Positions 1 through 64,000 of a stretch of 64,000 nucleotides of DNA are shown here, one piece after another. The stretch covers positions 109,277 through 173,276 of IMG/VR virus record IMGVR_UViG_3300012286_000299; one strand, 5' to 3'. The translations under genes and the position numbers were made by a program. Every line of letters starts with the position of its first letter. Position 1 is the first letter of the stretch. The stretch is from a virus (Duplodnaviria; Heunggongvirae; Uroviricota; Caudoviricetes). The notes beneath the pieces were generated by a model, which saw only the letters and a list, made by a program, of their open reading frames with translations, did not search any database and was not told the DNA's origin.

Positions 1-1
1 T

Positions 2-1111
2 GAATATGGTCGTGTTGATTCTTCAAGTACTAAACTAACTAAATCTATGTCACAATGGGGTTCTATCTACCGTGAAAAAACTAAAAAAGGTTACAAAGAT
101 ATAACTCATTTAGTTACTGAAAAGGTAGAAGATGATTCTACAGATGAAGTAGATGAAGTATTAGCAAAATTAGATGAAGCTAAAGTAAATGCTTTTCTAG
201 ATTTAATGCAAAAGTATACTGATGGGTTAGTTAAAAATACTTATTCGGTTACTTATAAAAGTGTAACAGTTGAGCAAGTTAAAAAAGCACAGGATATCTT
301 AAATGAATTCGATGACATTAATAAAAGCGATGAGAAGGCTGTAAACGAAAAGTTAATCGAGTTATACACTGTTATTCCCCGAAGAATGGGTAAGGTTGGT
401 GATTATTTATTACCAAGATTAGATTTAGATAAAGCCTTAGAAAAAGAACAAGATAACATTGACGCGATGTCTTCTAAAGTTCAAATGTACGAGCAAGAGA
501 AAGAAAACTCTAAACAAAATAAGGATAAAAAAGAGAAACCAAAACAAACAATGTTGGATGTTTTAGGATTATCTAAAATGGTTGAAACTAAATCTAATTC
601 TGATTTAAAGTACTTAATTGATCAAATTGGTGGTAGTAGAAGAGTTGAAGGTATATTTGAATTAGTTAAACCTGAAGAAGATAAATCATTTGATAAGTGG
701 ATGAGTGGGCAGAAAAATGTTCAAACACGAACTTTAATTCATGGAACTAGATGTTCATCAGTATTATCAATTCTTAAACAAGGTTTGAAAATCAGACCTT
801 CAGGTAACTTCCAATTTTCAGGTAAAGTATATGGGAATGGTAATTACTTCTCAGAAGTAGTACAAAAATCCTTAGGTTATACTGGATATGATAATGATAA
901 AATATTATTAGTATACGAAGTACATACAGGTAATCCATTTGTTTATGATGGTTGGTATAGAGGTAATTCATTTACTTTAGATTACAAAAACTTACAACAA
1001 CGTGGATTTGATTCAACTTACGTTAAAGCAGGTAATGGATTATTAAACAGTGAAATTATTGCCTATAAAGAGGAACAATGTAGAATTAAATATATAATTT
1101 GGTTAAAATAA
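2..1111 (+). CDS. WGR-domain / PARP-like ADP-ribosyltransferase (5' end runs off the window)
   Basis: The frame stays open upstream of the Met at 47 back to nt 2 (EYGRVDSSS...KTKKGY looks like the tail of a WGR domain). The C-terminal half carries PARP H-Y-E triad contexts: LIHGTR, GNGNYFSE, LLNSEIIAY. Confidence 0.75.
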   Translation, partial: EYGRVDSSSTKLTKSMSQWGSIYREKTKKGYKDITHLVTEKVEDDSTDEVDEVLAKLDEAKVNAFLDLMQKYTDGLVKNTYSVTYKSVTVEQVKKAQDILNEFDDINKSDEKAVNEKLIELYTVIPRRMGKVGDYLLPRLDLDKALEKEQDNIDAMSSKVQMYEQEKENSKQNKDKKEKPKQTMLDVLGLSKMVETKSNSDLKYLIDQIGGSRRVEGIFELVKPEEDKSFDKWMSGQKNVQTRTLIHGTRCSSVLSILKQGLKIRPSGNFQFSGKVYGNGNYFSEVVQKSLGYTGYDNDKILLVYEVHTGNPFVYDGWYRGNSFTLDYKNLQQRGFDSTYVKAGNGLLNSEIIAYKEEQCRIKYIIWLK

Positions 1112-1139
1112 TAAGAACTTAATAAAAACTATAAGTAAT

Positions 1140-1712
1140 ATGAAAACAAGTAAGATTAACAAAGTGTTTAAAGTAGCAAAAGGTTTGTGTAAAGCAAATA
1201 ACACAGTAACTACTCTAGAAATTAAAAATGAATTGAGAAAAAAATACTCAAAAAGAAATTGGAGACAAGATGAAATTTCTCAAGTTATGGCTGATTTCTA
1301 TTTAGAGGGTAAATTTGATTACTTAGATAATGGTACATTCAGAGTGTATTCATTAGCAGGCACTAACCCAACATCAGCTCCAGCTACACAATCTACTGTA
1401 GTAAATAAAGTTGCAAAAGTAAAAGCACCAAAAGCTCCATTAACTACACAAAGAATTTCACGTACTAAAGCTTTGGATGTTATTCAAAACTCAAATGGTA
1501 AATTCTTCACAGTAACTTTCATTAAAAAAGATGGTTCACAACGTGTAATGAATGGTCAACATACATCAGATATGGGAGTAAGTCCATTAGGTTATATTTT
1601 AGTAAAAGATATGACAGCGGTACGTAAAAAAGAAACTTCAACTGTTAAAAGTGTAAATTTACAAACTATCGAAAGCATTAAATTAAATAATGTGTTGTTT
1701 AAAGTAGATTAA
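1140..1712 (+). CDS. hypothetical protein with a basic Ala/Pro/Lys linker and a small C-terminal barrel-like domain
   Basis: ORF track. Linker is VAKVKAPKAP. FFTVTFIKKDGSQRVMNG is reminiscent of WYL_2/DUF2693-type SH3 barrels (tentative). Confidence 0.6.
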   Translation: MKTSKINKVFKVAKGLCKANNTVTTLEIKNELRKKYSKRNWRQDEISQVMADFYLEGKFDYLDNGTFRVYSLAGTNPTSAPATQSTVVNKVAKVKAPKAPLTTQRISRTKALDVIQNSNGKFFTVTFIKKDGSQRVMNGQHTSDMGVSPLGYILVKDMTAVRKKETSTVKSVNLQTIESIKLNNVLFKVD

Positions 1713-1730
1713 ATTTTAAAAATTATTCAA

Positions 1731-1758
1731 AGAGAGCTTGCTTACGCAAGCTCTTTTT
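1731..1758 (+). terminator. rho-independent terminator
   Basis: 9-bp stem AGAGCTTGC / GCAAGCTCT with loop TTAC, followed by a T run. Confidence 0.75.
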
Positions 1759-1768
1759 CGTATATTTA
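1738..1768 (+). promoter_or_regulatory. promoter, TTG-N20-TATATTTA
   Basis: TTG at 1738-1740. The 20-nt spacer contains the terminator 3' arm. TTCG-TATATTTA core. Precedes ORF 1794. Confidence 0.65.
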
Positions 1769-1793
1769 AGTATATTAATTTAAAATAAAGGTT

Positions 1794-2054
1794 ATGAAGT
1801 TTTTAAGATTTCTTTTTGGAGTTCTGATAATGCCTGTAATAGGTTGTTTAGAAATTTTTCTAGCAATAATGTTTCTATGTTGGGCATTTAGTGGATTTGG
1901 GTTAATTATGATAGCTATAGATTATACTGATCATAATCATCATTTTACTTGGGTAGGGTATAGTTTAATGGTTTTAGATGCTATAATATTAATACTGTTT
2001 CTATATGAGCATGTAACAAATGTTTACGAAAAAGTTTATAAAAATCAAAATTAA
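1794..2054 (+). CDS. small membrane protein
   Basis: ORF track; two long hydrophobic segments. Confidence 0.65.
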   Translation: MKFLRFLFGVLIMPVIGCLEIFLAIMFLCWAFSGFGLIMIAIDYTDHNHHFTWVGYSLMVLDAIILILFLYEHVTNVYEKVYKNQN

Positions 2055-2059
2055 AAGTT

Positions 2060-2413
2060 ATGTTTAAAAAATTATTCGCTTACAAACCAACAGAGCAAGA
2101 ACAGCAGTTTATAGACATTGTTAAAGATTTATTAAATCATCCTGACACTGTAGTGAGAATGTCTTTTTATTCAAGAAAGTACTTTTTGACTAACGAGAAA
2201 AAGCATTACTATATGATGCTACAATGGCCAAATGTACAAGTAACTAATACTAAGTTTTCATTTTGTAAATCAATGCATCCAAAAGCATATGATATAATTT
2301 TAAAATTAGTACATGATTATATTGAAAAAGATCGTCAAGCGTTAGAAGATCATATTTTTGCAAACGAAAATAAAATGCTTGAACAAGTAAGAACTAAATT
2401 ACAATTAGCATAA
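2060..2413 (+). CDS. hypothetical protein
   Basis: ORF track; co-oriented and tightly packed; no motif recognised. Confidence 0.6.
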   Translation: MFKKLFAYKPTEQEQQFIDIVKDLLNHPDTVVRMSFYSRKYFLTNEKKHYYMMLQWPNVQVTNTKFSFCKSMHPKAYDIILKLVHDYIEKDRQALEDHIFANENKMLEQVRTKLQLA

Positions 2414-2652
2414 TGTATACAAAAAATATTTACATAGAAGGATTTTTAACTCGTAATGGGTTTAAAAAAATGAATGAAAATGATTTTGCTAATATGAAAT
2501 GTGTTGTAAAAGTTTTTCCCAAATATTATGAAATAGTATTTAATGATGATGAATTTGGGGAAATGACAATGTATACTGATAATATTTCAATACCTCAATT
2601 AGTAGGTATTTTAACTTGGCACGGTTTAATTGATAAAGATTACAATAAATAA
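2413..2652 (+). CDS. hypothetical protein
   Basis: ORF track; TAATG stop/start coupling to the upstream ORF. Confidence 0.6.
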   Translation: MYTKNIYIEGFLTRNGFKKMNENDFANMKCVVKVFPKYYEIVFNDDEFGEMTMYTDNISIPQLVGILTWHGLIDKDYNK

Positions 2653-2927
2653 TGAGAGTAAAACATAGTAAATTTAAAGATTGTGAATTTGTCGTTAGTG
2701 TTGATACTGATGGTAAAAGTTTTACATTAGTAAAAGATCCTTATCCGGCTTATGATGTTAAACCTGATTACTACATTTATTGGAGAAATATAGGAGAAGA
2801 TATTAGAACAGCAGGAAGAACATTATTACGTACTCCTTCAGGACGTAAAGTATCACAAAGTAGAGCTACTAAAATATTACATAATATGATAGCAGCATCA
2901 AAACAACTAACATTTAGCAAATTATAA
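2652..2927 (+). CDS. hypothetical protein
   Basis: ORF track; TAATG coupling. Confidence 0.6.
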   Translation: MRVKHSKFKDCEFVVSVDTDGKSFTLVKDPYPAYDVKPDYYIYWRNIGEDIRTAGRTLLRTPSGRKVSQSRATKILHNMIAASKQLTFSKL

Positions 2928-3160
2928 TGGCAGCACTATCAGACAACAAATACGATGTATTTAATTGGATTATAAAAGTTTATGATTCATGTGAGAATGT
3001 ATCTCAAATAATAACAACAGAAAAATTAATTCGAAACTTTTATAAAATGTACGACGATTATACTTTGTATGATAAGTTACAGGACTATTATTTCGAAGTA
3101 TCAGAAAGACTACAACAAAAAGTAGATAAAAAGACTAGAAAACAAATACTAAAAGGATAA
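2927..3160 (+). CDS. hypothetical protein
   Basis: ORF track; TAATG coupling. Confidence 0.6.
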   Translation: MAALSDNKYDVFNWIIKVYDSCENVSQIITTEKLIRNFYKMYDDYTLYDKLQDYYFEVSERLQQKVDKKTRKQILKG

Positions 3161-3163
3161 ATT

Positions 3164-3565
3164 ATGACATTTATACAGAAATACGTAGACTTTATCTTAG
3201 ATAACATCATACAGGATAATATAAGAGTTCAGCTTTACAAACCTTTTGAAGATGGTTCAAGAATGATTACAAAGATAGGACCTACAGTACATTGTAAAGT
3301 AAAGATTGAAGTAATTGAAAAGTATACACGATCTGCTAAACTAAAACTGACCTTTGATAAATACGAAATCGAAGAACTATTCTTCATACCTTTCAGCTCA
3401 AGTCCAGAATCAATTGAAGGTAAGACACGAACTAAAATTGAAAAGATCGTAAATCAAACTTTCATTGACGATAACAGAACTGAGGATATAAAGCAGATGT
3501 ACGAACAACAACACAAGTTATTAGGAGAAGCACTATCAAAAATAGTAGGTAAGAAAAAAATATGA
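3164..3565 (+). CDS. hypothetical protein
   Basis: ORF track; no motif recognised. Confidence 0.6.
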   Translation: MTFIQKYVDFILDNIIQDNIRVQLYKPFEDGSRMITKIGPTVHCKVKIEVIEKYTRSAKLKLTFDKYEIEELFFIPFSSSPESIEGKTRTKIEKIVNQTFIDDNRTEDIKQMYEQQHKLLGEALSKIVGKKKI

Positions 3566-3912
3566 AGCTAGATAAACAACTCACAACATTAAATCAAGTT
3601 GCTGGTGCTATGTTTTTAGCCAACTCTAGATTTAAAACACAAGCCCATATATCTTCTCAAATGCTAAATCCTGAATGCAATGTAGATCATGAGGAAAGAG
3701 TTAGATATGAAATAATACAAAATCTATCAAAGCATGCAGTTGATACTTTCTCCAAAGAAATTAAAAAACAACAAGTACATGATGGAGAAGTACATTCACT
3801 TGAATTATTTATATTTCCAACTGAAGCATTAAAACTAGCAGTAGAGTACATTATTTCAGAAATGCCACAATCAGAAATAGACAGAATAAGAACAACACCA
3901 ATTTTTATTTAA
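3562..3912 (+). CDS. hypothetical protein
   Basis: ORF track; ATGA overlap with the upstream ORF. Confidence 0.6.
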   Translation: MKLDKQLTTLNQVAGAMFLANSRFKTQAHISSQMLNPECNVDHEERVRYEIIQNLSKHAVDTFSKEIKKQQVHDGEVHSLELFIFPTEALKLAVEYIISEMPQSEIDRIRTTPIFI

Positions 3913-3939
3913 GATTAAGTAAAATAAAATGGAAAAAGT

Positions 3940-3970
3940 TTGCTTATTTAGATTTTTCTTCGTATATTTA
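3940..3970 (+). promoter_or_regulatory. promoter, TTG-N20-TATATTTA
   Basis: TTG at 3940-3942 and a TTCGTATATTTA core. Precedes ORF 4003. Confidence 0.65.
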
Positions 3971-4002
3971 AGTATTATAAATTTAAAAAATAAATAAAAA
4001 TT

Positions 4003-4170
4003 ATGAAAAACATACACATAATACCAACTACAAAGTCAAATAAGTTGTATAAAAATCTATTAACAGATAAATTATTTATTTTAGAAAATTCATTTATGGA
4101 TGTTTCTGAATGTAATAGAGAATATCAAAACATCTACATCACTTCTGATGAAGAAATTAAAGAAGGAGAT
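4003..4170 (+). repeat. dispersed direct repeat (copy 1), high nucleotide identity to 5706-5873
   Basis: Aligned by eye with only scattered substitutions. Includes the ATG and part of the upstream AAATAAATAA leader. Confidence 0.8.
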
Positions 4171-4953
4171 TATGGATTAATAGTAAATGAAGTATTATCA
4201 TATAGTCAAATGCACAAAAAATGGGGTATACCACAAGGTAAAAAAATCATTCTAACAACAGACCAAGACTTAATCAAAGATGGTGTACAACCTATTGATG
4301 ATGAGTTTTTAGAATGGTTTGTTAATAATCCAAGTTGTGAAAGTGTTGAGATTGAAGAATTATGTGGTGGATGTGGCAGTAATGATGGGGACTGTTGGAG
4401 AAGTAAAGAGTGTAATAAAGGGTATTATAAAAATAAATACAAAATAATCATTTCAAAAAAAGAACCTAAACAAGACATAAACACTTGTAAAAACTTTGAT
4501 AGAGAAATTGGTTGTGATTTAGCAGATTGTCTTTGTGAAAAAGAAGAACCTACTCAAGAACTAGCTAAAACAGAAATTGATTGGTCAGGTTTTCCAAAAT
4601 CAACACAAGAACAAGTTGGTTTTACTGAACCAAATATCATTGATGAATGGTTAGATAAAAATGGTAGTCCAGAAATTGCTAAACAAGTTGATGAAGAAGC
4701 AAAAGAGTTATGTGAACAAGAAACACTTGAAGAAGCTTTGGAAAGATTATCTTTAACAGATACTAAAAAATTAAGTATATTTTTAGATGGAATGAGGTAT
4801 CAACAAGAAAGAAGTTATAGTGAGGAAGAAGTTAAAATAATGTACAGAAGTTTATGGACTCCGAAGGATTTTGGGTTTTATAGTTCTTATGAAATGGAAA
4901 GTAATTTTGAAGACGATTTTAATTTATGGTTTGAACAATTTAAAAAGAAATAA
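4003..4953 (+). CDS. hypothetical Cys-rich protein (paralogue A of ORF 5706)
   Basis: ORF track. The N-terminal ~56 aa are near-identical to ORF 5706. Central CGGCGSNDGDCWRSKEC. Shares KEEPTQEL.KTEIDWSG with the paralogue. Confidence 0.7.
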   Translation: MKNIHIIPTTKSNKLYKNLLTDKLFILENSFMDVSECNREYQNIYITSDEEIKEGDYGLIVNEVLSYSQMHKKWGIPQGKKIILTTDQDLIKDGVQPIDDEFLEWFVNNPSCESVEIEELCGGCGSNDGDCWRSKECNKGYYKNKYKIIISKKEPKQDINTCKNFDREIGCDLADCLCEKEEPTQELAKTEIDWSGFPKSTQEQVGFTEPNIIDEWLDKNGSPEIAKQVDEEAKELCEQETLEEALERLSLTDTKKLSIFLDGMRYQQERSYSEEEVKIMYRSLWTPKDFGFYSSYEMESNFEDDFNLWFEQFKKK

Positions 4954-4954
4954 G

Positions 4955-5191
4955 ATGAAACAAACAGCAGTAGAATATTTAGAAAAAGAATTTAATACGT
5001 ATGGAACATTATTAAATGCTGATTTTATAAACGCAAAAGCAATGGAAAAGCAACAACAAGGCTATAGTGAAAATGAAGTTGAATTAATTGCTAATGAAAT
5101 GGTAAATTGGGCTATTGATAATATTGGTAATCCAAACCCTCAAAGTGGTAAAAAGTTTGATGAAGTTTTGGCTAAATATAAAAACAAATAA
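4955..5191 (+). CDS. hypothetical protein
   Basis: The ORF-track frame 4871-5191 was trimmed to the first non-overlapping ATG (MKQTAVEYL), 1 nt after the upstream stop. Confidence 0.55.
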   Translation: MKQTAVEYLEKEFNTYGTLLNADFINAKAMEKQQQGYSENEVELIANEMVNWAIDNIGNPNPQSGKKFDEVLAKYKNK

Positions 5192-5196
5192 AAATT

Positions 5197-5547
5197 ATGA
5201 AAACAGAAATTGCAGAATTAGAAATTAACCAACTAAAATCAGAAGGATTAAATTTTGATTATGAGTTTACACAAAAAAATTATCTTAATTACTTAAACTT
5301 GTGTATTGAAAAAGAAGGTTATGATATAAAAACAATTATATCAAAATTAAAACAAAATGAGAAAATTATTTTTTCACTTAATTTAGGTGATAACTTCAAT
5401 GGTTCAAAAGACCAAAAAAAAGGTAGCATTTATTGGAAACACCCACAATATGGTTTGTGCATTAGAGTTCAGTCAAGTGAAAAAAGTTTACAAGAATGGT
5501 CTTATGAATTAGAAAAAACATTTTCCTTAACTCCTTCTAACATATAA
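5197..5547 (+). CDS. hypothetical protein
   Basis: ORF track; no motif recognised. Confidence 0.6.
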   Translation: MKTEIAELEINQLKSEGLNFDYEFTQKNYLNYLNLCIEKEGYDIKTIISKLKQNEKIIFSLNLGDNFNGSKDQKKGSIYWKHPQYGLCIRVQSSEKSLQEWSYELEKTFSLTPSNI

Positions 5548-5705
5548 AAACAAATAAAATGAATAAACAAAATTTTTTTTTATCCTAAGAAAAATAATTG
5601 GGATATTGGGTGGCCTTGCTCTCCAAGATTTTTTAGTCTTTTAGTTTTAGGTATGACAGTGGTGATTTTAATATTAACTAATAACTTTTAAAAATAAATA
5701 AGATT

Positions 5706-5873
5706 ATGAAAAACATACACATATTATCAACAGATAAACCAAGTAGGTTGTATAGAAATCTATTAACAGACAAATTATTCATTTTAGAAAATTCAGTTAT
5801 GGATGTTTCTGAATGTAATAGAGAATACCAAAACATCTACATCACTAATGATGAAGAAATTAAAGATGGTGAT
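5706..5873 (+). repeat. dispersed direct repeat (copy 2) of 4003-4170
   Basis: See copy 1. Confidence 0.8.
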
Positions 5874-6194
5874 TGGTTTTTAACTCCGATGAATGATTTA
5901 GAATATGCAAATAAGGAATGGATAATTACTATTTCAAAATTTATACCTAAAACTAATTTTAAAAAAATCATCCTAACAACAGACCAAGATTTAGATGGAA
6001 TACAAGCTATTGATTATGAGTTTTTAGAATGGTTTTGTAAAAATAGTAGTTGTGAGTTTGTTGAGGTTCAAAAAGGATTTGCTGATGGAAGTAATTATGG
6101 TTATAACTTTCTTGATTACAAAATAATCATTACAAAAGAAGAACCTACTCAAGAACTTCCTAAAACAGAAATTGATTGGTCAGGACAAAACTAG
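5706..6194 (+). CDS. truncated paralogue B of ORF 4003
   Basis: Same N-terminus as ORF 4003 but lacks the Cys-rich insert. Homology breaks directly after EIDWSG, then QN-stop. Confidence 0.55.
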   Translation: MKNIHILSTDKPSRLYRNLLTDKLFILENSVMDVSECNREYQNIYITNDEEIKDGDWFLTPMNDLEYANKEWIITISKFIPKTNFKKIILTTDQDLDGIQAIDYEFLEWFCKNSSCEFVEVQKGFADGSNYGYNFLDYKIIITKEEPTQELPKTEIDWSGQN

Positions 6195-6295
6195 CAGCTG
6201 TACACTTAGGATGTGATCCATCAACAATTACAGCTAATTTAAGAGGAATAACAAAAAAAGGATTCGGTTATATATGGAAAAGAAAAACAACATAG
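6176..6295 (+). pseudogene. start-less remnant of a homing-endonuclease C-terminal DNA-binding tail
   Basis: Frame 2 reads LVRTKLAAVHLGCDPSTITANLRGITKKGFGYIWKRKTT-stop with no start codon. It resembles the tail of the intact HNH gene at 25103 (ISEAQRQIGGDIKGALAGRQKTAAGFIWKYKN). It overlaps the thyA-like start. Confidence 0.55.
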
Positions 6296-7509
6296 ATTCT
6301 CAGTATATTAAGCTACTAGAGGATATTTTAGAAAATGGTATTAAAAAACAAACAAGAAATGGTGAAACTATTTCAGTATTCGGAAGACAAATACGTCACG
6401 ATATGAAAGACGGTTTTCCGTTGCTTACAACCAAGAAAATGCCGTTCAAAACAATCGTAACAGAACTTCTTTGGTTCTTACGAGGTGATACCAATATTAA
6501 GTATTTGGTTGATAATAATTGTCATATTTGGGATGGTGATGCTTATAAGAATTATATAAATACCGCACCACCTACATTAGATGGGAAGTATTTATCACAA
6601 CCAGAATTTATTCATTGGATAAAAACAGATGATGAGTTTGCTAAGAAGTGGGGTGAGTTAGGTCCAATTTACGGTAAGCAATGGAGAGATATTCCTGTAA
6701 TAAAAGATGGAGATGTAGAAGGTCATAAGATATTAAGTAGTATAGACCAAATCCAAAACCTAATCAACGACCTTAAAACAAATCCAGACTCAAGACGATT
6801 AATGGTTAATGCTTGGAATGTTGGAGAATTAGACCAAATGGTTCTTCCACCTTGTCATTATGGATTTCAAGTTTATACTAGAGAGTTGACTAAACAGGAA
6901 CGTTGGATGGCTTATTGTAATAAATGTAATGAATTAAAAACAGAATCAATTATAGGTTCTACCGATGATAAAGTAATGGAAAGTTATTATCAAGAATATA
7001 ACATACCAACACGAGCAATCTCTTTAATGTGGAATCAACGTTCAGTGGATACATTCTTAGGTTTACCATTTAATATTGCTTCTTATGGATTGTTGTTGGA
7101 AATCATTGCTGAAATCGTTAACATGGTTCCTGACCAATTGATTGGTAATCTTGGTGATACACACTTGTATTCAAATCATATTGAACAAGCAAAAGAACAG
7201 ATTGGAAGAGAGCTTAATGAAGATGAGAGATATGAATTAGTAACCCAGCAAATGAGTAAACTAAGAGCGATCAGAGATGAAGATTACATTAATTACAATA
7301 TTCCAACTAGAACAAGACAACCTTATTCTTTACCTAAAGTAAGAATCAATACTGAATTCTGGAACCCTGGTACAGAAGATGGATGTGGAATGGGACCAGG
7401 AACTTATACAAAAGATATAGGTGCTCTTGTAGAAGGAATGGAAGTAAATGATTTTCAAATTGAGGATTATCAATCACATCCAACAATCAAAGCACCCTTA
7501 TCAAATTAA
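6274..7509 (+). CDS. thyA: thymidylate synthase (ThyA) family enzyme with large insertions; a dUMP-hydroxymethylase alternative is not excluded
   Basis: Motifs LPPCH, QRSVDTFLGLPFNIASY and GDTHLYSNH. 411 aa against ~264-320 for typical ThyA. Confidence 0.85.
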   Translation: MEKKNNIDSQYIKLLEDILENGIKKQTRNGETISVFGRQIRHDMKDGFPLLTTKKMPFKTIVTELLWFLRGDTNIKYLVDNNCHIWDGDAYKNYINTAPPTLDGKYLSQPEFIHWIKTDDEFAKKWGELGPIYGKQWRDIPVIKDGDVEGHKILSSIDQIQNLINDLKTNPDSRRLMVNAWNVGELDQMVLPPCHYGFQVYTRELTKQERWMAYCNKCNELKTESIIGSTDDKVMESYYQEYNIPTRAISLMWNQRSVDTFLGLPFNIASYGLLLEIIAEIVNMVPDQLIGNLGDTHLYSNHIEQAKEQIGRELNEDERYELVTQQMSKLRAIRDEDYINYNIPTRTRQPYSLPKVRINTEFWNPGTEDGCGMGPGTYTKDIGALVEGMEVNDFQIEDYQSHPTIKAPLSN

Positions 7510-7513
7510 AAAT

Positions 7514-7735
7514 ATGACACGAACTGAAATACACCCAAACACTTTTATATTTAGTGAAATACATGAATTAGAACCAGTTTCTTTAGAAATGGTGGTTGTG
7601 GATAAACAAGATGTTGTGTTATTTGACCATAAACAAGCAGCAGAACAGTTTTTAAATACTTTCCATGAAAAAGTTTGTGATTATTTTTTAATAGAACTAG
7701 TTGAAATAATTCAACAAACTAGATTAAATAAGTAA
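7514..7735 (+). CDS. hypothetical protein
   Basis: The ORF-track frame 7448-7735 was trimmed to the ATG at 7514 (MTRTEIHP), just after the thyA stop. Confidence 0.55.
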   Translation: MTRTEIHPNTFIFSEIHELEPVSLEMVVVDKQDVVLFDHKQAAEQFLNTFHEKVCDYFLIELVEIIQQTRLNK

Positions 7736-7740
7736 TTAAT

Positions 7741-8079
7741 ATGAATTTTATAATAGGGTTTTTATTAGGTTTATTGGCACAAGTATTAACTTTTATACAA
7801 TTACAAGGTCAATTCAAGTTTACTTGGATGAGAGAAAATCCATTTTTTGTAGCATTATTAGGATTACCCATTTCTTATTTATTAATTAAATCTGTTAATA
7901 GATTAGTAATACACTTTGATGGTCAATTATGGCCATCAAGGTTAATGGGTTTTTCAATAGGAGCAATAGTTTTTACTTTAATGTCACGTTGGTTATTTAA
8001 TGAACCCTTTACTTTAAAAACTGTTGTTTGTTTAACATTAGCATTTTGCATATTAATGATTCAATTATTTTGGAAATGA
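7741..8079 (+). CDS. membrane protein
   Basis: ORF track; several hydrophobic helices. Confidence 0.65.
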   Translation: MNFIIGFLLGLLAQVLTFIQLQGQFKFTWMRENPFFVALLGLPISYLLIKSVNRLVIHFDGQLWPSRLMGFSIGAIVFTLMSRWLFNEPFTLKTVVCLTLAFCILMIQLFWK

Positions 8080-8378
8080 AAAATTTAGAAACATGTCACC
8101 ATTGTGGTGAAGAAAAAGAAAACTGTTATCATGGATTTATAGCAATGACTCTTCCAATTCCTGAAGCAGAAGCTAAAAAGGAAAAATGGGGAGGGAAAGA
8201 ATGGTGGAAAAATTTAGAAAGAACAGATCTTACTAAAGAAGAGATGGAAGAGTTAGATGGACTTTGTACGTATGACCAACTACTAAATACAGTTGGAAGA
8301 GGAGTGCAGTGTGATGATTGTGGAAAAAGAGAAGCAGAACTTTATGAAATATATTATCCAAAAAGTTTGGAATCTTAA
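8076..8378 (+). CDS. small zinc-binding-type protein
   Basis: The frame of ORF 8028 was trimmed to the ATGA-coupled ATG at 8076. Two CxxC pairs (CHHCG, CDDCG). Confidence 0.55.
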   Translation: MKNLETCHHCGEEKENCYHGFIAMTLPIPEAEAKKEKWGGKEWWKNLERTDLTKEEMEELDGLCTYDQLLNTVGRGVQCDDCGKREAELYEIYYPKSLES

Positions 8379-8397
8379 AATAAATTTTGTATATTAA
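8367..8397 (+). promoter_or_regulatory. promoter, TTG-N20-TATATTAA
   Basis: TTG at 8367-8369 and a TTTGTATATTAA core. Precedes the small ORF 8414. Confidence 0.55.
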
Positions 8398-8413
8398 ATA
8401 AAAAATAAAAGTT

Positions 8414-8590
8414 ATGTTTGATACAATTTTAAAATGGTGGAACAGAAAGTGGAGTAATTGGGAACTTGATACTCCTGATTGTAAAGTATTTAATGATGAT
8501 TCATCAAAACGGCCTTGGCAGATCTACGATAGATTTAAACGTACATCTAATGATGGGTTAGTAGAGTATAAAAAAGTTATTAAATCATGA
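8414..8590 (+). CDS. hypothetical 58-aa protein (below the ORF-track cutoff)
   Basis: Translated by hand: MFDTILKWWNRKW...KKVIKS. Fills an otherwise empty gap. Confidence 0.5.
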   Translation: MFDTILKWWNRKWSNWELDTPDCKVFNDDSSKRPWQIYDRFKRTSNDGLVEYKKVIKS

Positions 8591-8763
8591 GACAAATAAA
8601 CGACCATATGAAAGACGTAGTAGGTATCGAACCCGTACAAAAACCACAACAACCACAACCTTCATTCAATCCTTTAAAATGGAATTGGACAGCAATTATT
8701 ACATGGGCAATAATGGGATTTATTGCTTTCAATATTTTTAAATACTTATTTAGTTTAATATGA
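8587..8763 (+). CDS. 58-aa membrane protein (below cutoff)
   Basis: ATGA coupling. C-terminal TM segment TAIITWAIMGFIAFNIF. Confidence 0.5.
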   Translation: MRQINDHMKDVVGIEPVQKPQQPQPSFNPLKWNWTAIITWAIMGFIAFNIFKYLFSLI

Positions 8764-8924
8764 GATCATTTTACGTTATTGCATTAGCAATTATTTTATT
8801 ACCTATACCTTATTTTACAGGATTACCACAATGGTTAGCTTTAATACCAACTGCTTATTTGGTTTGGATATTTATAACCTCTTCTTGGTATGCTATTAAA
8901 CGTACATTCTTTAACAAAGACTAA
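8760..8924 (+). CDS. 54-aa membrane protein (below cutoff)
   Basis: ATGA coupling at the 5' end and TAATG coupling at the 3' end. Two hydrophobic segments. Confidence 0.5.
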   Translation: MRSFYVIALAIILLPIPYFTGLPQWLALIPTAYLVWIFITSSWYAIKRTFFNKD

Positions 8925-9403
8925 TGATCTACACAATACAAAAAGGAAGTCATAGGAGTACCTGGTTACCTAAATTTAATACAAATACAATAATAAACTT
9001 TAAGTTTAAATTTTTATCTGATCCTTCATATATTTTAGGTAATAAATTAGATCAAGAAGACACTAACAAAATATTTGGAATATCAGATTCATGGTATCAT
9101 CGTAGACATTCAGTTAGATTAGGTTGGAGATATGATGACAAATTGCAAAAATCTATACTTTGTGTGTATTACTACAGAGATAGTAAACATTATACTCAAG
9201 ATTTAGGTGAAATGTATCAAGATAAAACATATTATGGTTTTATATCAATGTATAAAGATGAGTACATGATAGCATGTTTAGGAGATGTAATAACAATTCC
9301 AAGAACATCAAAATGGTGGGGTCCTCGATATTTATTGTTCCCATACTTTGGGGGACAACAAGTGGCACCAAAACAATTTAAAATAGAATTAACAAACTGG
9401 TAA
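8924..9403 (+). CDS. hypothetical protein, first gene of the queD-queE block
   Basis: ORF track; ends 3 nt before queD; no motif recognised. Confidence 0.65.
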   Translation: MIYTIQKGSHRSTWLPKFNTNTIINFKFKFLSDPSYILGNKLDQEDTNKIFGISDSWYHRRHSVRLGWRYDDKLQKSILCVYYYRDSKHYTQDLGEMYQDKTYYGFISMYKDEYMIACLGDVITIPRTSKWWGPRYLLFPYFGGQQVAPKQFKIELTNW

Positions 9404-9405
9404 AA

Positions 9406-9882
9406 ATGGGAAAATATCAATCAACAAAATTATTCGAGAACTACTCAGTAGCTATCAGACAATGGAAAGCACAACACTCACATTGTCAATTACTTCACGG
9501 ATATGCTTTAGAATTTAAAGTATGGTTTGAATCAATCGAACCTTTAGAAGAAAATCAATTAGACGAAATGAACTGGATCATGGACTATGGTGGGTTTAAA
9601 GAACAACCACAAGGAAACGGTTTAAAAGCATGGATGGACTATATGTGGGATCATACTCTACTAATCGAGAAAGATGATCCGCAATTAGAAACATTCCAAT
9701 ACATGCAAGAATTAGGTTTGTGTCATTTAAGAGTTATGGATAAGATTGGAGCTGAATCAGCTGCTAAACTAGTCTTCGATAAATTCAATGATGTAATGTC
9801 TAAGAATGGAGGAGGTAGAGTAAAAGTAGTAAAAGTAGAGTGCTGGGAAGCTCCTAAGAATTCATCAATTTATGGAGAGTAA
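9406..9882 (+). CDS. queD: 6-carboxytetrahydropterin synthase (QueD/PTPS family)
   Basis: HSHCQLLHGYALEF matches the QueD Cx3HG(H/Y) core. Size and neighbourhood (queE, folE) fit. Confidence 0.8.
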   Translation: MGKYQSTKLFENYSVAIRQWKAQHSHCQLLHGYALEFKVWFESIEPLEENQLDEMNWIMDYGGFKEQPQGNGLKAWMDYMWDHTLLIEKDDPQLETFQYMQELGLCHLRVMDKIGAESAAKLVFDKFNDVMSKNGGGRVKVVKVECWEAPKNSSIYGE

Positions 9883-10747
9883 ATTTCTACAAGAGAATGG
9901 TTTTTTCGATGATAATACAGGAAAAATATCTCTAGCAGATAAATTAGAAGGTAAAACAAAACAGTATATGAAATTAAAAAGAATAGAAGATTACAACAAA
10001 ATACTGCCGATAGTAGAAGTCTATACAGCAGTACAATCAGAAGGAAGTAGAGCAGGATATCCTACAGTAGTAATTCGAACAAGTGGCTGTACTCACCGCT
10101 GCTGGTTCGGTGAAGGAGGTTGGTGTGATAGTCCATACACATCAATTCATCCAGAGAAAGGGAAATATTCATTCCAGAATATAATTGAAGCATACGACAG
10201 AAATCCTCACATCACAGAGATGATGTTAACTGGAGGATCACCAACAATGCATCCAGCATTAGTAAACGAATTAACACATTTTGCACATGAAAGAGGAATT
10301 TTTATTACTATGGAAACAGAGGGATCACATTACTTGGAAACAGACTTTCCGATTAATTTACTTAGCATTAGCCCTAAGTTTTCAAATTCAATTCCAGCAT
10401 TGGGAACCCGCACTCCAGGCGGTGACATCGTTGATGAAAAGATGGTTAAACAGCATAACAAACTTAGATTAAATTATGATGCAATGTCTAAGTCAATTGC
10501 GTATCATTCTGATTATCACCTGAAACCAGTGTGGGATGGAGAGGATGAAGGAGCATTGAAAGAGATTATGGCTTGCATTAAAATTCTAGATATTCCAGAA
10601 GACAAAGTTTGGTTCATGCCAGCAGGAGATTCAAGAGAGGCTTTATTCAAATCATATCCTAAAATGTTTGATTGGGTAAGAGATAATGGATATAGATTGA
10701 CTTGGAGACCACACATCATTGCATTTGAAGATAAAAGAGAAGTATAA
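9872..10747 (+). CDS. queE: 7-carboxy-7-deazaguanine synthase (radical-SAM QueE)
   Basis: VVIRTSGCTHRCWFGEGGWCDSPYT cluster loop and GGSPTMH. Overlaps queD by 11 nt. Confidence 0.8.
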   Translation: MESKFLQENGFFDDNTGKISLADKLEGKTKQYMKLKRIEDYNKILPIVEVYTAVQSEGSRAGYPTVVIRTSGCTHRCWFGEGGWCDSPYTSIHPEKGKYSFQNIIEAYDRNPHITEMMLTGGSPTMHPALVNELTHFAHERGIFITMETEGSHYLETDFPINLLSISPKFSNSIPALGTRTPGGDIVDEKMVKQHNKLRLNYDAMSKSIAYHSDYHLKPVWDGEDEGALKEIMACIKILDIPEDKVWFMPAGDSREALFKSYPKMFDWVRDNGYRLTWRPHIIAFEDKREV

Positions 10748-10753
10748 TATCAT

Positions 10754-10784
10754 TTGGATATTAAAATAGAATTTATTACATTTA
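10754..10784 (+). promoter_or_regulatory. promoter, TTG-N20-TACATTTA
   Basis: TTG at 10754-10756, 20-nt spacer, TACATTTA. Precedes folE. Confidence 0.5.
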
Positions 10785-10803
10785 CCTATTAAAAAAATTA
10801 TAA

Positions 10804-11499
10804 ATGACAGAAAATAGAAAAAAAGTCCACAACGATTTAGAAGTGGTACAAGTGGGATTTGCTAATGGTGTAGCACCTGGATTTCCCCTAAATGAGATTG
10901 AAAAACAAGGTATGATTGAGCAGGCTGCTGAAGCCTATGGTCAGTTTTTAACAGCATTAGGTTGTGATTGGAAAAATGATCCTAATAGTGCTGATACACC
11001 AAGACGTGTAGCTAAAGCCTATGTTAACGATCTATGGAAAGGTAGATATACTCCAATGTCTGAAATTACTTCATTCCCAAGTGATGGTTATGATGGGATT
11101 GTGATTGAAAGAAATATCCCTTTAACATCAATGTGTTCACATCACCACCAAACAATTGGAGGGGTAGTTCATATTGGGTATGTGGTAGGTGAAAATGGTA
11201 GAGTAATTGGTTTATCTAAATTAAACCGAATTGTAGAGCATTTTGGGCGTAGAGGTGCTATTCAAGAACAATTAACCTCTGCTATTCATCAAGCTGTAGA
11301 TAAAATTTGTGAAAATAATAGAGGTGTAATAGTTTCTATTGTTGGTACTCACAATTGCGTTTCTTGTAGAGGTGTTAAGCATCAAGGTGCTTCAATGATT
11401 ACAACTAAAGCATCAGGTGTTTTTATGGAGAATGGAAACTTAGCAAGAGAAGAATTCTTTGATTCAATTAAAATTAATAATGGTAATCATCCAGTATAA
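10804..11499 (+). CDS. folE: GTP cyclohydrolase I
   Basis: SMCSHHHQTIGGVVHIGYV (compare SMCEHHLVPF in E. coli FolE) and RRGAIQEQLT. Confidence 0.9.
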   Translation: MTENRKKVHNDLEVVQVGFANGVAPGFPLNEIEKQGMIEQAAEAYGQFLTALGCDWKNDPNSADTPRRVAKAYVNDLWKGRYTPMSEITSFPSDGYDGIVIERNIPLTSMCSHHHQTIGGVVHIGYVVGENGRVIGLSKLNRIVEHFGRRGAIQEQLTSAIHQAVDKICENNRGVIVSIVGTHNCVSCRGVKHQGASMITTKASGVFMENGNLAREEFFDSIKINNGNHPV

Positions 11500-11903
11500 T
11501 GGCTTTAAGAATTCATAATAAAATTTATTTAGGTTGGGATGATATTAATGATTTAATTGATACATTATGTTCAAAAATTATTACTGATCTTCCTAATATT
11601 GATTCAGTTCATGGTATAAAACGCGGTGGGTTAATTCCTGCCGTGTTGGTATCACATAAATTAGGTTTACCGTGGTCTGACGTGATGTTACCTAATACTT
11701 TAGTAATAGATGATATTTGTGATACTGGAGTTACTTTAAAAAATACAGTTGGAACTTATACGGCTGCTTTACATTATAAACCTCATACTTCTTGTTTTAT
11801 ACCTAATATTTATGCCCACGAACATAAAGGTGATGAATGGATTATCTACCCTTGGGAAAGAAAAGATTCAGAATCTATACAAGATTATTTAAAAACAAAA
11901 TAA
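11499..11903 (+). CDS. type-I phosphoribosyltransferase, Gpt (xanthine-guanine PRT)-like
   Basis: PRPP loop LVIDDICDTGVTL, plus RGGLIPA and WIIYPWE. TAATG coupling to folE. Confidence 0.8.
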   Translation: MALRIHNKIYLGWDDINDLIDTLCSKIITDLPNIDSVHGIKRGGLIPAVLVSHKLGLPWSDVMLPNTLVIDDICDTGVTLKNTVGTYTAALHYKPHTSCFIPNIYAHEHKGDEWIIYPWERKDSESIQDYLKTK

Positions 11904-11907
11904 AAAC

Positions 11908-12099
11908 ATGGCAAAAACTGAACAAATTCTCCAAATTACAGAAGTTATTTCAAATTTAGGAAAAGATCTTTTATCTGCAAATGAATCTAAAACAAATGCA
12001 TCATCTGAAGATCTACTTTTAATAGAACAAAATATTCAATATCTTGAAACTGTTTTACAAGAACATAAAGATAAACTTCAACAACTTATTTCTGAATAA
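11908..12099 (+). CDS. hypothetical coiled-coil protein
   Basis: ORF track. Confidence 0.55.
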   Translation: MAKTEQILQITEVISNLGKDLLSANESKTNASSEDLLLIEQNIQYLETVLQEHKDKLQQLISE

Positions 12100-12102
12100 T
12101 AA

Positions 12103-12492
12103 ATGACAGAAAATTTTGATCCAAATGCTCCTTCAAGAGGATTAGGTGATACAATTGCTAAATTTACTCATACAACTGGTATAGCTAAAGCTGTAGAAGT
12201 TGTAACGGGTGCTTTAGGAATAGAAGATTGTGGTTGTGGAAGAAGACAAGAATGGGTTAATAATTTAATTCCATATGAGAATCAGCCCAACCATAATGTT
12301 CAATATGATCCTAATAATGCTACAGAAGTAGAAGAAGGGATATATGAGGTAATGTATGAGATCCATGCTACTAAAGAAGGTAATAAATTTGATTACAAAG
12401 TAGGTGAAAAAATTTTGATAAATGAAAATCATTTATTATATTCAAATTGGCCTTATTATATAATGATAGGCGCAGTTAAAAAACAAAATTAA
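12103..12492 (+). CDS. hypothetical protein
   Basis: ORF track; no motif recognised. Confidence 0.6.
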   Translation: MTENFDPNAPSRGLGDTIAKFTHTTGIAKAVEVVTGALGIEDCGCGRRQEWVNNLIPYENQPNHNVQYDPNNATEVEEGIYEVMYEIHATKEGNKFDYKVGEKILINENHLLYSNWPYYIMIGAVKKQN

Positions 12493-12501
12493 ATTAAAGT
12501 T

Positions 12502-13026
12502 ATGATTACAAAACCCAATGTACCTTTTATTGACGAGGTAGAAGAATTTAATGCCGTGATGGGCAAACCAAACAATTATGAACCAATTATTCCCGAAAGA
12601 AAAGAGTGGGAGTTCGTGTACAATTTCATCCTTGAGGAACTTGAAGAATATCGAGAAGCTTGCGAAGCAGGAAACATCGTGGAAGTTTTGGATGCTTTGT
12701 GCGATATTACTTATGTTGCCACTGGGAACGGTGCTATGCTACATGGCCTTAAGGGTAAGGTATGGCCGGCATATCAAGAAGTACAAGCTTCAAATTTATC
12801 GAAAGCTTGCCAAACTGAAGACGAAGCTAAAGCAACTGTCATTCAAAGATCGAGTGAACAAGGTGAAGAATGTCATTACGAAAAAGTTGGAGAATATTTC
12901 ATCGTATATCGAACAAGAGATAGAAAAGTAATGAAAAACGTAAATTACTTCAAACCAAACTTAAAACAATTCTTTACAGATAAAGAAATTCAAAAATCAT
13001 ATTTAATACAAATAACAGGAAATTAA
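12502..13026 (+). CDS. MazG-like all-alpha NTP pyrophosphohydrolase
   Basis: Acidic metal-binding helix pair EELEEYREACEAGNIVEVLDALCDITYV. Visibly GC-richer than its neighbours. Confidence 0.7.
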   Translation: MITKPNVPFIDEVEEFNAVMGKPNNYEPIIPERKEWEFVYNFILEELEEYREACEAGNIVEVLDALCDITYVATGNGAMLHGLKGKVWPAYQEVQASNLSKACQTEDEAKATVIQRSSEQGEECHYEKVGEYFIVYRTRDRKVMKNVNYFKPNLKQFFTDKEIQKSYLIQITGN

Positions 13027-13041
13027 TTTAAACTAGAAAAC

Positions 13042-13464
13042 ATGACAGCAATACAAGTATTAGGATTAATAGCATTTATAATAGCATTATCAGGTGTATT
13101 AGGGTTCTTATTTCAAGCCGGAAACGACGAAGAAGAAGAAGTTACATTTACTACTCCTGAGTATACTAAAGAAGAACTAGAAAATATTAAAGCTGCTGAA
13201 GCAGAATATAATAAACCTGTAGTAGCCGAAGAACTTGAAGTTACAGAACCTGAATTTGTAGCAAAAGGACTTAGTAGTACACCAGTAGCTCCGGAATTTC
13301 CAAACATAGGAAAGGATCTTACAAAAGTATTCCCACCAGATGCAACTATTAACACAGAAGAAATAGTAGAAACTAAATTGAAAAAGGTAAAAGAACCTAA
13401 ATCAGAGTTTCCAATTGATAAACCAAAGAAAAAAAGAAAATATTATCCTAAAAAAGCAAAATAA
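13042..13464 (+). CDS. membrane-anchored acidic protein with a Lys-rich tail
   Basis: N-terminal TM segment, EEEE/EELE-rich body, KPKKKRKYYPKKAK tail. Confidence 0.6.
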   Translation: MTAIQVLGLIAFIIALSGVLGFLFQAGNDEEEEVTFTTPEYTKEELENIKAAEAEYNKPVVAEELEVTEPEFVAKGLSSTPVAPEFPNIGKDLTKVFPPDATINTEEIVETKLKKVKEPKSEFPIDKPKKKRKYYPKKAK

Positions 13465-13539
13465 TATTAAATAAAGGTTAATTTTACATTATGGACTGAA
13501 TTAATTTAATTATTTTATAATCTGTCCATATTTATATGC

Positions 13540-14085
13540 ATGGATAAAAAAGTATGCAGTAAATGTAAAATTGAAAAAACTTTAGAAGAGTTTTCAATAG
13601 ATTTGTCTACTAAAAGTGGTAGAAAAAGTCAATGTAAAGAATGTAGAAAATTAATTTCTAAAAAGGAATATAAAAGTGATCCTTTATCTCATAATGTTAG
13701 AACTAGTGCTTATTATAAGGATAATAAAGAGTCTACTAGGAAGCAACAACGTGATTATGAAAGAAAACGTTTAAAAGTAGATCCCTTATTTAAATTAGGA
13801 AAATCAATGAGATGTCATTTGTATAGAATATTACAAGGACAAAAATCCATGAGTACTAAAGAATTATTAGGGTATAATGTTGAAGAATTAAAAATTCATA
13901 TTGAATCTCTTTGGGTAGAAGGAATGAATTGGGAAAATTGGGGTAAAGAATGGGAAATTGATCATATTTATCCTCTATCTCAATATTTAAAAGAAGGAGA
14001 AACTAGGCCTAGTATAATTAATAGTCTTAAAAATCTTCAACCTATAAGTAAAATTGAAAATCGAAAAAAATCAAATAAGTTATAA
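13540..14085 (+). CDS. HNH homing endonuclease (free-standing), paralogue of ORF 50911
   Basis: N-terminal CSKCK...CKEC zinc motif. C-terminal EIDHIYPLS...NLQPISKIENRKKSN. Abuts the polB start (TAATG). Confidence 0.8.
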   Translation: MDKKVCSKCKIEKTLEEFSIDLSTKSGRKSQCKECRKLISKKEYKSDPLSHNVRTSAYYKDNKESTRKQQRDYERKRLKVDPLFKLGKSMRCHLYRILQGQKSMSTKELLGYNVEELKIHIESLWVEGMNWENWGKEWEIDHIYPLSQYLKEGETRPSIINSLKNLQPISKIENRKKSNKL

Positions 14086-15812
14086 TGTATAAGAATATTG
14101 TTACGAATTCATTAGGGAAAAATAGATATAAGGTCATTTTATACACTGATGATGGAGTTGAAGAACATGAATTTCAAAATTATGCATATGAAGTGTGTAG
14201 CCAAAACCAGGCTACACATTTTGGTCTAAATGGAGAACCTTTAATGAAAACTACTTATTGGGATAAAACCAATCCCTTTATTCATTATCATGATATGCCT
14301 ATTCATCAAAAATTTTTAATTGATAAATATGGTACTAATGATGAACCCTCAACTACACATCAAGAAATATTTTTTGATATTGAGATTGAAATGGGAGGTG
14401 CTCTTACACCTGAGTACATTAGAAAAGCTCCAAAACCTGTTACTTCAATTGCTTGGTGGCATAAACAAGAAGATAAATGGTATATTTTAATTTTAGATAA
14501 AGATAATAAAATTGAAAAAACTACTATAGAGAATAAATATATTATTCCTGTACCTAACGAAAGAGAATTATTAAATAAGTGGTTAAATTATTTGAACAAA
14601 GTTAACCCTGATATCTTAATTGGCTATAATAGTGATTACTTCGATATACCTTACCTATACTATAGAATACTAAATCAATTAGGTGAACGTAGAGCTAATG
14701 CTTTCTCTCCAATAGGTAAAGTTAAAGAACAAAAACATTCAAATGAATCAGGAATGGTTTTTTGGAATGAAGAACAACCTATAAGAATAGAAGGAATGTA
14801 TTCTTTGGATTACATTCGCTTACATAAAAAATATTCGTTTGCAGATGAACCATCTTATAAATTAGATGCTTTAGGAGAAAAGTATTGTAAATTAGGTAAA
14901 ATTGAATATGAAGGTAGTTTAGACAGATTATTTGAAACTGATAAAGAAAAATTCATTGAATATAACTTTCGAGATGTTGAAATCCTAAAAGCACTTGATA
15001 ATAAATTTAATTATATTAGTTTAACTAAAAATCTAGCTCATAAGGGTAAAATCCATTATGATGATGTTTATCAATCATCTAAAATTCATGATGGAGCTAT
15101 TTCAGCATTCTTATTATCAGAAGATATAATTCCTCCTTCACGAGATAGAAACCCAATTAAAAAAGCTAATTACGCTGGTGGTTATTTGTTTTGTCCTAAA
15201 GCAGGGTTATATCGCTATATGTTTGATGAGGATTTAACTTCACTATACCCATCAATTATTATGTCTCTTAACATTGGTAAAGAAACATTAATAGGTAGAA
15301 TTATTGATTTAAATGATAGAAACAATCATTTAGGTTTAAATGATTTAATAAATGATATTGAAGATAGACCTCGTACTATGGAATGGTTTACTAATAAAGA
15401 TAAGTTCAGTAAAATTGATTGGACTTCTTCTAAAGTAGTTAAACTAATTCAACAATATAATTTGGCTATCTCAGCAAATGGTGTTATCTTTCGTACAGAT
15501 AAAGAGTCTGTATTATCAACTATTCTGAATAAGTGGTTTGATGAAAGGGTTTTATACAAAAATAAAATGAAAGCTGCATATAAAGCAGGAGATACAGTAG
15601 GTGGTGAGAAATATCATTTATTGCAATATACAATGAAAATCTTACTTAATTCACTTTATGGTGCTACAGCATTACCTTCATTTAGATATGGGAATGTAAT
15701 TCTATCAGAAGCAATCACTTTAAGTGGACAACGTATTATTCAAGAATCAGCACTTTGTGCTAACAGACATATGAACAAAGTTATTCGTGGTGAAATTAAA
15801 TTAGAGATATAA
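14085..15812 (+). CDS. family-B DNA polymerase, N-terminal piece (exonuclease domain plus motifs A and B)
   Basis: ExoI FFDIEIE, ExoII IGYNSDYFDIPYL, ExoIII YNFRDVEIL, motif A DLTSLYPSII, motif B KILLNSLYG. Stops before motif C. Confidence 0.92.
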   Translation: MYKNIVTNSLGKNRYKVILYTDDGVEEHEFQNYAYEVCSQNQATHFGLNGEPLMKTTYWDKTNPFIHYHDMPIHQKFLIDKYGTNDEPSTTHQEIFFDIEIEMGGALTPEYIRKAPKPVTSIAWWHKQEDKWYILILDKDNKIEKTTIENKYIIPVPNERELLNKWLNYLNKVNPDILIGYNSDYFDIPYLYYRILNQLGERRANAFSPIGKVKEQKHSNESGMVFWNEEQPIRIEGMYSLDYIRLHKKYSFADEPSYKLDALGEKYCKLGKIEYEGSLDRLFETDKEKFIEYNFRDVEILKALDNKFNYISLTKNLAHKGKIHYDDVYQSSKIHDGAISAFLLSEDIIPPSRDRNPIKKANYAGGYLFCPKAGLYRYMFDEDLTSLYPSIIMSLNIGKETLIGRIIDLNDRNNHLGLNDLINDIEDRPRTMEWFTNKDKFSKIDWTSSKVVKLIQQYNLAISANGVIFRTDKESVLSTILNKWFDERVLYKNKMKAAYKAGDTVGGEKYHLLQYTMKILLNSLYGATALPSFRYGNVILSEAITLSGQRIIQESALCANRHMNKVIRGEIKLEI

Positions 15813-16075
15813 TGGCATTAAAAGGACAATCAATTAGAAACGGGGTTACTATTAATATAAATGGTGTTAAAGCCGAAAAACAATTAGTTATTGATTTATC
15901 TGAAAATTGGGATGAATCACAAGAAAGATTCTTTAAGAAAATGCTTAAACAAGGAGGAAAATGTAAAGTTAATGGAAACTCATTTGAAATTATCCTCAAA
16001 GAAAGATCTGATATAGATTCAAAAGGAAATAGACCTATTAATTTACCACCAGTACCAGGAGAAAGAACATTTTAA
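15812..16075 (+). CDS. 87-aa ORF inserted between the two polB pieces
   Basis: ORF track. TAATG coupling upstream and TAATATG downstream. No nuclease or intein motif recognised. Confidence 0.5.
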   Translation: MALKGQSIRNGVTININGVKAEKQLVIDLSENWDESQERFFKKMLKQGGKCKVNGNSFEIILKERSDIDSKGNRPINLPPVPGERTF

Positions 16076-16076
16076 T

Positions 16077-17012
16077 ATGAAACATTTAGAAGATACCCCA
16101 TGGTGGATATGTGATGAAGGTGATTTTAATTTTTGTGCTTATGTTGATACAGATTCTAATTATTTCAATGCTGAGCCATTATTGAAACATTTATATCCTG
16201 ATTTTGATGAAAAAACTGATCAAGAAAAAGATGATTTATTAGAGAAAGTAGCTCTTAAGTACCAAGATATTATAACTGAACACTATGATATACTTGCTAA
16301 AGAAGCCTTTAATATTAGTACACACCGATTAGAAATGAAAACTGAGTGTGTTATTCGTTCTGCTTATTTTAGAGCTACAAGACGTTATGCTCAATGGATT
16401 ACTAAAAAAGAAGGTATAGCAAAAGAGGAATTAGACATTAAAGGATTAGAATTTAAAAAAGCTAATTTCCCTAAATATTTTGGAAAGTTTTATCAAGAAA
16501 TTCTTGAATTAATCATTAAAGGTACTTCACAGAGTATTATAGATAAGAAAATTCATGAATTTAGACAAGAAGCAACCTCAACTGATATAGATTTTACCCT
16601 TATAGGTAACCCAACATCAGTTAAAACATTAAATGAGTATATAGCTTCCCACCCTAAACCAGGTAAAATATTATCTGAAATAAAATCAGGAGCTGGTGCA
16701 TCAGTTAAAGCTTCTATCAAACATAATGATTTATTACGATTTTGGCAATTAGATTCAAAACATAGTCAAATAGTACAAGGTGATAAAGTAAAATGGGTTT
16801 ATTTAAAAAATAACCCTTATAATATAGAAGCTATTGCATTTTTAGAATTTGATATGGCTGATAAAATCAAAGACTTCATTAATGAATATATTGATAGAGG
16901 GAAAAGTTTTGAAACTATATTACAGAAAAAACTACAAGGCTTCTATGATGACCTTGAATGGATGTTACCACCAGCAAATCCACTAATACATAAATTTTTT
17001 ACATTCAACTAA
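16077..17012 (+). CDS. family-B DNA polymerase, C-terminal piece (motif C plus thumb)
   Basis: YVDTDSNYF (motif C) lies 25 aa from the start. Same reading frame as the N-terminal piece. Confidence 0.88.
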   Translation: MKHLEDTPWWICDEGDFNFCAYVDTDSNYFNAEPLLKHLYPDFDEKTDQEKDDLLEKVALKYQDIITEHYDILAKEAFNISTHRLEMKTECVIRSAYFRATRRYAQWITKKEGIAKEELDIKGLEFKKANFPKYFGKFYQEILELIIKGTSQSIIDKKIHEFRQEATSTDIDFTLIGNPTSVKTLNEYIASHPKPGKILSEIKSGAGASVKASIKHNDLLRFWQLDSKHSQIVQGDKVKWVYLKNNPYNIEAIAFLEFDMADKIKDFINEYIDRGKSFETILQKKLQGFYDDLEWMLPPANPLIHKFFTFN

Positions 17013-17734
17013 TGGATAAAACAATATTAACACAAATAATTGAAAGCTTTTACTTAAATGGATTAACATCTCAAGTTAAATTTAAGGTAAAAAACAACGA
17101 AGCTCACATTAAATTTGCAGTCGACAATAAGGATTGCATAGGAGAAGTTATTGCGCCTATAACTTTAGAAGATTGCGAGATTGGTATTTTTAATACTAGT
17201 CAATTACTTAAATTAATTAATATAACTAATGATTTTATTGATTTAAAATTAGAAAAAAATGGTATTCACTTTTTAAAACTTCATATTAGTGATAACCAAT
17301 TTGATTTATCATATAATTTAAGTGATTTAGGGTTAATTCAAGATCCTGGTGTAGTTCCTAATTTACCTCCTCATGATTTAGAATTTGATATTAATTTTGA
17401 TTTTACTCAAAAATATATTAAAGCACATAACGCATTAGATAAACCACCTCGTTTTGAAATAGGTGTATCTAAAGATTTTAAAAATGATGAAGTTATAAAT
17501 TTCATGATTGGTGAAAAATCATCTTATTCAAATAAAGCAAATTTTGCAGAATCTGGGAAAATTATAAATAAAATAAAACCTATAGCATTTAGTGCTAATA
17601 ACTTTAGAGAAGTAATATCTGTAAATAAAAATGCAGTAGGTAAGGTATGTGTTTATAAAGATGGGTTGTTAAAAATTAATCTAGAAGAAGCAGGAGTAAA
17701 ATCAGAATATTTTCTTGTAGCTTTACATGAGTAG
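17012..17734 (+). CDS. putative sliding clamp (gp45/PCNA-like)
   Basis: Call rests on position and size only: 240 aa, coupled to polB, with the clamp loader downstream. Confidence 0.45.
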   Translation: MDKTILTQIIESFYLNGLTSQVKFKVKNNEAHIKFAVDNKDCIGEVIAPITLEDCEIGIFNTSQLLKLINITNDFIDLKLEKNGIHFLKLHISDNQFDLSYNLSDLGLIQDPGVVPNLPPHDLEFDINFDFTQKYIKAHNALDKPPRFEIGVSKDFKNDEVINFMIGEKSSYSNKANFAESGKIINKIKPIAFSANNFREVISVNKNAVGKVCVYKDGLLKINLEEAGVKSEYFLVALHE

Positions 17735-17806
17735 TAATATTTATGACAAATGACCTAAGGGCAATTAATAACGAGTAGCAAAAGCACTCACAAAACGTAA
17801 ATCAAT

Positions 17807-18214
17807 ATGAGTACAAAATTTAATGAATTTGACATTCTATTCCACAATTTCTTTTACCCAACAAGTGGATTCGGTTCAGCAGCAACCACAAAACAACCTC
17901 ACCCTTTAAATATCTTTTATGACGATAACGGACTTCACTTTGAAGTAGCGTGTACTGGTCTTACTAAAGATGAGGTAAATGTAGATATCGAGGATGATAT
18001 CTTAAAAATTAGTTATAATAAAGCAGAAGAAGAAAAAGAACTTCATCCTGGAACAATCGTAAGAGGATTGTCTAAAAAATCTTTTAATTTAGGTTATAAA
18101 ATTTCAGCTAAATATGATTTGTCATTAGCACTAGCAAAACTAGAAAATGGTTTGCTAGAAATTTCTATACCTGTAGCTGAAAAAGCAAAACCAAAATCAA
18201 TAAAAATAAAATAA
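17807..18214 (+). CDS. small heat-shock protein (Hsp20/alpha-crystallin)
   Basis: LHFEVACTGLTKDEVNVDIEDDILKISYNK ... LENGLLEISIP. Confidence 0.8.
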   Translation: MSTKFNEFDILFHNFFYPTSGFGSAATTKQPHPLNIFYDDNGLHFEVACTGLTKDEVNVDIEDDILKISYNKAEEEKELHPGTIVRGLSKKSFNLGYKISAKYDLSLALAKLENGLLEISIPVAEKAKPKSIKIK

Positions 18215-18242
18215 AAATCTAAGCCCTTAGGTTAAGTTTTAT

Positions 18243-18273
18243 TTGGAGATTCAAGAAAAATTTATTATATTAT
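18243..18273 (+). promoter_or_regulatory. promoter, TTG-N20-TATATTAT
   Basis: TTG at 18243-18245 (the ORF track used it as a start codon), 20-nt spacer, TATATTAT. Confidence 0.55.
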
Positions 18274-18299
18274 ATAATAAAAATTTAATTATAAAAGTT

Positions 18300-18602
18300 A
18301 TGGCAAATCCTCAATTCAAAGGTAGACAAAAAGGATCTATCAAAAAAACATCAACAATTTCCGATCCATCATTGGGTAATTTTAAAATTATCGTAGATGA
18401 TGAAAGTTATAATCTAGTTTTAACTGACCCTGAAACTGGAAAGGAAAAAATTATTGGTTATTATACTAGATTAACTAATGCTTTAAAGTATGTAGTTAGA
18501 ACCCAAACAGTTGAGAAAAAACCAACTTATACTATTAAAGAATATATCCAAGAATTAGAAACAGTTTTAAACAATTTAAACAATTTAATTAACAATGAGT
18601 AA
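18300..18602 (+). CDS. hypothetical protein
   Basis: The ORF-track frame was trimmed to the first ATG (MANPQFKGRQ), downstream of the promoter. Confidence 0.6.
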   Translation: MANPQFKGRQKGSIKKTSTISDPSLGNFKIIVDDESYNLVLTDPETGKEKIIGYYTRLTNALKYVVRTQTVEKKPTYTIKEYIQELETVLNNLNNLINNE

Positions 18603-18888
18603 ATTAGAATCAAGAGGTGGTAGTATCATCTTAAAACAACTTGAAGAAAATGAAATGAAAGTTGGTAACATCATTATCCCTGATAATGGTCATGAAAAAT
18701 CACTTGTAGCTGAAATTATAGCAGTATCAGATGTATTTAATTGGCATAGAGGAGAATTTGTACCATCAGATCTAAAAATAGGTCAAAAAGTAGTAATCCC
18801 ACCAATGGGAGCACAAAAATTAACATTAGATAATGTAGATTATTTAATCATTTCACAAGAACAAATCCCAGCAATAATAGTAGATTAA
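18595..18888 (+). CDS. groES: co-chaperonin GroES/Cpn10-like
   Basis: 97 aa, directly upstream of groEL. GNIIIPD ... KIGQKVVIPP pattern. Confidence 0.75.
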   Translation: MSKLESRGGSIILKQLEENEMKVGNIIIPDNGHEKSLVAEIIAVSDVFNWHRGEFVPSDLKIGQKVVIPPMGAQKLTLDNVDYLIISQEQIPAIIVD

Positions 18889-18890
18889 TT

Positions 18891-20531
18891 ATGACAGAAA
18901 CAGTATTTGGACCCGAATTAAAATCAAAACTATTAGAAGGAGTTAGAAAACTCAATAATAGTGTATCATCTACCCTAGGACCAGCAGGTAGAACAGTATT
19001 AATTAAAGGTGAGTATGGTCAATTAACCGTAACTAAAGACGGTGTATCCGTAGCTAAGGCTTTTAAAGAATTAGAAGATCCAGTAGAATCTACAGGTGCA
19101 GAATTAGTACAAAAAGTATCAGTTAAATCCGCAAATGAAGTTGGAGATGGAACAACTACAGGTACTTTATTAACCTATGCTCTTTTAGAAGAAGGTTTAA
19201 AACATGTTAATGCAGGACAAAATGCAGTAGAAATTAAAAAAGGTATTGATGCTGCTGTAGAAGAAATTAAATCCTCACTTAACAATTTAACAGAAGATAT
19301 TTCTGATAACCAACAAATTAAAGAAGTTGCTACTATTTCAGGTAATAACGATGAAGAAATTGGTAATTTAATTGCTACTGCTTTAGAAAAAGTAGGCAGA
19401 GATGGAGTAGTTGCTATTGAAGAGTCTAAATCAGGCGAAACTTCACTTGAAGTTGTAGAAGGTATGCAGTTTGATAGAGGTTACAAATCACCTTATTTTG
19501 TAACTGATAATAATACAATGACAGCTGTATTAGATAACCCATATATTTTAATTTATAATGGTAGAATTACTAACCACCAAGAATTAATTCCAGCTTTAAC
19601 TTTAGCTAACACTGAAAAACGTTCATTATTAGTAGTAGCAGAAGATATTGATGGTGAAGCATTAGCAGTAGCTATTGTTAATAAAATGAGAGGTATTGTA
19701 AATGTTGTTGCTGTTAAAGCTCCTGATTTTGGAGATCGTAGAACAATGGCTTTAGAAGATTTAGCTATTATTACAGGTGGTCAAGTTTTATCTAAAGATA
19801 AGGGGCATAAATTAGAAAAAATTGATGTTAATACCTTAAAACAATGTTTAGGTACATCTCGTACTGCTACAATTGGAAAAGAGAAAACTACTATTGTAGA
19901 TGGTAAAGGTGAAGAAGAAGCTATTACAACTAGAGCTCAAGAAATTAAAAAACAAATTGATGACGCTGGTTCACCATTTGAAAAAGAAAAATTACAAGAG
20001 CGTTTAGGTAAGATGATTGGTGGAGTAGCTATTATTAACGTAGGTGGTAATAGTGAATTAGAAATCAAAGAGAAAAAAGATAGAGTAGAAGATGCTTTAT
20101 TCGCTACAAGAGCTGCTTTAGAAGAAGGTATTGTAGTAGGTGGTGGTACTGCTTTATTATATGCTAGAAAATCTATTACATTTGAAGGTGCAAATGATTT
20201 TGTTTTAGGTAAAAAAATAGTTTATAAAGCTGTAACAGCACCCTTCCAGAAAATTTTAACTAATGCCGGACACGATCTTGTAGAAGTACAATATTTAGGT
20301 TCTAAATTAACTGATTCTGAAAAAGGAAGTAATTGGGCAGGTCTTAATTATAAAGATTTATCAACAATGGATTTCAAATCAGCAGGTATTATTGATCCTA
20401 AAAAAGTAACTCGTATTGCATTAGAAAATGCAGCATCAGTTGCAGGTACAATTTTAACAACTGAATCTGTAATCTACGAGAAAAAAGAAGACAATAAAGA
20501 AGAAATCAATCCTATGCAAGGAATGATGTAA
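18891..20531 (+). CDS. groEL: chaperonin GroEL/Cpn60
   Basis: GPAGRTVLI, VTKDGVSVAK, VGDGTTTGT, GIVVGGGTALL, and a PMQGMM tail. Confidence 0.97.
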   Translation: MTETVFGPELKSKLLEGVRKLNNSVSSTLGPAGRTVLIKGEYGQLTVTKDGVSVAKAFKELEDPVESTGAELVQKVSVKSANEVGDGTTTGTLLTYALLEEGLKHVNAGQNAVEIKKGIDAAVEEIKSSLNNLTEDISDNQQIKEVATISGNNDEEIGNLIATALEKVGRDGVVAIEESKSGETSLEVVEGMQFDRGYKSPYFVTDNNTMTAVLDNPYILIYNGRITNHQELIPALTLANTEKRSLLVVAEDIDGEALAVAIVNKMRGIVNVVAVKAPDFGDRRTMALEDLAIITGGQVLSKDKGHKLEKIDVNTLKQCLGTSRTATIGKEKTTIVDGKGEEEAITTRAQEIKKQIDDAGSPFEKEKLQERLGKMIGGVAIINVGGNSELEIKEKKDRVEDALFATRAALEEGIVVGGGTALLYARKSITFEGANDFVLGKKIVYKAVTAPFQKILTNAGHDLVEVQYLGSKLTDSEKGSNWAGLNYKDLSTMDFKSAGIIDPKKVTRIALENAASVAGTILTTESVIYEKKEDNKEEINPMQGMM

Positions 20532-20536
20532 TAAAT

Positions 20537-20567
20537 TTGGAGTCTCGAAAGAGACTCCATATATTAA
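20537..20567 (+). promoter_or_regulatory. promoter, TTG-N20-TATATTAA
   Basis: TTG at 20537-20539. The spacer is the hairpin. TATATTAA at 20560-20567. Precedes ORF 20574. Confidence 0.55.
20539..20558 (+). terminator. hairpin after groEL
   Basis: GGAGTCTC GAAA GAGACTCC. There is no long T run, and it sits inside the next promoter's spacer. Confidence 0.55.
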
Positions 20568-20573
20568 AAAGTT

Positions 20574-21485
20574 ATGTTCAATAAAAAACACACTATTTGG
20601 GTAGAAAAATACAGACCAGATACTTTAGAAGGGTATATTGGTAATGAATTTTTTGTAGAGAAATTAAATCAATGGGTAGGAGATAATGATATCCCTCATC
20701 TATTACTTACAGGTCCTGCTGGTACAGGAAAAACAACTGCTGCTAAATTAATAGTAAATAATATTAATTGTGATTTTATCTACATTAATTGTTCAGATGA
20801 AAATGGTGTTGATACTATTAGAGATAAAGTAAAATCGTTTGTTTCCGCTGCTAGTTTTAAACCACTTAAAGTGGTTATAATGGATGAAGCAGATTTCTTA
20901 ACACTTAATGCTCAAGCATCTTTAAGAAACGTAATTGAAACTTATAGTTTAAATGCTCGTTTTATATTTACTTGTAATTTTGTAGAAAGAATTATGGAAC
21001 CAATTCAATCTAGAACAAATATATTTGAATTAATGCCTCCTTCTATGCAAGATGTAGCATTCAAATGTGTTGAAATTTTAGATTTAGAAAAAATTACTTA
21101 TACTAGAGCAGATATAGTAAGAATTGTAAAACAAACTTACCCTGATATTAGAAAGTGTTTAAACTTACTCCAAATATCTATTAGAAATGGAGAATTAATT
21201 GAAAGTAGAACTTCATCTAATTTTAAACAAACCTCTGACCAAGTAATAGAATTACTTAAAACTAAAAACGTTAAAAACTTTACTGCTATAAGACAGTTAG
21301 TAATGGATTCTAATGTTAGAGATTACAACGAGTTATATAGAGTATTATTTGAAAGAGCAGATGAATTTAATGAATCTGCTGTTACTACTCTTATAATAGC
21401 TGATTACCAACACAAATCAATTATGGCACCTGATAAAGAAATTACATTTTGTGCCTGTATCGCTAAATTATTAACAACTAAATAA
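20574..21485 (+). CDS. clamp-loader AAA+ ATPase (RFC small subunit / gp44-like)
   Basis: Walker A GPAGTGKTT, Walker B VIMDEADFLT, sensor PIQSRT. Confidence 0.9.
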   Translation: MFNKKHTIWVEKYRPDTLEGYIGNEFFVEKLNQWVGDNDIPHLLLTGPAGTGKTTAAKLIVNNINCDFIYINCSDENGVDTIRDKVKSFVSAASFKPLKVVIMDEADFLTLNAQASLRNVIETYSLNARFIFTCNFVERIMEPIQSRTNIFELMPPSMQDVAFKCVEILDLEKITYTRADIVRIVKQTYPDIRKCLNLLQISIRNGELIESRTSSNFKQTSDQVIELLKTKNVKNFTAIRQLVMDSNVRDYNELYRVLFERADEFNESAVTTLIIADYQHKSIMAPDKEITFCACIAKLLTTK

Positions 21486-21487
21486 AA

Positions 21488-21736
21488 ATGGAAGGACAAC
21501 AACCACAAATGAGCTTAGATTTAAGCAAAACAACTCCAATTTTAACTGCTGCTGGCGGTAAAATTTGGCATCAAGGATACCTTTTAAGAAAAGTATCTAA
21601 ATTTATAACTGGTACTAATGAAGACAATGTGCTACCAATCCAAGTATTCTATGATCCAGAAACTGGTGAGATTTTAAAAGATGGTTTACCTGATGAGTTT
21701 AAATTCATTTTAGAAGATGGACAAGAAAATCAATAG
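21488..21736 (+). CDS. hypothetical protein
   Basis: ORF track. Confidence 0.55.
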   Translation: MEGQQPQMSLDLSKTTPILTAAGGKIWHQGYLLRKVSKFITGTNEDNVLPIQVFYDPETGEILKDGLPDEFKFILEDGQENQ

Positions 21737-22139
21737 TATATTTGATTGGGTAAAACAAATGTCTTATGATAAAGAATCATGGTCCTCATTTTCGAATGAG
21801 GAGCATGAAATCTTTAGTAATTTTATGGTTAACAAAATAATTTCAATGAATCCTAACTATATTGAGTTAGTAGCTGAAATACAAGAATACCAAATGCCCA
21901 AACAAAAACTATATGAATTTTATTGTAAAACTTTACCTAAACAAAAATTCTTTAACAAATATCAAAAACCCTCTAAACAACAATACCCAAAAGAAGTAAT
22001 AAATTTATTAACACTTTATTATCAAATAAGTACAAGAGAAGTTTTAGATTACTGTAATATCTTAACACAACAAGATATAAAAGATATTTTATTACAATTA
22101 GGTAAAGATGAAAAAGAAATCAAAAAATTACTAAAATGA
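21717..22139 (+). CDS. hypothetical protein (possible clamp-loader accessory subunit, by position only)
   Basis: ORF track; 20-nt overlap with the upstream ORF. Confidence 0.5.
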   Translation: MDKKINSIFDWVKQMSYDKESWSSFSNEEHEIFSNFMVNKIISMNPNYIELVAEIQEYQMPKQKLYEFYCKTLPKQKFFNKYQKPSKQQYPKEVINLLTLYYQISTREVLDYCNILTQQDIKDILLQLGKDEKEIKKLLK

Positions 22140-22420
22140 GTGATTCAATAAAAAAATTTGAAGAAATGAATGATAGAGAAATGCATTTCACCATTGATGA
22201 TGATGAAAATAATATGGTAATACATCCAAATCACTATGGAGGTAAAGATAACCCTTATGAGGCTATCAAAGTTATAGAAGCTTGGGAAGTAGGATTTAAT
22301 TTAGGTAATACACTTAAATATATTTCCAGAGCAGGTAAAAAAGATAATATAATCCAGGATTTAGAAAAAGCTCTATTTTATTTAGATAGAGAAATCCAAA
22401 ATAGAAAAAAACTTGGCTAA
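22136..22420 (+). CDS. DUF3310-like phage protein
   Basis: HPNHYGG...PYEAIKVIEAW...GNTLKYISRAGKK...DLEKALFYL. Confidence 0.6.
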   Translation: MSDSIKKFEEMNDREMHFTIDDDENNMVIHPNHYGGKDNPYEAIKVIEAWEVGFNLGNTLKYISRAGKKDNIIQDLEKALFYLDREIQNRKKLG

Positions 22421-23384
22421 ACAAATCCCACCAGTATTAAAGGATCTTAAGAAGGTAATAGTTCCACCCGTCAACTACGAAGTTAATAAGTATATATCGT
22501 ATTCTCAATTAAGTATGTTTTCTAACTGCCCTTTTCAATGGGGTTTGAGATATAGAGATGGCTTTAAAGTATTTGAACCAAGTATACACGCGGTATTTGG
22601 AACAGCATTACACTTAACTCTACAAAACTATTTAACAGTATTGTATGAAGAAAGTGGTGTAGCAGCAGATCATTTAGATATTGAGACAGATTTTAAAAAT
22701 GCTTTAAAAAACGAATACAAACTTACTTTAGAAAAGAATAATAATGTTCATTTTTCTACAGCTGCGGAATTAGCAGAATTTTGTGATGATGGGATTCAAA
22801 TCCTTAATTTCATTAGAGAAAAACGAGCTGCTTACTTTTCTAAAAAAGGTTGGTATTTAGTAGGTTGTGAGTTACCAATTGTTTTGAACCCTATTAAAAC
22901 TCTAGAAAAAGTCTTTATAACAGGTTTTATTGATGTAGTGTTTTACCATGAACCAACTAATACAATTAAGATTCTTGATATAAAGACTTCAACTAGAGGT
23001 TGGGGTGACAAAGAAAAGAAAGATGATGTTAAAGTGACTCAAATACTTCTATACAAAAAGTTCTTTGCAGAACAATATGATTTCCCAATGGATAACATTG
23101 AGGTAGAATTCTTTATTACAAGAAGAAAAGTATATGAAGGTGGAGATTTCCCACAAAAACGAATTCAAGAATTTAAACCTGCTGCAGGTAAAATAAAATT
23201 GAATAAATCTACACAATTATTAGAAGGGTTTTTAAAACAAGTATTTGATTCTGAAGGGAATTACAATATGGCCGAATTAGAGAAAAAACCAAGTAAACGT
23301 AATTGTCATTTTTGTCCTTACAAAAATAATCAAGATTTATGTGATAAAAACGAGGATATTAAAAAAACATTCAAATTTTATTAG
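22413..23384 (+). CDS. PD-(D/E)XK exonuclease, Cas4/AddB-like with Fe-S cysteines
   Basis: GFIDVVF...ILDIKTS (D...DxK), QILLYK (QxxxY), an N-terminal Cys plus C-terminal CHFCPYKNNQDLC. The track start is TTG; the true start is uncertain. Confidence 0.75.
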   Translation: MAKQIPPVLKDLKKVIVPPVNYEVNKYISYSQLSMFSNCPFQWGLRYRDGFKVFEPSIHAVFGTALHLTLQNYLTVLYEESGVAADHLDIETDFKNALKNEYKLTLEKNNNVHFSTAAELAEFCDDGIQILNFIREKRAAYFSKKGWYLVGCELPIVLNPIKTLEKVFITGFIDVVFYHEPTNTIKILDIKTSTRGWGDKEKKDDVKVTQILLYKKFFAEQYDFPMDNIEVEFFITRRKVYEGGDFPQKRIQEFKPAAGKIKLNKSTQLLEGFLKQVFDSEGNYNMAELEKKPSKRNCHFCPYKNNQDLCDKNEDIKKTFKFY

Positions 23385-23425
23385 AGTACATATATTTATA
23401 TATAATAACAATAAAAATATAAATT

Positions 23426-23614
23426 ATGTCACAAAATCAACAATTAACAAGTGTGAAGGTAGACAAAGATATCTTTGAAGCTTTCAAAATTGAGACTATT
23501 AAAACTAAGTTCTCATTACAAAAATTAGCAGATAGGTGTATGCATCTATACTTAACAGACCCTGAATTTCAAAAAATGGTTCACGATCATATGAATTTGG
23601 AATTAGAAAAATAA
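23426..23614 (+). CDS. small protein, possibly a ribbon-helix-helix DNA binder
   Basis: SVKVDKDIFEAFKIETIKTKFSLQKLADRCMHLY has a strand-helix-helix pattern (tentative). Confidence 0.5.
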   Translation: MSQNQQLTSVKVDKDIFEAFKIETIKTKFSLQKLADRCMHLYLTDPEFQKMVHDHMNLELEK

Positions 23615-23619
23615 AATTT

Positions 23620-25044
23620 ATGAAAGAAGGTTATATACCAAAAGAACAAAGAAAAAAGATATTATTCATTTGTGATGATATCAGAATGCACTCGGGTGTA
23701 GCTACAATGGCTCGAGAAATAGTTTTAGGAACCTCTCACCATTATAACTGGGTAATAATTGGAGCAGCTATTGATCATCCTGAATCAGGACAAAGATTAG
23801 ACTTATCTGATGCTACTAACAAAGAAACTGGAAATGAGGATACAAATGTAATTATCTATCCTAGTAATGGATATGGAAGTGCTGATTTAATCAGATATAT
23901 GATAAAGAATGAAAAACCTGATGGGTTAATGTTCTTTACGGATCCAAGATATTATGACTGGTTATTTGCTATCGAAAATGAAGTAAGAAAACAAATACCA
24001 ATGATTTACTTAAACATTTGGGATGATTTACCTGCTCCACTTTATAATAGAGCATTCTATGAATCATGTGATGCTTTATTAGCTATCTCAAAACAAACCA
24101 AAAACATTAATGAAATGGTTTTAGGTAAAAAAGCAGATGGTAAAGTTATCTCTTATGTACCTCATGGTATTAATGAAAAAATGTTTTATCCTATAGAAGA
24201 TAAAACACAGTTACAAGAAACTAAGAAAAAATTATTTGGAGATAAAGAATTTGATTTTGTATTATTCTTTAATTCACGTAATATTAGGAGAAAATGTACT
24301 AGTGATTTATTAGCAGCTCATAAAATGTTTTTAGATTCTTTACCTAAAGAAAAAGCTGATAAAATTGCCTTAGTATTACATACACAAGTTGTAGATAATA
24401 ATGGTACTGATTTAGATGCTGTTAGAACTTTATTATTTGGTAAGAAATCAAACATATTCTTTTCAGATCAAAGAATTGATACTGCTGAGTTAAATAGAAT
24501 TTATAATATATCTGATGCTGTAGTATTACCTTCTTCAAATGAAGGATGGGGATTAGCAATAACTGAAGCTATGATGGCTGGTAAAATGATAATCGCTAAT
24601 GTAACTGGAGGTATGCAAGATCAAATGCGTTTTGAGGATGAAAATGGTAAATGGATTGAATTAACACCTGAATTTCCTTCTAATCATTTTGGTACTTATA
24701 AAAAATGTGGTAAGTGGGCTGTACCTGTATTCCCTAATAACATGTCATTAGTAGGTTCACCTATAACTCCTTATATTTGGGATGATAGATTAGATTTTAG
24801 AGACTTAGCAAATGCTATTAATCAGGTTTATGAATTATCTCCTGAAGAAAGAGTAGAAAATGGTAAAGCAGCTAGAGAATGGGTAACTTCTGATGAATCT
24901 GGTATGAGTGCTAGAATGATGTGCAATAATGTAATTAAAGATATTGATTTAACTTTAGAAACATTTAAACCTAAAAAATCATTTGATCTACTTTTAGTAG
25001 AAGATTTGGAACCTCTAGAATTAGTTCATAAATTAACGTATTAA
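23620..25044 (+). CDS. GT-B glycosyltransferase (GT4-like)
   Basis: LPSSNEGWGLAITEAMMAGKMIIANVTGG (EX7E motif). Confidence 0.8.
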   Translation: MKEGYIPKEQRKKILFICDDIRMHSGVATMAREIVLGTSHHYNWVIIGAAIDHPESGQRLDLSDATNKETGNEDTNVIIYPSNGYGSADLIRYMIKNEKPDGLMFFTDPRYYDWLFAIENEVRKQIPMIYLNIWDDLPAPLYNRAFYESCDALLAISKQTKNINEMVLGKKADGKVISYVPHGINEKMFYPIEDKTQLQETKKKLFGDKEFDFVLFFNSRNIRRKCTSDLLAAHKMFLDSLPKEKADKIALVLHTQVVDNNGTDLDAVRTLLFGKKSNIFFSDQRIDTAELNRIYNISDAVVLPSSNEGWGLAITEAMMAGKMIIANVTGGMQDQMRFEDENGKWIELTPEFPSNHFGTYKKCGKWAVPVFPNNMSLVGSPITPYIWDDRLDFRDLANAINQVYELSPEERVENGKAAREWVTSDESGMSARMMCNNVIKDIDLTLETFKPKKSFDLLLVEDLEPLELVHKLTY

Positions 25045-25102
25045 TTAGATAAGATAAGTTTTCCATTGGGTACATATATTTATTATCATAAATACGTACC
25101 TA

Positions 25103-25774
25103 ATGGATTATCAAAGAATTTACAACCAATTAATAGAAAAAGCTCAAAGTAGAACCTTAGAAGGTTATATTGAAAAACATCATATTATCCCTAAATGTCT
25201 AGGAGGAAGTAATGATAAAGAAAATTTAGTAGAATTAACAGCAAGAGAACATTTTTTATGTCATATGTTACTTTGTGAGATTTATCCTAAAGAAAATAAA
25301 CTAAAACATGCCTTATTTTTAATGTCTATTGGTAAACAAAGGATTAAAGAAAAACATTATGTTGTTGGTTCTAGAGTTTATGAAAGGCTTAAAACTGAAT
25401 ATTCTCAATTTTTAACAGGTAAAAAACAATCACAAGAAACTAAAGATAAAAAGAGTAAAGCTATGTTAGGAATTTGGGAAGATAAAACCCAAGAAGAAAA
25501 ATCTAAGATAGGACAAAAAAGATGGGACACTAGAATCAAAAATGGGACTACTAATATTAAAAGTATTAATAGAAGTAAATCATTAAAGGGTAGAGAAATT
25601 ACATGGGACCGAGGAGTTAATAAAATCATTATTCAATATGATAAACAAAATAACTTTATTAAAGAATGGTCTAGTATATCAGAAGCTCAAAGGCAAATAG
25701 GAGGGGATATTAAAGGTGCTTTAGCAGGGAGGCAAAAAACTGCTGCAGGTTTTATTTGGAAATACAAAAACTAG
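25103..25774 (+). CDS. HNH homing endonuclease with a C-terminal HTH tail, inserted between two GT genes
   Basis: EKHHIIPKCLGGSNDKENLVELTAREH. Tail reads WSSISEAQRQIGGDIKGALAGRQKTAAGFIWKY. Confidence 0.85.
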   Translation: MDYQRIYNQLIEKAQSRTLEGYIEKHHIIPKCLGGSNDKENLVELTAREHFLCHMLLCEIYPKENKLKHALFLMSIGKQRIKEKHYVVGSRVYERLKTEYSQFLTGKKQSQETKDKKSKAMLGIWEDKTQEEKSKIGQKRWDTRIKNGTTNIKSINRSKSLKGREITWDRGVNKIIIQYDKQNNFIKEWSSISEAQRQIGGDIKGALAGRQKTAAGFIWKYKN

Positions 25775-25786
25775 TTATTATATTAA
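25756..25786 (+). promoter_or_regulatory. promoter, TTG-N20-TATATTAA
   Basis: The -33 TTG lies inside the 3' end of the HNH ORF. TATATTAA at 25779-25786. Precedes ORF 25798. Confidence 0.5.
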
Positions 25787-25797
25787 AATAAAAAAAA

Positions 25798-27105
25798 ATG
25801 AAAAATACATTTGTGATATCATGTCCCATAGATTGTTATGCAGGGTATGGAGCACGTTCACGTGATTTAGTTAAAGCGTTAATTAATTTAGATAAATACG
25901 ATGTTAAAATAATGCCTCAACGTTGGGGAAATACACCTTGGAGTTTTATTGAAGATCATCAAGAAGAATGGGGATTTTTACAACCACATATTTTAACAGG
26001 TCAGTTAACTCAACAACCTGATATTTGGGCTCAAATAACAGTACCTAATGAATTTCAAGCTATTGGAAAATATAATATTGGAATAACAGCGGGTATCGAA
26101 ACTACTATTTGTGCTCCTCAATGGATTGAGGGTATGAATAGAATGAGTTTAAATTTAGTTTCATCAGAACATGCTAAAAAAGTATTTCAAGATTCTAAAT
26201 TTCAAAAACATGATGAAAGGACTAAACAAGTTGTTGGTGTAATAGAATTAACATCTCCTATTGAAGTATTATTTGAAGGAGTAGATATTGTTAAATACTT
26301 TGCATCTACATTAACTCCTACTTCCGAAATAAAGCAAGCCTTAGATAATGTAAAAGAAGAGTTTGCATTTTTATTTGTGGGTCATTGGCTTCAAGGTGAT
26401 TGGGGTCAAGATAGAAAAGATGTAGGAGGGTTAGTTAGAGTATTCTTAGAAGCCTTTAAAAATAAATCTAAAAAACCTGCTCTTATATTAAAAACAATGT
26501 CAGGTCCAACTAGTATTATAGATAGAGATAATATCTTGAAAAAAATAGACGTTATAAGACAATCTATGCCTACTAAAAACTTACCTAATATTTACTTATT
26601 TCATGGTGAAATATCAGACGATGAAATGAATCAATTATATAACCATTCTAAAGTAAAAGCAATGGTTAGTTTTACTAAAGGAGAAGGATTTGGTAGACCT
26701 TTACTTGAATTTACTCAAACTAAAAAACCAGTTATTGCTTCAAATTGGAGTGGACAATTGGATTTCTTAAACCCTGAATTTACTTCATTAATACCTGGTA
26801 CTTTAACTAATATTCATCCATCTGCTCAAGTTAAGGATATGTTAATTGATGGTTCACAGTGGTTTACAGTAGATTATGGATTTGCTGGTGGTATATTAAG
26901 AGATTATTTTGAAAATTATAAAAAATATCAAGATAATGGTAAACGTTTAGCACATTATTGTAAAACTAATTTCTCATTTGAGAAAATGCAAGAAAAATTA
27001 GATACTATATTAACTGCTAATATACCTGAGTTTCCAAAGCAAGTGCAATTGAAATTACCTCAATTAAAAAAGGTTGAGTTACCTAAATTAAAAAAAGTAG
27101 AATAA
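25798..27105 (+). CDS. GT-B glycosyltransferase
   Basis: SFTKGEGFGRPLLEFTQTKKPVIASNWSG (EX7E-like). Confidence 0.75.
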   Translation: MKNTFVISCPIDCYAGYGARSRDLVKALINLDKYDVKIMPQRWGNTPWSFIEDHQEEWGFLQPHILTGQLTQQPDIWAQITVPNEFQAIGKYNIGITAGIETTICAPQWIEGMNRMSLNLVSSEHAKKVFQDSKFQKHDERTKQVVGVIELTSPIEVLFEGVDIVKYFASTLTPTSEIKQALDNVKEEFAFLFVGHWLQGDWGQDRKDVGGLVRVFLEAFKNKSKKPALILKTMSGPTSIIDRDNILKKIDVIRQSMPTKNLPNIYLFHGEISDDEMNQLYNHSKVKAMVSFTKGEGFGRPLLEFTQTKKPVIASNWSGQLDFLNPEFTSLIPGTLTNIHPSAQVKDMLIDGSQWFTVDYGFAGGILRDYFENYKKYQDNGKRLAHYCKTNFSFEKMQEKLDTILTANIPEFPKQVQLKLPQLKKVELPKLKKVE

Positions 27106-27106
27106 A

Positions 27107-27559
27107 ATGAAAGATAAATTATCTATATGCCCACGTTGCGGGAGTGATGCTTGTTATGTCACTCCTGTAAATGAAGTAAAAAACAACTATTTCTGTTTTG
27201 GATGTGGTTTTCAAACAAATGACCTAATGAAAGAAGGTGAATTTGATTTTGAAACATATGAAGAACCATTACCTGAACTATATAAAGATCTTAAAAACAC
27301 TGATTCAGAAAAACGTGTTTGGTATCCAATTACTATTAATATTCAGGATAAAGGAACGGTATTTGCCAATGGAAAAACCAAAGATAATTGGACATGGGCA
27401 GGAGTAAAGGCCGTTGAAGTAAGCGAAGAAGAAAAAGGTAAATTTAAAATACCTGGTACTGAAGATTACTATACTCATAAAACTGATATTAAATCTTTAA
27501 AGAATTATCCACAAGATGATTTTATTGAAGCCCTAGATTATATAGGTTTTTATAATTAA
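27107..27559 (+). CDS. zinc-ribbon protein
   Basis: CPRCGSDAC ... CFGCG. Confidence 0.6.
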   Translation: MKDKLSICPRCGSDACYVTPVNEVKNNYFCFGCGFQTNDLMKEGEFDFETYEEPLPELYKDLKNTDSEKRVWYPITINIQDKGTVFANGKTKDNWTWAGVKAVEVSEEEKGKFKIPGTEDYYTHKTDIKSLKNYPQDDFIEALDYIGFYN

Positions 27560-27562
27560 TAT

Positions 27563-28180
27563 ATGAGAATAAGTTATGCAATTCCTGTTTGTAATGAACA
27601 TGAAGAATTAATGAGATTACTAAGCATCCTCATCACCAATAAAAGAGATGAGGATGAAATAGTAGTTCAATGTGATCAGGGTAATACTACACCTGAAGTA
27701 TATAAAGTATTAGACCAATTTTTTGGTAGAATAAGTGTTATAGAATTTCCATTAAAAGGTAATTTTGCGGCTTTTAAAAATAATTTAAAGAAGCATTGTA
27801 CTGGAGAATGGATTTTTCAAATTGATGCTGATGAATACGTAACTATTGAATTTTTACAAAGTTTACATTTAATTTTACAAGATAATCCTACAACAGAAGT
27901 ATTTTTGCTTCCTAGAATTAATACTGTAGAAGGATTAACTCAAGAGCATATTAATAAATGGAGATGGAATGTAAATGAGAAAGGATGGGTTAACTTCCCA
28001 GATTTACAACCTCGTATACTTCAAAATTCACCTAAAATTAATTGGGGTAATAAAGTACATGAAGTACTAATGGGTCATAGTACATGGTCTACTTTACCAT
28101 TAGAAGATGATTATTGTCTGTATCATCCAAAACATATTGAAAGACAAGAACGACAAAATAATTTATACGATTTATTATGA
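27563..28180 (+). CDS. GT-A (family 2-like) glycosyltransferase
   Basis: ISYAIPVCNEHEEL ... QIDADEY (DxD). Confidence 0.7.
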   Translation: MRISYAIPVCNEHEELMRLLSILITNKRDEDEIVVQCDQGNTTPEVYKVLDQFFGRISVIEFPLKGNFAAFKNNLKKHCTGEWIFQIDADEYVTIEFLQSLHLILQDNPTTEVFLLPRINTVEGLTQEHINKWRWNVNEKGWVNFPDLQPRILQNSPKINWGNKVHEVLMGHSTWSTLPLEDDYCLYHPKHIERQERQNNLYDLL

Positions 28181-29529
28181 TAAAATTTATAATATTTGAT
28201 TTAGATGGTGTTTTAGTAGAAGCCAAAAATATTCATTTTGAAGCTTTAAATGAAGCTTTAGGAAAAAAATATGAAATATCTTGGAATGAACATTTAAGTA
28301 AATATGATGGTTTAAAAACAAATCAAAAACTTGAAATGTTAACTCAAGATAAAGGGTTACCTGTTGCATTATATAAACAAGTTTGGGATGAAAAACAACG
28401 ATTAACTTTACATAAGTTAAAAAACTTACAACCTGATACTCAATTAATGGTTTGTATGGATTCATTAGTACAACAAGGTTATAAATTAGCAGTATGTTCA
28501 AATAGTATACGTAAAACTGTATTAACAGTGTTATCTAAATTAAATATAATTGAAAATTTTGATTTAATATTATCTAATGAAGACGTAAAGAATAGTAAAC
28601 CTCATCCTGAGATTTATTGGAAAGCCATATCACAAATGGGTTTTTTACCTGAGGAAACACTTATTGTTGAGGATTCACCTTATGGTTTACTAGCCGCAAG
28701 CAGGAGTAAAGCTTCTGTAATGAGAGTTGGATCCCCAAAAGATATTTCGTATAATAACATTTATAAATACTTAAACCAAGAAAAAATGAATTTAACACCT
28801 AAATGGAAAGATGACAAATTAAATGTTTTAATTCCTATGGCTGGAGCTGGTTCACGTTTTGAACAAGCAGGTTATACTTTTCCTAAACCTCTAATAGAAG
28901 TAAAAGGTAAACCAATGATCCAAGTTGTAGTTGAAAACTTAAACTTAGAAGCAAATTATATTTATGTAGTACAAAAAGCTCATAGACAAAAATATAACTT
29001 AGATACATTATTAAATCTAATTACACCAGGATGTAAAATTGTAGAGACTGATGGGTTAACTGAAGGAGCAGCATGTACTGCTTTATTAGCTAAAGAATTT
29101 ATAGACAACAATGCTCCATTGTTTTTTGCTAATTCAGATCAATTTGTAGAATGGGACTCAAATGAATTTATGTATAAAATGAATGAAACTAACGCTGATG
29201 GTGGTATTGTTTCATTTACTGCTACTCACCCTAAATGGTCATTTGCTAAAGTTGATGAAAACGGATTAGTAACTAAAGTTGCTGAGAAAAATCCTATTTC
29301 AGATATAGCAACTGTAGGATATTACTACTGGAAACATGGTTCAGATTTTGTTAAATATGCTGAGCAAATGATTGAAAAAAATATAAGAGTAAATAATGAA
29401 TTCTATGTATGTCCTGTATTTAATCAAGCAATTGAAGATTGTAAACAAATCCGAACTTTTAACACTAATGGAATGTGGGGTCTTGGAACACCTGAAGATT
29501 TAAATTATTATTTAGAACATTATGTATAA
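28177..29529 (+). CDS. bifunctional HAD phosphatase/mutase-like plus sugar-phosphate nucleotidyltransferase
   Basis: N-terminal IIFDLDGVLVEA (DxDG) ... VCSNS ... VEDSPYG. C-terminal LIPMAGAGSRF...KPLIEVKGKPMI. Confidence 0.8.
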   Translation: MIKFIIFDLDGVLVEAKNIHFEALNEALGKKYEISWNEHLSKYDGLKTNQKLEMLTQDKGLPVALYKQVWDEKQRLTLHKLKNLQPDTQLMVCMDSLVQQGYKLAVCSNSIRKTVLTVLSKLNIIENFDLILSNEDVKNSKPHPEIYWKAISQMGFLPEETLIVEDSPYGLLAASRSKASVMRVGSPKDISYNNIYKYLNQEKMNLTPKWKDDKLNVLIPMAGAGSRFEQAGYTFPKPLIEVKGKPMIQVVVENLNLEANYIYVVQKAHRQKYNLDTLLNLITPGCKIVETDGLTEGAACTALLAKEFIDNNAPLFFANSDQFVEWDSNEFMYKMNETNADGGIVSFTATHPKWSFAKVDENGLVTKVAEKNPISDIATVGYYYWKHGSDFVKYAEQMIEKNIRVNNEFYVCPVFNQAIEDCKQIRTFNTNGMWGLGTPEDLNYYLEHYV

Positions 29530-30322
29530 ATTACATATAGTAATACCTATTGGAGTAAGTTCACCTGGGACTCCAGTACCTGAATTTTTATTAAATGGTA
29601 TAGAAAGTTTAAAAGAACAAACATTAGATGATATTCTAATTACAGTAGCAGCTGACGAAAATATATCAGATGAATGTAAACAAGTATTAAAAGATACAGG
29701 TGTAAATGTTGAATGGTTTCCTGAGTATTCTTATTTTACTAAAGAAGGAATTTGGGGTAAAATATTTAAATGTTGGGAAAATTATGATTCACAATATGTT
29801 TCATTTCTTCATTATGATGATCTTTGGGAAAGTAATAAAGCTTTAAATCAAATTAATTTTATTGAAAAAAACAATTTAGATGGTTGTTGGTCCCAAGTAT
29901 ATCTTATAAATGATAATAATGAAATTACTAGTGGAGATAGTATGCAAATTAGTAAATTATCTGCTAATTCTGTAGGATATTTAATTCCATGGATGTGTCA
30001 TTCTACTATTATAAAAAAAGATACCATATTAAACTGTGGAATATTAGAATATAGAGAAAAATGGAATTGTGATTTTGAATGGTTATATACTGTATTTTTA
30101 CATAAAATTAAAAACCTAATGAAATGTGAGGATGCTATATTTTTATGGAGACAACATGAAAGTCAAGTATCACACGCTCAAGGGATTAATATGAAAGAAG
30201 ATAATAATCATGTTAAAGAACAAAGAGAACTTGTAGGTTATTCGTTTGATGAAACCATGGAAGATTCTCGTTATGTGATGGAAAATATAAATTTAGAGGA
30301 GATTAAAAAACTATACAAATAA
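29522..30322 (+). CDS. GT-A (family 2-like) glycosyltransferase
   Basis: LHIVIPIG...ESLKEQT...ILITVAADE...FLHYDDLW. Confidence 0.65.
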   Translation: MYKLHIVIPIGVSSPGTPVPEFLLNGIESLKEQTLDDILITVAADENISDECKQVLKDTGVNVEWFPEYSYFTKEGIWGKIFKCWENYDSQYVSFLHYDDLWESNKALNQINFIEKNNLDGCWSQVYLINDNNEITSGDSMQISKLSANSVGYLIPWMCHSTIIKKDTILNCGILEYREKWNCDFEWLYTVFLHKIKNLMKCEDAIFLWRQHESQVSHAQGINMKEDNNHVKEQRELVGYSFDETMEDSRYVMENINLEEIKKLYK

Positions 30323-30324
30323 AA

Positions 30325-31011
30325 ATGGAAAATTTAAATCAATATGTAAATATGCTTAATGAAGCATACAAAATGGGAACAAATAACCACCCAGAACACA
30401 ATTCAAATCCTAATTATTGGGGCTTACTTTTAAATAGTATTAAATCAAATCCTGAAAACTGGGATGGGAAAAAAGCACTTGATTTTGGGTGTGGTAAAGG
30501 AAGAAATGTAACTAATATGTTATCTTTAGCTAATTTTGAAAGAGTAGATGGTATAGATGTTAGTGAAGATAATGTTAGATACTGTAAAGAAATATACACT
30601 AATCAACCTTCTGACTTTTATAAAAATTCAGGGGAAGATTTATCTGATTTAAATGATAATGAATATGATTTTGTAATGAGTACTATTGTATTCCAACATA
30701 TTTGTGTACATGAATTAAGATATAAATTAAAAGAAGAAATATATAGAGTATTAAAACCTGGAGGAGAATTTTCATTCCAAATGGGATTTGGACCTATAGA
30801 TTGGAGTGGTAATACAAAACAGAGAACTTACTTTGAAAATGGGTATAACGCTGAAAATTCTAATGGAAGTAATGATGTTCGAGTATCAGACCCACAAGAT
30901 TTAGTTAATGATTTAAGTAAAATTGGTTTTAAAGATATTACTTATTCTGTTGAAGAGCCTTGGGAAGATGGAGGTCATCCTAATTGGATTTATGTAAAAT
31001 GTTTTAAATAA
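30325..31011 (+). CDS. SAM-dependent methyltransferase
   Basis: Motif I ALDFGCGKGRN, then LKPGGEF. Confidence 0.8.
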   Translation: MENLNQYVNMLNEAYKMGTNNHPEHNSNPNYWGLLLNSIKSNPENWDGKKALDFGCGKGRNVTNMLSLANFERVDGIDVSEDNVRYCKEIYTNQPSDFYKNSGEDLSDLNDNEYDFVMSTIVFQHICVHELRYKLKEEIYRVLKPGGEFSFQMGFGPIDWSGNTKQRTYFENGYNAENSNGSNDVRVSDPQDLVNDLSKIGFKDITYSVEEPWEDGGHPNWIYVKCFK

Positions 31012-31871
31012 TGAACACTTGTATATTTACAACTCATACCACTTTAAATTTAAAACATGCTGAATACAGTTTGAAGTCCCTATTGGGGCTTCAAAGTGTT
31101 GATGTGATATGGGATAATTTTATAATTTATAATACTCATGATCATGAATTGAGTAACTATGATTTAGTAAATTTAATTAAACAATTTGATGTTAAGAATT
31201 ATATTAAAAACCTTTTAATATTTCCTTATGATTCTGAAATAAATAAAAAAAATTTATTACAAGATATAAGAAATTGGTATGATATAGGATTATCATTAGA
31301 ATTACAAAACACACCAGGTAAAATGTTATGGTTAAAATCAGACTATTGTGTTTCTAATAATTTCAACCAAATATTCTTAGAACATAGTCTTAATAATTGT
31401 ATGTGGTCATTACCTACATTAGGGGCTAAACAAAAAATTAGTTATGACACTATATTAACTAAACTTAATTTACCTGAGTTTACTACATCAGATTTTGAAA
31501 CATATTATAGGGGAGGAGATAATCCTAATAATGAATTATCTAATGAAGAAATATCACCTAATGGAGAAATGGATTATCATCCATCTATAAATTATGTTTC
31601 TCATAATTACGTTCATGATTTTAACTTACATGTTATATCTAATGATACTTTAGAATTAGGTAGAGAATTAGCTTATCATCCTCAAGTATTCGATATGAAT
31701 TCAACATGGGGTGGTCCCCATAATTTATTTTATGGTTTGAAACAAAATGGAGTGTATTTTAGTGGTGAATATAGAGCTTATGGTATCCATATGTTTCATG
31801 AAATAATTTCTGAAAATAGGTTGGAAGACAGAGGAGATGATCGTAAATTACATATAGGAGAAAAATATTAA
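31011..31871 (+). CDS. hypothetical protein of the glycosylation island
   Basis: ORF track; TAATG coupling; no motif recognised. Confidence 0.6.
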   Translation: MNTCIFTTHTTLNLKHAEYSLKSLLGLQSVDVIWDNFIIYNTHDHELSNYDLVNLIKQFDVKNYIKNLLIFPYDSEINKKNLLQDIRNWYDIGLSLELQNTPGKMLWLKSDYCVSNNFNQIFLEHSLNNCMWSLPTLGAKQKISYDTILTKLNLPEFTTSDFETYYRGGDNPNNELSNEEISPNGEMDYHPSINYVSHNYVHDFNLHVISNDTLELGRELAYHPQVFDMNSTWGGPHNLFYGLKQNGVYFSGEYRAYGIHMFHEIISENRLEDRGDDRKLHIGEKY

Positions 31872-31877
31872 AAAATT

Positions 31878-32312
31878 ATGATACTAATTTCACATAGAGG
31901 GAATACAAACGGGAAGTTTGAATCCTATGAAAATGAACCTAATTACATTGATAAAGCCATATCAGAAGGATATGATGTTGAAATTGATATTTGGTGTATT
32001 GAAGGTCTTTTATTATTAGGACATGATAAACCACAATACGGTATAACACAACATTGGTTAAATGAACGACATGATAAATTATGGATACATTGTAAAAATG
32101 TAGAAGCTGTAGAATGGTTTAACATGATTAAAGGGTTTAATTATTTTTGGCATGAAGAAGATACAGTAACATTGACATCACATGGATTTATTTGGGCTTA
32201 CCCAGGTAAACAACCTATAAAAAATTCAATAGCAGTATTACCTGAAAAATACAATGATAATTTAAATCAATGTATAGGAATATGCTCCGATTATTTAAAA
32301 AATTATAAATAA
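31878..32312 (+). CDS. glycerophosphodiester phosphodiesterase (GDPD)-like
   Basis: ISHRGN...ENEPNYIDKAISEGYDVEIDIW follows the HRG..EN..E.D pattern. Confidence 0.6.
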   Translation: MILISHRGNTNGKFESYENEPNYIDKAISEGYDVEIDIWCIEGLLLLGHDKPQYGITQHWLNERHDKLWIHCKNVEAVEWFNMIKGFNYFWHEEDTVTLTSHGFIWAYPGKQPIKNSIAVLPEKYNDNLNQCIGICSDYLKNYK

Positions 32313-32908
32313 TGAAAAACAGAGTTATTTTAGGAGGACCTTTAAGAGGAAATATAAATAACTGGAATAAATTACAAGAATTATTCTCATTATTATCAGC
32401 TGAGGTATACGTGTCATCTTATACAAAATGGGAAAATGTTCCTTTTGAATATCATTATACTCAAACAAAACCCTTTTTAGATTTAACATGTTTTTCTCAA
32501 GGACAACATGTTCACAATGCTAGATATAAAGAACAATGGGAATCATTATATACTTGTTATTCTACCTTTTCTCCATCATTTTCAGAAGATGATATAATCT
32601 TTAAATTAAGAAATGATATATGTTTAGAATCTTCATTAAATATATTATTAGAACTCCAAATAAAAGATAATTACATACACGCTCCCAATACTGAATTTCA
32701 TATGAATTGTCCATTTGATGTGAATGTAGTATGTAATGACCAATTTTATATTTCTAAAAAACCAGTAGCTGATAAGATCTTTAATCTTCCTTATAATTTT
32801 GTATTTGATTCTAATAAAGATTTAGGTATAGAAGCTATTTTACGGGATTATATGTCACAACAAAATATCAATTTAGAAACATTTGAATTTAAATACTCCC
32901 GAGTATGA
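32312..32908 (+). CDS. hypothetical protein of the glycosylation island
   Basis: ORF track; TAATG coupling. Confidence 0.6.
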   Translation: MKNRVILGGPLRGNINNWNKLQELFSLLSAEVYVSSYTKWENVPFEYHYTQTKPFLDLTCFSQGQHVHNARYKEQWESLYTCYSTFSPSFSEDDIIFKLRNDICLESSLNILLELQIKDNYIHAPNTEFHMNCPFDVNVVCNDQFYISKKPVADKIFNLPYNFVFDSNKDLGIEAILRDYMSQQNINLETFEFKYSRV

Positions 32909-33618
32909 AGTTAGCAATTTGCATAAGTGGTCAACCTAGAAATTTTGAACAAGGTTATGAAAGTTTAAAAACTTATTTTTTAGACAAATATGATTGTGAT
33001 ATTTACTTTCATACTTGGAAAATTGATAGTTTTGAATCAACTAATTTTGGTTTTGGTAATCATCAATATAGTTTTGATAGAAATGATTATTATAGTTTAA
33101 ACTTTTTATATCAACCCAAAAATCACATTTTAGAAAATCCTATTATATTTGATAGTAGTGGTTATAAATGTCCAATTTGGAGACAACCACTAAATAATAC
33201 ATTAAGTATGTTTTATTCTATTTATAGATCTTTTCAATTAATTGAAGGGAATTATGATTATATTATAAGAACTAGATTTGATGTAAATTACTCTAAATTT
33301 AATTTGGAGTTTCCAGAAAAAGGTATTATATTACCAGAATGGAATACTGATATTAGAGTTAAATCTAGGGGTTATTATGATGTATTTGCTTTGGGTAAAC
33401 CCGAAGATATGAAAATATATTCACAAGTATTTTCAAATATTATATCTTATGTAACTAATGATGAAGATTTTCTTAACTTCTTAACAGGAGGTTGGCCTGG
33501 ACAAGACTCACCATTAAGAAATGAGTATTTATTAAAATGGCATTTATTAAAAAATAATATAAAAGTAAAAGAATTACCTACATTAGAAATAAAAGCTGAT
33601 GTTGGTTTAATAAGATAA
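32905..33618 (+). CDS. hypothetical protein of the glycosylation island (possible transferase)
   Basis: ORF track. The N-terminus MKLAICISGQPRN loosely echoes ORF 32312 (ILGGPLRGN). Confidence 0.6.
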   Translation: MKLAICISGQPRNFEQGYESLKTYFLDKYDCDIYFHTWKIDSFESTNFGFGNHQYSFDRNDYYSLNFLYQPKNHILENPIIFDSSGYKCPIWRQPLNNTLSMFYSIYRSFQLIEGNYDYIIRTRFDVNYSKFNLEFPEKGIILPEWNTDIRVKSRGYYDVFALGKPEDMKIYSQVFSNIISYVTNDEDFLNFLTGGWPGQDSPLRNEYLLKWHLLKNNIKVKELPTLEIKADVGLIR

Positions 33619-33619
33619 T

Positions 33620-34534
33620 ATGAAAGGAGTCATAACTATATTTGCATTACCCCAAGAATTAGAAGATTTATCTTTAACATTATATAACCTAAAAAGAAAT
33701 TCAGTTTATTTAGACCCACAAGACAAATATTCAGTAGACATAACATTATGTTTATCAGATGAATTAACAGATTGGAACAGTTCTATATTACCTAAAGATT
33801 ATATTGAACAACGAACTATTGAATTATGTAAAAAGTTTTTAGATTGGTGTGAATATGATTTAAATATTGAAAAAGGAGATAATATATTAGGATGTGTTTC
33901 TCAAAGACGATATAGTTTAAATAAACATCAAGATGCTGATTTTTTTATTTGGTTAGATTGTGATTTTATATTTAAAGATTCAACATTATCCTATATGGCT
34001 ACTGCATATCAAAATATAAAAGATATAGGAACTAATAATTTTATTCTAACCCCTCAATTTGTAAGACAATGGGACACTTCATGGGATGTATTAGTTAATG
34101 AAAAATTTATAAATCACCCTATATGTTACCACGAATCAGCAGATGTTTATATTGATACCCTTCCACAAAATGATGAAATACAAGTTAAACAAATCAATAA
34201 CATTAAATTTGCAGGTGGGTGGTTCACATTAATAACAGGTAAATTATTACAAGAAATAACTATCCCTGAATCTTTAGGCCATTATGGTTTAGAAGATAAT
34301 TTTGTTATTGAGTGTTCTAAAATACTACAACATAAAGGTGTAAATATATCTCAATTTATATTAGACGGACTTGTTATAGGTGAAAGTTATACTCATAGAC
34401 CAAATCAAACTATTAAAAATTTTATTACAAGTAAAAATAGAAAACAAGAATTTACTCAAATAGCACAAGATAATTTTCCAATTGAATTAAATAAATTTTA
34501 TGAAAGAAGTAACAGTAGTATTAACAGCCTGTAA
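33620..34534 (+). CDS. GT-A-like glycosyltransferase (tentative)
   Basis: FIWLDCDFIF DxD-type motif; context. Confidence 0.5.
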   Translation: MKGVITIFALPQELEDLSLTLYNLKRNSVYLDPQDKYSVDITLCLSDELTDWNSSILPKDYIEQRTIELCKKFLDWCEYDLNIEKGDNILGCVSQRRYSLNKHQDADFFIWLDCDFIFKDSTLSYMATAYQNIKDIGTNNFILTPQFVRQWDTSWDVLVNEKFINHPICYHESADVYIDTLPQNDEIQVKQINNIKFAGGWFTLITGKLLQEITIPESLGHYGLEDNFVIECSKILQHKGVNISQFILDGLVIGESYTHRPNQTIKNFITSKNRKQEFTQIAQDNFPIELNKFYERSNSSINSL

Positions 34535-35189
34535 TAGGGCAGATTTATTAGAACGAACTTTAGATAGTTTTTTCGAAATGAACACTTATCCTCTTAAACG
34601 TTTTATTATCATTGATGATGGGATGAATTTTGGATGTAATGATTTTGTTAAAGATAAATATGATTTTCCTATTGAATTAATTTATAATGATCCTAAATTA
34701 TATCAAATTAAATCTATTGATTATGCCTATTCTTTAGTTGATACTGAATATATATTTCATATGGAAGAGGATTGGTTATTTCTTAAATCAGGTTTTATTG
34801 AAGATTCAATAGAAATATTAGAACAAGATCCTAACATAGTTCAAGTATGGTTAAGAGGTTTAGATGATAAAACTTTAAATCACCCTTATTCTCCTGATTT
34901 ATATTCTAGTGGTGATAAAAAATTAGTAATGAATTTACCTAATGGAGTATGGGGTGGAATTAGTTTTAACCCGGGATTAAATAGATTAAGTGATTGGAAA
35001 TCATTTGCTAATGGTTATGATGGATGTACTAGATTAACTCCTCCAGAAAACAGTGGTGGTGTAACACTTGAATGTGATATATCATATGAAAACATTCAAC
35101 GAGGTAAAATCACTATGAGATTTGTAGAATCATACATAGAACATATAGGATGGGATAGACATATAATACACGGAATAAATGGAGAATAA
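34500..35189 (+). CDS. GT-A (family 2-like) glycosyltransferase
   Basis: VTVVLTACNRADLLERTLDSF...FIIIDDG...HMEEDW. Confidence 0.7.
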   Translation: MKEVTVVLTACNRADLLERTLDSFFEMNTYPLKRFIIIDDGMNFGCNDFVKDKYDFPIELIYNDPKLYQIKSIDYAYSLVDTEYIFHMEEDWLFLKSGFIEDSIEILEQDPNIVQVWLRGLDDKTLNHPYSPDLYSSGDKKLVMNLPNGVWGGISFNPGLNRLSDWKSFANGYDGCTRLTPPENSGGVTLECDISYENIQRGKITMRFVESYIEHIGWDRHIIHGINGE

Positions 35190-36384
35190 ATTTAATATAA
35201 GCAATATATCAGTTGTTGTACCAAGTTACAATAATTTAGAATACCTTAAATCTTTATATAAATCAGTTAGACAAGTTTCATCTGAAATTGAATTAATAAT
35301 GTTTAGTGATGGTTCAACTGATGGGACTAAAGAATGGTTAGAACAATTAAATGATTCTAATTCAATAATAAAATGTTATAATGAAAGAAAGGGACATACC
35401 TTATTATATGATGAAGGATTTTTATTAGCAACTAAAGAAATCATAGGTATATTACATGCTGATATGATTGTAAATAAGAATTTCTTTAATTCTATTATAA
35501 AACATATTGCTACTAATAATATAGTTTGTGGAACGTGTATAGAACCACCTTTACACCCACCTGGAGGAGAAAAACATATATTAGATCTTGGAATGTATCC
35601 TAATGAATTCAATGAGGATAAATTTAATAGTTTTTGTAATGATAAAGATGTAAATCAAATATCCGAAGGTATATTTGCTCCTTGGTTTTTACTTAAAGAT
35701 GATTATATATCAAAAATAGGTAAACATGATATTATATATGCTCCTTATGGATACGAAGATAGTGATCTATTTACTAGAATGGCTTTAGCTAATTTTAATT
35801 TTATACAAAGTAGAGATGCTTTTGTATATCATTTTACTCAAAGAGGTCATAAATGGACTAAAGGAGTAGGGATAGAAAATAATGATTATCAGTATCAAAT
35901 GGGTAAAACTCGAAAAGAATATATTAGAAAGTTTGGGAGTGATCCTAAATTTGATTTTAATCATAAACCTACCCCTTCACCTAAATATAATATTGCTTAT
36001 GTAGTTAAACATGCAAACATGCAAATAGTAGAAGTATTAGAACCTTGGTGTGATAGACTTTATATTGAAGACAGTATGCAAGTGATTACAGATTCTTATA
36101 GAGAAAAAGAACAACTAAATACCAAGTTTGATTTATCAAAAAGAGTTCTTACATTGGAGTATAATGATCCAAAAGGAGAGAATGACATCGTAGTAGAATT
36201 TGATGCAAAACAATTTACAAATGCCGATTTTGCTTTCTTACAAAGACTTCCTGAGATTATAAAAGATAATGGAGATATAGGTGAATTTGAATTTGATATA
36301 TTTAAAATAACTATCAATTCAATGACTGAATACCAAAATGATTTAATTTATTTTGATAAAAATAATATTTATATTAAAACATAA
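35179..36384 (+). CDS. family 2 glycosyltransferase
   Basis: ISVVVPSYNNLEYLKSLYKSV...FSDGSTDGT...HADMIV. Confidence 0.85.
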   Translation: MENKFNISNISVVVPSYNNLEYLKSLYKSVRQVSSEIELIMFSDGSTDGTKEWLEQLNDSNSIIKCYNERKGHTLLYDEGFLLATKEIIGILHADMIVNKNFFNSIIKHIATNNIVCGTCIEPPLHPPGGEKHILDLGMYPNEFNEDKFNSFCNDKDVNQISEGIFAPWFLLKDDYISKIGKHDIIYAPYGYEDSDLFTRMALANFNFIQSRDAFVYHFTQRGHKWTKGVGIENNDYQYQMGKTRKEYIRKFGSDPKFDFNHKPTPSPKYNIAYVVKHANMQIVEVLEPWCDRLYIEDSMQVITDSYREKEQLNTKFDLSKRVLTLEYNDPKGENDIVVEFDAKQFTNADFAFLQRLPEIIKDNGDIGEFEFDIFKITINSMTEYQNDLIYFDKNNIYIKT

Positions 36385-36387
36385 ATT

Positions 36388-36834
36388 ATGGAATTTAAAT
36401 TACGAGATTTTTTCTTAAATGAAGAACTTCTTAGAGAAGAAGGTGAACTAAATTATGAAGCCACTTTAGGAGGTGAAAAATTTAGAGTGGTAGTTGATGT
36501 AAATAAAAACCCAACTAAAAAAGGTATCAAGGTTAAATTTTTCCCTGTTAATGAACAAGGAATGGTCCTTAGTAACTTAACACCTGAAGAAATAGATACA
36601 TTACAAAATAGTATTGCAACTGCAGTAACATCAAAATTTACTGATTATGGTTTAGAATTTGATAGAGATACAGATGCCCCTGATAGACAAGCAGCTAATT
36701 TCCAAATCCCATTAGATTCAGTATTTGCTTTTATTAGAGATACAATATTAGGAGGAGGCGAAGAATCAAGTATGGAAACACAACCTACTGAAGTTCCAAA
36801 TGAAATAGGTTATGATGAAGAAGAAAACGCCTAA
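36388..36834 (+). CDS. hypothetical acidic protein
   Basis: ORF track. Confidence 0.6.
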   Translation: MEFKLRDFFLNEELLREEGELNYEATLGGEKFRVVVDVNKNPTKKGIKVKFFPVNEQGMVLSNLTPEEIDTLQNSIATAVTSKFTDYGLEFDRDTDAPDRQAANFQIPLDSVFAFIRDTILGGGEESSMETQPTEVPNEIGYDEEENA

Positions 36835-37135
36835 TTTAATTTTAACAAGCTATAGTTTAAGAGGGGTACTAGATACCCTTTTTAATACTGAAATTCAAAA
36901 TGTTTTATATAATGAAACTTTTGAAAGTATTAAAACTGCTTTACAAACTAAAAAACGAGAATGTGTTGTATGTAACATTGGGCAATTAGAAACAACTATA
37001 ACACTTTCTAAATCCAATTGGGAACCTGCTTTAAAATCAATATTAGACTTTTATGTTAAAATAGAAGATTATGATAAATGTTCTCAAATTAACAAATTAA
37101 TACAAGAATTAAATGGAGAAGGAAGTAAAAAGTAA
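36812..37135 (+). CDS. hypothetical protein with a UVR-like C-terminal motif
   Basis: EDYDKCSQINKLIQEL. Paralogous tails occur in ORFs 38609 and 53629. Confidence 0.55.
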   Translation: MMKKKTPNLILTSYSLRGVLDTLFNTEIQNVLYNETFESIKTALQTKKRECVVCNIGQLETTITLSKSNWEPALKSILDFYVKIEDYDKCSQINKLIQELNGEGSKK

Positions 37136-37532
37136 TCTTGAAGAGGGATTTAATAAACTTTTCAACACTACAGTTAATATTAAGAGACAAAAAAAGGATA
37201 AAGAATTAAGAAAAAAAACATTATTCATATCTCTTATTAAACAATATGAAGATGTTATATCTAATTCATTTAAATTATTTGAAGGTTTTGGAATTGATTT
37301 AAAAGATTATGAAGATAATTATCATCAAATCATAGATAAAGTGCTCTTACTAAGTTGGGGTGCTGATGTATATGAAATAATTAATTATTATTTATATGAT
37401 CGTTTCGCTATGGATGGATTACCTAATTGCATTATAGAAGAAGTAGAAGGTGTAGAACAAGAGGTATTTTTAAGTAACCCTGAAGAATTGTATAACTACT
37501 TAGTAAATATAAATCCGAATTTTTTAAAATAA
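37113..37532 (+). CDS. hypothetical protein
   Basis: ORF track. Confidence 0.55.
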   Translation: MEKEVKSNLEEGFNKLFNTTVNIKRQKKDKELRKKTLFISLIKQYEDVISNSFKLFEGFGIDLKDYEDNYHQIIDKVLLLSWGADVYEIINYYLYDRFAMDGLPNCIIEEVEGVEQEVFLSNPEELYNYLVNINPNFLK

Positions 37533-37535
37533 GTT

Positions 37536-38192
37536 ATGGGAACTAGAGGTAAAGCCCCTAAAATTTACTCTAAGGAAGATTTGTTACGTTCAATGAAGGT
37601 TACTAAGAGTATCAGAGCAGCTGCTCGATACTTAAACTGTTCATATCAACATATTAAACCTTATTTTAAATCATATCGAGTTGATGACAACGATCCCAAC
37701 TCGCCTACATTATTTGATGTTCATAAAAATCAATTAGGTAAAGGTATTCCTAAATTCCTAAAACATCATGGTAAAGACCCGGATTTACAGAAAATACTAA
37801 CAGGAGAGTTATACACTGAATCATTTAGTATAGACAAATTCAAACGTCGTTTAATTCAGGAAGCTATATTAGCTGAAGAATGTGTTTGTTGTGGATTTAA
37901 AGAACAACGTGTATCAGATTATAGAGTACCCTTATTAATTAATTTTAAAAATGGGAATAAACGAGATTGGAAACGAGAAAATTTAGAATTTCTTTGTTAT
38001 AACTGTTACTTCTTAACAATTGGAGATGTGTTTACTAAAAAACAAACACAGGATATTGAAGATTATAATGAGGGGTATAAAGCAAATCAGGTAACTTGGG
38101 AATTAGATGAATATGCTGAAGAGCATTTCCGTTCACTAGGGTTAATTGATACTCCAAATGAAGAAGATGACTTTGTTTCTTATAATAGATAA
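37536..38192 (+). CDS. HNH-type homing endonuclease-like protein with an N-terminal HTH
   Basis: SIRAAARYLNCSYQHI, then CVCCG...PLLINFKNGNKRDWKRENLEFLCYNCY (a degenerate HNH/zinc pattern). Confidence 0.55.
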   Translation: MGTRGKAPKIYSKEDLLRSMKVTKSIRAAARYLNCSYQHIKPYFKSYRVDDNDPNSPTLFDVHKNQLGKGIPKFLKHHGKDPDLQKILTGELYTESFSIDKFKRRLIQEAILAEECVCCGFKEQRVSDYRVPLLINFKNGNKRDWKRENLEFLCYNCYFLTIGDVFTKKQTQDIEDYNEGYKANQVTWELDEYAEEHFRSLGLIDTPNEEDDFVSYNR

Positions 38193-38194
38193 GT

Positions 38195-38225
38195 TTGGAA
38201 ATTTAAAATTTTCTTCGTATATTAT
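38195..38225 (+). promoter_or_regulatory. promoter, TTG-N20-TATATTAT
   Basis: TTG at 38195-38197 and a TTCGTATATT core. Precedes ORF 38243. Confidence 0.65.
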
Positions 38226-38242
38226 AAGGTAAATCAAAAATT

Positions 38243-38608
38243 ATGAAAGTAGAAAATAGAGGTAGACAAGCCATAAATGATACTGTTATAAAACAATATA
38301 CTCAAGTATTTAAAGACCACAAAGGTGAAATAACTACTTGGGAATGGGACAAAAACATTCACGCAAATGGTCCTATTAGTGTTACTATTAAAGATCCCTT
38401 CTGGAGTGTTTTTGATAAAAAAGAAAAACAATTAGCTGATCTCTTAGATAGATACGAACCCAAAGGTAACGAGCGCAAACCACGTATTACAAAAGCTGAT
38501 AAAGAATTAATGGAGCAACTAGAATCCGAAATAAATGAAATCTGGTATGACTCATTCCCTGAAGATAGACCCAAAACTAGAAAACCAAGAACACCTAAAA
38601 ACAAATAA
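38243..38608 (+). CDS. hypothetical basic protein
   Basis: ORF track. Confidence 0.6.
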   Translation: MKVENRGRQAINDTVIKQYTQVFKDHKGEITTWEWDKNIHANGPISVTIKDPFWSVFDKKEKQLADLLDRYEPKGNERKPRITKADKELMEQLESEINEIWYDSFPEDRPKTRKPRTPKNK

Positions 38609-38920
38609 ATGAAAGCCAAAAAAATGACCTTAAGGGATTTAGATGAACTAATTGATTTCTCTGAAAATGAACCTGATCAAATTCATAATCAGACCTACAA
38701 AATGTTAAACCAAGAATGGAATAAGAATAAAAAATTCTCCATAGTTGACTTGTTTGTAGTTGAATTAACTGATGATGATGAAATGGAAGAGGTTATTTTA
38801 ACAGTTCAAGAACATGAATGGGAACGAGCCTTAGAATTAGGATTAGAACATTTTGAATCAGTTGAAAATTATGAAATGTGTGCTAAAGTTAAAAAATTAT
38901 TAGAAACAATTACTTTATAA
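38609..38920 (+). CDS. hypothetical protein with a UVR-like C-terminal motif
   Basis: ENYEMCAKVKKLLETI. Confidence 0.6.
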   Translation: MKAKKMTLRDLDELIDFSENEPDQIHNQTYKMLNQEWNKNKKFSIVDLFVVELTDDDEMEEVILTVQEHEWERALELGLEHFESVENYEMCAKVKKLLETITL

Positions 38921-38952
38921 TATTTATATCATATAATTTAAACTAATATAAA

Positions 38953-39429
38953 ATGAATAACGACTTTAACTTAAAACAATTCCTTACTGAAGGAAAATTA
39001 TTGAAAGAAAGTAAAGAAACTTTTAATACTCCTGAAGATTTAGCTGATTTTCTTAATCAGCATAAAGAAGAATTCTTTAATGAATTTAATACAGATGTTA
39101 TAATGTATGTAGTAGATGCCTTTGGGCCATTTGACGTTGATGGTGAAAATATAGATAACGAATGGGTTGAGGATCACTGGGATCATGAAAATATTAAAAA
39201 TTTTATTAAAAAATATTGGATGAAACCTGAAATGAAATTTGAAGTTGTAGATTTAGATACAGCAGAGGGTAATTTTCCTATAGTAAGTATATCTTGGCCC
39301 GGGTCCGATACTGATGTAGATATGTCAGGATATACATGGTTCCAAAATACTCCTGATACTGATACATCTTTTGGAGGTGATAAAACTGTAAACTTTTTAG
39401 GTAGAAAATTTTGGTATGATTATAATTAA
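38953..39429 (+). CDS. hypothetical acidic protein
   Basis: ORF track. Confidence 0.6.
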   Translation: MNNDFNLKQFLTEGKLLKESKETFNTPEDLADFLNQHKEEFFNEFNTDVIMYVVDAFGPFDVDGENIDNEWVEDHWDHENIKNFIKKYWMKPEMKFEVVDLDTAEGNFPIVSISWPGSDTDVDMSGYTWFQNTPDTDTSFGGDKTVNFLGRKFWYDYN

Positions 39430-39451
39430 ACTAAAATTTACATATAAAAAT

Positions 39452-39482
39452 TTGGCTCCCTAAGGGAGCCTTTGTATATTTA
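39452..39482 (+). promoter_or_regulatory. promoter, TTG-N20-TATATTTA
   Basis: TTG at 39452-39454. The spacer is the hairpin. TTTGTATATTTA core. Precedes ORF 39508. Confidence 0.6.
39454..39470 (+). terminator. hairpin terminator
   Basis: GGCTCCC TAA GGGAGCC followed by TTTG. Confidence 0.6.
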
Positions 39483-39507
39483 ACATTATAAATTTAAAAC
39501 AATAAAA

Positions 39508-39711
39508 ATGAGTTATTTCCAAGTAAACGTGTCTATTATAGACACAAATGACAAAGGTAAACAAACTAAAGTTACCGAACAATACCTAGTTGACGCTGTA
39601 AGTGTAACTGATGCCGAAGTAAAAGTTACTAAAATGTACGAAGACGAAGGTGGAAGCGTTGATTTCCAAGTTAAAAGTGTTAAGGAAACTAAGATCTTAC
39701 AGGTAATTTAA
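39508..39711 (+). CDS. small protein, DUF4494-like (tentative)
   Basis: KVTEQYLVDAVSVTDAEVKV recalls the Bacteroidota DUF4494 core, from memory. Confidence 0.55.
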   Translation: MSYFQVNVSIIDTNDKGKQTKVTEQYLVDAVSVTDAEVKVTKMYEDEGGSVDFQVKSVKETKILQVI

Positions 39712-39747
39712 TACCCGTCCCTATTTATATCCCTCCATATATACGCC

Positions 39748-39951
39748 ATGAAACACCTATTTAAACACAACGACAAACTCTATGTTATCATACGCGATAT
39801 GGCTATGCACAATTTTGAAAACAAAAATGGTAGCATTAACATGGAGGTACTCAAAGCATGGAGGGATCATATGGGGTGCGATCACGTTTTAAGACACAAC
39901 GACCGTTATTTATTAGTACAAACAATACAAGACGCAATAATAGAAGAATAG
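39748..39951 (+). CDS. hypothetical protein
   Basis: ORF track; locally GC-richer. Confidence 0.55.
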   Translation: MKHLFKHNDKLYVIIRDMAMHNFENKNGSINMEVLKAWRDHMGCDHVLRHNDRYLLVQTIQDAIIEE

Positions 39952-39953
39952 TT

Positions 39954-40157
39954 ATGGCAAGTGAATTTATAAATCACATGAAGGGTAAATACCCGGAATT
40001 AGATATAGACACGATTGTTAAATTAGTTAACCAAAATGTTAACAGTATTCAAACTCATACTAAAAATCCTAACAAACAAATATCTGTTCCATTAGGATGT
40101 GACATGAATAAAAATTTGATAATCAAAACTATTTCAGAATATTTAAAAAAAGATTAA
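39954..40157 (+). CDS. hypothetical protein
   Basis: The ORF-track frame 39858 was trimmed to the ATG at 39954 (MASEFINHMKG), right after the upstream stop. Confidence 0.55.
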   Translation: MASEFINHMKGKYPELDIDTIVKLVNQNVNSIQTHTKNPNKQISVPLGCDMNKNLIIKTISEYLKKD

Positions 40158-40158
40158 A

Positions 40159-40410
40159 ATGAAAACAGTAATTAAATACGGAGCAGCATGGTGCGGGCCT
40201 TGTAAGGTTTATGCCCCTAAATTTGCTCAAGCACAAAGTGAAATTTCAGGAGTTAATTTCCAATCAGTAGATGTTGATTCGGGTGATCCAAGAATTGTTG
40301 AACATGGAATTAGAAACGTTCCTACTACAGTGGTAATTGATGAGAATGGAAGCGTTCGTAAACAAACAGGTGTTATGAGTGTAGACCAATTAAGAGCGTT
40401 CATAGGGTAA
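40159..40410 (+). CDS. thioredoxin
   Basis: YGAAWCGPCKVYAPKF active site; 83 aa. Confidence 0.9.
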   Translation: MKTVIKYGAAWCGPCKVYAPKFAQAQSEISGVNFQSVDVDSGDPRIVEHGIRNVPTTVVIDENGSVRKQTGVMSVDQLRAFIG

Positions 40411-40434
40411 TATTTATTACCATACACTAAACTT

Positions 40435-41658
40435 ATGGCTCAATTAAAAGATATATTACCTCAAATACCTAAAGATGAATTAGCGATTTTAAAATCATTA
40501 AATCAGGAATTAGGAAAAGAATTAACAGAAGCAACTGCTAAAGAAACTGCTCAAGCTGTTAAAACAATAATTAAAGGATGGAAAGGTTGGTCACAGGCCA
40601 TGTTAGCAGCAATGCTATTAACACCAAATATATCTAATGCCTTAGAGACATACGCACCTGATACTTTAGATGCAATTAAAACTGAAATATCAGGAGAAAA
40701 ATCAAGTGAAATTAAAGGTAACCCAACTGCTGTTAAAACAGTAGACTTCTCACAAACCTTTTCTTCAGGGCAATCAGAAATTGTTAATAAACAAGTTATA
40801 CTTGAGAAAGTTAATGATTTGAAAAAATGGATAAGTGAAAATAAAACTAAACCATTTAAAATTGTAATCACAGCTAGCGAATCAAGAGTACCAAATCAAG
40901 CAGGATTTGAAGAAGGTGAATTGGCTCAAGCAAGAGGTGAAGCAATTAAAGCCGTAGTTGACAATTTAGGAGCACAAGATGTTGAAATCAAATCATTAGT
41001 AGGTGGACCTGCTTGGGATGGTAAAAACAAAGATGATGTTAAATATACTAAACACCAATACATTAAAGTTAGTATAGTAATTGATACAGAAAGTATCTGT
41101 ACTATGAATAGTATTGATGATACAGGTAAACAAGGTAATTCAACCAACAACTTTAGAACATATGATGAGTATCTAAGTGGAGATGGTAATATAACACTTC
41201 ATACAGGAACAATACCTGATAGAATGATTGTATTGGATGAAAATGATAATATCACACACGATACAGGATATGTAGCAACTGATGAGACTAATGCTCAAAG
41301 TGGGTATCAAGAATGGAATTACGTTCCAATTTATGTTTTAAAATTAACTAAATTGAAATCTAATCAAACTGTAATGGGATCAAATGTAGAAACCATTAAA
41401 GTAACATCTTATGAAGATTTAGTTAACAAAATGTTAAAACCAGGAGCTAAACAAGCTAAAAGTGATACTGTAGATAAAGCATTAGAAGAGTTAAAATCAA
41501 TGGTTGAAAGTGGGGTTAAAGAATTTGTTATTTATAAAGTAGGAACAGGTGATTTAAAAGTCGAGTTCATGAATAATAAAGGAGATACTAAAGTGCAAAT
41601 ATTCTCACCCGTTGGTAAAACAGGGTTCAGTTTAAAAGGACAATGTACTAGAATATAA
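40435..41658 (+). CDS. hypothetical 407-aa protein (weak OmpA-C-like middle segment)
   Basis: ORF track. KIVITASESRVPNQ...LAQARGEAIKAVVDNLG is only suggestive. Confidence 0.6.
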   Translation: MAQLKDILPQIPKDELAILKSLNQELGKELTEATAKETAQAVKTIIKGWKGWSQAMLAAMLLTPNISNALETYAPDTLDAIKTEISGEKSSEIKGNPTAVKTVDFSQTFSSGQSEIVNKQVILEKVNDLKKWISENKTKPFKIVITASESRVPNQAGFEEGELAQARGEAIKAVVDNLGAQDVEIKSLVGGPAWDGKNKDDVKYTKHQYIKVSIVIDTESICTMNSIDDTGKQGNSTNNFRTYDEYLSGDGNITLHTGTIPDRMIVLDENDNITHDTGYVATDETNAQSGYQEWNYVPIYVLKLTKLKSNQTVMGSNVETIKVTSYEDLVNKMLKPGAKQAKSDTVDKALEELKSMVESGVKEFVIYKVGTGDLKVEFMNNKGDTKVQIFSPVGKTGFSLKGQCTRI

Positions 41659-41662
41659 AAAG

Positions 41663-41682
41663 AGGCTTGTTAATTCAAGCCT
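41663..41682 (+). terminator. hairpin terminator
   Basis: AGGCTTG TTAATT CAAGCCT followed by TTCTT. Confidence 0.7.
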
Positions 41683-41697
41683 TTCTTCGTATATTAT
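41667..41697 (+). promoter_or_regulatory. promoter, TTG-N20-TATATTAT
   Basis: The -33 TTG is part of the terminator's 5' arm. TTCGTATATT core. Precedes ORF 41719. Confidence 0.65.
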
Positions 41698-41718
41698 ATC
41701 AAATTAAAATAATAAGTT

Positions 41719-42327
41719 ATGGAAGTTAAAATCTACAGAGAGCCTGAAAATGAAGCTCTAATATTGGATGAAGAACAATTAGCAGAATATCATGAATTAA
41801 CTGCTGAGTTGGGTCTTCAAGTTGTTGATCAGCAAGAACAAAAAGTACCAAACGTTTATACATTTCTAAACTCTGCTATGACTAAACAATTACATGCTAT
41901 ATGTCCTAGACATTTAAAAGTGGAAGAGTATAAAAAATCTACTATACCTGTAGAGGTATTGAAAGTGTTAAAGTTTGCTAAAGAACAAAACATGTATGAA
42001 GGTTATGAAATTTGGTATAATGATGTTGAACCAGATCCACTGTTAATTGGATGGAATTATTCAAATGATAGAGCTAGAGAAAACAATTATGATTGGCAAA
42101 AAGATAGATTCTTAATGGCTCGTTGGGGTGATTGCGCTATGGAATTACCTGAATTACTACAAGTAGGATTTGATAAGTTAAAACAAGAATTAATTGATAA
42201 AGCTAAACAAGCCATATCAACTTGCAAATCAGTAATAGAAGACCCTGACATGTATGTTAGAAAAGTGTTGAGTGATCAATCTGCTAACATCGATTTAACT
42301 ACTACTTCATCAAACACAATTTATTAA
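41719..42327 (+). CDS. hypothetical protein
   Basis: ORF track. Confidence 0.6.
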   Translation: MEVKIYREPENEALILDEEQLAEYHELTAELGLQVVDQQEQKVPNVYTFLNSAMTKQLHAICPRHLKVEEYKKSTIPVEVLKVLKFAKEQNMYEGYEIWYNDVEPDPLLIGWNYSNDRARENNYDWQKDRFLMARWGDCAMELPELLQVGFDKLKQELIDKAKQAISTCKSVIEDPDMYVRKVLSDQSANIDLTTTSSNTIY

Positions 42328-42328
42328 T

Positions 42329-42925
42329 ATGAAATTCAAATCACAACAAGCTTTTAATTATCACGAATTAAAAGGGTTATATCCTTACATTAAAGGTACA
42401 AAAGGTTTTATAGCAGGAGGATGCTTCAAAGACATATTTGCAGGTAACAAAGCTAGAGACATTGATGTTTTCTTTGAAAATGAAAGCGACTATAAAAAGG
42501 CTGTAAAACTTTATAAAACCAAAAATAATTTTAAGAAAATATACTCAAACGACAACTGTACAGGGTATAGAGATCTTAAAAACAATGTTGGAGTTGAATT
42601 AGTTAAATCAATATTTGGAACACCTGAAGCGGTGTTGGAGCAATTCGATTTTACTATTGTAAAAGCAGCTTACTATAACCCACCTACAGACGAGCAAGAA
42701 ATTCAATTCATATTTCACCCTGACTTTTTTGAGCATTTGCTTCTTAAAAGATTAGTTTTAGATGATGCTATACCTAGAGCTGTAGCAACACTTAACAGAA
42801 GTTGGAAATATGCTGCTTATGGATTTGGGTTGTGTAGAGAAAGTAAAGTTAAATTATCAAATGAGATTATCAACAAAGGAGTTGTTGATGACATTAATGG
42901 AGATTTATATTTTGGATATGACTAA
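42329..42925 (+). CDS. divergent class-II nucleotidyltransferase (CCA/poly(A)-polymerase head-domain-like)
   Basis: AGGCFKDIFAGNKARDIDVFF (GGxxxD...DxD) and QFDFTIVKAAY (compare RRDFTINA). Confidence 0.55.
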   Translation: MKFKSQQAFNYHELKGLYPYIKGTKGFIAGGCFKDIFAGNKARDIDVFFENESDYKKAVKLYKTKNNFKKIYSNDNCTGYRDLKNNVGVELVKSIFGTPEAVLEQFDFTIVKAAYYNPPTDEQEIQFIFHPDFFEHLLLKRLVLDDAIPRAVATLNRSWKYAAYGFGLCRESKVKLSNEIINKGVVDDINGDLYFGYD

Positions 42926-43403
42926 TAAAATATATAGAATGTATGGGTTAGTTCCATACAATATTAGCCCAATTCAGCAAGCTATTCAATATGGACATGC
43001 AGTTGTTGAGTATTTGAACAGTTATTTTAATGAACCTGACTGTACTGAGTGGAGATTGAATGATAAAACATTTATTATCTTAAATGGGGGTACAACTAAC
43101 AAATCATATTCAGAGTTTGGTACATTAAATAAACATCAACAGACGTTAAAATTTGCTGGAGTACGTAATGCTAGTTTTTTTGAACCTGATTTAGGAAATC
43201 AATTAACAGCAGTTGTCTTCTTGGTTGATGAAAGAGTTTATGATAAAAAGATGTGGCCTGATTATAATGGGTTATGTTACATGGATGGAACACCTGATGA
43301 AACAGAGTATTATACTTGGAAAATGCAATTTGCTGAAACTGAAGAAGAAGTAAACCAAATATTATTTTTAAGAGATTTCTTAAAACAATTTAGATTGGCT
43401 TAA
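42918..43403 (+). CDS. PTH2-like (peptidyl-tRNA hydrolase 2 fold) protein, tentative
   Basis: The track frame 42810 was trimmed to the ATG at 42918. SPIQQAIQYGHAV and FFEPDLGNQLTAVVFLV resemble PTH2 blocks. Confidence 0.4.
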   Translation: MTNKIYRMYGLVPYNISPIQQAIQYGHAVVEYLNSYFNEPDCTEWRLNDKTFIILNGGTTNKSYSEFGTLNKHQQTLKFAGVRNASFFEPDLGNQLTAVVFLVDERVYDKKMWPDYNGLCYMDGTPDETEYYTWKMQFAETEEEVNQILFLRDFLKQFRLA

Positions 43404-43425
43404 CTAAAAATTCTTCGTATATTAA
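43395..43425 (+). promoter_or_regulatory. promoter, TTG-N20-TATATTAA
   Basis: TTG at 43395-43397 and a TTCGTATATT core. Precedes ORF 43443. Confidence 0.65.
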
Positions 43426-43442
43426 ATCAAAATTAAAAGGTT

Positions 43443-44180
43443 ATGCCAAAATTATTTAAAGTAGGAGGATGTGTTAGAGATAGGTTGCTAGGAGTAAAGA
43501 CAAAAGATATTGACTTTGTATTTGTTCTAGATGATCTAAACAAAACAGTTGAAGAAGGATTTCAAGAGATGAAATCTTGGATGGAGAATGAAGGATTTAC
43601 AATATTCCTATCAGTCCCTGAAATGTACACAATCAGAGCTAAATTCCCACCTGACCATAAATTCGCTAAATTAGATGCTGACTTTGTAATGGCTCGTAAA
43701 GAAACTGGTTATGAAGAAGGAACAAGACGTCCTGTTTTAGAATTAGGAACTCTTGAAGATGATTTGGTTCGTAGAGACTTCACAGTTAATGCTATGGCTG
43801 AGGATGAGGATGGAAACATTATTGATATGTTCAATGGATTAGAAGATTTAGATTTTATGTTACTTCGTACTCCATTAGATCCAAAAGATACATTCATGGA
43901 TGATCCTTTGAGAATCTTACGTGCATTGAGATTTGTAATTACAAAAGGATTTACAATGTACGTAGATGTTTGGGAAGCAATACAACAACCACACATCCTA
44001 GCCAAACTAACTCAAACTGTAAGCAGTGAGAGAATAAGAGAAGAGGTATTAAAGATGATGGCTGTAGATACTCCAAGAACAATTCGATTGTTAATAGATA
44101 TTGATAATGAAGTGCCAGGATTTTTAGAAGTAGTATTCAAAGAAGGATTGTGGTTAAAACCAACATTTGAAAAAATATAG
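43443..44180 (+). CDS. cca: tRNA nucleotidyltransferase (CCA-adding enzyme family), short form
   Basis: GGCVRDRLLGVKTKDIDFVF, RRDFTVNAMA, DPLRILRALRF. Confidence 0.88.
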   Translation: MPKLFKVGGCVRDRLLGVKTKDIDFVFVLDDLNKTVEEGFQEMKSWMENEGFTIFLSVPEMYTIRAKFPPDHKFAKLDADFVMARKETGYEEGTRRPVLELGTLEDDLVRRDFTVNAMAEDEDGNIIDMFNGLEDLDFMLLRTPLDPKDTFMDDPLRILRALRFVITKGFTMYVDVWEAIQQPHILAKLTQTVSSERIREEVLKMMAVDTPRTIRLLIDIDNEVPGFLEVVFKEGLWLKPTFEKI

Positions 44181-44182
44181 TT

Positions 44183-44404
44183 ATGGAGAATTTTAGATTA
44201 CAAGCACTAGAAAGACGTGCTGAGGAACTAGTATTGGAATTAAGGGAACAAGGATTAATCAATCCAGATTTTGAATTGATCGGAGCAATAATATTTAATA
44301 AGTATAAGGGCTCTGAAGATAGGTTTAATGACCTTATTGGTAATATTGTAGAATTGAGAAAAGAAGCAGAAGACTTCCTTAAAAAACTAAAAGATGATAA
44401 ATAA
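44183..44404 (+). CDS. small coiled-coil protein
   Basis: ORF track. Confidence 0.55.
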   Translation: MENFRLQALERRAEELVLELREQGLINPDFELIGAIIFNKYKGSEDRFNDLIGNIVELRKEAEDFLKKLKDDK

Positions 44405-44996
44405 TATAGAACAAATAAAAGGATTGCTTCATTTTGAAGCACCAGGTGATTTTTATATGTTATACGTTTTTAAACGTAAGAAAGATCAGCCTGAAGGTGA
44501 AAGAGATAATCATCAATCAGTACGAACAATTAAGACATACTGTATTGAAAGTATCGATCACTTGGAAAGACGTTATGATGAGATCATACAACTGTGTGAA
44601 ATGTTTAAAGCAAGAGCTTATATTCACGTACAGAAACAGAACCATGCAGATGTATCATTGGAAATGATGATGGCACTTGCTCAACGTATTAAGAACGGAC
44701 AGCCAAATCAAAAAGGTTTATTCGATTCTGTTGTAGGTCAAATCAAGACTCAAGAAAAGAGATGGATTGTTGACATTGATACAAAAGATTTTGACTATGT
44801 GAAGAATGTACATGACTTTATCAATACTTTACAACCTGCAGGGCATAAAACTGAAGCTATTGTACCTACTAAGAATGGTTGTCATTTAATTACTTGTAAG
44901 TTTAATGTAATGGAATTTGCAAAACAATTCCCGGATGTTGATATACAGAAAAAGAATCCAACTTTATTATACTATCCTGATAGTTTGGATTTTTAA
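44394..44996 (+). CDS. hypothetical protein (WIVDIDTKD ... VPTKNGCHLI; a faint AEP/prim-pol-like pattern, unverified)
   Basis: ORF track; motif resemblance only. Confidence 0.55.
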   Translation: MINNIEQIKGLLHFEAPGDFYMLYVFKRKKDQPEGERDNHQSVRTIKTYCIESIDHLERRYDEIIQLCEMFKARAYIHVQKQNHADVSLEMMMALAQRIKNGQPNQKGLFDSVVGQIKTQEKRWIVDIDTKDFDYVKNVHDFINTLQPAGHKTEAIVPTKNGCHLITCKFNVMEFAKQFPDVDIQKKNPTLLYYPDSLDF

Positions 44997-45015
44997 ATTA
45001 AACTTCGTATATTTA
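44985..45015 (+). promoter_or_regulatory. promoter, TTG-N20-TATATTTA
   Basis: TTG at 44985-44987 (inside the 3' end of ORF 44394) and a TTCGTATATTTA core. Precedes ORF 45038. Confidence 0.65.
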
Positions 45016-45037
45016 ATCAAATAAAAAGATAAAGGTT

Positions 45038-45490
45038 ATGAAATTAAAAGAAAAGTTATTTGCTGACTTCATCACAGCAATGAAAGCTAAAGATGAAGTA
45101 GCTAAATCTGCCTTAAGTAGTGTTAAAGCCAAAATTATTGAAGCTGAAAAAGCAGCTGGTAATTGGGAACCTACAGATAGTGAAGTGTTAAAGATTATAA
45201 TCAAAGCTATTAAACAACGTGAAGAATCACAAGCTATATTTTTTAGTTCAGGCAGGATTCAACTTTCAATAGACGAAGCCAATGAAGCATCTGTACTGAG
45301 AAATTATTTACCCCAACAAATGACTGAAGTTGAAATTGAAAATGCAATACGCACAATTTCATCTGATATAATTGGTGTTGTTAATAATATGCAGGCCCTG
45401 AAAGGTAAAGTTATTGGTGAATTCAATAAACAATATAATGGGCAAGCTGATATAAATTTGGTAAAGCAAATTGTAGAGCGTATATTATGA
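45038..45490 (+). CDS. GatB/YqeY-domain protein
   Basis: LKEKLFADFITAMKAKDEVAKSALSSVKAKI ... LRNYLPQQMTEVEIENAI ... NLVKQIVERIL. Confidence 0.75.
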   Translation: MKLKEKLFADFITAMKAKDEVAKSALSSVKAKIIEAEKAAGNWEPTDSEVLKIIIKAIKQREESQAIFFSSGRIQLSIDEANEASVLRNYLPQQMTEVEIENAIRTISSDIIGVVNNMQALKGKVIGEFNKQYNGQADINLVKQIVERIL

Positions 45491-45666
45491 AAACAGTTTT
45501 AAGATTAATAAGTCGTGAGGGTAGTGACTTCATTGAAGTCCCAAACCCTTATAATATGACTCCAAGAAAAGACGATAATTTCGTTTGGAAAGAAAAATGT
45601 TATGTAGTTGATTGGGTTGAGTTTGATTTTGACACAAACACACTTTATATAATTTCAGTAAAATAA
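45487..45666 (+). CDS. hypothetical 59-aa protein (below cutoff)
   Basis: ATGA coupling to the YqeY-like ORF. Fills the gap before the ligase gene. Confidence 0.5.
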   Translation: MKTVLRLISREGSDFIEVPNPYNMTPRKDDNFVWKEKCYVVDWVEFDFDTNTLYIISVK

Positions 45667-45668
45667 TT

Positions 45669-46790
45669 ATGACAAAATTTCCAGCGTTGTATAAACGTTC
45701 AAACAGTAAAGACCACATTAATGAGTGGCAAATCGAAGTTGATGGTTGTATGTTTAGAACTACAACTGGGTTTGTAGGTATGAAAATGTTTACAGGCGAT
45801 TGGACAGTATGTTCTCCTAAAAATATTGGGAAGAAAAACGGAACCACTGCAGAACAACAAGCATTAGCTGAAGCTCAAGCGCTATGGCAAAAACGTAAAG
45901 ATTTAGGTTATTGGGAGGACGTTAATGACTGTGATAAGAAAGTATTCTTCCAACCTATGTTGGCACAAGACTATGATAAACGTAAAGGTAAAATCAAATA
46001 CCCTATCTTATCACAACCTAAATTAGATGGTGTTAGATGTGTCATTAAATCAGACGGAATGTGGTCTCGTAATGGTAAAGAAATTATATCTGCACCACAT
46101 ATATTTGAGAATCTAAAGCATATCTTCGAGAGTCAACCTGACCTAGTGTTAGACGGTGAGTTATATACTTCAGATAGGAGCGTTGATTTTAACACAATTA
46201 TTTCATGTGTTAGAAAGACAAAACCAACACAAGATGATTTAGATATGTCACAACAATACATAGAGTATTGGATGTATGATATAGTAAATGATAAGGATCA
46301 AGGTTATGAAGAGCGATATGAAGATTTAATTGACTTGATGTTGAATTACAAATTAGATACTTTATTGTTTCATGTAGTAGCTACTTATGAACTGCCTGAT
46401 GAAAAACACGTTATTGACCAGTTAAGTCATTACCTTGAACAAGGTTTTGAAGGGCAAATACTACGTGAATGTAATTCGTTTTATGAAAATAAACGCTCAA
46501 ATGGTTTATTAAAGCATAAAATATTTCATGATGAAGAATTTAAAATTCTAGCTATCAATGAAGGTGTAGGTAAATTTGCTAATAAAGCTGCTACAATGTC
46601 GTTTCAAACATCAATTGGTGTTAAATTTGATGCTACTATTAATGGTACTATGGCTTATTTAGAAGAAATTTGGGCTAATAAAGACAATTTAATAGGTAAG
46701 TTAGCAACTGTTAAGTATTTTGAAGAAACTACTGATGGTTCACTACGTTTTCCTAAAGTAATTAATATTGATAGAGCTAGTTATGAATAA
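45669..46790 (+). CDS. ATP-dependent DNA ligase
   Basis: Motif I KLDGVR, motif III VLDGELY, motif IV EGQILR, motif V LLKHK, motif VI-like LRFPKV. Confidence 0.88.
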   Translation: MTKFPALYKRSNSKDHINEWQIEVDGCMFRTTTGFVGMKMFTGDWTVCSPKNIGKKNGTTAEQQALAEAQALWQKRKDLGYWEDVNDCDKKVFFQPMLAQDYDKRKGKIKYPILSQPKLDGVRCVIKSDGMWSRNGKEIISAPHIFENLKHIFESQPDLVLDGELYTSDRSVDFNTIISCVRKTKPTQDDLDMSQQYIEYWMYDIVNDKDQGYEERYEDLIDLMLNYKLDTLLFHVVATYELPDEKHVIDQLSHYLEQGFEGQILRECNSFYENKRSNGLLKHKIFHDEEFKILAINEGVGKFANKAATMSFQTSIGVKFDATINGTMAYLEEIWANKDNLIGKLATVKYFEETTDGSLRFPKVINIDRASYE

Positions 46791-47163
46791 GTTTATATTA
46801 ACAATATTATTAATGAGCAGTATGTTGTGTACTGCTCAGTTTTTTAACAGTGATTTAGATAGAAGATATTTTTATCATTGGGAATCAGTTAATCCACAAC
46901 AGAATGATATGGAAATTATTATTCATAGAGAAAGTGGTAAAGCTAGGGTAACTGAAATTAAATTTGAGAAAGAAGGTAAATTAGGACAAGCTGTTGTTTA
47001 TACTACAGTTTATGTTTGTAAAAATAGAAAAGGTAAAATGGTAGTTGAAACTATTGATCCATCTACATTACAAATCATAGATAGTGAGTATATTCTCACT
47101 AAGGATAAAAAGTTATTGAGAATAACACAAAACGATACTATTACATTTCAAAGGCGATATTAA
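46783..47163 (+). CDS. secreted protein
   Basis: The track frame was trimmed to the ATG at 46783. Signal peptide MNKFILTILLMSSMLCTAQ. Confidence 0.6.
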   Translation: MNKFILTILLMSSMLCTAQFFNSDLDRRYFYHWESVNPQQNDMEIIIHRESGKARVTEIKFEKEGKLGQAVVYTTVYVCKNRKGKMVVETIDPSTLQIIDSEYILTKDKKLLRITQNDTITFQRRY

Positions 47164-47433
47164 ATGGAAAAAACAGGTAATACTGAGAAACTCAAATACA
47201 CATTTGAAACTGCAGCTAATTTAGAAGTGTTTATGCCTAATTTAAACGATTGGTATAGAGTTACAGCAAGAGAATTTCGCTCATTTAATGGAAAAAGACG
47301 TATAAACAACGTTGAGTATAATGGTGATATATACTTGTATGGAACCAATAAATTAATCGATTTAAACACAGAGATTCAAGGGAAAATAGCAGGTTATAGT
47401 TGGGTTTCTAAAAGAAGAGCAGGAGAGGATTAG
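47164..47433 (+). CDS. hypothetical protein
   Basis: ORF track. Confidence 0.6.
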   Translation: MEKTGNTEKLKYTFETAANLEVFMPNLNDWYRVTAREFRSFNGKRRINNVEYNGDIYLYGTNKLIDLNTEIQGKIAGYSWVSKRRAGED

Positions 47434-47461
47434 AATTATTAAAACTTTCTTCGTATATTTA
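47431..47461 (+). promoter_or_regulatory. promoter core TTCGTATATTTA (TAG replaces TTG at -33)
   Basis: Core at 47450-47461. Precedes ORF 47485. Confidence 0.55.
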
Positions 47462-47484
47462 AGTATAATTTTAAAAATAAAATA

Positions 47485-47679
47485 ATGTTAGAAAAAATTG
47501 GAACAGTTATTGGATTATTAGTTGTAGTAGCAGTATTATTGGCTTGGCCAGTCCAGTTACTATGGAATGGTTGTTTAGTTGGAGCAGTTGATGGAGTACA
47601 TCCAATTGGCTTTTGGCAAGCAATGGGGTTAAATTTCTTGTTTGGTATGTTATTTAAATCATCTAGTTCAAGTAAGTAA
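47485..47679 (+). CDS. small membrane protein
   Basis: ORF track; two hydrophobic helices. Confidence 0.6.
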   Translation: MLEKIGTVIGLLVVVAVLLAWPVQLLWNGCLVGAVDGVHPIGFWQAMGLNFLFGMLFKSSSSSK

Positions 47680-47897
47680 TGAGTGGTAAAATAACAAAAA
47701 TTCAGGAAAAAGTACCTCAAGAGACTACACTACCTGATGGAACATATACCGGAACGTGGGGTGGATACACCATTGACGTTAGGTACAAGGACAAGTCTTA
47801 TGAACTTACTACTGAAGAAGGAGTAAGAGGAATGGGATTCAAAGTAGTAGTTCATATTGTGGACGGAGTAGCAACATTCACATCAACAAATAATTAA
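47679..47897 (+). CDS. hypothetical protein
   Basis: ORF track; TAATG coupling. Confidence 0.6.
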   Translation: MSGKITKIQEKVPQETTLPDGTYTGTWGGYTIDVRYKDKSYELTTEEGVRGMGFKVVVHIVDGVATFTSTNN

Positions 47898-47899
47898 TT

Positions 47900-48133
47900 A
47901 TGAAGATATCAACAGGATGGAAAATAATATTATATGCTTTTGCAGTAATATTACTAATACAGGGTTTGGATTTATCATATTATTTGATGAATCAAAAAGA
48001 TAGTTACTTAGCTAACTTAGGGATAATAGCCTTAGTAGCAAATATTGCAGCTATAGGATATTGTTTAGTGCAAATAGTAACAAATGCTTTACAACACATT
48101 AAAGAACAAATTAAAAAAGAAGAACAGCCATGA
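47900..48133 (+). CDS. small membrane protein
   Basis: ORF track; two TM segments. Confidence 0.6.
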   Translation: MKISTGWKIILYAFAVILLIQGLDLSYYLMNQKDSYLANLGIIALVANIAAIGYCLVQIVTNALQHIKEQIKKEEQP

Positions 48134-48501
48134 TTATATTATTTTTATTAGTAATAGCTTTAGTTATAGGAATTATAATAGAGTGTATAAACATGGCTGA
48201 ACATGGAACACCCGCTAAAGATTCTGACATTTTAGAGATGTTAGAGAATTGTGAATCAAGTTATGAAGTAGAAAAAAAATGGAATGACAAATTCAAACTA
48301 AAAGCATCATATAGAACATTAGCACCTACTATACATCAAACACAGTATAGTGTTATATTTCCATATTATATAAGTGATGTAGGTGTTATTCCTATCTGGT
48401 ATAAGTCAGCAGGTAGAATTAGAAAAATATTTGAGGAAAAGATCTCTGCCTCAAAATATGATGTAACAAAGAGAGATAAATTAGGTTTAAATAAAAAATA
48501 A
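48130..48501 (+). CDS. membrane-anchored protein
   Basis: N-terminal TM segment MIILFLLVIALVIGIIIECI. Confidence 0.6.
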   Translation: MIILFLLVIALVIGIIIECINMAEHGTPAKDSDILEMLENCESSYEVEKKWNDKFKLKASYRTLAPTIHQTQYSVIFPYYISDVGVIPIWYKSAGRIRKIFEEKISASKYDVTKRDKLGLNKK

Positions 48502-48504
48502 GTT

Positions 48505-48861
48505 ATGATGATATTATTAATAATATTAGGAGTTATATGGATTGCTGGTACAATAGCATCATTTAGTAGTTTTAAATACTATAAATCAACTTACCAAAAA
48601 TTAGTAAATGGTAATGTTGTGTTTAATTATAAATCAAGTGGGTTATATTGGTTTTGTGAACCTTCAAATAAAGATAAATATATAGATGATGTTGTATTTT
48701 TTACACATCTTGATGGGACTATAAGTGATATAAAAGTAGGAGATGGAGAATATATACATGGGGGTGTATTATCATATATGAGCCCTTATTCACTTTACTG
48801 GTTGTTCAAGTATAAAAATTGGTTTAAAGAAAATAAAGCTAAATTTGATTCTATAAAATAA
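48505..48861 (+). CDS. membrane-anchored protein
   Basis: N-terminal TM segment MMILLIILGVIWIAGTIASF. Confidence 0.6.
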   Translation: MMILLIILGVIWIAGTIASFSSFKYYKSTYQKLVNGNVVFNYKSSGLYWFCEPSNKDKYIDDVVFFTHLDGTISDIKVGDGEYIHGGVLSYMSPYSLYWLFKYKNWFKENKAKFDSIK

Positions 48862-48875
48862 TTTTCGTATATTTA
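48845..48875 (+). promoter_or_regulatory. promoter, TTG-N20-TATATTTA
   Basis: TTG at 48845-48847. Precedes ORF 48902. Confidence 0.65.
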
Positions 48876-48901
48876 ATTATAATTTTAAACAAATAAAGTT
48901 T

Positions 48902-49156
48902 ATGACAACGTACAAACACATTCGTACAGGTAGAGTAATTACCGAATCAGATTACAGAAGATTAAGTTCATACGAACAAAGAGACTATTCATACAATGGA
49001 AGCTCTTCATCAACATCAGACAGTTCAGGAGATTTTTTAACATCAGCAGCTATTGGTTATGCAACTGATAATGCTTTGTTAGGAGGTGCACTTGGAGGAG
49101 ATATGCTTGGAGGTATTGTAGGTGATCTTTTAGATGGTGACGGAGGATTATTCTAA
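48902..49156 (+). CDS. glycine-zipper protein
   Basis: C-terminal LLGGALGGDMLGGIVGDLLDGDGG. Confidence 0.6.
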   Translation: MTTYKHIRTGRVITESDYRRLSSYEQRDYSYNGSSSSTSDSSGDFLTSAAIGYATDNALLGGALGGDMLGGIVGDLLDGDGGLF

Positions 49157-49443
49157 TGAAAAAAGTACTATTAGCATTACTGTTAGTTATAAGTATAGCT
49201 AGCTGTAATAAGGCTGAAGAAGCAAAAGATACAGGTAATACACAACAAGAACAAGTAGCTTGGGATTTAGACACAACTACATATGATGCTGTTGACGTAG
49301 ATGAAACTTCAGAAGATGAAGTATCTAATGGTCCCACAGAATGGATTTGGGACGGTAGTCAATTCGATACATTATATGTTGGAGCTACTTTAAGAATCTC
49401 AAACATTGATGGAGATAAAGTTTATTTAGTTATGTCAAAATAA
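49156..49443 (+). CDS. lipoprotein
   Basis: Signal peptide plus lipobox LLLVISIASC. Confidence 0.65.
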   Translation: MKKVLLALLLVISIASCNKAEEAKDTGNTQQEQVAWDLDTTTYDAVDVDETSEDEVSNGPTEWIWDGSQFDTLYVGATLRISNIDGDKVYLVMSK

Positions 49444-49445
49444 AT

Positions 49446-49476
49446 TTGATTATATAAATTTTTCTTCGTATATTAA
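49446..49476 (+). promoter_or_regulatory. promoter, TTG-N20-TATATTAA
   Basis: TTG at 49446-49448. A second, perfect TAnnTTTG box (TACCTTTG, 49509-49516) lies in the long leader before ORF 49568. Confidence 0.6.
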
Positions 49477-49567
49477 ATCATTAGAAATTTAAAAATTAAG
49501 GTTGATACTACCTTTGCAAAAATAGTATTAGATAAATAAAAACAAGTTATAAATTAAAAACAAAAAA

Positions 49568-50407
49568 ATGAAGAAAATTTTAGGTATTTTAGGAGCGATT
49601 GTATTAATTTTCGCAATGTTTAGTTCATGTGATGTGGTAAATGCCGGTCACGTAGGGGTTAAGGTTGATATGTTTGGTTCCGGTAAAGGAGTACAGAATG
49701 TAACAGCATGTACAGGATGGGTATTTTACAACCCAATCACAACAAAGGTATATGAGTTCCCAACTTATATCCAGCATAAAGAGTATAAGAAAACAGAAGA
49801 TGGAGATAATTCATTTACTGTAAATACTAAAGACGGGTCTGAGTTTAGAGTGTCACCTATACTAAATTATTCAGTTAATCCTGATAAAGCACCTTCAATC
49901 TTTGCTAAATATAGACGTACATTACCTGAATTAGAGGAAGGATTTTTAAAGACTGCTATTTATGATGCATTTAGATTAGCAACAAATAAATATTCAGCTG
50001 AAGAATTAATATCTAATCGAGCTAAATTTGAAGTTGAAGTACGTAAATTATTAGAAGCACAAATTGTTAAAGAAGGATTTATTGTTAATCAATTTACATC
50101 TAATTTAGAATATCCAACATCATTTAAGAATGCTATTAATGCTAAGAATAATGCAGTACAAGCTGCTTTAACAGCTGAGAATCAAGTTAAAACAGCTGAA
50201 GCACAAGCTAAAATTAAAGTAGCACAAGCAGCTGGTAACGCTGAAGCATTACTTACAAATGCACGAGCTGAAGCTGAATCTAATAAATTAAGATTATCAA
50301 CATTGACTCCAATGCTATTACAACAACAATGGATTGAAAAGTGGGATGGTGCATTACCAACTACACAGTTAGCATCAGGTGCTAATACAATGTATGGTTT
50401 GAAGTAA
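49568..50407 (+). CDS. SPFH/Band-7 (prohibitin/stomatin-like) lipoprotein
   Basis: Lipobox AMFSSC, GHVGVKVDMFG ... SPFH-type body, and an Ala/Gln-rich coiled-coil tail. Confidence 0.8.
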   Translation: MKKILGILGAIVLIFAMFSSCDVVNAGHVGVKVDMFGSGKGVQNVTACTGWVFYNPITTKVYEFPTYIQHKEYKKTEDGDNSFTVNTKDGSEFRVSPILNYSVNPDKAPSIFAKYRRTLPELEEGFLKTAIYDAFRLATNKYSAEELISNRAKFEVEVRKLLEAQIVKEGFIVNQFTSNLEYPTSFKNAINAKNNAVQAALTAENQVKTAEAQAKIKVAQAAGNAEALLTNARAEAESNKLRLSTLTPMLLQQQWIEKWDGALPTTQLASGANTMYGLK

Positions 50408-50425
50408 TAAAAATACTCAAAGAGG

Positions 50426-50443
50426 GGCTTGTTAATACAAGCC
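50426..50443 (+). terminator. hairpin terminator
   Basis: GGCTTG TTAATA CAAGCC followed by TTTCTTT. Confidence 0.7.
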
Positions 50444-50459
50444 TTTCTTTGTATATTAA
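50429..50459 (+). promoter_or_regulatory. promoter, TTG-N20-TATATTAA
   Basis: The TTG lies in the hairpin's 5' arm. TTTGTATATT core. Precedes ORF 50474. Confidence 0.6.
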
Positions 50460-50473
50460 ATCAAATAAAATAT

Positions 50474-50656
50474 ATGCCTCAAAAATATTATCAAGTACTG
50501 TTAAAAACAGGAAAAACACACCCATCACTTTATATTAATCTTCAAACAGCAATTAAAAAAGTAGGAGTAGAAAATATAAAAGAAATCAAAGAAATTAGAG
50601 CAGAATTAGTTAATGCCAAGTACAACGAAATAGTAGGAACAATCAATATAGAATAG
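50474..50656 (+). CDS. hypothetical protein
   Basis: The track frame 50429 (TTG inside the terminator) was trimmed to the ATG at 50474 (MPQKYYQ). Confidence 0.55.
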   Translation: MPQKYYQVLLKTGKTHPSLYINLQTAIKKVGVENIKEIKEIRAELVNAKYNEIVGTINIE

Positions 50657-50657
50657 T

Positions 50658-50798
50658 ATGTCTAAAAACTCAGCAAAATCAAATTACGAACAATTAATGG
50701 CATGGTTACCAACATTGAATGCACCAAAATTAAAAGTAGAACAATCTTCTACTAAGTTTTCAAAATCTACATATTACAAAGAAAAAGGTGTAAAGTAA
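50658..50798 (+). CDS. hypothetical 46-aa protein (below cutoff)
   Basis: Translated by hand: MSKNSAKSNYEQLMAWLP... Starts 2 nt after the upstream stop. Confidence 0.4.
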   Translation: MSKNSAKSNYEQLMAWLPTLNAPKLKVEQSSTKFSKSTYYKEKGVK

Positions 50799-50910
50799 TA
50801 TAAAATATTAATATTTATAGGTATAGTGTCGGACCTATAATATAAAATATTAATTTAAAGCTTATGGTGAGTAGAGAGTCCGACCTCGAAAACCTAAGCT
50901 TTTATTTTTT

Positions 50911-51546
50911 ATGGAAACCAAGGAATGTAAAGTTTGTAAAAATGAAAAAACATTAAATAATTTTAGTAAAAATCAAAAATCTATTGATGGGTTACATTAT
51001 AAATGTAAGGAATGTGTTAAAGAATATAATAAACATCATTACCAAAATAATGAGGAATCTATTAAAAATTATCACCAAAAATGGAGAGAAGATAATTTTA
51101 GTTATTTTAAAGATTACTATCAAAATAATGAGGAATACCTTAAAGGTAAAAATAAAGATTGGAGAGAAAATAATAAGGAAATGTTTAAAAATTATCAAAA
51201 AAACTATTCTAAATATAGGTTACAAAATGATCCTGTTTTTAAATTCAAATTTAATGTTAGAAATTTAATCAAGGGGTCTTTTAAAAGAGCTTGTAATGGT
51301 TTATTTCCTAAAACAGCAAAATCTATAGATATATTAGGATGTAATTTTGAATATTTTATTCAACATATACAATCTCAATTTACAGAAGGTATGACTTTAG
51401 AAAATTATGGTAAATGGCATTTAGACCATATTATACCCATATCAAAAGCACAAACCGAGGAAGATATTATAAAATTAAATCATTATACTAATTTTCAACC
51501 CTTATGGGCTATTGATAATTTAAAAAAAGGAAATAAAATTAAATAA
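50911..51546 (+). CDS. HNH homing endonuclease (free-standing), paralogue of ORF 13540
   Basis: CKVCKNEKTLNNF...CKEC, then WHLDHIIPIS...NFQPLWAIDNLKKGNK. Preceded by a 110-nt repeat- and hairpin-rich spacer. Confidence 0.8.
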   Translation: METKECKVCKNEKTLNNFSKNQKSIDGLHYKCKECVKEYNKHHYQNNEESIKNYHQKWREDNFSYFKDYYQNNEEYLKGKNKDWRENNKEMFKNYQKNYSKYRLQNDPVFKFKFNVRNLIKGSFKRACNGLFPKTAKSIDILGCNFEYFIQHIQSQFTEGMTLENYGKWHLDHIIPISKAQTEEDIIKLNHYTNFQPLWAIDNLKKGNKIK

Positions 51547-51553
51547 ACAACTA

Positions 51554-51730
51554 ATGACTGAAAGAAAACAAATTATTCAGCAAGTAAAAGAGTTAGGTAT
51601 CAAAACTGATAAACCTGCTCATATGTGCACTACATCTTATCTTAAAGGGTTATTACCTAAAGAAGAAGTTAAACAAGAAGAAGTTAAAATTGGGTTTTTT
51701 AAGAAGGTTTTAAGAGGATTAGGCTTTTAA
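51554..51730 (+). CDS. 58-aa protein with a HeH/SAP-like N-terminus (below cutoff), paralogous to the N-terminus of ORF 59038
   Basis: IIQQVKELGIKTDKPAHMCTTSYLKGLL against IIAEVKKLGLTTEKPAHQCKTDYLQQVL. Confidence 0.55.
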   Translation: MTERKQIIQQVKELGIKTDKPAHMCTTSYLKGLLPKEEVKQEEVKIGFFKKVLRGLGF

Positions 51731-51750
51731 AGCCTTTCTTCGTATATTAA
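51720..51750 (+). promoter_or_regulatory. promoter core TTCGTATATTAA (TAG at -33)
   Basis: Core at 51739-51750. Precedes ORF 51778. Confidence 0.55.
51721..51735 (+). terminator. short hairpin
   Basis: AGGCTT TTA AAGCCT followed by TTCTT. Confidence 0.45.
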
Positions 51751-51777
51751 AGCATTATTAATTTAAAAATAAAGGTT

Positions 51778-52575
51778 ATGAGTTTAAAAGCATTATCAAA
51801 AGGGGAATTAGCAGCATTAGCTCCTCAAACATTCAATCATGAAATCGGTTCTAATTTAACTGATAAGTATGTTCATATTCCAACTGATACCATAGTTGAT
51901 GATATGGAAGCGTTAGGTTGGTTTCCGTATGATGTAAAAACAGTTAGAGCAAGAAAGAAAAATGCTCAAACTGCTAAACATTTAATTCAGTTTTTTAACC
52001 CAAATATTGTTATTAATAACGAAGAAGGTGAAGCTGATATGCACCCAACACTATTACTTATCAATTCACATGATGGCTCTACAGCGGTTAGATTTGAAAT
52101 GGGTGTGTTTAGAATGATTTGTGAAAATGGTTTAGTAATCAAATCACAGGATTTCGGTGGATTCAGAATGAGACACATGGGTTATACCTTTGAAGATTTA
52201 CGTCAGTACATTAATCAATTGGTTGAAACACTACCAACTGTAGTTGCTAACCTGAATAAGTTTTCACAAGTATTAATGACACCTGAGCAACAACACGATT
52301 TCGCTGTTAAAGCAGTTGCAGCTCGTTTTGGTGAAGATAAACAATTGTCAGATGAGGCTATTAAAGATTTATTATTAGCAGAACGTAAAGAGGATATTGG
52401 TGATAATGTTTGGGTTGTATTAAATCGTGTTCAAGAAAAATTAACAAGTGGTGGTTTTAGTTACTTGGGTGTTAAAGGTAAACCAAGAAAAGCACGAGCT
52501 GTTAAAAATTTCACACAGGATGTTGAAATGAACTCCAAATTGTGGGAATTAGCTGAAACATATTTAATTAACTAA
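51778..52575 (+). CDS. DUF932-family protein
   Basis: LLLINSHDGSTAVRFEMGVFRMICENGLV. Confidence 0.7.
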   Translation: MSLKALSKGELAALAPQTFNHEIGSNLTDKYVHIPTDTIVDDMEALGWFPYDVKTVRARKKNAQTAKHLIQFFNPNIVINNEEGEADMHPTLLLINSHDGSTAVRFEMGVFRMICENGLVIKSQDFGGFRMRHMGYTFEDLRQYINQLVETLPTVVANLNKFSQVLMTPEQQHDFAVKAVAARFGEDKQLSDEAIKDLLLAERKEDIGDNVWVVLNRVQEKLTSGGFSYLGVKGKPRKARAVKNFTQDVEMNSKLWELAETYLIN

Positions 52576-52580
52576 TAATA

Positions 52581-52602
52581 AAGGGCCTGGAATAGGGCCC
52601 TT
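52581..52602 (+). terminator. hairpin terminator
   Basis: AAGGGCC ... GGCCCTT followed by TAAATTTT. Confidence 0.65.
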
Positions 52603-52623
52603 TAAATTTTCTTCGTATATTTA
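52593..52623 (+). promoter_or_regulatory. promoter core TTCGTATATTTA (TAG at -33)
   Basis: Core at 52612-52623. Precedes denV. Confidence 0.55.
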
Positions 52624-52637
52624 ATAAAATAAAGGTT

Positions 52638-53075
52638 ATGACAAGAATTAATGCATTCATACCAGTTGAGGATTTATCAAACAAACATTTGATAGCTGAA
52701 CACAGAGAGATAAAACGTATACCTAATCACGTAGCTAAACATTTTAGTAAAATGTCTCTATCAAAAATACCTAAACAATTTACGCTTAATACTGGTCACG
52801 TTACTTTCTTCTTTGATAAAGGGCAATTTACCTATGAAAGGTATAAGCAGCTTTATGAAGAGTGTAAAAAAAGAGGGTTCAATATCACTTATTATGGACA
52901 TGCTTGGGATGTTTATAAAGATAAACCTGATGTTTGGAATAAAGATTTAAACGTAACATCACAAGAAAAAATACGCATACAAACCCTAATTAAAGATAGA
53001 ATTAGGAGTAATGAAAAAATAGCCCTTGAAAAAAAGTTAGCAAAAAAGTTAAGTAAATCTATTTTGGATTTATAA
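52638..53075 (+). CDS. denV: pyrimidine-dimer DNA glycosylase (T4 endonuclease V family)
   Basis: MTRINAFIPVEDLSNKHLIAEHREIKRIP...GHVTFFFDK...KRGFNI is near-collinear with T4 DenV ([27 protein letters not shown]...GHVTFFYDK...KRGFNI). Confidence 0.95.
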   Translation: MTRINAFIPVEDLSNKHLIAEHREIKRIPNHVAKHFSKMSLSKIPKQFTLNTGHVTFFFDKGQFTYERYKQLYEECKKRGFNITYYGHAWDVYKDKPDVWNKDLNVTSQEKIRIQTLIKDRIRSNEKIALEKKLAKKLSKSILDL

Positions 53076-53094
53076 AATAATCTTCGTATATTTA
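53064..53094 (+). promoter_or_regulatory. promoter, TTG-N20-TATATTTA
   Basis: TTG at 53064-53066. Precedes ORF 53117. Confidence 0.65.
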
Positions 53095-53116
53095 ATTATA
53101 ATTAAAAATAAAGGTT

Positions 53117-53350
53117 ATGACATCACAAATGAATGAATACCATACTACTTTAAATAAGGTAGAAGAAATTATCACAATGTTAAGAAGTTTAACTCATAAA
53201 GGTGATTGTGTTGATGGAGAGACAATGCAATACATACTTGAACAGGTAGGTATGCAAGACCAAATGTTAAGACAACTAATGATGTCTATGCCTTATGATG
53301 AGGTTGAGTACATAATGGAAGAAAGAGCAATCTTTGAAAACAATAAGTAA
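53117..53350 (+). CDS. hypothetical protein
   Basis: ORF track. Confidence 0.6.
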   Translation: MTSQMNEYHTTLNKVEEIITMLRSLTHKGDCVDGETMQYILEQVGMQDQMLRQLMMSMPYDEVEYIMEERAIFENNK

Positions 53351-53625
53351 TGATAGTAGAACTATACACAATAGCATTTCCACATAATGGGGAAATAGTG
53401 TCTGAATTACACACATTCGATTCAGAAGATGAAAGTGATTTATTTGCTGTAATAGAGTATTTGGAAGAAGATGGAATTGATAGAGATGAAATGTCTCAAG
53501 ATGAATTTGAAACTGCTTGTAGAAAATGGTTATTTGAAGATGAAGTAGCATCTTGGGGACAAGCATTTGTTAATTGCATAGTTGTAACTAAAGAACAGTT
53601 AAAAAGAATTAAAAATATACAATAA
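53350..53625 (+). CDS. hypothetical acidic protein
   Basis: ORF track; TAATG coupling. Confidence 0.6.
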   Translation: MIVELYTIAFPHNGEIVSELHTFDSEDESDLFAVIEYLEEDGIDRDEMSQDEFETACRKWLFEDEVASWGQAFVNCIVVTKEQLKRIKNIQ

Positions 53626-53628
53626 GCT

Positions 53629-53991
53629 ATGGATAATAATTGGAAACCCGGAGACATTGGTATTTGTATCAATACAGGAAAACTACCTCATCAAAAAAAT
53701 GGTACAAACTTACCACCATTAAGACTTAAGGCAGAATATCTAGTTCAAAATGTTTCAAATTGTGGATGTGGTCTAATAGTGTTAGATGTAGGTTTTGGCT
53801 TAACTGACGGCAAAGGTGTAAATTGTAGTTGTGGAGCAACTACATCACCAGCAACCGGAATTAGATGGATAGCAGCTGAAAGATTAGTTAAGAAACAAAC
53901 TAAAAGTGAAATTGAATCGCAAATTGAAGAAGCAGTTGCTAATGAAAATTATGAGTTAGCTCCGGAATTAACAAAAAAATTAGAACAATAA
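53629..53991 (+). CDS. hypothetical protein with a UVR-like C-terminal motif
   Basis: ENYELAPELTKKLEQ. Confidence 0.6.
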   Translation: MDNNWKPGDIGICINTGKLPHQKNGTNLPPLRLKAEYLVQNVSNCGCGLIVLDVGFGLTDGKGVNCSCGATTSPATGIRWIAAERLVKKQTKSEIESQIEEAVANENYELAPELTKKLEQ

Positions 53992-53997
53992 AAGGTT

Positions 53998-54396
53998 ATG
54001 AAAAGAGTAATAGTTAAGTACAAAGATAGTGAACAAACACTAATTTATCACATTGTTAGTTTTAAAAACGACAAACGTCAAATTCTAGTTGAGGATGTAA
54101 AAGAATTCTTAGCAAACCCAAGAGTAGAATCATACGAAATCATAGACATGTCAGGGCGATCATCGAATTCTGATGGTGAAGGTAAAGTATACGAATCGAA
54201 GTACGAACGGGAAAATAATAACTTACCTAAAATAATCGCTAATGAGGTAATACAAGTTGCTACATCATTAAAAGGTTGTACTAAGGAAACCATTGATAAA
54301 TGGAACCAACATCTTGATTTTGACTTACATGAAAAGTTAAATGGTGAATACGGTTTTACAGGCGCCAAAAGATTATATAATATCTTTGGATTGTAA
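53998..54396 (+). CDS. hypothetical protein
   Basis: ORF track. Confidence 0.6.
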   Translation: MKRVIVKYKDSEQTLIYHIVSFKNDKRQILVEDVKEFLANPRVESYEIIDMSGRSSNSDGEGKVYESKYERENNNLPKIIANEVIQVATSLKGCTKETIDKWNQHLDFDLHEKLNGEYGFTGAKRLYNIFGL

Positions 54397-54416
54397 AATA
54401 TAACTTCGTATATTAA
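54386..54416 (+). promoter_or_regulatory. promoter, TTG-N20-TATATTAA
   Basis: TTG at 54386-54388. Precedes the small ORF 54438. Confidence 0.65.
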
Positions 54417-54437
54417 AGCATAATTAAAATATAAATT

Positions 54438-54551
54438 ATGAAAGATTTTGCAGATTGCGGGTTTTATTTTGCAATGGGATGTTGTCTCTTTGCTTGTGGT
54501 GTAATGGTGAGTGCACTAATTTTTAGAATGTTTAAAGATTTATTTAGATAA
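54438..54551 (+). CDS. 37-aa Cys-rich membrane peptide (below cutoff)
   Basis: Promoter-driven. MKDFADCGFYFAMGCCLFACGVMVSALIFRMFKDLFR. Confidence 0.5.
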   Translation: MKDFADCGFYFAMGCCLFACGVMVSALIFRMFKDLFR

Positions 54552-54553
54552 TT

Positions 54554-54670
54554 ATGAGTTTAGTAAGTAATTGTTGTGGTGCGTATTCAGAATATGCTGA
54601 GGACATAGACATTTGTCCTGATTGTCTTGAACATTGTGAATTCGAAGATGATGAAGAAGATGAAGATTAA
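54554..54670 (+). CDS. 38-aa Cys-rich acidic peptide (below cutoff)
   Basis: MSLVSNCCGAYSEYAEDIDICPDCLEHCEFEDDEEDED. Confidence 0.45.
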   Translation: MSLVSNCCGAYSEYAEDIDICPDCLEHCEFEDDEEDED

Positions 54671-54676
54671 ATAAAT

Positions 54677-54707
54677 TTGTTTTATTAAAATTTACTTAGT
54701 ATATTAA
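54677..54707 (+). promoter_or_regulatory. promoter, TTG-N20-TATATTAA (TTAG variant)
   Basis: TTG at 54677-54679. Precedes ORF 54730. Confidence 0.6.
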
Positions 54708-54729
54708 ATCATAATTAAAATAATAAGTT

Positions 54730-54933
54730 ATGTTTAAAACGGAAAAAGCAAGAGATTTATTTAGTCAATTATTGGATGTTAATTGGAAAATTGACAATAA
54801 AGAATATCGTTCACCTGAAGAACGAATTGAATTGAATGCCCAATACCGTAAGTTATATGATGAACTTATGTTAGAGATGGGTACAGAAGAGTTCACCAAA
54901 TTCATGGAAATGGGTCACAAATTGTTTAATTAA
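54730..54933 (+). CDS. hypothetical protein
   Basis: ORF track. Confidence 0.6.
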   Translation: MFKTEKARDLFSQLLDVNWKIDNKEYRSPEERIELNAQYRKLYDELMLEMGTEEFTKFMEMGHKLFN

Positions 54934-54943
54934 AATAAAGGTT

Positions 54944-55132
54944 ATGATATTACAGGTAATTAACACCAAAAAGGAAAAACACAATCAAATTCGTACAACT
55001 AAGGAAACTTTATTTCAAGACCTTAAAACTCAAGGTTGGGCAGTCCAAGATTGTAAAGTAACAGAACTAAATGAGGCTTTAGTAAACACTGTATATCGTG
55101 GTACTGATGGTAAAAATTCATTAAAACGTTAA
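54944..55132 (+). CDS. hypothetical protein
   Basis: ORF track. Confidence 0.55.
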   Translation: MILQVINTKKEKHNQIRTTKETLFQDLKTQGWAVQDCKVTELNEALVNTVYRGTDGKNSLKR

Positions 55133-55135
55133 AAT

Positions 55136-55288
55136 ATGGTAGTATTATTAGCACAACTTGTATTAATGGGTATAAATTTATATCTAGCAAAAGTACAAAC
55201 AGAACAGGGTAGAAATCCAGCAATACAATATTTTGTTGCAGGAATGTGTTTTATGGGTGCAATTGATGCACTTATTAAATTACTTTAG
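55136..55288 (+). CDS. 50-aa membrane peptide (below cutoff)
   Basis: MVVLLAQLVLMGINLYLAK...FVAGMCFMGAIDALIKLL. Confidence 0.45.
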   Translation: MVVLLAQLVLMGINLYLAKVQTEQGRNPAIQYFVAGMCFMGAIDALIKLL

Positions 55289-55297
55289 TAAGGCAAT

Positions 55298-55366
55298 AGT
55301 CAGGTAGTGTAATGGTAGCACCCGGAGGTCACACTTCTAGAACAGGTTCGAATCCTGTCCTGACTA
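55298..55366 (+). tRNA. tRNA-like element 1 (69 nt, non-canonical; possible pseudo-tRNA, loop GUCACAC would read CAC/Val)
   Basis: Good acceptor stem AGTCAGG/CCTGACT, D arm GTGT-AATGGTA-GCAC and T arm ACAGG-TTCGAAT-CCTGT. Only 20 nt remain for position 26, the anticodon arm and the variable loop, and the best stem needs 2 G-U pairs and a C-A mismatch. No encoded CCA. Confidence 0.45.
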
Positions 55367-55367
55367 C
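55344..55367 (+). repeat. 24-nt exact direct repeat (copy 1): AGGTTCGAATCCTGTCCTGACTAC
   Basis: Identical to 55560-55583. It is the T arm plus 3' acceptor of both tRNA-like elements. Confidence 0.95.
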
Positions 55368-55482
55368 AAAGTAATGCCTGGCGAAGTTGTCAAAACCGGG
55401 ATGAAGCAGAATTGTAAATAAAACACGCGAGTGTATAATGACAGATGGGATACACAAAAGTTACAATTAGAATTACTTAAAC

Positions 55483-55582
55483 AGTCAGGTGGCACTGAAG
55501 GTAGAGTGCTCCATAAAATAAGCAATAAGTGGTAATATGGTACCAATACTTATAGCCTTAGGTTCGAATCCTGTCCTGACTA
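55483..55582 (+). tRNA. tRNA-like element 2 (100 nt) with a long internal hairpin in place of a normal anticodon/variable region
   Basis: Same acceptor stem and T loop as element 1. D arm GCAC-TGAAGGTAGA-GTGC (type-II-like). Local positions 40-74 (55522-55556) fold into a ~13-bp interrupted hairpin (ATAAGT/ACTTAT plus TGGTA/TACCA). No encoded CCA. Confidence 0.4.
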
Positions 55583-55583
55583 C
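55560..55583 (+). repeat. 24-nt exact direct repeat (copy 2)
   Basis: See 55344-55367. Confidence 0.95.
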
Positions 55584-55592
55584 TATAACAAT

Positions 55593-55615
55593 ATAAGTGT
55601 TTCATAACCACTTAT
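55593..55615 (+). terminator. hairpin after tRNA-like element 2
   Basis: ATAAGTG tttcataac CACTTAT followed by TATTTTT. Confidence 0.5.
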
Positions 55616-55637
55616 TATTTTTAATTATGCCCGTAAT

Positions 55638-55655
55638 TAGCCCCGAAAGGGGCTA
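55638..55655 (+). terminator. hairpin terminator
   Basis: TAGCCCC GAAA GGGGCTA followed by TTACTTTATTT. Confidence 0.65.
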
Positions 55656-55664
55656 TTACTTTAT

Positions 55665-55695
55665 TTGGAGGGTATAAATTAAATTCGTATATTTA
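55665..55695 (+). promoter_or_regulatory. cassette promoter (TTGGAGGGTATAAATTAAATTCGTATATTT)
   Basis: Extended right-arm consensus. Precedes ORF 55712. Confidence 0.6.
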
Positions 55696-55711
55696 TTACA
55701 AATAAAATAAA

Positions 55712-55849
55712 ATGAAAGTAGTACAATTCACATTACAGGAAAGATGGGCTGCATCAAAGCACATGGTTCAAAAGAACAAGAAAAAATACAATAGGGAAAA
55801 AGATAAAAGAGAAAATAGGGAGGCTGGTAAGTCTCCTTACTTCATTTAA
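55712..55849 (+). CDS. 45-aa basic peptide (below cutoff)
   Basis: Promoter-driven. MKVVQFTLQERWAASKHMVQKNKKKYNREKDKRENREAGKSPYFI. Confidence 0.45.
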   Translation: MKVVQFTLQERWAASKHMVQKNKKKYNREKDKRENREAGKSPYFI

Positions 55850-55878
55850 TATATTTATAAGGGTCCTTATTTAGTTTC

Positions 55879-55909
55879 TTTGAGTGTTTAAAACTAATTC
55901 GTATATTAA
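55879..55909 (+). promoter_or_regulatory. cassette promoter
   Basis: TTTGAGTG...AATTCGTATATTAAAGTATAATTAA. Precedes ORF 55933. Confidence 0.6.
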
Positions 55910-55932
55910 AGTATAATTAAAAAATAAAGGTT

Positions 55933-56202
55933 ATGAATAAAATTGAAATAGAAGGTAAAGTTTATGAGCAAATTGAACAAAAATCTTCTAATAATGGGGT
56001 AAGTAAAAAAATGCTAGGAATGTTAGCTATGGCACAAGCTATGTATAACTTATCTTTTGGTGGTTCCAATTATAGCCGACAAAGACCCTCTGTAAATATA
56101 GTTGAAGAGTTCCGACTAATACAACAAAAGAAAAGTAAATTAAATCGTTCTGATAGGGACTGGGTTATATATCAATTTAATAGAAATTTTAAAGAAGTAT
56201 AA
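55933..56202 (+). CDS. hypothetical protein
   Basis: ORF track; own promoter. Confidence 0.65.
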   Translation: MNKIEIEGKVYEQIEQKSSNNGVSKKMLGMLAMAQAMYNLSFGGSNYSRQRPSVNIVEEFRLIQQKKSKLNRSDRDWVIYQFNRNFKEV

Positions 56203-56206
56203 GGTT

Positions 56207-56524
56207 ATGAATTTAGATTTTGACTTAATTAGAAGTGAGGTATTAGTAGCACGTAAGGAAGATAGTCCTAACGATTGCCCTTCCACAAATGTTGAAGAAC
56301 TTTCTGAAAATATAAAATATTTACTTGAAGAGCTTCCTATAATGAATTTATCTAATATTGAAGACCTCGATGAGGATGAATTCAGTTTATTTGATGATTA
56401 CTTTGAGGATGAACAATTCTGGATATTGATTTGGAAAGGCAGAACATTCTTTGTAGATACTCAAGGGTATTCCTATGCAAGATATTGTGGTGAATTAATT
56501 AATTATAATGAAGTTGAGGGTTAA
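56207..56524 (+). CDS. hypothetical acidic protein
   Basis: ORF track. Confidence 0.6.
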   Translation: MNLDFDLIRSEVLVARKEDSPNDCPSTNVEELSENIKYLLEELPIMNLSNIEDLDEDEFSLFDDYFEDEQFWILIWKGRTFFVDTQGYSYARYCGELINYNEVEG

Positions 56525-56543
56525 AATTAACTTAGTATATTAA
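56513..56543 (+). promoter_or_regulatory. cassette promoter (TTAG variant)
   Basis: TTGAGGGTTAAAATTAACTTAGTATATTAAAGTATATTAA. Precedes ORF 56567. Confidence 0.6.
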
Positions 56544-56566
56544 AGTATATTAATAATTAAAAAGTT

Positions 56567-56761
56567 ATGGCAAGTAAGATATTAATGTATAATGATGTAA
56601 CCGGGGAAGTAGTAGCTACTACTGCTAGTCTTGAAGGGCATAAGTTTGCAAACTTCATTGAAAAAGGATTTAAACCTATTTGTATAGCTTACCCTGTAAG
56701 TTACTCAGTAGCTGTAGAATCCTATACTGAAGAAAAACATGTAAGGTTAACTAAAAAATAA
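56567..56761 (+). CDS. hypothetical protein
   Basis: ORF track; own promoter. Confidence 0.6.
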   Translation: MASKILMYNDVTGEVVATTASLEGHKFANFIEKGFKPICIAYPVSYSVAVESYTEEKHVRLTKK

Positions 56762-56765
56762 GATT

Positions 56766-56927
56766 ATGACACAATTTGAAAAAAATTCTTTATCAATAGC
56801 AAAAGAACTAATTGAATTAAAATTTAAGGTTCAAGTTATTGCAATAGATTTTGAAGATGGTTCGGGAAGAAATTTTATTGTAACTACAAAGGATAATCCT
56901 TTAAAGAAAAGATTTGTTAAATTTTAA
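56766..56927 (+). CDS. 53-aa protein (below cutoff)
   Basis: MTQFEKNSLSIAKELIELKF... Shares the MTQFE start with the next ORF. Confidence 0.45.
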   Translation: MTQFEKNSLSIAKELIELKFKVQVIAIDFEDGSGRNFIVTTKDNPLKKRFVKF

Positions 56928-56935
56928 ATAAGGTT

Positions 56936-57100
56936 ATGACACAGTTTGAAGAAAACAACCCTAAGGAATTAAAGAAATTTATTTCCGAGTTAGACAATCT
57001 TATAGATGAATTTCACCCTAACATATATCTAATTGATGATGTGTTTAAAGGGGTAGAAATTATAAGAAACGCTATTAAGGAAGTGATTGCTGAGAAATAA
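56936..57100 (+). CDS. 54-aa protein (below cutoff)
   Basis: MTQFEENNPKELKKFISELDNLIDEF... Confidence 0.45.
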   Translation: MTQFEENNPKELKKFISELDNLIDEFHPNIYLIDDVFKGVEIIRNAIKEVIAEK

Positions 57101-57113
57101 CTTCGTATATTTA
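57083..57113 (+). promoter_or_regulatory. cassette promoter
   Basis: AACTTCGTATATTTAAGCATAATTAA. Precedes ORF 57137. Confidence 0.6.
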
Positions 57114-57136
57114 AGCATAATTAAAATAATAAAGTT

Positions 57137-57382
57137 ATGGCAAGAGGAGAAGGAACAATTACCTATGATGGTGTAGAAATTGATATTGAATTCCAATATG
57201 AACCTTTAGTAAGAGGTAGAATGTGGATGGACAATGGTGACCCAGGTTACCCTGATGAAGGAGGTGAATTCTATATTGAAAAAGCATTCATTGGAGGGCA
57301 AGATGTAACTGATTTACTTGGTGAAGACAAGCTAGAATCAATAGCTGAAGCCTATCAAGAAAAACATGGTGGGGAATATTAA
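57137..57382 (+). CDS. hypothetical protein
   Basis: ORF track; own promoter. Confidence 0.65.
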   Translation: MARGEGTITYDGVEIDIEFQYEPLVRGRMWMDNGDPGYPDEGGEFYIEKAFIGGQDVTDLLGEDKLESIAEAYQEKHGGEY

Positions 57383-57391
57383 TTCCCTGTC

Positions 57392-57422
57392 GTGTTTATT
57401 ATAAATTTACCTCGTATATTAA
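57392..57422 (+). promoter_or_regulatory. cassette promoter (CTCG variant)
   Basis: TTACCTCGTATATTAAAGCATAATTAA. Precedes ORF 57447. Confidence 0.55.
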
Positions 57423-57446
57423 AGCATAATTAAAATAAGAAAAGTT

Positions 57447-57842
57447 ATGAGTGCTGAATCAATTAAAATTGCATTTATTAAATTAAATGCTGCTGATAAA
57501 ATTAAAGTAAGGGCTTATATAAAATCCCTTAGTGAATCTTATAAGAAACCACCCTTAAAAGTTAAGGAATATAAAGTTAATACTATAACGGGTGCACTCA
57601 AACATACCCTATCCTCAATGGGGTGTGATATTGAAAATAAATATACATTTTCAGATAATCGTACCATTGGAATCAGTGTTAAAATATGTAACTTAAAACT
57701 TACAAAATCCCAGGAACAAGAAGTGAAATCTAAAATGGAAAACTTGGGGTACACTTACCACAGTATAAAAAGACCTTCACATAATCATGGTTCACCATAT
57801 TATAGAGATACTTTTAAGGGTACAAGATTTCATTTTTCTTAA
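57447..57842 (+). CDS. hypothetical protein
   Basis: ORF track; own promoter. Confidence 0.65.
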   Translation: MSAESIKIAFIKLNAADKIKVRAYIKSLSESYKKPPLKVKEYKVNTITGALKHTLSSMGCDIENKYTFSDNRTIGISVKICNLKLTKSQEQEVKSKMENLGYTYHSIKRPSHNHGSPYYRDTFKGTRFHFS

Positions 57843-57855
57843 AATAGTTAAGGTA

Positions 57856-57886
57856 TAGTGAGGTATAAATTAACTTCGTATATTAA
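57856..57886 (+). promoter_or_regulatory. cassette promoter
   Basis: GTGAGGTATAAATTAACTTCGTATATTAAGGCATAATTAA. Precedes ORF 57914. Confidence 0.65.
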
Positions 57887-57913
57887 GGCATAATTAATTA
57901 AAACATTAATATA

Positions 57914-58222
57914 ATGGATTACGGAAAAAAGTATTTCACTAACAACAATAAATTTGGTGTTGGTAGAGTTGAGACAATGAGGTTAGTTAATCAACCTGAA
58001 ATTTTGAATTTCATAACTCACAATCCTGGAAGAACAGAACTACAAATTATGGAGCAGTTGTATAATTACCCTAATTATGTAGGTATATTTCAGGAAAGTA
58101 ATAAAAAGTATGCTGACCGATTAAGAGCATTACTTCATAGTGGGAAAATATCCCGAGTTAAAGCTAGAACCATAGATGGGCCTCGTTTTATATATTTCTC
58201 AATATATGAGAAAAAGGCATAG
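57914..58222 (+). CDS. hypothetical protein
   Basis: ORF track; own promoter. Confidence 0.65.
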   Translation: MDYGKKYFTNNNKFGVGRVETMRLVNQPEILNFITHNPGRTELQIMEQLYNYPNYVGIFQESNKKYADRLRALLHSGKISRVKARTIDGPRFIYFSIYEKKA

Positions 58223-58250
58223 TAAGGTATAAATTAACTTCGTATATTAA
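58220..58250 (+). promoter_or_regulatory. cassette promoter
   Basis: GTAAGGTATAAATTAACTTCGTATATTAAGGCATAATTAA. Precedes ORF 58275. Confidence 0.65.
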
Positions 58251-58274
58251 GGCATAATTAAAATATTAAATGTT

Positions 58275-58571
58275 ATGAGTAAGTATGTAGAATTAATGAA
58301 TAACCCACCTAAATTAACTATTAAGGAGGGTGCTCGAGAAGTAGTGTTTAAAACCATAGCAAGTATGTGTGATAATGTTCACTACATTACATTCAAGAAA
58401 AATAATGAAGGTGACTTCAAAATGAGCGGTAATGGGTTTTCACTCTCAAACTGGGGAATGAAACATACACCTCAAGAGATTGAGTGGGAAGCAGATGAAA
58501 ACCTATGGGGAGGGGTTATTGCAATGGTTAATTCAGGTTATGAAGTTATTGAATCTGTAGTAAGTAGATAA
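58275..58571 (+). CDS. hypothetical protein
   Basis: ORF track; own promoter. Confidence 0.65.
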   Translation: MSKYVELMNNPPKLTIKEGAREVVFKTIASMCDNVHYITFKKNNEGDFKMSGNGFSLSNWGMKHTPQEIEWEADENLWGGVIAMVNSGYEVIESVVSR

Positions 58572-58578
58572 TAAGGCA

Positions 58579-58609
58579 TTTTGAGGTATAAATTAACTTC
58601 GTATATTAA
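58579..58609 (+). promoter_or_regulatory. cassette promoter
   Basis: TTGAGGTATAAATTAACTTCGTATATTAAAGTATAATTAA. Precedes ORF 58638. Confidence 0.65.
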
Positions 58610-58637
58610 AGTATAATTAAAATAAATAATTAAGGTT

Positions 58638-58952
58638 ATGACAAAAACACAAACAGTAGACTTATTAAAAAGTCAATTGCCAGGATTTTATTCCGCAGAA
58701 CAAGTAATCAATCTAATTGAGAAGATGGAGGACACTCCAAAAATTACTCAGGAACACATTAAAGAAATTGCAAGAAGTATCATGAATGATATTGAAAGCG
58801 AGGCACAAAGAGGTCACATTGTCAGTAATGACGAGGTTGAATTTGACTTAAGACACAGAGAAATTGAAGTGACTGACGTTCCAATTAACTTTGATACCAT
58901 CAGAGAGTGTATTGAAGAAGGTCTATCAAATGCCTTTGAAGAAGAAGAATAA
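58638..58952 (+). CDS. hypothetical acidic protein
   Basis: ORF track; own promoter. Confidence 0.65.
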   Translation: MTKTQTVDLLKSQLPGFYSAEQVINLIEKMEDTPKITQEHIKEIARSIMNDIESEAQRGHIVSNDEVEFDLRHREIEVTDVPINFDTIRECIEEGLSNAFEEEE

Positions 58953-58961
58953 ATCAAGGTA

Positions 58962-58992
58962 GTTGAGGGACAAAAATAAATTCGTATATTTA
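58962..58992 (+). promoter_or_regulatory. cassette promoter
   Basis: TTGAGGGACAAAAATAAATTCGTATATTTAAAACATATTAA. Precedes ORF 59038. Confidence 0.6.
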
Positions 58993-59037
58993 AAACATAT
59001 TAATAATAAAAAAGTTTAATTTTAAAATTTAAAGGTT

Positions 59038-59499
59038 ATGAACAGAATTGAAATCATTGCAGAAGTAAAAAAATTAGGTTTAACAACAGAAAAACCTGCG
59101 CACCAATGTAAAACTGATTACTTACAACAAGTATTAGATGCACACTATGCAACTAGTGTTGAAGTAAAACAGAAAGGTAGACCTGTGAATGAAAACAGTG
59201 AACGCCAAAAACGACTTGCTGAATTAGAAGCAAAACGTGAAGCAGGTGAACTACGTAAAGGTAGACCAGTAGTGGAAGGTAGTGCTCGTCAAGTGAGATT
59301 ATCACTTAAAGGTACATTGCCATTAGGTAGAAAACCAAATCCTGAAAGCGCTGCTTACAAACGTAAAATGGAATTGGAAGCAAAACGTGCTGCGGGTGAA
59401 CTAAAAAGAGGTAGACCAGCACAAGTAAAAGAAGCAGCTGAACCAGTAGCAGCTCAAGTAGAAGCGCCTGCAGCAGCAGAGCCACAAACTGAAGTATAA
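59038..59499 (+). CDS. AT-hook-type DNA-binding protein with a HeH/SAP-like N-terminus and an internal repeat
   Basis: GRP cores x4 (KGRPVNE, KGRPVVE, LGRKPNP, KRGRPAQ). Repeated ELEAKR(E/A)AGEL(R/K)(K/R)GRP. Ala/Pro-rich tail. Visibly GC-richer. Confidence 0.7.
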   Translation: MNRIEIIAEVKKLGLTTEKPAHQCKTDYLQQVLDAHYATSVEVKQKGRPVNENSERQKRLAELEAKREAGELRKGRPVVEGSARQVRLSLKGTLPLGRKPNPESAAYKRKMELEAKRAAGELKRGRPAQVKEAAEPVAAQVEAPAAAEPQTEV

Positions 59500-59516
59500 G
59501 AATTAATTACAGAAAA

Positions 59517-59541
59517 GGGACATGACGATTAGTTATGTCCC
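59517..59541 (+). terminator. hairpin after ORF 59038
   Basis: GGGACAT gacgattagtt ATGTCCC followed by TTACTTT. Confidence 0.55.
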
Positions 59542-59568
59542 TTACTTTAACCCTTAATCAGTATATAT

Positions 59569-59805
59569 TTGAAAAGACATACAGTAATTAGCAAAAAATA
59601 TGTTGAAACCTACAAAAATTACCCTAAAGCAAAACCCAAACCACAATATATAATTGGGTGTGTTTATTATGGAAGAAACCGCTCAAATCATTTAAAATTA
59701 GGCATACTAACCTTATTTGGTGATAGGGTATCAACTTTAAAAACTAAAGATGGTAAATTGGTTAAAGTTAAAAATAACACTCTAAAAAGCGCTCAAACAG
59801 GGTAG
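59569..59805 (+). CDS. hypothetical basic protein (start codon doubtful)
   Basis: The ORF track uses a TTG that is part of a perfect TATATTTG (-7-type) box at 59564-59571. There is no in-frame ATG. Confidence 0.35.
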   Translation: MKRHTVISKKYVETYKNYPKAKPKPQYIIGCVYYGRNRSNHLKLGILTLFGDRVSTLKTKDGKLVKVKNNTLKSAQTG

Positions 59806-59835
59806 TTTGAGGTATAATTTAACTTCGTATATTAA
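59805..59835 (+). promoter_or_regulatory. cassette promoter
   Basis: TTGAGGTATAATTTAACTTCGTATATTAAAGTATAATTAA. Precedes ORF 59860. Confidence 0.65.
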
Positions 59836-59859
59836 AGTATAATTAATAAATACATTATT

Positions 59860-59982
59860 ATGGTAAAAGTAGTTAAATCAGGCATCACATATTATGAGGT
59901 AAATTTAGGTAGTATATCTCTAATTGCATTTGAACCACAGGAATTAGTTATTAGCAACAGAAAAACCTGCGCACCAATGTAA
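59860..59982 (+). CDS. 40-aa ORF whose 3' end is rewritten by the duplication junction
   Basis: MVKVVKSGITYYEVNLGSISLIAFEPQELVI then SNRKTCAPM-stop. The second copy at 60731 ends RMVNMNISLN-stop. Confidence 0.4.
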   Translation: MVKVVKSGITYYEVNLGSISLIAFEPQELVISNRKTCAPM

Positions 59983-60370
59983 AACTGATTACTTACAACA
60001 AGTATTAGATGCACACTATGCAACTAGTGTTGAAGTAAAACAGAAAGGTAGACCTGTGAATGAAAACAGTGAACGCCAAAAACGACTTGCTGAATTAGAA
60101 GCAAAACGTGAAGCAGGTGAACTACGTAAAGGTAGACCAGTAGTGGAAGGTAGTGCTCGTCAAGTGAGATTATCACTTAAAGGTACATTGCCATTAGGTA
60201 GAAAACCAAATCCTGAAAGCGCTGCTTACAAACGTAAAATGGAATTGGAAGCAAAACGTGCTGCGGGTGAACTAAAAAGAGGTAGACCAGCACAAGTAAA
60301 AGAAGCAGCTGAACCAGTAGCAGCTCAAGTAGAAGCGCCTGCAGCAGCAGAGCCACAAACTGAAGTATAA
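59948..60370 (+). pseudogene. 5'-truncated duplicate of the AT-hook gene (lacks the first 15 codons, promoter and ATG)
   Basis: The frame opens after a TAG at 59945-59947. The ORF track could only start it at a GTG (60056). Sequence is identical to 59077-59499. Confidence 0.6.
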
Positions 60371-60387
60371 GAATTAATTACAGAAAA

Positions 60388-60412
60388 GGGACATGACGAT
60401 TAGTTATGTCCC
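60388..60412 (+). terminator. hairpin (duplicate of 59517-59541)
   Basis: Identical sequence at +871. Confidence 0.55.
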
Positions 60413-60439
60413 TTACTTTAACCCTTAATCAGTATATAT

Positions 60440-60676
60440 TTGAAAAGACATACAGTAATTAGCAAAAAATATGTTGAAACCTACAAAAATTACCCTAAAG
60501 CAAAACCCAAACCACAATATATAATTGGGTGTGTTTATTATGGAAGAAACCGCTCAAATCATTTAAAATTAGGCATACTAACCTTATTTGGTGATAGGGT
60601 ATCAACTTTAAAAACTAAAGATGGTAAATTGGTTAAAGTTAAAAATAACACTCTAAAAAGCGCTCAAACAGGGTAG
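60440..60676 (+). CDS. duplicate of ORF 59569 (same start-codon doubt)
   Basis: Identical 78-aa translation. Confidence 0.35.
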   Translation: MKRHTVISKKYVETYKNYPKAKPKPQYIIGCVYYGRNRSNHLKLGILTLFGDRVSTLKTKDGKLVKVKNNTLKSAQTG

Positions 60677-60706
60677 TTTGAGGTATAATTTAACTTCGTA
60701 TATTAA
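60676..60706 (+). promoter_or_regulatory. cassette promoter (duplicate)
   Basis: Identical to 59805-59835. Precedes ORF 60731. Confidence 0.65.
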
Positions 60707-60730
60707 AGTATAATTAATAAATACATTATT

Positions 60731-60856
60731 ATGGTAAAAGTAGTTAAATCAGGCATCACATATTATGAGGTAAATTTAGGTAGTATATCTCTAATTGCAT
60801 TTGAACCACAGGAATTAGTTATTAGAATGGTAAACATGAATATATCACTAAACTAA
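60731..60856 (+). CDS. 41-aa ORF, presumably the ancestral version of ORF 59860
   Basis: Promoter-driven; below the ORF-track cutoff. Confidence 0.45.
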   Translation: MVKVVKSGITYYEVNLGSISLIAFEPQELVIRMVNMNISLN

Positions 60857-60864
60857 TAAAGGTT

Positions 60865-61128
60865 ATGACGGAAAAATCAACTCAACAAGCGGCAAACGTT
60901 GCCAAAATAGGATTAATTATTTTATGGGCGGCATTCATGTATTCCCTAACATCATGTGGTTCACAATGTTCAAGAACAAAACGTTATTGGAGAAACCATA
61001 GATGTGTCGAGGTGAAAACCCAAAAATCAATCAACAGGGCAAGAAGATCATTGGATAGAAGAATACAATCAGCACAACAACAGTATGCTATTGTCAACAA
61101 TGAAATCATAATGTTTGAAAATTATTAG
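60865..61128 (+). CDS. lipoprotein / membrane-anchored basic protein
   Basis: IGLIILWAAFMYSLTSCGS (signal peptide plus lipobox). Confidence 0.6.
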   Translation: MTEKSTQQAANVAKIGLIILWAAFMYSLTSCGSQCSRTKRYWRNHRCVEVKTQKSINRARRSLDRRIQSAQQQYAIVNNEIIMFENY

Positions 61129-61133
61129 TGGTC

Positions 61134-61164
61134 GTTTGAGGTATAAATTTACTTCGTATATTTA
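61134..61164 (+). promoter_or_regulatory. cassette promoter
   Basis: TTGAGGTATAAATTTACTTCGTATATTTAAGCATATTAA. Precedes ORF 61193. Confidence 0.65.
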
Positions 61165-61192
61165 AGCATATTAATAATTAAAATATAATGTT

Positions 61193-61375
61193 ATGAAATT
61201 TAATGGTTTTGAAAAGTACTTAATTATACAAGGGTTAAATATAGTTAAGGAACAAGCTAAAACTGAAATACGTGAAGCTATAGCCAAAGGTGAAATGCCT
61301 ATTATGACGGAAGATTTCATTGATATAACTGTGAAAGAAGCCCTAGACAAATTAAATAAATTAACTGTAGAATAA
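61193..61375 (+). CDS. hypothetical protein
   Basis: ORF track; own promoter. Confidence 0.6.
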   Translation: MKFNGFEKYLIIQGLNIVKEQAKTEIREAIAKGEMPIMTEDFIDITVKEALDKLNKLTVE

Positions 61376-61377
61376 TT

Positions 61378-61563
61378 ATGGTAGCTAAAGTAAGAGAATA
61401 CTTCAGACAAAACTATGGACACGTGTACTTTGATGACATTAGTGATTCATTTATTGAAGAATACATGTCACGTTCCTACGTAGTCTCATTATCATTTGAA
61501 ATGCAAATGGACTGTTTGTATGATGCAGTCATGTCACAATCAATGGTTGATTATGACGAATAA
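61378..61563 (+). CDS. hypothetical protein
   Basis: ORF track. Confidence 0.55.
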   Translation: MVAKVREYFRQNYGHVYFDDISDSFIEEYMSRSYVVSLSFEMQMDCLYDAVMSQSMVDYDE

Positions 61564-61579
61564 AAAATTAATTATGGTA

Positions 61580-61610
61580 TGTGAGGGTTAAATATAACCT
61601 CGTATATTTA
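61580..61610 (+). promoter_or_regulatory. cassette promoter (CTCG variant)
   Basis: GTGAGGGTTAAATATAACCTCGTATATTTAAGTATAATTAA. Precedes ORF 61635. Confidence 0.6.
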
Positions 61611-61634
61611 AGTATAATTAATAAATAAAACATC

Positions 61635-61901
61635 ATGACAAAAGAGGAATTTATAGCAGGAACACCGTTCTATGTAGGTAAAAAAAGATACAGAGGTGAA
61701 TCAACACACTATTATGACCCAAAAATAGGTTGTATTTGTAAACAAAATAGATCTTCGGCCGATGAAAGAATTGTACTTGAAGATTATGCTTGCAATATTA
61801 AAAAAGTAGGTAGATTAGGGTTCGAAGGGTTCACTCATGTAATGAATAAACAAGTGAATGTTAAATATAAATTTGAGCATTTGAGTGTATTTGAGGGTTA
61901 A
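61635..61901 (+). CDS. hypothetical protein
   Basis: ORF track; own promoter. Confidence 0.65.
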   Translation: MTKEEFIAGTPFYVGKKRYRGESTHYYDPKIGCICKQNRSSADERIVLEDYACNIKKVGRLGFEGFTHVMNKQVNVKYKFEHLSVFEG

Positions 61902-61920
61902 GATTAGCTTCGTATATTAA
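61890..61920 (+). promoter_or_regulatory. cassette promoter
   Basis: TTGAGGGTTAAGATTAGCTTCGTATATTAAGGTATAATTAA. Overlaps the 3' end of ORF 61635. Precedes ORF 61951. Confidence 0.65.
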
Positions 61921-61950
61921 GGTATAATTAATAATAAAAACATAAAGGTT

Positions 61951-62316
61951 ATGAAAAAAGTTGTAAAAAAAGCATCACAGGTTAAGGTATCTATTACCCA
62001 CAAAACATTAATGGTGAATTTCGAGTTCCCAATTGTAGTAGGACAAGTTAAGATAATTGCTATTGGTCTAGCTCATGTTTATAAGGGTGATGAATCAGGA
62101 CAAATTGAAGCAGATATCGATTTTATGGATTATGGGGAAACAACCTATATGGACATGCCTGTTGAGGGGTATGAGGGTGTGAAAAAGTTAAAGGAAATGC
62201 ACAAAGGATTTGGTATTGACTTAGGTACCCTAATTGATAATGAATTCAATAAGGTTGTAACAGAGGAATTCAAAACCGAATTCCTAAAACAATTCGACGT
62301 TAGAATGTTTGAATAA
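61951..62316 (+). CDS. hypothetical protein
   Basis: ORF track; own promoter. Confidence 0.65.
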   Translation: MKKVVKKASQVKVSITHKTLMVNFEFPIVVGQVKIIAIGLAHVYKGDESGQIEADIDFMDYGETTYMDMPVEGYEGVKKLKEMHKGFGIDLGTLIDNEFNKVVTEEFKTEFLKQFDVRMFE

Positions 62317-62323
62317 TAAAAAT

Positions 62324-62342
62324 AAGCCCCGGAATGGGGCTT
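62324..62342 (+). terminator. hairpin terminator
   Basis: AAGCCCC GGAAT GGGGCTT. Confidence 0.6.
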
Positions 62343-62365
62343 ATAAATTTTACTTCGTATATTTA
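62335..62365 (+). promoter_or_regulatory. cassette promoter
   Basis: TTTTACTTCGTATATTTAAGTATAATTAA. Precedes ORF 62388. Confidence 0.6.
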
Positions 62366-62387
62366 AGTATAATTAAAAATTAAGGTT

Positions 62388-62705
62388 ATGTTAAATACAA
62401 CTTATTTAGGAAGAGAAATCACTAGACGTGATAATGTTAAAGTAGAAGGTACATTCCAATCATTTTATGAGGCATCAAAACGTTTGATGGGGATGGGTTA
62501 TATAATGGGAAGCATGTGTGGAGATGAACCAATAGGGTTTGCCGATGCAGACAAATACGAGTATATTGCCAAATGGAGAAACATTGACCCGAGCGATAGA
62601 GTAAAAGTGGACGGGGTAATGATCAGTAGTGACTGGAGAGAGGGTAGTGTTGAAATAATATGGTTTAAAGAGCCATTAAATAAGGCAGTAGCGGGTATAA
62701 ATTAA
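62388..62705 (+). CDS. hypothetical protein
   Basis: ORF track; own promoter. Confidence 0.65.
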   Translation: MLNTTYLGREITRRDNVKVEGTFQSFYEASKRLMGMGYIMGSMCGDEPIGFADADKYEYIAKWRNIDPSDRVKVDGVMISSDWREGSVEIIWFKEPLNKAVAGIN

Positions 62706-62718
62706 CTTCGTATATTGA
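62688..62718 (+). promoter_or_regulatory. cassette promoter
   Basis: GCGGGTATAAATTAACTTCGTATATTGAGGTATAATTAA. Overlaps the 3' end of ORF 62388. Precedes ORF 62743. Confidence 0.6.
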
Positions 62719-62742
62719 GGTATAATTAAAAAAGTAAACGTT

Positions 62743-63087
62743 ATGGTAAAAGAAATTACTGCAATAGATAAACTGATTGCTATTGAGGAAATGCTTGTTA
62801 AAATGAGGTATGACACTACAGGAATGAGTGTGAGCCAAGCACTGGAAATAATGAAGGCAACGGTAAAGGCTATTGATAAAGCAAAATTACCCTCAAACAC
62901 GATTTACCCTATGACACGAGACGATTTATACAAAATAATGGATTCAGAAAACTATACGGTGGACGAGATCAAAGATTCAGTGTATATGGGGAACAGAATA
63001 ACCACTATATTGGAGAATGAGGACGTGGAGATAGATGACGAACAGGTAAAGGTGTTGGTGGTAGAGTACCAAAATGCTAGAGCATAG
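62743..63087 (+). CDS. hypothetical protein
   Basis: ORF track; own promoter. Confidence 0.65.
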   Translation: MVKEITAIDKLIAIEEMLVKMRYDTTGMSVSQALEIMKATVKAIDKAKLPSNTIYPMTRDDLYKIMDSENYTVDEIKDSVYMGNRITTILENEDVEIDDEQVKVLVVEYQNARA

Positions 63088-63231
63088 TAATGTTAAACCA
63101 TTCCAATATCTAAAGATATCGTAATGTGGAAACTTATTCCTAGTATATTGGGGTAACGGACAAATGTTCCGGCGGTAACGCTTAATAGTATAGTTGTATG
63201 TGGAAATTGGGTTAAATTGGGGTGGATAATA

Positions 63232-63256
63232 GGGCAGGGTCTCCGCTCCCCTGCCC
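63232..63256 (+). other. GC-rich 8-bp stem hairpin inside an ORF-free GC-rich spacer
   Basis: GGGCAGGG tctccgctc CCCTGCCC. Confidence 0.7.
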
Positions 63257-63311
63257 CGTTATGGAATAACTTTCCTCCCTACCTCCCTTGTATATACAAT
63301 TTTTAATGGAA

Positions 63312-63342
63312 CTAGGTGGAACAAATCAACTTCGTATATTAT
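63312..63342 (+). promoter_or_regulatory. cassette promoter
   Basis: CAACTTCGTATATTATAGTATATTAA. Precedes ORF 63371. Confidence 0.6.
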
Positions 63343-63370
63343 AGTATATTAATAATTAAACAACTATATT

Positions 63371-63553
63371 ATGATAAAGTTTGAGGTTTACCCAAGTGTT
63401 AGATTACAAGCACACCAATTGTTAATCAATTCGAACCGTTTGAAAAGTGTATTTTATAATACTGGAAATACTTTCCTAATTGACCCCGTTGATTTACCTC
63501 GTTGTAAGGAAATACTTACCAAACGAATGATTAAATTAAAGGTAGTTAATTAA
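63371..63553 (+). CDS. hypothetical protein
   Basis: ORF track; own promoter. Confidence 0.6.
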   Translation: MIKFEVYPSVRLQAHQLLINSNRLKSVFYNTGNTFLIDPVDLPRCKEILTKRMIKLKVVN

Positions 63554-63557
63554 GGTA

Positions 63558-63588
63558 ATAGGGGAATAAAAATCCCTTCGTATATTAT
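63558..63588 (+). promoter_or_regulatory. cassette promoter
   Basis: TCCCTTCGTATATTATAGTATAATAA. Precedes ORF 63619. Confidence 0.6.
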
Positions 63589-63618
63589 AGTATAATAAAA
63601 AATATAAAATTAAAGGTT

Positions 63619-63855
63619 ATGAAAGCTAAAGTACAAATTAAATCAGTGTTCGAACAAATTGCAGGTAAAGTATTTACCATGACCAATGTTACCCAAGCCA
63701 AAGAGTATATCACTGAATTTATTACCAGTAAAGGTATTGATGGTACCGACAAACAAACCATCGTTAATAACGTTAATAAATGTACCTCAATTGCACAACT
63801 ACAACGTTACGTGTGTAATTCATTATTAATGTATGAGGGTATGGGTATCAGTTAA
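63619..63855 (+). CDS. hypothetical protein
   Basis: ORF track; own promoter. Confidence 0.65.
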   Translation: MKAKVQIKSVFEQIAGKVFTMTNVTQAKEYITEFITSKGIDGTDKQTIVNNVNKCTSIAQLQRYVCNSLLMYEGMGIS

Positions 63856-63885
63856 TACCCCGCTATTACCCACATTCCCACCGCA

Positions 63886-63930
63886 GGGACCCAGGCTTTA
63901 CAGCCCCGGGTCCCTTCTTTGTTTTTCTTT
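63886..63930 (+). terminator. strong GC-rich rho-independent terminator
   Basis: GGGACCC-a-GGCT ttac AGCC-cc-GGGTCCC followed by TTCTTTGTTTTTCTTT. Confidence 0.75.
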
Positions 63931-63940
63931 CCCTTTTCGT

Positions 63941-63961
63941 CCGAATTCGGTCCGCATGCGG
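63941..63961. repeat. two back-to-back perfect 10-bp palindromes
   Basis: CCGAATTCGG (63941-63950) and CCGCATGCGG (63952-63961), separated by one T, in GC-rich DNA. Confidence 0.9.
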
Positions 63962-64000
63962 ATCGGCACGGGTTGCCCACGCGGCGTTGCTGTCCATAAA

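Follow-up and report, generated by a model that had tools for sequence, protein, structure and literature searches.

Multi-glycosyltransferase loci in phages and other viruses

Clusters that combine sugar-nucleotide enzymes with up to 13 glycosyltransferases (GTs) are known from pelagimyophages and cyanomyophages (PMC7029224, PMC12801897), and multi-GT clusters are furthermore annotated in the phages S-CAM9, S-PRM1, and immuto, which renders outdated the statement of an earlier, sequence-only reading of the present DNA that such clusters are mainly a giant-virus trait. The 'LPS / cell-wall' auxiliary clusters of S-CAM9, S-PRM1, S-SCSM2R, and P-SSM2 (PMC7029224, PMC12801897) resemble the locus described here, being multi-GT clusters of T4-like aquatic phages that include sugar-nucleotide enzymes; S-CAM9 and S-PRM1 also share its HAD-nucleotidyltransferase fusion (HADNT, ~60% identity), its minimal GDPD-fold enzyme (mini-GDPD, 45%), and its DUF7796 protein (23-26%, three copies). 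However, the cyanophage islands lie in hypervariable AMG/host-recognition regions and lack the frame of GTB1-GTB2-Zn-ribbon-GT2a ... GT2d genes (Table 1), which in the present locus is lineage-core and situated in the replication module.

The nearest cultured relative of this uncultured, Flavobacterium-type phage is Flavobacterium phage immuto (NC_055915, gp169-gp182), and this kinship, together with T4-like replication genes, bears out the phage origin assumed earlier. Both phages share the backbone order (GroES/EL, DUF3310, PD-(D/E)XK, small ORF), the frame (GTB1, gp181, 60% identity; GTB2, 57%; Zn-ribbon, gp179, 47%; GT2a, 54%; GT2d, gp169, 49% over the full length), and conserved genes downstream of the island; a 60-aa ORF takes the position of our 62-aa frame ORF. 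In contrast, the middle of the immuto island is unrelated, with two WecE-type aminotransferases, an epimerase, an acetyltransferase, a methyltransferase, and a mannosyltransferase, whereas HADNT, GDPD, and DUF7796 are missing and no HNH gene separates the GT-B pair. The immuto island is annotated in GenBank and no functional study of it was found in the literature; the existence of a cultured relative opens the locus to experiment.

The capsid and fibril glycans of chloroviruses and mimiviruses are made in the cytoplasm on structural proteins by soluble viral GTs and methyltransferases, sometimes with sugar-nucleotide pathways. Similarly, according to the summary of Freeman et al. 2023 given in PMC12619734, virion glycans of mycobacteriophages depend on phage genes for GTs and methyltransferases. 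There, too, soluble enzymes act in the cytoplasm on structural proteins. As in the present lineage, glycan gene sets vary by clade in these systems, but none of the present GTs is a demonstrated ortholog of theirs.

Glycans are also found on phage DNA, where mono- to tri-saccharides are now known, and the earlier premise that DNA glucosylation takes one or two GTs is likewise superseded. The poly-arabinosyl-5hoC clusters of RB69 and DLP3 (PMC13326640) resemble the present locus in their GT4-like GT-Bs, HAD-type phosphatase, and sugar-1-P nucleotidyltransferase, encoded by a T4-like phage close to replication genes; in another system, that of MT/TET-dependent 5hmC glycans (bioRxiv 10.1101/2023.12.21.572611), GTs lie near replication genes as well. 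Such systems always include a maker of hydroxylated pyrimidines, either a ThyA homolog carrying D169N or N177D or a methyltransferase paired with a dioxygenase, whereas the present locus has a canonical ThyA, no detected hydroxylated-pyrimidine enzyme, and a much larger set of transferases. Bacterial loci for O-antigen and capsule, finally, share the constant flanks, the hypervariable centre, and the repertoire (dehydratase/epimerase, DegT, GT2, GT4, methyltransferases), but the present locus has no counterpart to their priming transferase, Wzx/Wzy, or ABC transporter, and no membrane component of any other kind.

Frame and cassette of the island

In the window, i.e., the whole 64,000-nucleotide stretch analysed, the island (23620-36384) comprises 15 ORFs, all co-oriented on the + strand with intergenic gaps of -35 to +58 nt, exactly as delimited by the sequence-only reading; the conserved unit begins one ORF further upstream, at 23426. 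Most assignments made there were recovered, namely the GT-B pair, the HAD-nucleotidyltransferase fusion, the methyltransferase, the zinc-ribbon protein, and the GDPD-like enzyme, the last as a minimal GDPD fold by structure prediction (Table 1). The island hence combines its own sugar activation with numerous GTs, a methyltransferase, and an enzyme of phosphodiesterase fold and, as had been noted, has no flippase, polymerase, or priming transferase. Among the proposed GT-A enzymes, those at 27563, 29522, 34500, and 35179 exceed the Glycos_transf_2 gathering score, whereas a GT-A nature was not demonstrated for 33620. The three supposed unknowns resolved into a DUF7796 protein with GT-A fold (32905), its remote paralog (32312), and one ORF (31011) still without match.

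Table 1. Genes of the conserved unit, with window positions and principal evidence.
Feature	Position	Strand	Evidence or remark
62-aa frame ORF, immediately 5' of GTB1	23426..23614	+	kept in 102 related loci
GTB1, GT-B (GT4-like) glycosyltransferase	23620..25044	+	Pfam Glycos_transf_1 1e-12; EX7E at residues 308-316
HNH/NUMOD1 homing-endonuclease-like ORF between GTB1 and GTB2	25103..25774	+	HH..N..H motif
GTB2, second GT-B glycosyltransferase	25798..27105	+	Glycos_transf_1 1.4e-8; EX7E at residues 296-304
Zn-ribbon frame protein, 150 aa	27107..27559	+	two CxxC pairs
GT2a, GT-A (GT2) glycosyltransferase	27563..28180	+	Glycos_transf_2 2e-11; DAD motif at 88
HADNT, beta-phosphoglucomutase-family HAD + sugar-1-phosphate nucleotidyltransferase fusion	28177..29529	+	HAD_2 1e-31, NTP_transferase 7e-13; DLDG and GAGSR motifs
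GT2b, rare cassette GT2	29522..30322	+	Glycos_transf_2 2e-7
Cassette SAM-dependent methyltransferase	30325..31011	+	Methyltransf_11 3e-18; DFGCGKG motif
Cassette ORF, 286 aa	31011..31871	+	co-travels with 32905, 33620, 34500 in ~9 loci
Mini-GDPD, minimal GDPD-fold phosphodiesterase-like enzyme, 144 aa; usual HADNT partner	31878..32312	+	structure prediction
Divergent DUF7796-like ORF, probably GT-A fold	32312..32908	+	hhalign vs DUF7796 family
DUF7796 protein, GT-A fold	32905..33618	+	structure prediction
Cassette ORF, 304 aa; GT-A suspected	33620..34534	+	invariant D115 in 'DCD' motif
GT2c, cassette GT2	34500..35189	+	Glycos_transf_2 4e-12; EED motif at 89
GT2d, closing frame GT2	35179..36384	+	Glycos_transf_2 1e-18

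Comparison of related sequences has shown a frame that opens with the small ORF, GTB1, GTB2, the Zn-ribbon gene, and GT2a and closes with GT2d. Across a GTB1-anchored sample of 80 contigs, PD-(D/E)XK lies upstream of GTB1 in 73 of 75 loci and GTB2 follows in 65/65 loci of sufficient reach; with at least 3 kb downstream, the Zn-ribbon gene is found in 50/50 and GT2a in 49/50 loci. GT2d ends the island ahead of the conserved downstream genes in 16 loci. Cassette compositions, on the other hand, are distinct in 15/16, and the smallest islands (L189, L165, L187) hold scarcely more than the four frame GTs. The locus represents one version among hundreds of related aquatic phages in which the frame stays constant and the middle changes, and is best explained as the local form of a glycosylation locus specific to phages and core to Immutovirus-like (distant T4-like) aquatic myoviruses.

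At least 600 relatives of GTB1 were found in IMG/VR, and its EX7E motif is invariant across the family. GTB1, GTB2, and GT2a are present in Microcystis phage Mel-JY01 (34-52%, 47%, and 41% identity), in which the Zn-ribbon protein was not detected, and Rhodothermus phage RM378 keeps GTB1 (27%) and a GT2a-like ORF (30%). The Zn-ribbon protein has no Pfam or PHROG match, and GT2d carries a conserved C-terminal extension of ~170 aa. The 62-aa ORF is possibly a ribbon-helix-helix DNA-binding protein, a lead only, with just E 0.37 for its family profile against the Omega RHH repressor. Isolated acquisition of the island is not supported, the frame being lineage-core and the cassette swappable.

Within the cassette, HADNT matches TIGR02009 (3.5e-28), bPGM (8.5e-26), and rmlA_long (5e-13), each under the equivalog cut-off, and the PDB entries 4evw (7e-17) and beta-PGMs (~1e-13). 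It has 421 relatives in IMG/VR, occurs in just 4/37 GTB1-anchored islands, and is paired with mini-GDPD in 72/83 loci across unrelated phage backbones; one 324-kb phage contig has GDPD without adjoining HADNT. The methyltransferase is found in 8/83 HADNT-anchored loci, GT2c likewise in 8/83 loci, and GT2b, beyond the window's own Logan contig (L003), in a single related locus (L006). No match to 31011 was obtained by Pfam, PHROG, or profile-profile comparison. Judging from its predicted fold, 32905 is a probable seventh glycosyltransferase; the nearest viral structures to DUF7796 are giant-virus proteins. Its divergent neighbour 32312 aligns with DUF7796 over almost the full length (hhalign probability 82%, E 1e-5) and, without a tblastn match in any related locus, is specific to the present phage. 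For 33620, hhalign against GT2a gave E 0.014 and a GT2 match appeared in 1 of 18 family members (1.6e-3); there is no PDB match, and its 1,626 database homologs all lack an annotated domain.

Possible acceptors of the predicted glycan

Our best reading, which we hold tentatively, is that the locus directs a strain-variable oligosaccharide whose assembly takes place in the cytoplasm and whose acceptor is made by the phage, virion proteins being the likeliest candidate. Starting from host nucleotide sugars, the four frame GTs would synthesise a shared core oligosaccharide, which the cassette enzymes would elaborate: HADNT may provide one more activated sugar or polyol-phosphate, mini-GDPD may make or trim a phosphodiester, the 30325 methyltransferase would methylate the glycan, and further residues would come from GT2b, GT2c, both DUF7796 GT-A proteins, and possibly 33620. 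The outcome would be a glycan coat differing by strain, comparable to those of mycobacteriophages, chloroviruses, and mimiviruses. As no membrane segment was found in any island protein (maximal Kyte-Doolittle 19-residue mean 1.38), all appear soluble, which argues for cytoplasmic assembly. The frame is furthermore phage-restricted and kept over hosts of different phyla (judged from three cultured phages, which infect Flavobacterium, Microcystis, and Rhodothermus); the acceptor is therefore most likely phage-made, in line with the lean towards a cytoplasmic acceptor voiced before. A search of ~185,000 species genomes for the frame GT-B family returned 18 matches, all on phage-backbone contigs binned into MAGs, and none in an isolate bacterial genome.

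Counting against virion proteins, the locus belongs to the replication module and seems to share transcription with the clamp-loader genes rather than with structural genes. Protein-, lipid-, and DNA-directed GT4 and GT2 enzymes are not separable by sequence and fold, and known DNA GT-Bs resemble MshA and BshA, as GTB1 does. Soluble GTs are also able to act on host undecaprenyl-linked intermediates.

It is conceivable, although rather unlikely, that the soluble phage GTs instead alter lipid-linked O-chain, capsule, or surface-glycan intermediates of the host, whose flippase and ligase would export them and thereby mask receptors; superinfection would then be excluded or progeny spared from adsorption to debris. 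Such remodelling is the published, proposed role of the pelagimyophage and cyanomyophage clusters (PMC7029224, PMC12801897), and the cassettes show O-antigen-type chemistry (4,6-dehydratase/epimerase in 25/37 islands, DegT aminotransferase in 11/37, also FkbM methyltransferases and GT10-like enzymes) and a hypervariability like that of O-antigen loci, most of whose GTs are likewise soluble or peripheral. However, the island encodes no membrane protein at all, nor a priming transferase, flippase, or polymerase, and the frame GTs are common to phages of Bacteroidota, Cyanobacteria, and Rhodothermus despite their differing surface glycans. That the frame GT-B family was found in none of the isolate bacterial genomes searched also speaks against recent capture from host LPS loci.

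Improbable is a role in DNA hypermodification, by which the GTs would assemble an oligosaccharide on a modified base of the phage DNA as protection from restriction and CRISPR nucleases, the cassette varying under pressure from modification-dependent nucleases. The setting within a replication/nucleotide-metabolism module, with a PD-(D/E)XK nuclease and the clamp loader as neighbours, would suit it, as would a MazG-like NTP pyrophosphatase at 12502, DUF1599 ('nucleotide modification associated domain 1'), which many relatives carry immediately 5' of the frame, the equivalent parts of the RB69 and DLP3 clusters, and the phage GTs, encoded near polymerase and clamp genes, that put mono- to tri-saccharides on 5hmC. 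The neighbouring ThyA, previously taken as a hint of a DNA target, lends no support, since 52% identity to E. coli ThyA and the retained L143, C146, D169, and N177 mark a canonical dTMP synthase and not a 5hmC, 5hmU, or 5hoC synthase; therefore, no T4- or RB69-type DNA acceptor is evident. Neither a TET/JBP oxygenase nor a C5-methyltransferase was found among the scanned window ORFs or in the complete immuto annotation, 7-deazaguanine, the sole recognisable DNA-modification system of the lineage, offers no hydroxyl acceptor, and at least seven GT-fold enzymes would give a glycan bigger than any known on DNA.

Highly doubtful is that part of the locus, chiefly HADNT and mini-GDPD, serves host-takeover metabolism (for example, release of phosphate or glycerol-3-phosphate from glycerophosphodiesters, conversion of lipids into glycolipids, or glycoside solute synthesis): the pair recurs on unrelated backbones, GDPD can stand without HADNT, GDPD-fold enzymes include lysophospholipase D types, and GTB1 weakly matches the small-molecule/lipid GT4 enzymes MshA, BshA, and monoglucosyl-diacylglycerol synthase, but these NCBIfam matches are far under the family cut-offs and generic for GT4, the pair elsewhere lies amid epimerases, aminotransferases, methyltransferases, and diverse GT families, a polysaccharide-type context, and a simple metabolite would not require at least seven transferases.

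An HNH insertion between the GT-B genes

The ORF at 25103 had been read as an HNH homing endonuclease that landed in the island, which its motif and a recurrent insertion point uphold, with Pfam matches below threshold (HNH 1e-3, 19.6 bits against a cut-off of 21.4; NUMOD1 6.6e-3). The GTB1-GTB2 junction is without insert (abutting, <100 nt) in 91/105 related loci, and homologs of 25103 occupy it in three (L092, L162, L165).

A fixed glycosyltransferase frame and a variable cassette

The glycan island of the window is composed of a frame, namely a 62-aa ORF at its head, the GT-B genes GTB1 and GTB2, a zinc-ribbon gene, the GT-A gene GT2a and the closing gene GT2d, and of a cassette of variable genes between GT2a and GT2d. 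The same frame is found in the cultured Flavobacterium phage vB_FspM_immuto (NC_055915; immuto in the following), a myovirus of 160 kb whose gp20 and gp23 are T4-like. Its local order (DUF3310, PD-(D/E)XK nuclease, a small ORF, then GTB1) matches that of the window, identities amount to 60 % (GTB1), 57 % (GTB2), 47 % (zinc-ribbon protein), 54 % (GT2a) and 49 % (GT2d, over its full length), and the downstream genes are the same, whereas the middle ~7 kb differ and encode two WecE-type aminotransferases, a methyltransferase, a mannosyltransferase, an acetyltransferase and an epimerase.

To avoid the sampling bias that comes with HADNT, the cassette's fusion of a HAD domain and a sugar-1-phosphate nucleotidyltransferase, IMG/VR was scanned with a GTB1 profile, which returned at least 600 relatives, and 80 loci were analysed. 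In these GTB1-anchored loci, GTB2 adjoins GTB1 (65 of 65), the zinc-ribbon protein (50 of 50) and GT2a (49 of 50) are retained, and a PD-(D/E)XK gene lies no more than three genes upstream (73 of 75). The cassette holds an NAD epimerase/dehydratase in 25 of 37 loci, a DegT aminotransferase in 11 of 37 and HADNT in only 4 of 37; 16 loci yielded 15 distinct compositions. From GTB1 to GT2d, related loci span 5.5–11.3 kb, and a few of them (L189, L165, L187) contain almost nothing but the four frame glycosyltransferases (GTs); the island of the window is large (12.8 kb with its HNH insert) and its cassette rare. The 62-aa ORF, kept in 102 loci, may be a ribbon-helix-helix protein, its best PDB profile match being the Omega repressor at a sub-threshold E of 0.37.

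HADNT has 421 relatives in IMG/VR, with ~60 % identical genes in the Synechococcus phages S-CAM9, S-PRM1, S-8S55, DSL-LC03 and B3/B23. It is accompanied by the mini-GDPD, a small ORF with a glycerophosphodiesterase-like fold whose family comprises 3,355 clusters, in 72 of 83 HADNT-anchored loci. DUF7796, the third family considered here, occurs in 34 of 86 clustered loci, HADNT-free ones included, and S-CAM9 carries three paralogs. The neighbours of these three genes in other phages are epimerase/dehydratases, DegT aminotransferases, FkbM and other methyltransferases, a TPP enzyme as well as GT10-like, GlcNAc-transferase and HtrL-type enzymes; the module is therefore always embedded in polysaccharide-type gene mosaics. 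In one sub-lineage (L021, L024, L027, L029–L037, L045, L080 and others), HADNT and the mini-GDPD, with or without other cassette genes, lie upstream of PD-(D/E)XK, inserted directly after gp62 and DUF1599 and hence outside the GT frame, so that the module evidently moves between sites. The pair is also separable, since a 324-kb jumbo-phage-like contig (GCA_902725225.1) has a 74 % identical mini-GDPD homolog beside a DUF454 gene and no adjacent HADNT.

The existence of such an island will not surprise the specialist. The sequence-only reading, according to which multi-GT clusters are known mainly from giant viruses, is out of date, as such clusters, complete with sugar-nucleotide enzymes, have been published for pelagimyophages (PMC7029224) and for cyanomyophages (PMC12801897; 13 GTs and 22 genes of cell-wall type) and are annotated in S-CAM9, S-PRM1 and immuto. 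New are the frame-and-cassette structure, with a phage-restricted frame that is kept in phages of three host phyla, and the model-based fold assignments for two abundant, previously unannotated families. GT clusters are among the commonest unexplained gene sets of aquatic phages, and their usual label of 'LPS-related auxiliary genes' that alter the host surface is an assumption. Recast as a phage-restricted, lineage-core locus in which a fixed four-GT frame encloses an O-antigen-like variable cassette, the cluster speaks for an acceptor made by the phage and for selection that diversifies the glycan. At the same time, three very abundant and essentially unannotated families (HADNT, mini-GDPD and DUF7796) find their place in phage glycan cassettes.

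Enzymes encoded by the island

Most of what the sequence-only reading had proposed for individual ORFs was borne out: the coordinates of the 15 co-oriented ORFs are exact (intergenic gaps of −35 to +58 nt), all cited motifs (EX7E, DxD-type, DLDG, GAGSR and HRG/EN/ExD/HD) were found, and the GT-B, GT2, HAD–nucleotidyltransferase and methyltransferase assignments all exceed the Pfam gathering thresholds (see the table). The EX7E motif lies in the C-terminal Rossmann domain, at residues 308–316 of GTB1 and 296–304 of GTB2, and E308 and E316 of GTB1 are invariant in 21 family members.

Positions and assignments of features in the window (ORFs of the island are given by their start; Pfam gathering scores in brackets)
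Feature	Position	Assignment or match
PARP-domain ORF	47-1111	354 aa; PARP catalytic domain, 1e-16
ThyA	6274-7509	411 aa
QueD, QueE, FolE, phosphoribosyltransferase-like ORF	9406-11903	
Endonuclease-like ORF	13540-14085	His-Me finger
PolB, first ORF	14085-15812	575 aa
PolB, second ORF	16077-17012	311 aa
Upstream hairpin	20538-20559	G+C-rich
Clamp-loader gene	20574	
Island head ORF	23426-23614	62 aa
Island	23620-36384 (+)	15 ORFs
GTB1	23620	Glycos_transf_1, 48.2 bits (26.4)
HNH ORF	25103	HNH, 19.6 bits (21.4); NUMOD1, weak
GTB2	25798	Glycos_transf_1, 34.9 bits (26.4)
Zinc-ribbon protein	27107	
GT2a	27563	Glycos_transf_2, 44.5 bits (23.3)
HADNT	28177	HAD_2, 110 bits; NTP_transferase
GT2b	29522	Glycos_transf_2, 31.5 bits (23.3)
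SAM methyltransferase	30325	Methyltransf_11
ORF 31011	31011	
Mini-GDPD	31878	144 aa; predicted GDPD-like fold
ORF 32312	32312	Remote DUF7796 paralog (probable)
DUF7796	32905	Predicted GT-A fold
ORF 33620	33620	Suspected GT
GT2c	34500	Glycos_transf_2, 46.8 bits (23.3)
GT2d	35179	Glycos_transf_2, 68.3 bits (23.3)
Second HNH/NUMOD1-like ORF	37536-38192	
Downstream hairpin	39454-39470	G+C-rich
Flank ORF	43443-44180	CCA-adding or poly(A) polymerase-like
Flank ORF	45038-45490	YqeY-like
Flank ORF	49568-50407	SPFH/Band-7
Flank ORF	51778-52575	DUF932
tRNA-like call	55298-55367	Two-base anticodon (ARAGORN)

Of the GTs in the island, six are recognised by sequence profile and one by fold; to these come a probable paralog and a suspect. 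The GT by fold is DUF7796, which structure modelling shows here to have a predicted GT-A fold shared with giant viruses, the nearest viral structures being those of Catovirus, chlorovirus MT325, Fadolivirus, Tupanvirus, CroV and cyanophages. The adjacent ORF 32312, previously left as an unknown, emerged as a remote paralog of DUF7796 by hhalign (probability 82 %), a likeness that is visible only in profile–profile comparison, as BLASTP of the two proteins gave no match. The suspect is ORF 33620, a probable GT-A enzyme in the sequence-only reading: one of its 18 relatives has a GT2 match (1.6e-3) and hhalign against GT2a gave a weak E of 0.014, while the window protein itself is without Pfam match and its PDB profile search was empty. 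For ORFs 33620 and 31011, no assignment came out of profile searches in PDB, of Pfam scans with their family members, of hhalign runs against the GT families of the island or of a homolog search in 5.8 billion proteins.

The mini-GDPD had been called GDPD-like, of which the fold and the motifs stood while membership in the family did not. Its predicted TIM-barrel-type fold and its motifs for catalysis and metal binding (HR(G), E-N, E-x-D and H-D) are those of a GDPD; all of 60 sequences share H6, R7, E18, N19, E35, D37 and H49, which align to the same motifs of 7e0v, and the family profile aligns in its N-terminal catalytic motifs with a solved GDPD (E 1.4e-3). A PDB search with the single sequence returned nothing, success being attained only with the family profile and a predicted structure, and none of the 60 family members matches any GDPD Pfam model. 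The protein is thus best described as GDPD-like, a pared-down version of the fold (144 aa as compared to 218–330 aa in solved GDPDs), rather than as a family member.

The N-terminal domain of HADNT falls into the HAD-IA superfamily, in the β-phosphoglucomutase branch, and is probably a mutase or phosphatase; it scores far below the equivalog cut-offs for β-phosphoglucomutase (TIGR01990, 91.1 vs 189.4 bits; TIGR02009, 99 vs 153 bits). Its C-terminal domain is a generic sugar-1-phosphate nucleotidyltransferase. The fusion would presumably provide an activated sugar or polyol-phosphate and the GDPD-fold enzyme would make or trim a phosphodiester. The earlier proposal of a possibly phosphodiester-linked glycan is reasonable as a conjecture.

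As proposed, the ORF between GTB1 and GTB2 resembles a homing endonuclease that occupies an otherwise intact site only sporadically: it has an HH..N..H-type catalytic motif, its Pfam score lies just below the cut-off, and 91 of 105 related loci have no insert at the GTB1/GTB2 junction, where L092, L162 and L165 carry homologous ORFs. A search against PDB sequences gave no match. Unlike this insert, the second HNH-like ORF, downstream of the island, is found at the same place in immuto, whose annotation calls it an HNH endonuclease, and in many relatives; it may be a fixed or domesticated copy.

Candidate acceptors of the glycan

The candidate that we place first, albeit tentatively, is the proteins of the virion. 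In systems that glycosylate virion proteins (of the mycobacteriophage or giant-virus type), the soluble GTs are encoded by the virus, in some cases together with a methyltransferase or sugar-nucleotide enzymes, and genes for such a set are likewise present in the island. That no flippase, polymerase or priming transferase had been recognised holds true for Pfam domains of the island, and the hydrophobicity of its proteins in a 19-residue window never exceeds 1.38, that is, they have no membrane segment. The history of the frame points in the same direction. GTB1, GTB2 and GT2a have the same replication genes as neighbours in a Microcystis phage, and GTB1 and a GT2a-like ORF are kept in a Rhodothermus phage. 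In ~185,000 species (one genome each), the GTB1 family was found only on 18 MAG contigs, all of which carry a phage backbone if long enough. These contigs (L174–L191) had been placed in such incompatible taxa as Pelagibacter, Woesearchaeota, Methanobacteriota, Nisaea, Ignavibacteria, Flavobacteriales and others, probably by contamination of bins with phage DNA. We infer that the genes of the frame have long belonged to phages and are no recent capture from host LPS loci, and therefore that the first acceptor is shared by these phages instead of being a surface glycan peculiar to a host. Just as tentatively, the virions of this very abundant lineage of aquatic phages may carry a glycan coat that is O-antigen-like and varies between strains; this reading, too, would be new, though less radical than the one on DNA given below.

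Remodelling of the host envelope, the second-ranked explanation and a rather unlikely one, would fit the usual label of such clusters. In contrast to Wzx/Wzy- or ABC-dependent loci and GtrABC modules, however, the island is devoid of membrane components (priming phosphoglycosyltransferase, flippase, polymerase, ABC transporter, GtrA/GtrB/GtrC).

DNA, third in rank, is improbable as acceptor, even though the island sits in a replication module and the arabinosylation clusters of RB69 and DLP3 have similar parts, including GT4-like GT-Bs, a HAD-type phosphatase and a nucleotidyltransferase (PMC13326640). The hydroxylated pyrimidine from which all characterised sugar hypermodifications start is the product either of a methyltransferase acting with a dioxygenase or of a ThyA homolog whose specificity residues are changed. 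T4-, RB69- and TET-type systems accordingly have a dCMP/dUMP hydroxymethylase, a D169N 5hodCMP synthase, or a C5-methyltransferase with 5mYOX, none of which was found among the scanned window ORFs; a TET/JBP oxygenase or C5-methyltransferase is absent from these and from the full annotation of immuto. The window ThyA was rejected as a hypermodification enzyme, as L143, C146, D169 and N177 are canonical and the protein is 52 % identical to E. coli ThyA (the numbering follows the E. coli sequence; a PDB alignment gives the same motifs).

The lineage does have a 7-deazaguanine DNA system, represented in immuto by QueC, QueD, QueE, QueF, FolE, DpdA and a PurN-like gene and in the window by QueD, QueE and FolE. 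Homologs of immuto DpdA (which has a syntenic position there), QueC, QueF and the PurN-like formyltransferase are absent from the 64-kb window; either these genes lie outside it or the pathway is a different one. A multi-sugar, methylated and possibly phosphodiester-containing glycan on phage DNA, attached to an acceptor other than a hydroxylated pyrimidine, for example, the side chain of the 7-deazaguanine base, which may be a candidate, is a long shot. If true, DNA hypermodification would gain a new class, in which the variable cassette would act as a DNA 'serotype'. The fourth-ranked explanation, a metabolic or small-molecule role, is very improbable. Since cultured immuto has the same frame, the question of the acceptor is answerable by standard glycoproteomics, nucleoside MS and surface-glycan profiling.

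Transcription, relatives and flanking genes

From the clamp-loader gene to position 39429, genes follow each other without real gaps, and the two strong hairpins that bracket this run through the island may be the bounds of a transcription unit. This arrangement suggests co-transcription of the island with replication genes, which is weak evidence of timing and compatible with a late-acting product. A scan for σ70-type promoters yielded fewer sites than shuffled sequence and was uninformative.

The flanks encode a split family-B DNA polymerase (PolB), GroES/GroEL, the gp44/gp62 clamp loader, a PD-(D/E)XK nuclease and an ATP-dependent ligase as well as ThyA, QueD, QueE, FolE and a MazG-like pyrophosphatase. 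No match was obtained when the island was compared by megablast with 50,697 phage records, relatives being detected only by searches at the protein level; weaker relatives of GTB1 were found in Microcystis phage Mel-JY01, Rhodothermus phage RM378 and a 484-kb uncultured phage. Assembly of run ERR3489837 gave a 23.9-kb contig to which the window is identical. A pelagimyophage origin, suggested by low GC, GroEL and the T4-like backbone, was dismissed, as the best PolB match among cultured phages, that of Mel-JY01, has no more than 34 % identity and the GT frame matches immuto. No functional data on immuto, Mel-JY01 or DUF1599 were found in the literature.

The two PolB ORFs are separated by ~265 nt and correspond to a single ORF of ~848 aa in Mel-JY01; directly upstream lies the His-Me finger endonuclease-like ORF, and the split may have been caused by a mobile element. 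The window ThyA contains ~147 extra residues in the form of insertions, with all catalytic and specificity residues canonical. Its immuto counterpart (423 aa, 57 % identical) is similar in length, which suggests that the insertions are shared. Other features of the flanks are listed in the table, among them an odd tRNA-like call and an ORF whose product is, judging by its domain, a possible ADP-ribosyltransferase.

Follow-up and report, generated by a model that had tools for sequence, protein, structure and literature searches.

Phages are known to answer host tRNA damage with enzymes of their own, as in T4, where Pnkp and Rnl1 repair anticodon-loop breaks by kinase-phosphatase and RNA ligase activities, and in Aquifex aeolicus and some other bacteria CCA synthesis is split between CC-adding and A-adding class-II enzymes, both of which retain motifs B and D as well as the body and tail. 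Jumbo phages carry RNA-repair genes, including those for a CCA-adding enzyme, RlaP, and PTH2, whose proposed task is to mend damaged tRNA ends and free peptidyl-tRNA (Iyer et al. 2021, PMC7824862), and tRNA 3' tails are targeted by bacterial immunity via Cas12a3 (PMC12851939). The 64-kb stretch analysed here (the window) belongs to a large phage whose host is probably a member of the Bacteroidota, and its 42.3-45.5 kb region is read, with moderate confidence, as a tRNA/RNA-end maintenance neighbourhood with ORF 43443, ORF 42918, and ORF 45038 as its putative three-gene core and with ORF 42329 outside any split CCA system. A neighbourhood of this kind is already described for large phages. It has the same components as the jumbo-phage sets (PMC7824862), a CCA enzyme of class II together with a PTH2-fold protein and another nucleotidyltransferase of the Pol-beta superfamily, and the logic proposed for those sets would apply here too. 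It differs in that the second nucleotidyltransferase comes from a class-II-like, PF26128-tagged family rather than RlaP, the CCA enzyme is reduced to 245 aa of head and neck, and Gln stands at the catalytic Lys position of the PTH2-like protein. Moreover, the window was found to contain neither an RNA ligase nor a Pnkp, RlaP, or macrodomain gene, in contrast to the ligase and kinase-phosphatase of T4 and of the jumbo-phage sets.

The ORFs between 41719 and 46790 are packed on the plus strand with gaps of at most 41 nt or with overlaps, and those named in a preliminary description of this DNA all lie on that strand where it had placed them (see table). ORF 41719 had no match in Pfam, PHROGs, NCBIfam, or PADLOC, and no homologue by tblastn against 240 related viral loci.

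Table. Features of the gene run and the tRNA-like gene (window coordinates)
Feature	Coordinates	Strand	Evidence or remark
202-aa orphan ORF	41719..42327	+	first gene of tightly packed run
Stand-alone nucleotidyltransferase, class-II-like head and partial neck	42329..42925	+	198 aa; phrog_4400, PF26128 tag, AlphaFold model
PTH2-fold protein	42918..43403	+	161 aa; phrog_3668, model, Foldseek
Minimal class-II CCA-adding enzyme, head and neck	43443..44180	+	245 aa; Pfam, phrog_24229, PDB relatives
73-aa ORF, no assigned function	44183..44404	+	between CCA gene and ORF 44394
Highly conserved 200-aa protein, no fold match	44394..44996	+	6632 homologues; neighbourhood counts
YqeY-family protein	45038..45490	+	PF09424 1.4e-30 (Pfam); phrog_1460
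59-aa ORF, no assigned function	45487..45666	+	
ATP-dependent DNA ligase	45669..46790	+	PF01068 and DNA_ligase_OB_2; phrog_114; NF006592
tRNA-like gene without encoded CCA	55298..55366	+	ARAGORN; Rfam tRNA 44.8 bits

The preliminary description of ORF 43443 as a CCA-adding-family enzyme reduced to head and neck agrees with its Pfam matches (PolyA_pol head, 7.5e-20; PolyA_pol_RNAbd, 7.2e-6), with phrog_24229 'tRNA nucleotidyltransferase' (4e-68), and with its best PDB relatives, enzymes that add CCA or A (9kma, 2.6e-24; 1vfg, 2.4e-19). The PDB alignments end near residue 219, indicating that body and tail are missing, and phages of Cellulophaga, Microbacterium, and Synechococcus have short homologues (~245 aa) that bear the annotation tRNA nucleotidyltransferase. 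Each of the core motifs from A to E is kept (A, GGCVRD...DID; B, RRDFTVN; D, DDPLRILRALRF), together with the flexible loop of A addition at full length, which is shortened in split CC-adding enzymes, so that nothing in ORF 43443 signals the need for a partner. It would probably build or repair the whole CCA end alone, and a candidate substrate is the tRNA-like gene at 55298, which has an aberrant anticodon arm and which the Rfam score supports as real; its sequence lacks an encoded CCA, as previously proposed.

The proposal that ORF 42329 is a divergent class-II nucleotidyltransferase head was upheld by sequence for motif A and by modelling for the fold. The protein matched phrog_4400 at 2.4e-52 and has 222 homologues in total, all those listed carrying the precomputed Pfam tag PF26128. 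Motif A alone was detectable by sequence (PolyA_pol 0.066 in Pfam), hhalign against the CCA family gave an E-value of 7.7e-4 across 42 columns, and the RlaP domain PF10127 had no match in Pfam. In the PDB, the 22 best Foldseek matches of the AlphaFold model (pLDDT 91) were all E. coli poly(A) polymerase or class-II enzymes that add CCA, CC, or A, and these types also account for almost every match down to rank 43, with two FAM46 chains interspersed (E 2e-7 to 2e-3, TMq 0.46 to 0.65). The family alignment revealed a conserved metal-binding triad (D44/D46/E90) and an invariant C-terminal Y194-x-G196-x-D198, but motif B is QFDFT instead of RRDFT, with both arginines gone, and the templating motif D ([ED]DxxR) was not found by alignment and manual mapping. 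ORF 42329 is predicted to be a catalytically competent nucleotidyltransferase that has a class-II-type head with a different nucleotide pocket.

Linkage was surveyed in 240 related viral loci, 80 per family, within 10 kb; these are related metagenomic phages with common ancestry, and the counts are not independent events. It had been proposed that CCA synthesis is shared by ORF 42329 and ORF 43443 as a CC-adding and an A-adding enzyme, with ORF 42918 as a hydrolase for stalled or mischarged tRNAs. As in Aquifex, one genome encodes two class-II-type heads, the ORF 42329 model matches the structures of both Aquifex enzymes (4wc2/1vfg and 3wfo-3wfs), the two genes flank the PTH2-like gene in one tight co-directional run, and the phage has a tRNA-like gene that could be served; body and tail are missing from both proteins, so their specificity is not readable from sequence. 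Such a division of labour is nevertheless very improbable, since ORF 42329, unlike the Aquifex enzymes, has neither motif B nor motif D, its family lies near a CCA enzyme in only 2 of 80 loci, and the complete 31-kb genome of Streptococcus phage SW26 carries a homologue with no tRNA gene or CCA enzyme. In addition, the flexible loop and motif D kept by ORF 43443 are used in both C and A addition, and in the close relative L256 a calcineurin-like phosphoesterase takes the place of ORF 42329 while the CCA, PTH2-like, and ORF 44394 homologues are kept. ORF 42329 accordingly appears to be an independent addition, not one half of a two-enzyme system.

The ORF 42329 family moves independently among unrelated phages, being scattered across those of Streptococcus, Bacillus, Listeria, Lactococcus, Aeromonas, Maribacter, and Bacteroides. 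The PTH2-like gene was within 10 kb in 0/80 of its loci, any tRNA gene or CCA enzyme was present in only 13/80, and in one 270-kb contig the homologue lies ~75 kb from the PTH2-like gene. This distribution, together with S. thermophilus phages in which the homologue sits between RecT/nuclease genes and SSB, and with uncharacterised viral nucleotidyltransferases as its closest Foldseek relatives among viral structures, speaks for a mobile accessory enzyme that ended up beside the tRNA genes of a variable early region by chance and has no tRNA-related role, acting for example in counter-defence or on DNA ends or nucleotides. That reading is possible but doubtful, as ORF 42329 has only tRNA/RNA 3'-end polymerases among its nearest solved structures, the 8-nt overlap between the ORF 42329 stop and the ORF 42918 start suggests coupled expression, and RlaP, another Pol-beta nucleotidyltransferase, fills the same position in locus L207. 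ORF 42329, directly upstream of the PTH2-like gene and probably translationally coupled to it, may instead be an extra enzyme that tails or heals RNA 3' ends, as that slot is held by RlaP, CCA, phosphoesterase, or PARP genes in some phages; the argument from position is weak, because the slot is mostly occupied by a small ORF of no assigned function.

The PTH2 likeness of ORF 42918, earlier noted from sequence blocks, was borne out at the level of fold. Sequence searches of Pfam and PDB gave no match, phrog_3668 'hydrolase' was matched at 1.2e-16, and the protein has 3156 homologues; with the model (pLDDT 91), the top 13 Foldseek matches in the PDB were all PTH2 (including 2zv3, 3erj, 1q7s, 1wn2, 1rlk, and 1xty; E 8e-4 to 2.5e-2; TMt ~0.6 for crystal structures and 0.41 for the NMR model 1rzw). 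Its first ~100 residues share the fold of archaeal and eukaryotic PTH2 (Sulfolobus Pth2, human Bit1/PTRH2), and hhalign and MAFFT against PDB PTH2 placed Q24 and H27 at the helix 1 Q..H pair, with the W, beta-strand, and acidic-loop pattern also kept. In contrast to PTH2, the catalytic Lys (Sso K18) is replaced by a Gln (Q20) invariant in the family, the catalytic Asp by an invariant Glu (E89) with D91 close by, R9 and D11 are lost, a shorter E-P-D-L-G takes the place of the DAGxT loop, and a C-terminal domain of ~55 aa is added, the protein scoring under the Pfam threshold. So far, ester hydrolysis on tRNA is the sole activity known for the PTH2 fold. ORF 42918 is probably a remodelled PTH2-fold hydrolase that unblocks tRNA 3' ends bearing a peptidyl, aminoacyl, or other ester-linked group, whereas the missing Lys and the canonical PTH2 that adjoins its homologue in loci L221 and L240 suggest that this family may not hydrolyse peptidyl-tRNA.

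A comparable cluster is found in a distant lineage, the Certrevirus phages of enterobacterial hosts (Pectobacterium phage PcCB7V, Cronobacter phage CR3), in the order CCA(+HD), PTH2-like, and then RlaP, with three small genes before RlaP in PcCB7V. There, a homologue of ORF 42918 (34% identity; PF01981 at E 0.002 in PcCB7V) adjoins the CCA enzyme, and the second nucleotidyltransferase is ~1.2 kb off, but the CCA enzyme is a full-length, 438-aa protein that includes an HD domain, RlaP serves as the second nucleotidyltransferase, and YqeY and ORF 44394 homologues were not seen in the 12 kb examined. This CCA/PTH2-like/RlaP pairing is consistent with the known RNA-repair gene sets of jumbo phages.

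In the linkage survey, a CCA enzyme accompanied the PTH2-like family in 23/80 loci, a co-occurrence of 28-29% that is only a modest enrichment given that the 20-kb span covers ~12% of a 170-kb genome. RlaP was found in 15/80, YqeY in 11/80, the ORF 44394 family in 10/80, a calcineurin-like phosphoesterase in 12/80, and Pnkp in 2/80. Contiguous orders included YqeY-CCA-PTH2like (L218), CCA-PTH2like (L220), CCA-RlaP-PTH2like (L207), and, with the T4-type repair enzyme directly downstream, PTH2like-Pnkp (L235). The recurrence of PTH2-like, CCA, and YqeY genes in several orders among unrelated phages supports, in its general form, the idea of tRNA 3'-end maintenance advanced in the preliminary description. 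The commonest immediate neighbours were a macrodomain gene (30/80; directly downstream in 26/79) and a PARP gene (24/80; directly upstream in 13/77), which suggests ADP-ribose chemistry as much as CCA repair. The PTH2-like family could thus be an NAD/ADP-ribose-linked hydrolase of nucleic-acid repair or counter-defence that works with PARP-like and macrodomain proteins, not a peptidyl-tRNA hydrolase, with the CCA enzyme merely one among several neighbours. This would agree with the Lys-to-Gln change, the adjoining canonical PTH2, the PARP-like gene at 47-1111 of the window, and the PARP gene that follows the CCA gene in Cellulophaga phi17:2. We consider it unlikely, as the window's PARP gene is 42 kb from ORF 42918 with no macrodomain gene present, the family is also linked to CCA, YqeY, RlaP, and Pnkp, the PTH2 profile still picks up the PcCB7V homologue, and tRNA ester hydrolysis is the only activity so far known for the fold. 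For the preferred tRNA/RNA-end maintenance reading, the folds, motifs, and linkage statistics are observed, while the substrates, the sequence of steps, and a possible part in countering host defences aimed at tRNA are inferred.

ORF 45038, rightly identified earlier as YqeY, belongs to a family related to the GatB C-terminal domain and would probably help bind tRNA. ORF 44394, previously left without a function, had no match in Pfam, NCBIfam, PADLOC, or PDB, and its homologues form 1643 representative clusters, those listed being 76-85% identical to the query. In the alignment, N4, R28, K30, R74, and D127-x-D129 were invariant and P158, G162, and H164 nearly so (at least 90%). A tRNA gene or CCA enzyme was present in 51/80 loci of its family, and tRNA arrays lay within 1 kb in 16/80, on the same strand every time, compared with 1/80 for the ORF 42329 family and 0/80 for the ORF 42918 family. 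The homologue adjoins the CCA gene with a 4-nt overlap in L004 and L005, ORF 44183 being missing from relatives with such a direct overlap, and lies directly upstream of it in Cellulophaga phi17:2. On this genomic linkage, ORF 44394 is probably part of the tRNA-maintenance neighbourhood. The ATP-dependent ligase reported after the YqeY gene was confirmed by all its profile matches; ORF 45669 has the size of the T7 or Chlorella-virus type and is probably a replication gene, and in relatives (L088, L089) a DNA ligase gene lies directly 3' of the ORF 44394 homologue, in the order CCA, ORF 44394 homologue, and ligase.

The gene functions in the run from 41719 to 46790 are all ones that we infer, and together they read as a compact kit for rebuilding tRNA: a CCA-adding enzyme without its body domain, a remodelled protein of the peptidyl-tRNA hydrolase 2 (PTH2) fold, YqeY, and a very conserved protein of unassigned function whose genes accompany tRNA arrays. 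All nine ORFs of the run lie on the + strand with gaps of at most 41 nt and three overlaps, and a terminator scan of the run detected no + strand terminator-like hairpin upstream of 46814. Scans for sigma-70 promoters, the Bacteroidetes -7 motif and terminators otherwise gave nothing informative. A megablast comparison of the region with 50,697 phage records returned zero matches, indicating the absence of a close cultured relative there; the phage group is large and uncultured, with aquatic metagenomes as its probable source and Bacteroidota as its probable hosts. Two members were already named correctly in the preliminary description, namely ORF 45038 as a YqeY protein, which matches its profile at full length and above the gathering score, and the ATP-dependent ligase downstream of it, which is a DNA ligase (Table).

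Table. Coordinates of features in the window, with supporting matches or structural remarks
Feature	Coordinates	Strand	Remarks
PARP-like ORF	47-1111		
Thymidylate-synthase homologue	6274-7509		enlarged, 411 aa
QueD/PTPS (7-deazaguanine, preQ0)	9406-9882		
Radical-SAM QueE-like (7-deazaguanine, preQ0)	9872-10747		
GTP cyclohydrolase I (7-deazaguanine, preQ0)	10804-11499		
MazG-like pyrophosphohydrolase	12502-13026		
Family-B DNA polymerase ORF	14085-15812		
Family-B DNA polymerase ORF	16077-17012		
Glycosyltransferase cluster	23620-36384		at least four glycosyltransferases
HAD/sugar-nucleotidyltransferase fusion	28177-29529		in the glycosyltransferase cluster
YqeY (ORF 45038)	from 45038	+	PF09424, 1.4e-30, 106.7 bits (cut-off 27), match spans the whole profile (1-143 of 143)
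ATP-dependent DNA ligase (ORF 45669)	from 45669	+	Pfam, PHROGs and NCBIfam matches
tRNA-like element	55298-55366		anticodon arm aberrant, 16 nt against 18 expected by the Rfam model
tRNA-like element	55484-55586		cloverleaf, long imperfect hairpin instead of anticodon arm

ORF 43443 (245 aa) had been described as a CCA-adding-family enzyme with head and neck only, and its sequence features clearly identify it as a class-II tRNA nucleotidyltransferase of exactly this form. Pfam searches revealed the PolyA_pol head (7.5e-20; 72 bits, well above the cut-off of 23) and PolyA_pol_RNAbd (7.2e-6), and the match to phrog_24229 (4e-68) involved a profile that is itself 245 positions long, while the NCBIfam CCA models matched at about 1e-32, every one far under its full-length cut-off. 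Motif A (GGCVRDRLLG...DIDF) is invariant in the family alignment, and is followed by motif B (RRDFTVNAMA), motif D (DDPLRILRALRF) and motif E (SSERIREEV); the RRD of motif B serves ribose recognition and the [ED]DxxR of motif D serves base templating. Motifs A to E and the flexible loop could be aligned with the PDB enzymes of Arabidopsis, S. pombe, Aquifex, Bacillus and Thermotoga, the loop being full-length and comparable to that of the Arabidopsis enzyme (9kma). The body and tail domains, which hold the tRNA elbow in class-II CCA enzymes, were not found, as the PDB alignments end near residue 219 and the solved enzymes have 340-580 aa. The head-and-neck form recurs in phages, as evidenced by the family alignment and by homologues in Cellulophaga, Microbacterium, Synechococcus and Arthrobacter phages. 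Every feature that C and A addition are known to require is present in ORF 43443, and hence a partner enzyme is not indicated.

For ORFs 42329, 42918 and 44394, NCBIfam and PADLOC gave zero matches, and single-sequence and profile searches against PDB sequences returned nothing meaningful; for the first two, informative matches to solved structures came from the fold searches only. In Pfam, ORF 42329 scored 14 bits against PolyA_pol (E 0.066), under the cut-off of 23, and hhalign against the CCA family gave E 7.7e-4 over 42 columns, with motif A alone aligned. Its AlphaFold model (pLDDT 91, built from 39 sequences) was compared with the PDB using Foldseek, where the top 22 matches were class-II CCA-, A- and CC-adding enzymes and the E. 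coli poly(A) polymerase; of the best 43 matches (E 2e-7 to 2e-3, TMq 0.46-0.65), almost all were to these enzymes, with two FAM46 chains at ranks 23-24. As such, the earlier recognition of a second class-II head in ORF 42329 was right at the level of fold. The closest viral structures in the fold search were uncharacterised nucleotidyltransferases of phages and giant viruses. A total of 222 homologues were detected, and all among the matches listed carried the precomputed Pfam tag PF26128, an accession for which a full-text literature search found no paper; ORF 42329 also matched phrog_4400 (2.4e-52).

The family alignment of ORF 42329 shows no variation at G30, G31, D44 and D46 and no residue but E or D at position 90, so that the metal-binding triad is kept and the enzyme is probably active. 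The RRDFT of motif B was not found (QFDFT here, family consensus xFDFT), nor was the [ED]DxxR of motif D, where the matching helix reads AVATLNRSWKY with just T154 and R157 conserved, the residue mapping past motif A having been done by hand with the secondary-structure elements of the model as a guide. The invariant C-terminal Y194-x-G196-x-D198 of 39 diverse members of the PF26128 family, which is disordered in the model (pLDDT below 50), could be a self-modification or partner-binding site.

To assess which genes travel together, 80 viral-contig loci were fetched for each of the ORF 42918, ORF 44394 and ORF 42329 families and searched with the proteins of the window; the metagenomic phages behind the resulting counts are related to one another, so that the co-occurrences do not represent independent events. 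A CCA enzyme lay within 10 kb of an ORF 42329 homologue in 2 of 80 loci (L088 and L089), both from close relatives of this phage, and a PTH2-like gene in none; a tRNA gene lay within 1 kb in one locus, and 13 of the 80 contained a tRNA gene or CCA enzyme anywhere. In the complete 31-kb genome of S. thermophilus phage SW26, the homologue is located between RecT/nuclease genes and SSB, and neither a tRNA gene nor a CCA enzyme was found. These results bear on the proposal that ORF 42329 and ORF 43443 divide CCA synthesis as CC-adding and A-adding halves, which is highly improbable given that ORF 42329 lacks the residues selecting the nucleotide in CCA-type enzymes and that its family shows no association with CCA enzymes.

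The PF26128 nucleotidyltransferase family is widespread, occurring in phages of Streptococcus, Bacillus, Listeria, Lactococcus, Aeromonas, Maribacter and Bacteroides. On one 270-kb contig the homologue is about 75 kb from the PTH2-like gene, and in L256, a close relative of this phage (PTH2-like 83%, CCA 78% and ORF 44394 78% identical), the gene overlapping the PTH2-like start encodes a calcineurin-like phosphoesterase and no nucleotidyltransferase. Together with SW26, these observations suggest that the family is independent of the other genes of the neighbourhood. The local position of ORF 42329, which overlaps the PTH2-like gene by 8 nt, would allow, by analogy with the RNA-ligase-associated nucleotidyltransferase RlaP, an extra enzyme for RNA-end tailing or healing, and the broader occurrence of its family is just as compatible with an unrelated accessory role. 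An assignment to RlaP itself was rejected, as PF10127 gave no match at E up to 1, the bona fide RlaP proteins of Pectobacterium phage PcCB7V and of one metagenomic locus (L207) scoring 60-66 bits on this profile.

ORF 42918, described earlier as PTH2-like, belongs to a family of 3156 homologues (all at least 59% identical to the query among the matches listed) that PHROGs calls 'hydrolase', and it matched nothing in Pfam, PF01981 included, or among PDB sequences. Foldseek with its model (pLDDT 91) revealed PTH2 proteins at all of the top 13 positions (probability 0.92-1.0), with a TMt of about 0.6 against PTH2 crystal structures; about 100 residues align, followed by about 55 extra C-terminal residues. 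The PcCB7V homologue, 34% identical, reached E 0.002 and 18.7 bits on PF01981, under the cut-off of 23, and in sequence connects the family with PTH2. When the family was aligned with PTH2 sequences recovered from the PDB, hhalign and MAFFT agreed on the register, which the weakness of the alignment (hhalign E 0.028) leaves probable but not certain. The Q..H pair of PTH2 helix 1 is kept (Q24, H27). With the register probable, the invariant Q20 takes the place of K18 of Sulfolobus Pth2 and the invariant E89 that of D86, D91 lying two residues further, and the T90 loop is deleted; K18, D86 and T90 are the catalytic residues of the Sulfolobus enzyme. In two loci (L221 and L240, at about 9503-10507), a canonical PTH2 (PF01981, 27.6 bits, GK motif) lies directly upstream of a member with the Lys-to-Gln change, and this adjacency makes it unlikely that the two are redundant. 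The Lys-to-Gln change, this tandem and the strong PARP/macrodomain neighbourhood suggest that the substrate of the PTH2-like family may not be peptidyl-tRNA.

Within 10 kb of PTH2-like genes (n = 80), macrodomain genes were found in 30 loci, PARP in 24, CCA enzymes in 23, RlaP in 15, calcineurin-like phosphoesterases in 12, YqeY in 11, the ORF 44394 family in 10, the ligase in 7, Pnkp in 2 and the ORF 42329 family in none. The CCA enrichment is modest, as the 20 kb searched around each gene would already make up about 12% of a 170-kb genome. No tRNA gene lay within 1 kb in any of the 80 loci, and 36 had a tRNA gene or CCA enzyme in the locus. Contiguous orders included YqeY, CCA, PTH2-like (L218); CCA, PTH2-like (L220); CCA, RlaP, PTH2-like (L207); and PTH2-like, Pnkp (L235). 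The immediate upstream neighbour was usually a small ORF of unknown function, and the commonest identifiable immediate neighbours were PARP upstream (13 loci) and a macrodomain gene downstream (26 loci), the latter assignment being backed by PDB matches to BT1257 and to ADP-ribose 1''-phosphate phosphatase. A PRPP-synthetase/NAMPT-like gene is near the PTH2-like gene in L217, and the same family follows ORF 44394 homologues in L030 and L066. The PARP, macrodomain and PRPP-synthetase/NAMPT-like genes suggest an NAD/ADP-ribose theme around PTH2-like genes (loci L173-L251). The window has a PARP-like ORF of its own (Table). A frequent 175-aa neighbour of PTH2-like genes is, by eye and on account of two HxS motifs, a putative 2H phosphoesterase; Pfam and the PDB gave no match for it, and PHROGs lists it as unknown.

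ORF 44394, left without a function in the preliminary description, matched nothing in Pfam, NCBIfam, PADLOC or the PDB, and founds a large family described in no library searched (6632 homologues in 1643 representative clusters at 50% identity; closest matches listed 76-85% identical to the query). The conserved core consists of R, K, R, D-x-D and G-x-H, and longer members contained no informative fused domain. No profile supported reading D-x-D...G-x-H as a HAD phosphatase, TOPRIM, 2H, Tpt1 or Thg1, or as a primase-polymerase (AEP), despite spacing like that of AEP motifs I and II. A CCA enzyme and a phosphoesterase each occurred within 10 kb in 22 of 80 loci, and the ORF 42329 family in none; 16 loci had a tRNA gene within 1 kb on the same strand, and 51 had a tRNA gene or CCA enzyme in the locus. 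Homologues overlap the CCA gene in L004 and L005 and precede it in Cellulophaga phage phi17:2, the order in L088 and L089 is CCA, ORF 44394, ligase, and in twelve loci tRNA arrays of 13-29 genes lie within about 270 nt. The family is also present in Lak megaphages, Tenacibaculum phage pT24 and a crAss-like phage, in the last case 2 kb from an RNA ligase. Tentatively, and with more doubt than confidence, ORF 44394 would be a new tRNA-processing or end-healing enzyme working with the body-less CCA enzyme, as its members overlap or abut CCA genes and flank tRNA arrays. In parallel, and equally tentatively, the Lys-to-Gln PTH2-like protein would be a new hydrolase that frees blocked RNA 3' ends together with PARP and macrodomain proteins, and ORF 42329 a new RNA-tailing nucleotidyltransferase.

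The run had been presented as a tRNA 3'-end maintenance module. The recurrent CCA, PTH2-like and YqeY set upholds that part of the idea, as a loose neighbourhood with many gene orders that ORF 44394 joins through linkage; the two-enzyme CCA system falls away. Bacterial immunity and toxins often strike tRNA at its ends and anticodon loop, which makes phage genes rebuilding tRNA likely counter-measures. The neighbourhood matches the RNA-repair gene sets of jumbo phages, which include a CCA-adding enzyme, RlaP and PTH2 (PMC7824862), and it fits the attack on tRNA 3' tails by bacterial immunity via Cas12a3 (PMC12851939). In the enterobacterial phage PcCB7V, a CCA enzyme (+HD) and a PTH2-like gene are followed by three small genes and then RlaP. 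This kind of phage RNA-repair neighbourhood is already known and the variant here is new, its most interesting points being ORF 44394 and the remodelled PTH2-like family.

Neither of the two tRNA-like elements (Table) encodes CCA, as had been noted from the sequence, and the 3' half (T arm and acceptor strand, about 24 nt) is identical in the two. Both are reminiscent of the tRNA-like module found in bacterial Y RNAs. In L256, a gene for a TROVE/Ro60 protein lies 2 kb upstream of the PTH2-like gene; no TROVE gene was found within the 64-kb window. The preQ0 and MazG-like genes could serve DNA or tRNA modification. A connection with tRNA-dependent DNA hypermodification (the Mom paper) was considered and rejected. 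The thymidylate-synthase homologue and the glycosyltransferase cluster may represent a DNA hypermodification or glycan pathway, and the family-B DNA polymerase seems to be divided between two ORFs about 260 nt apart.
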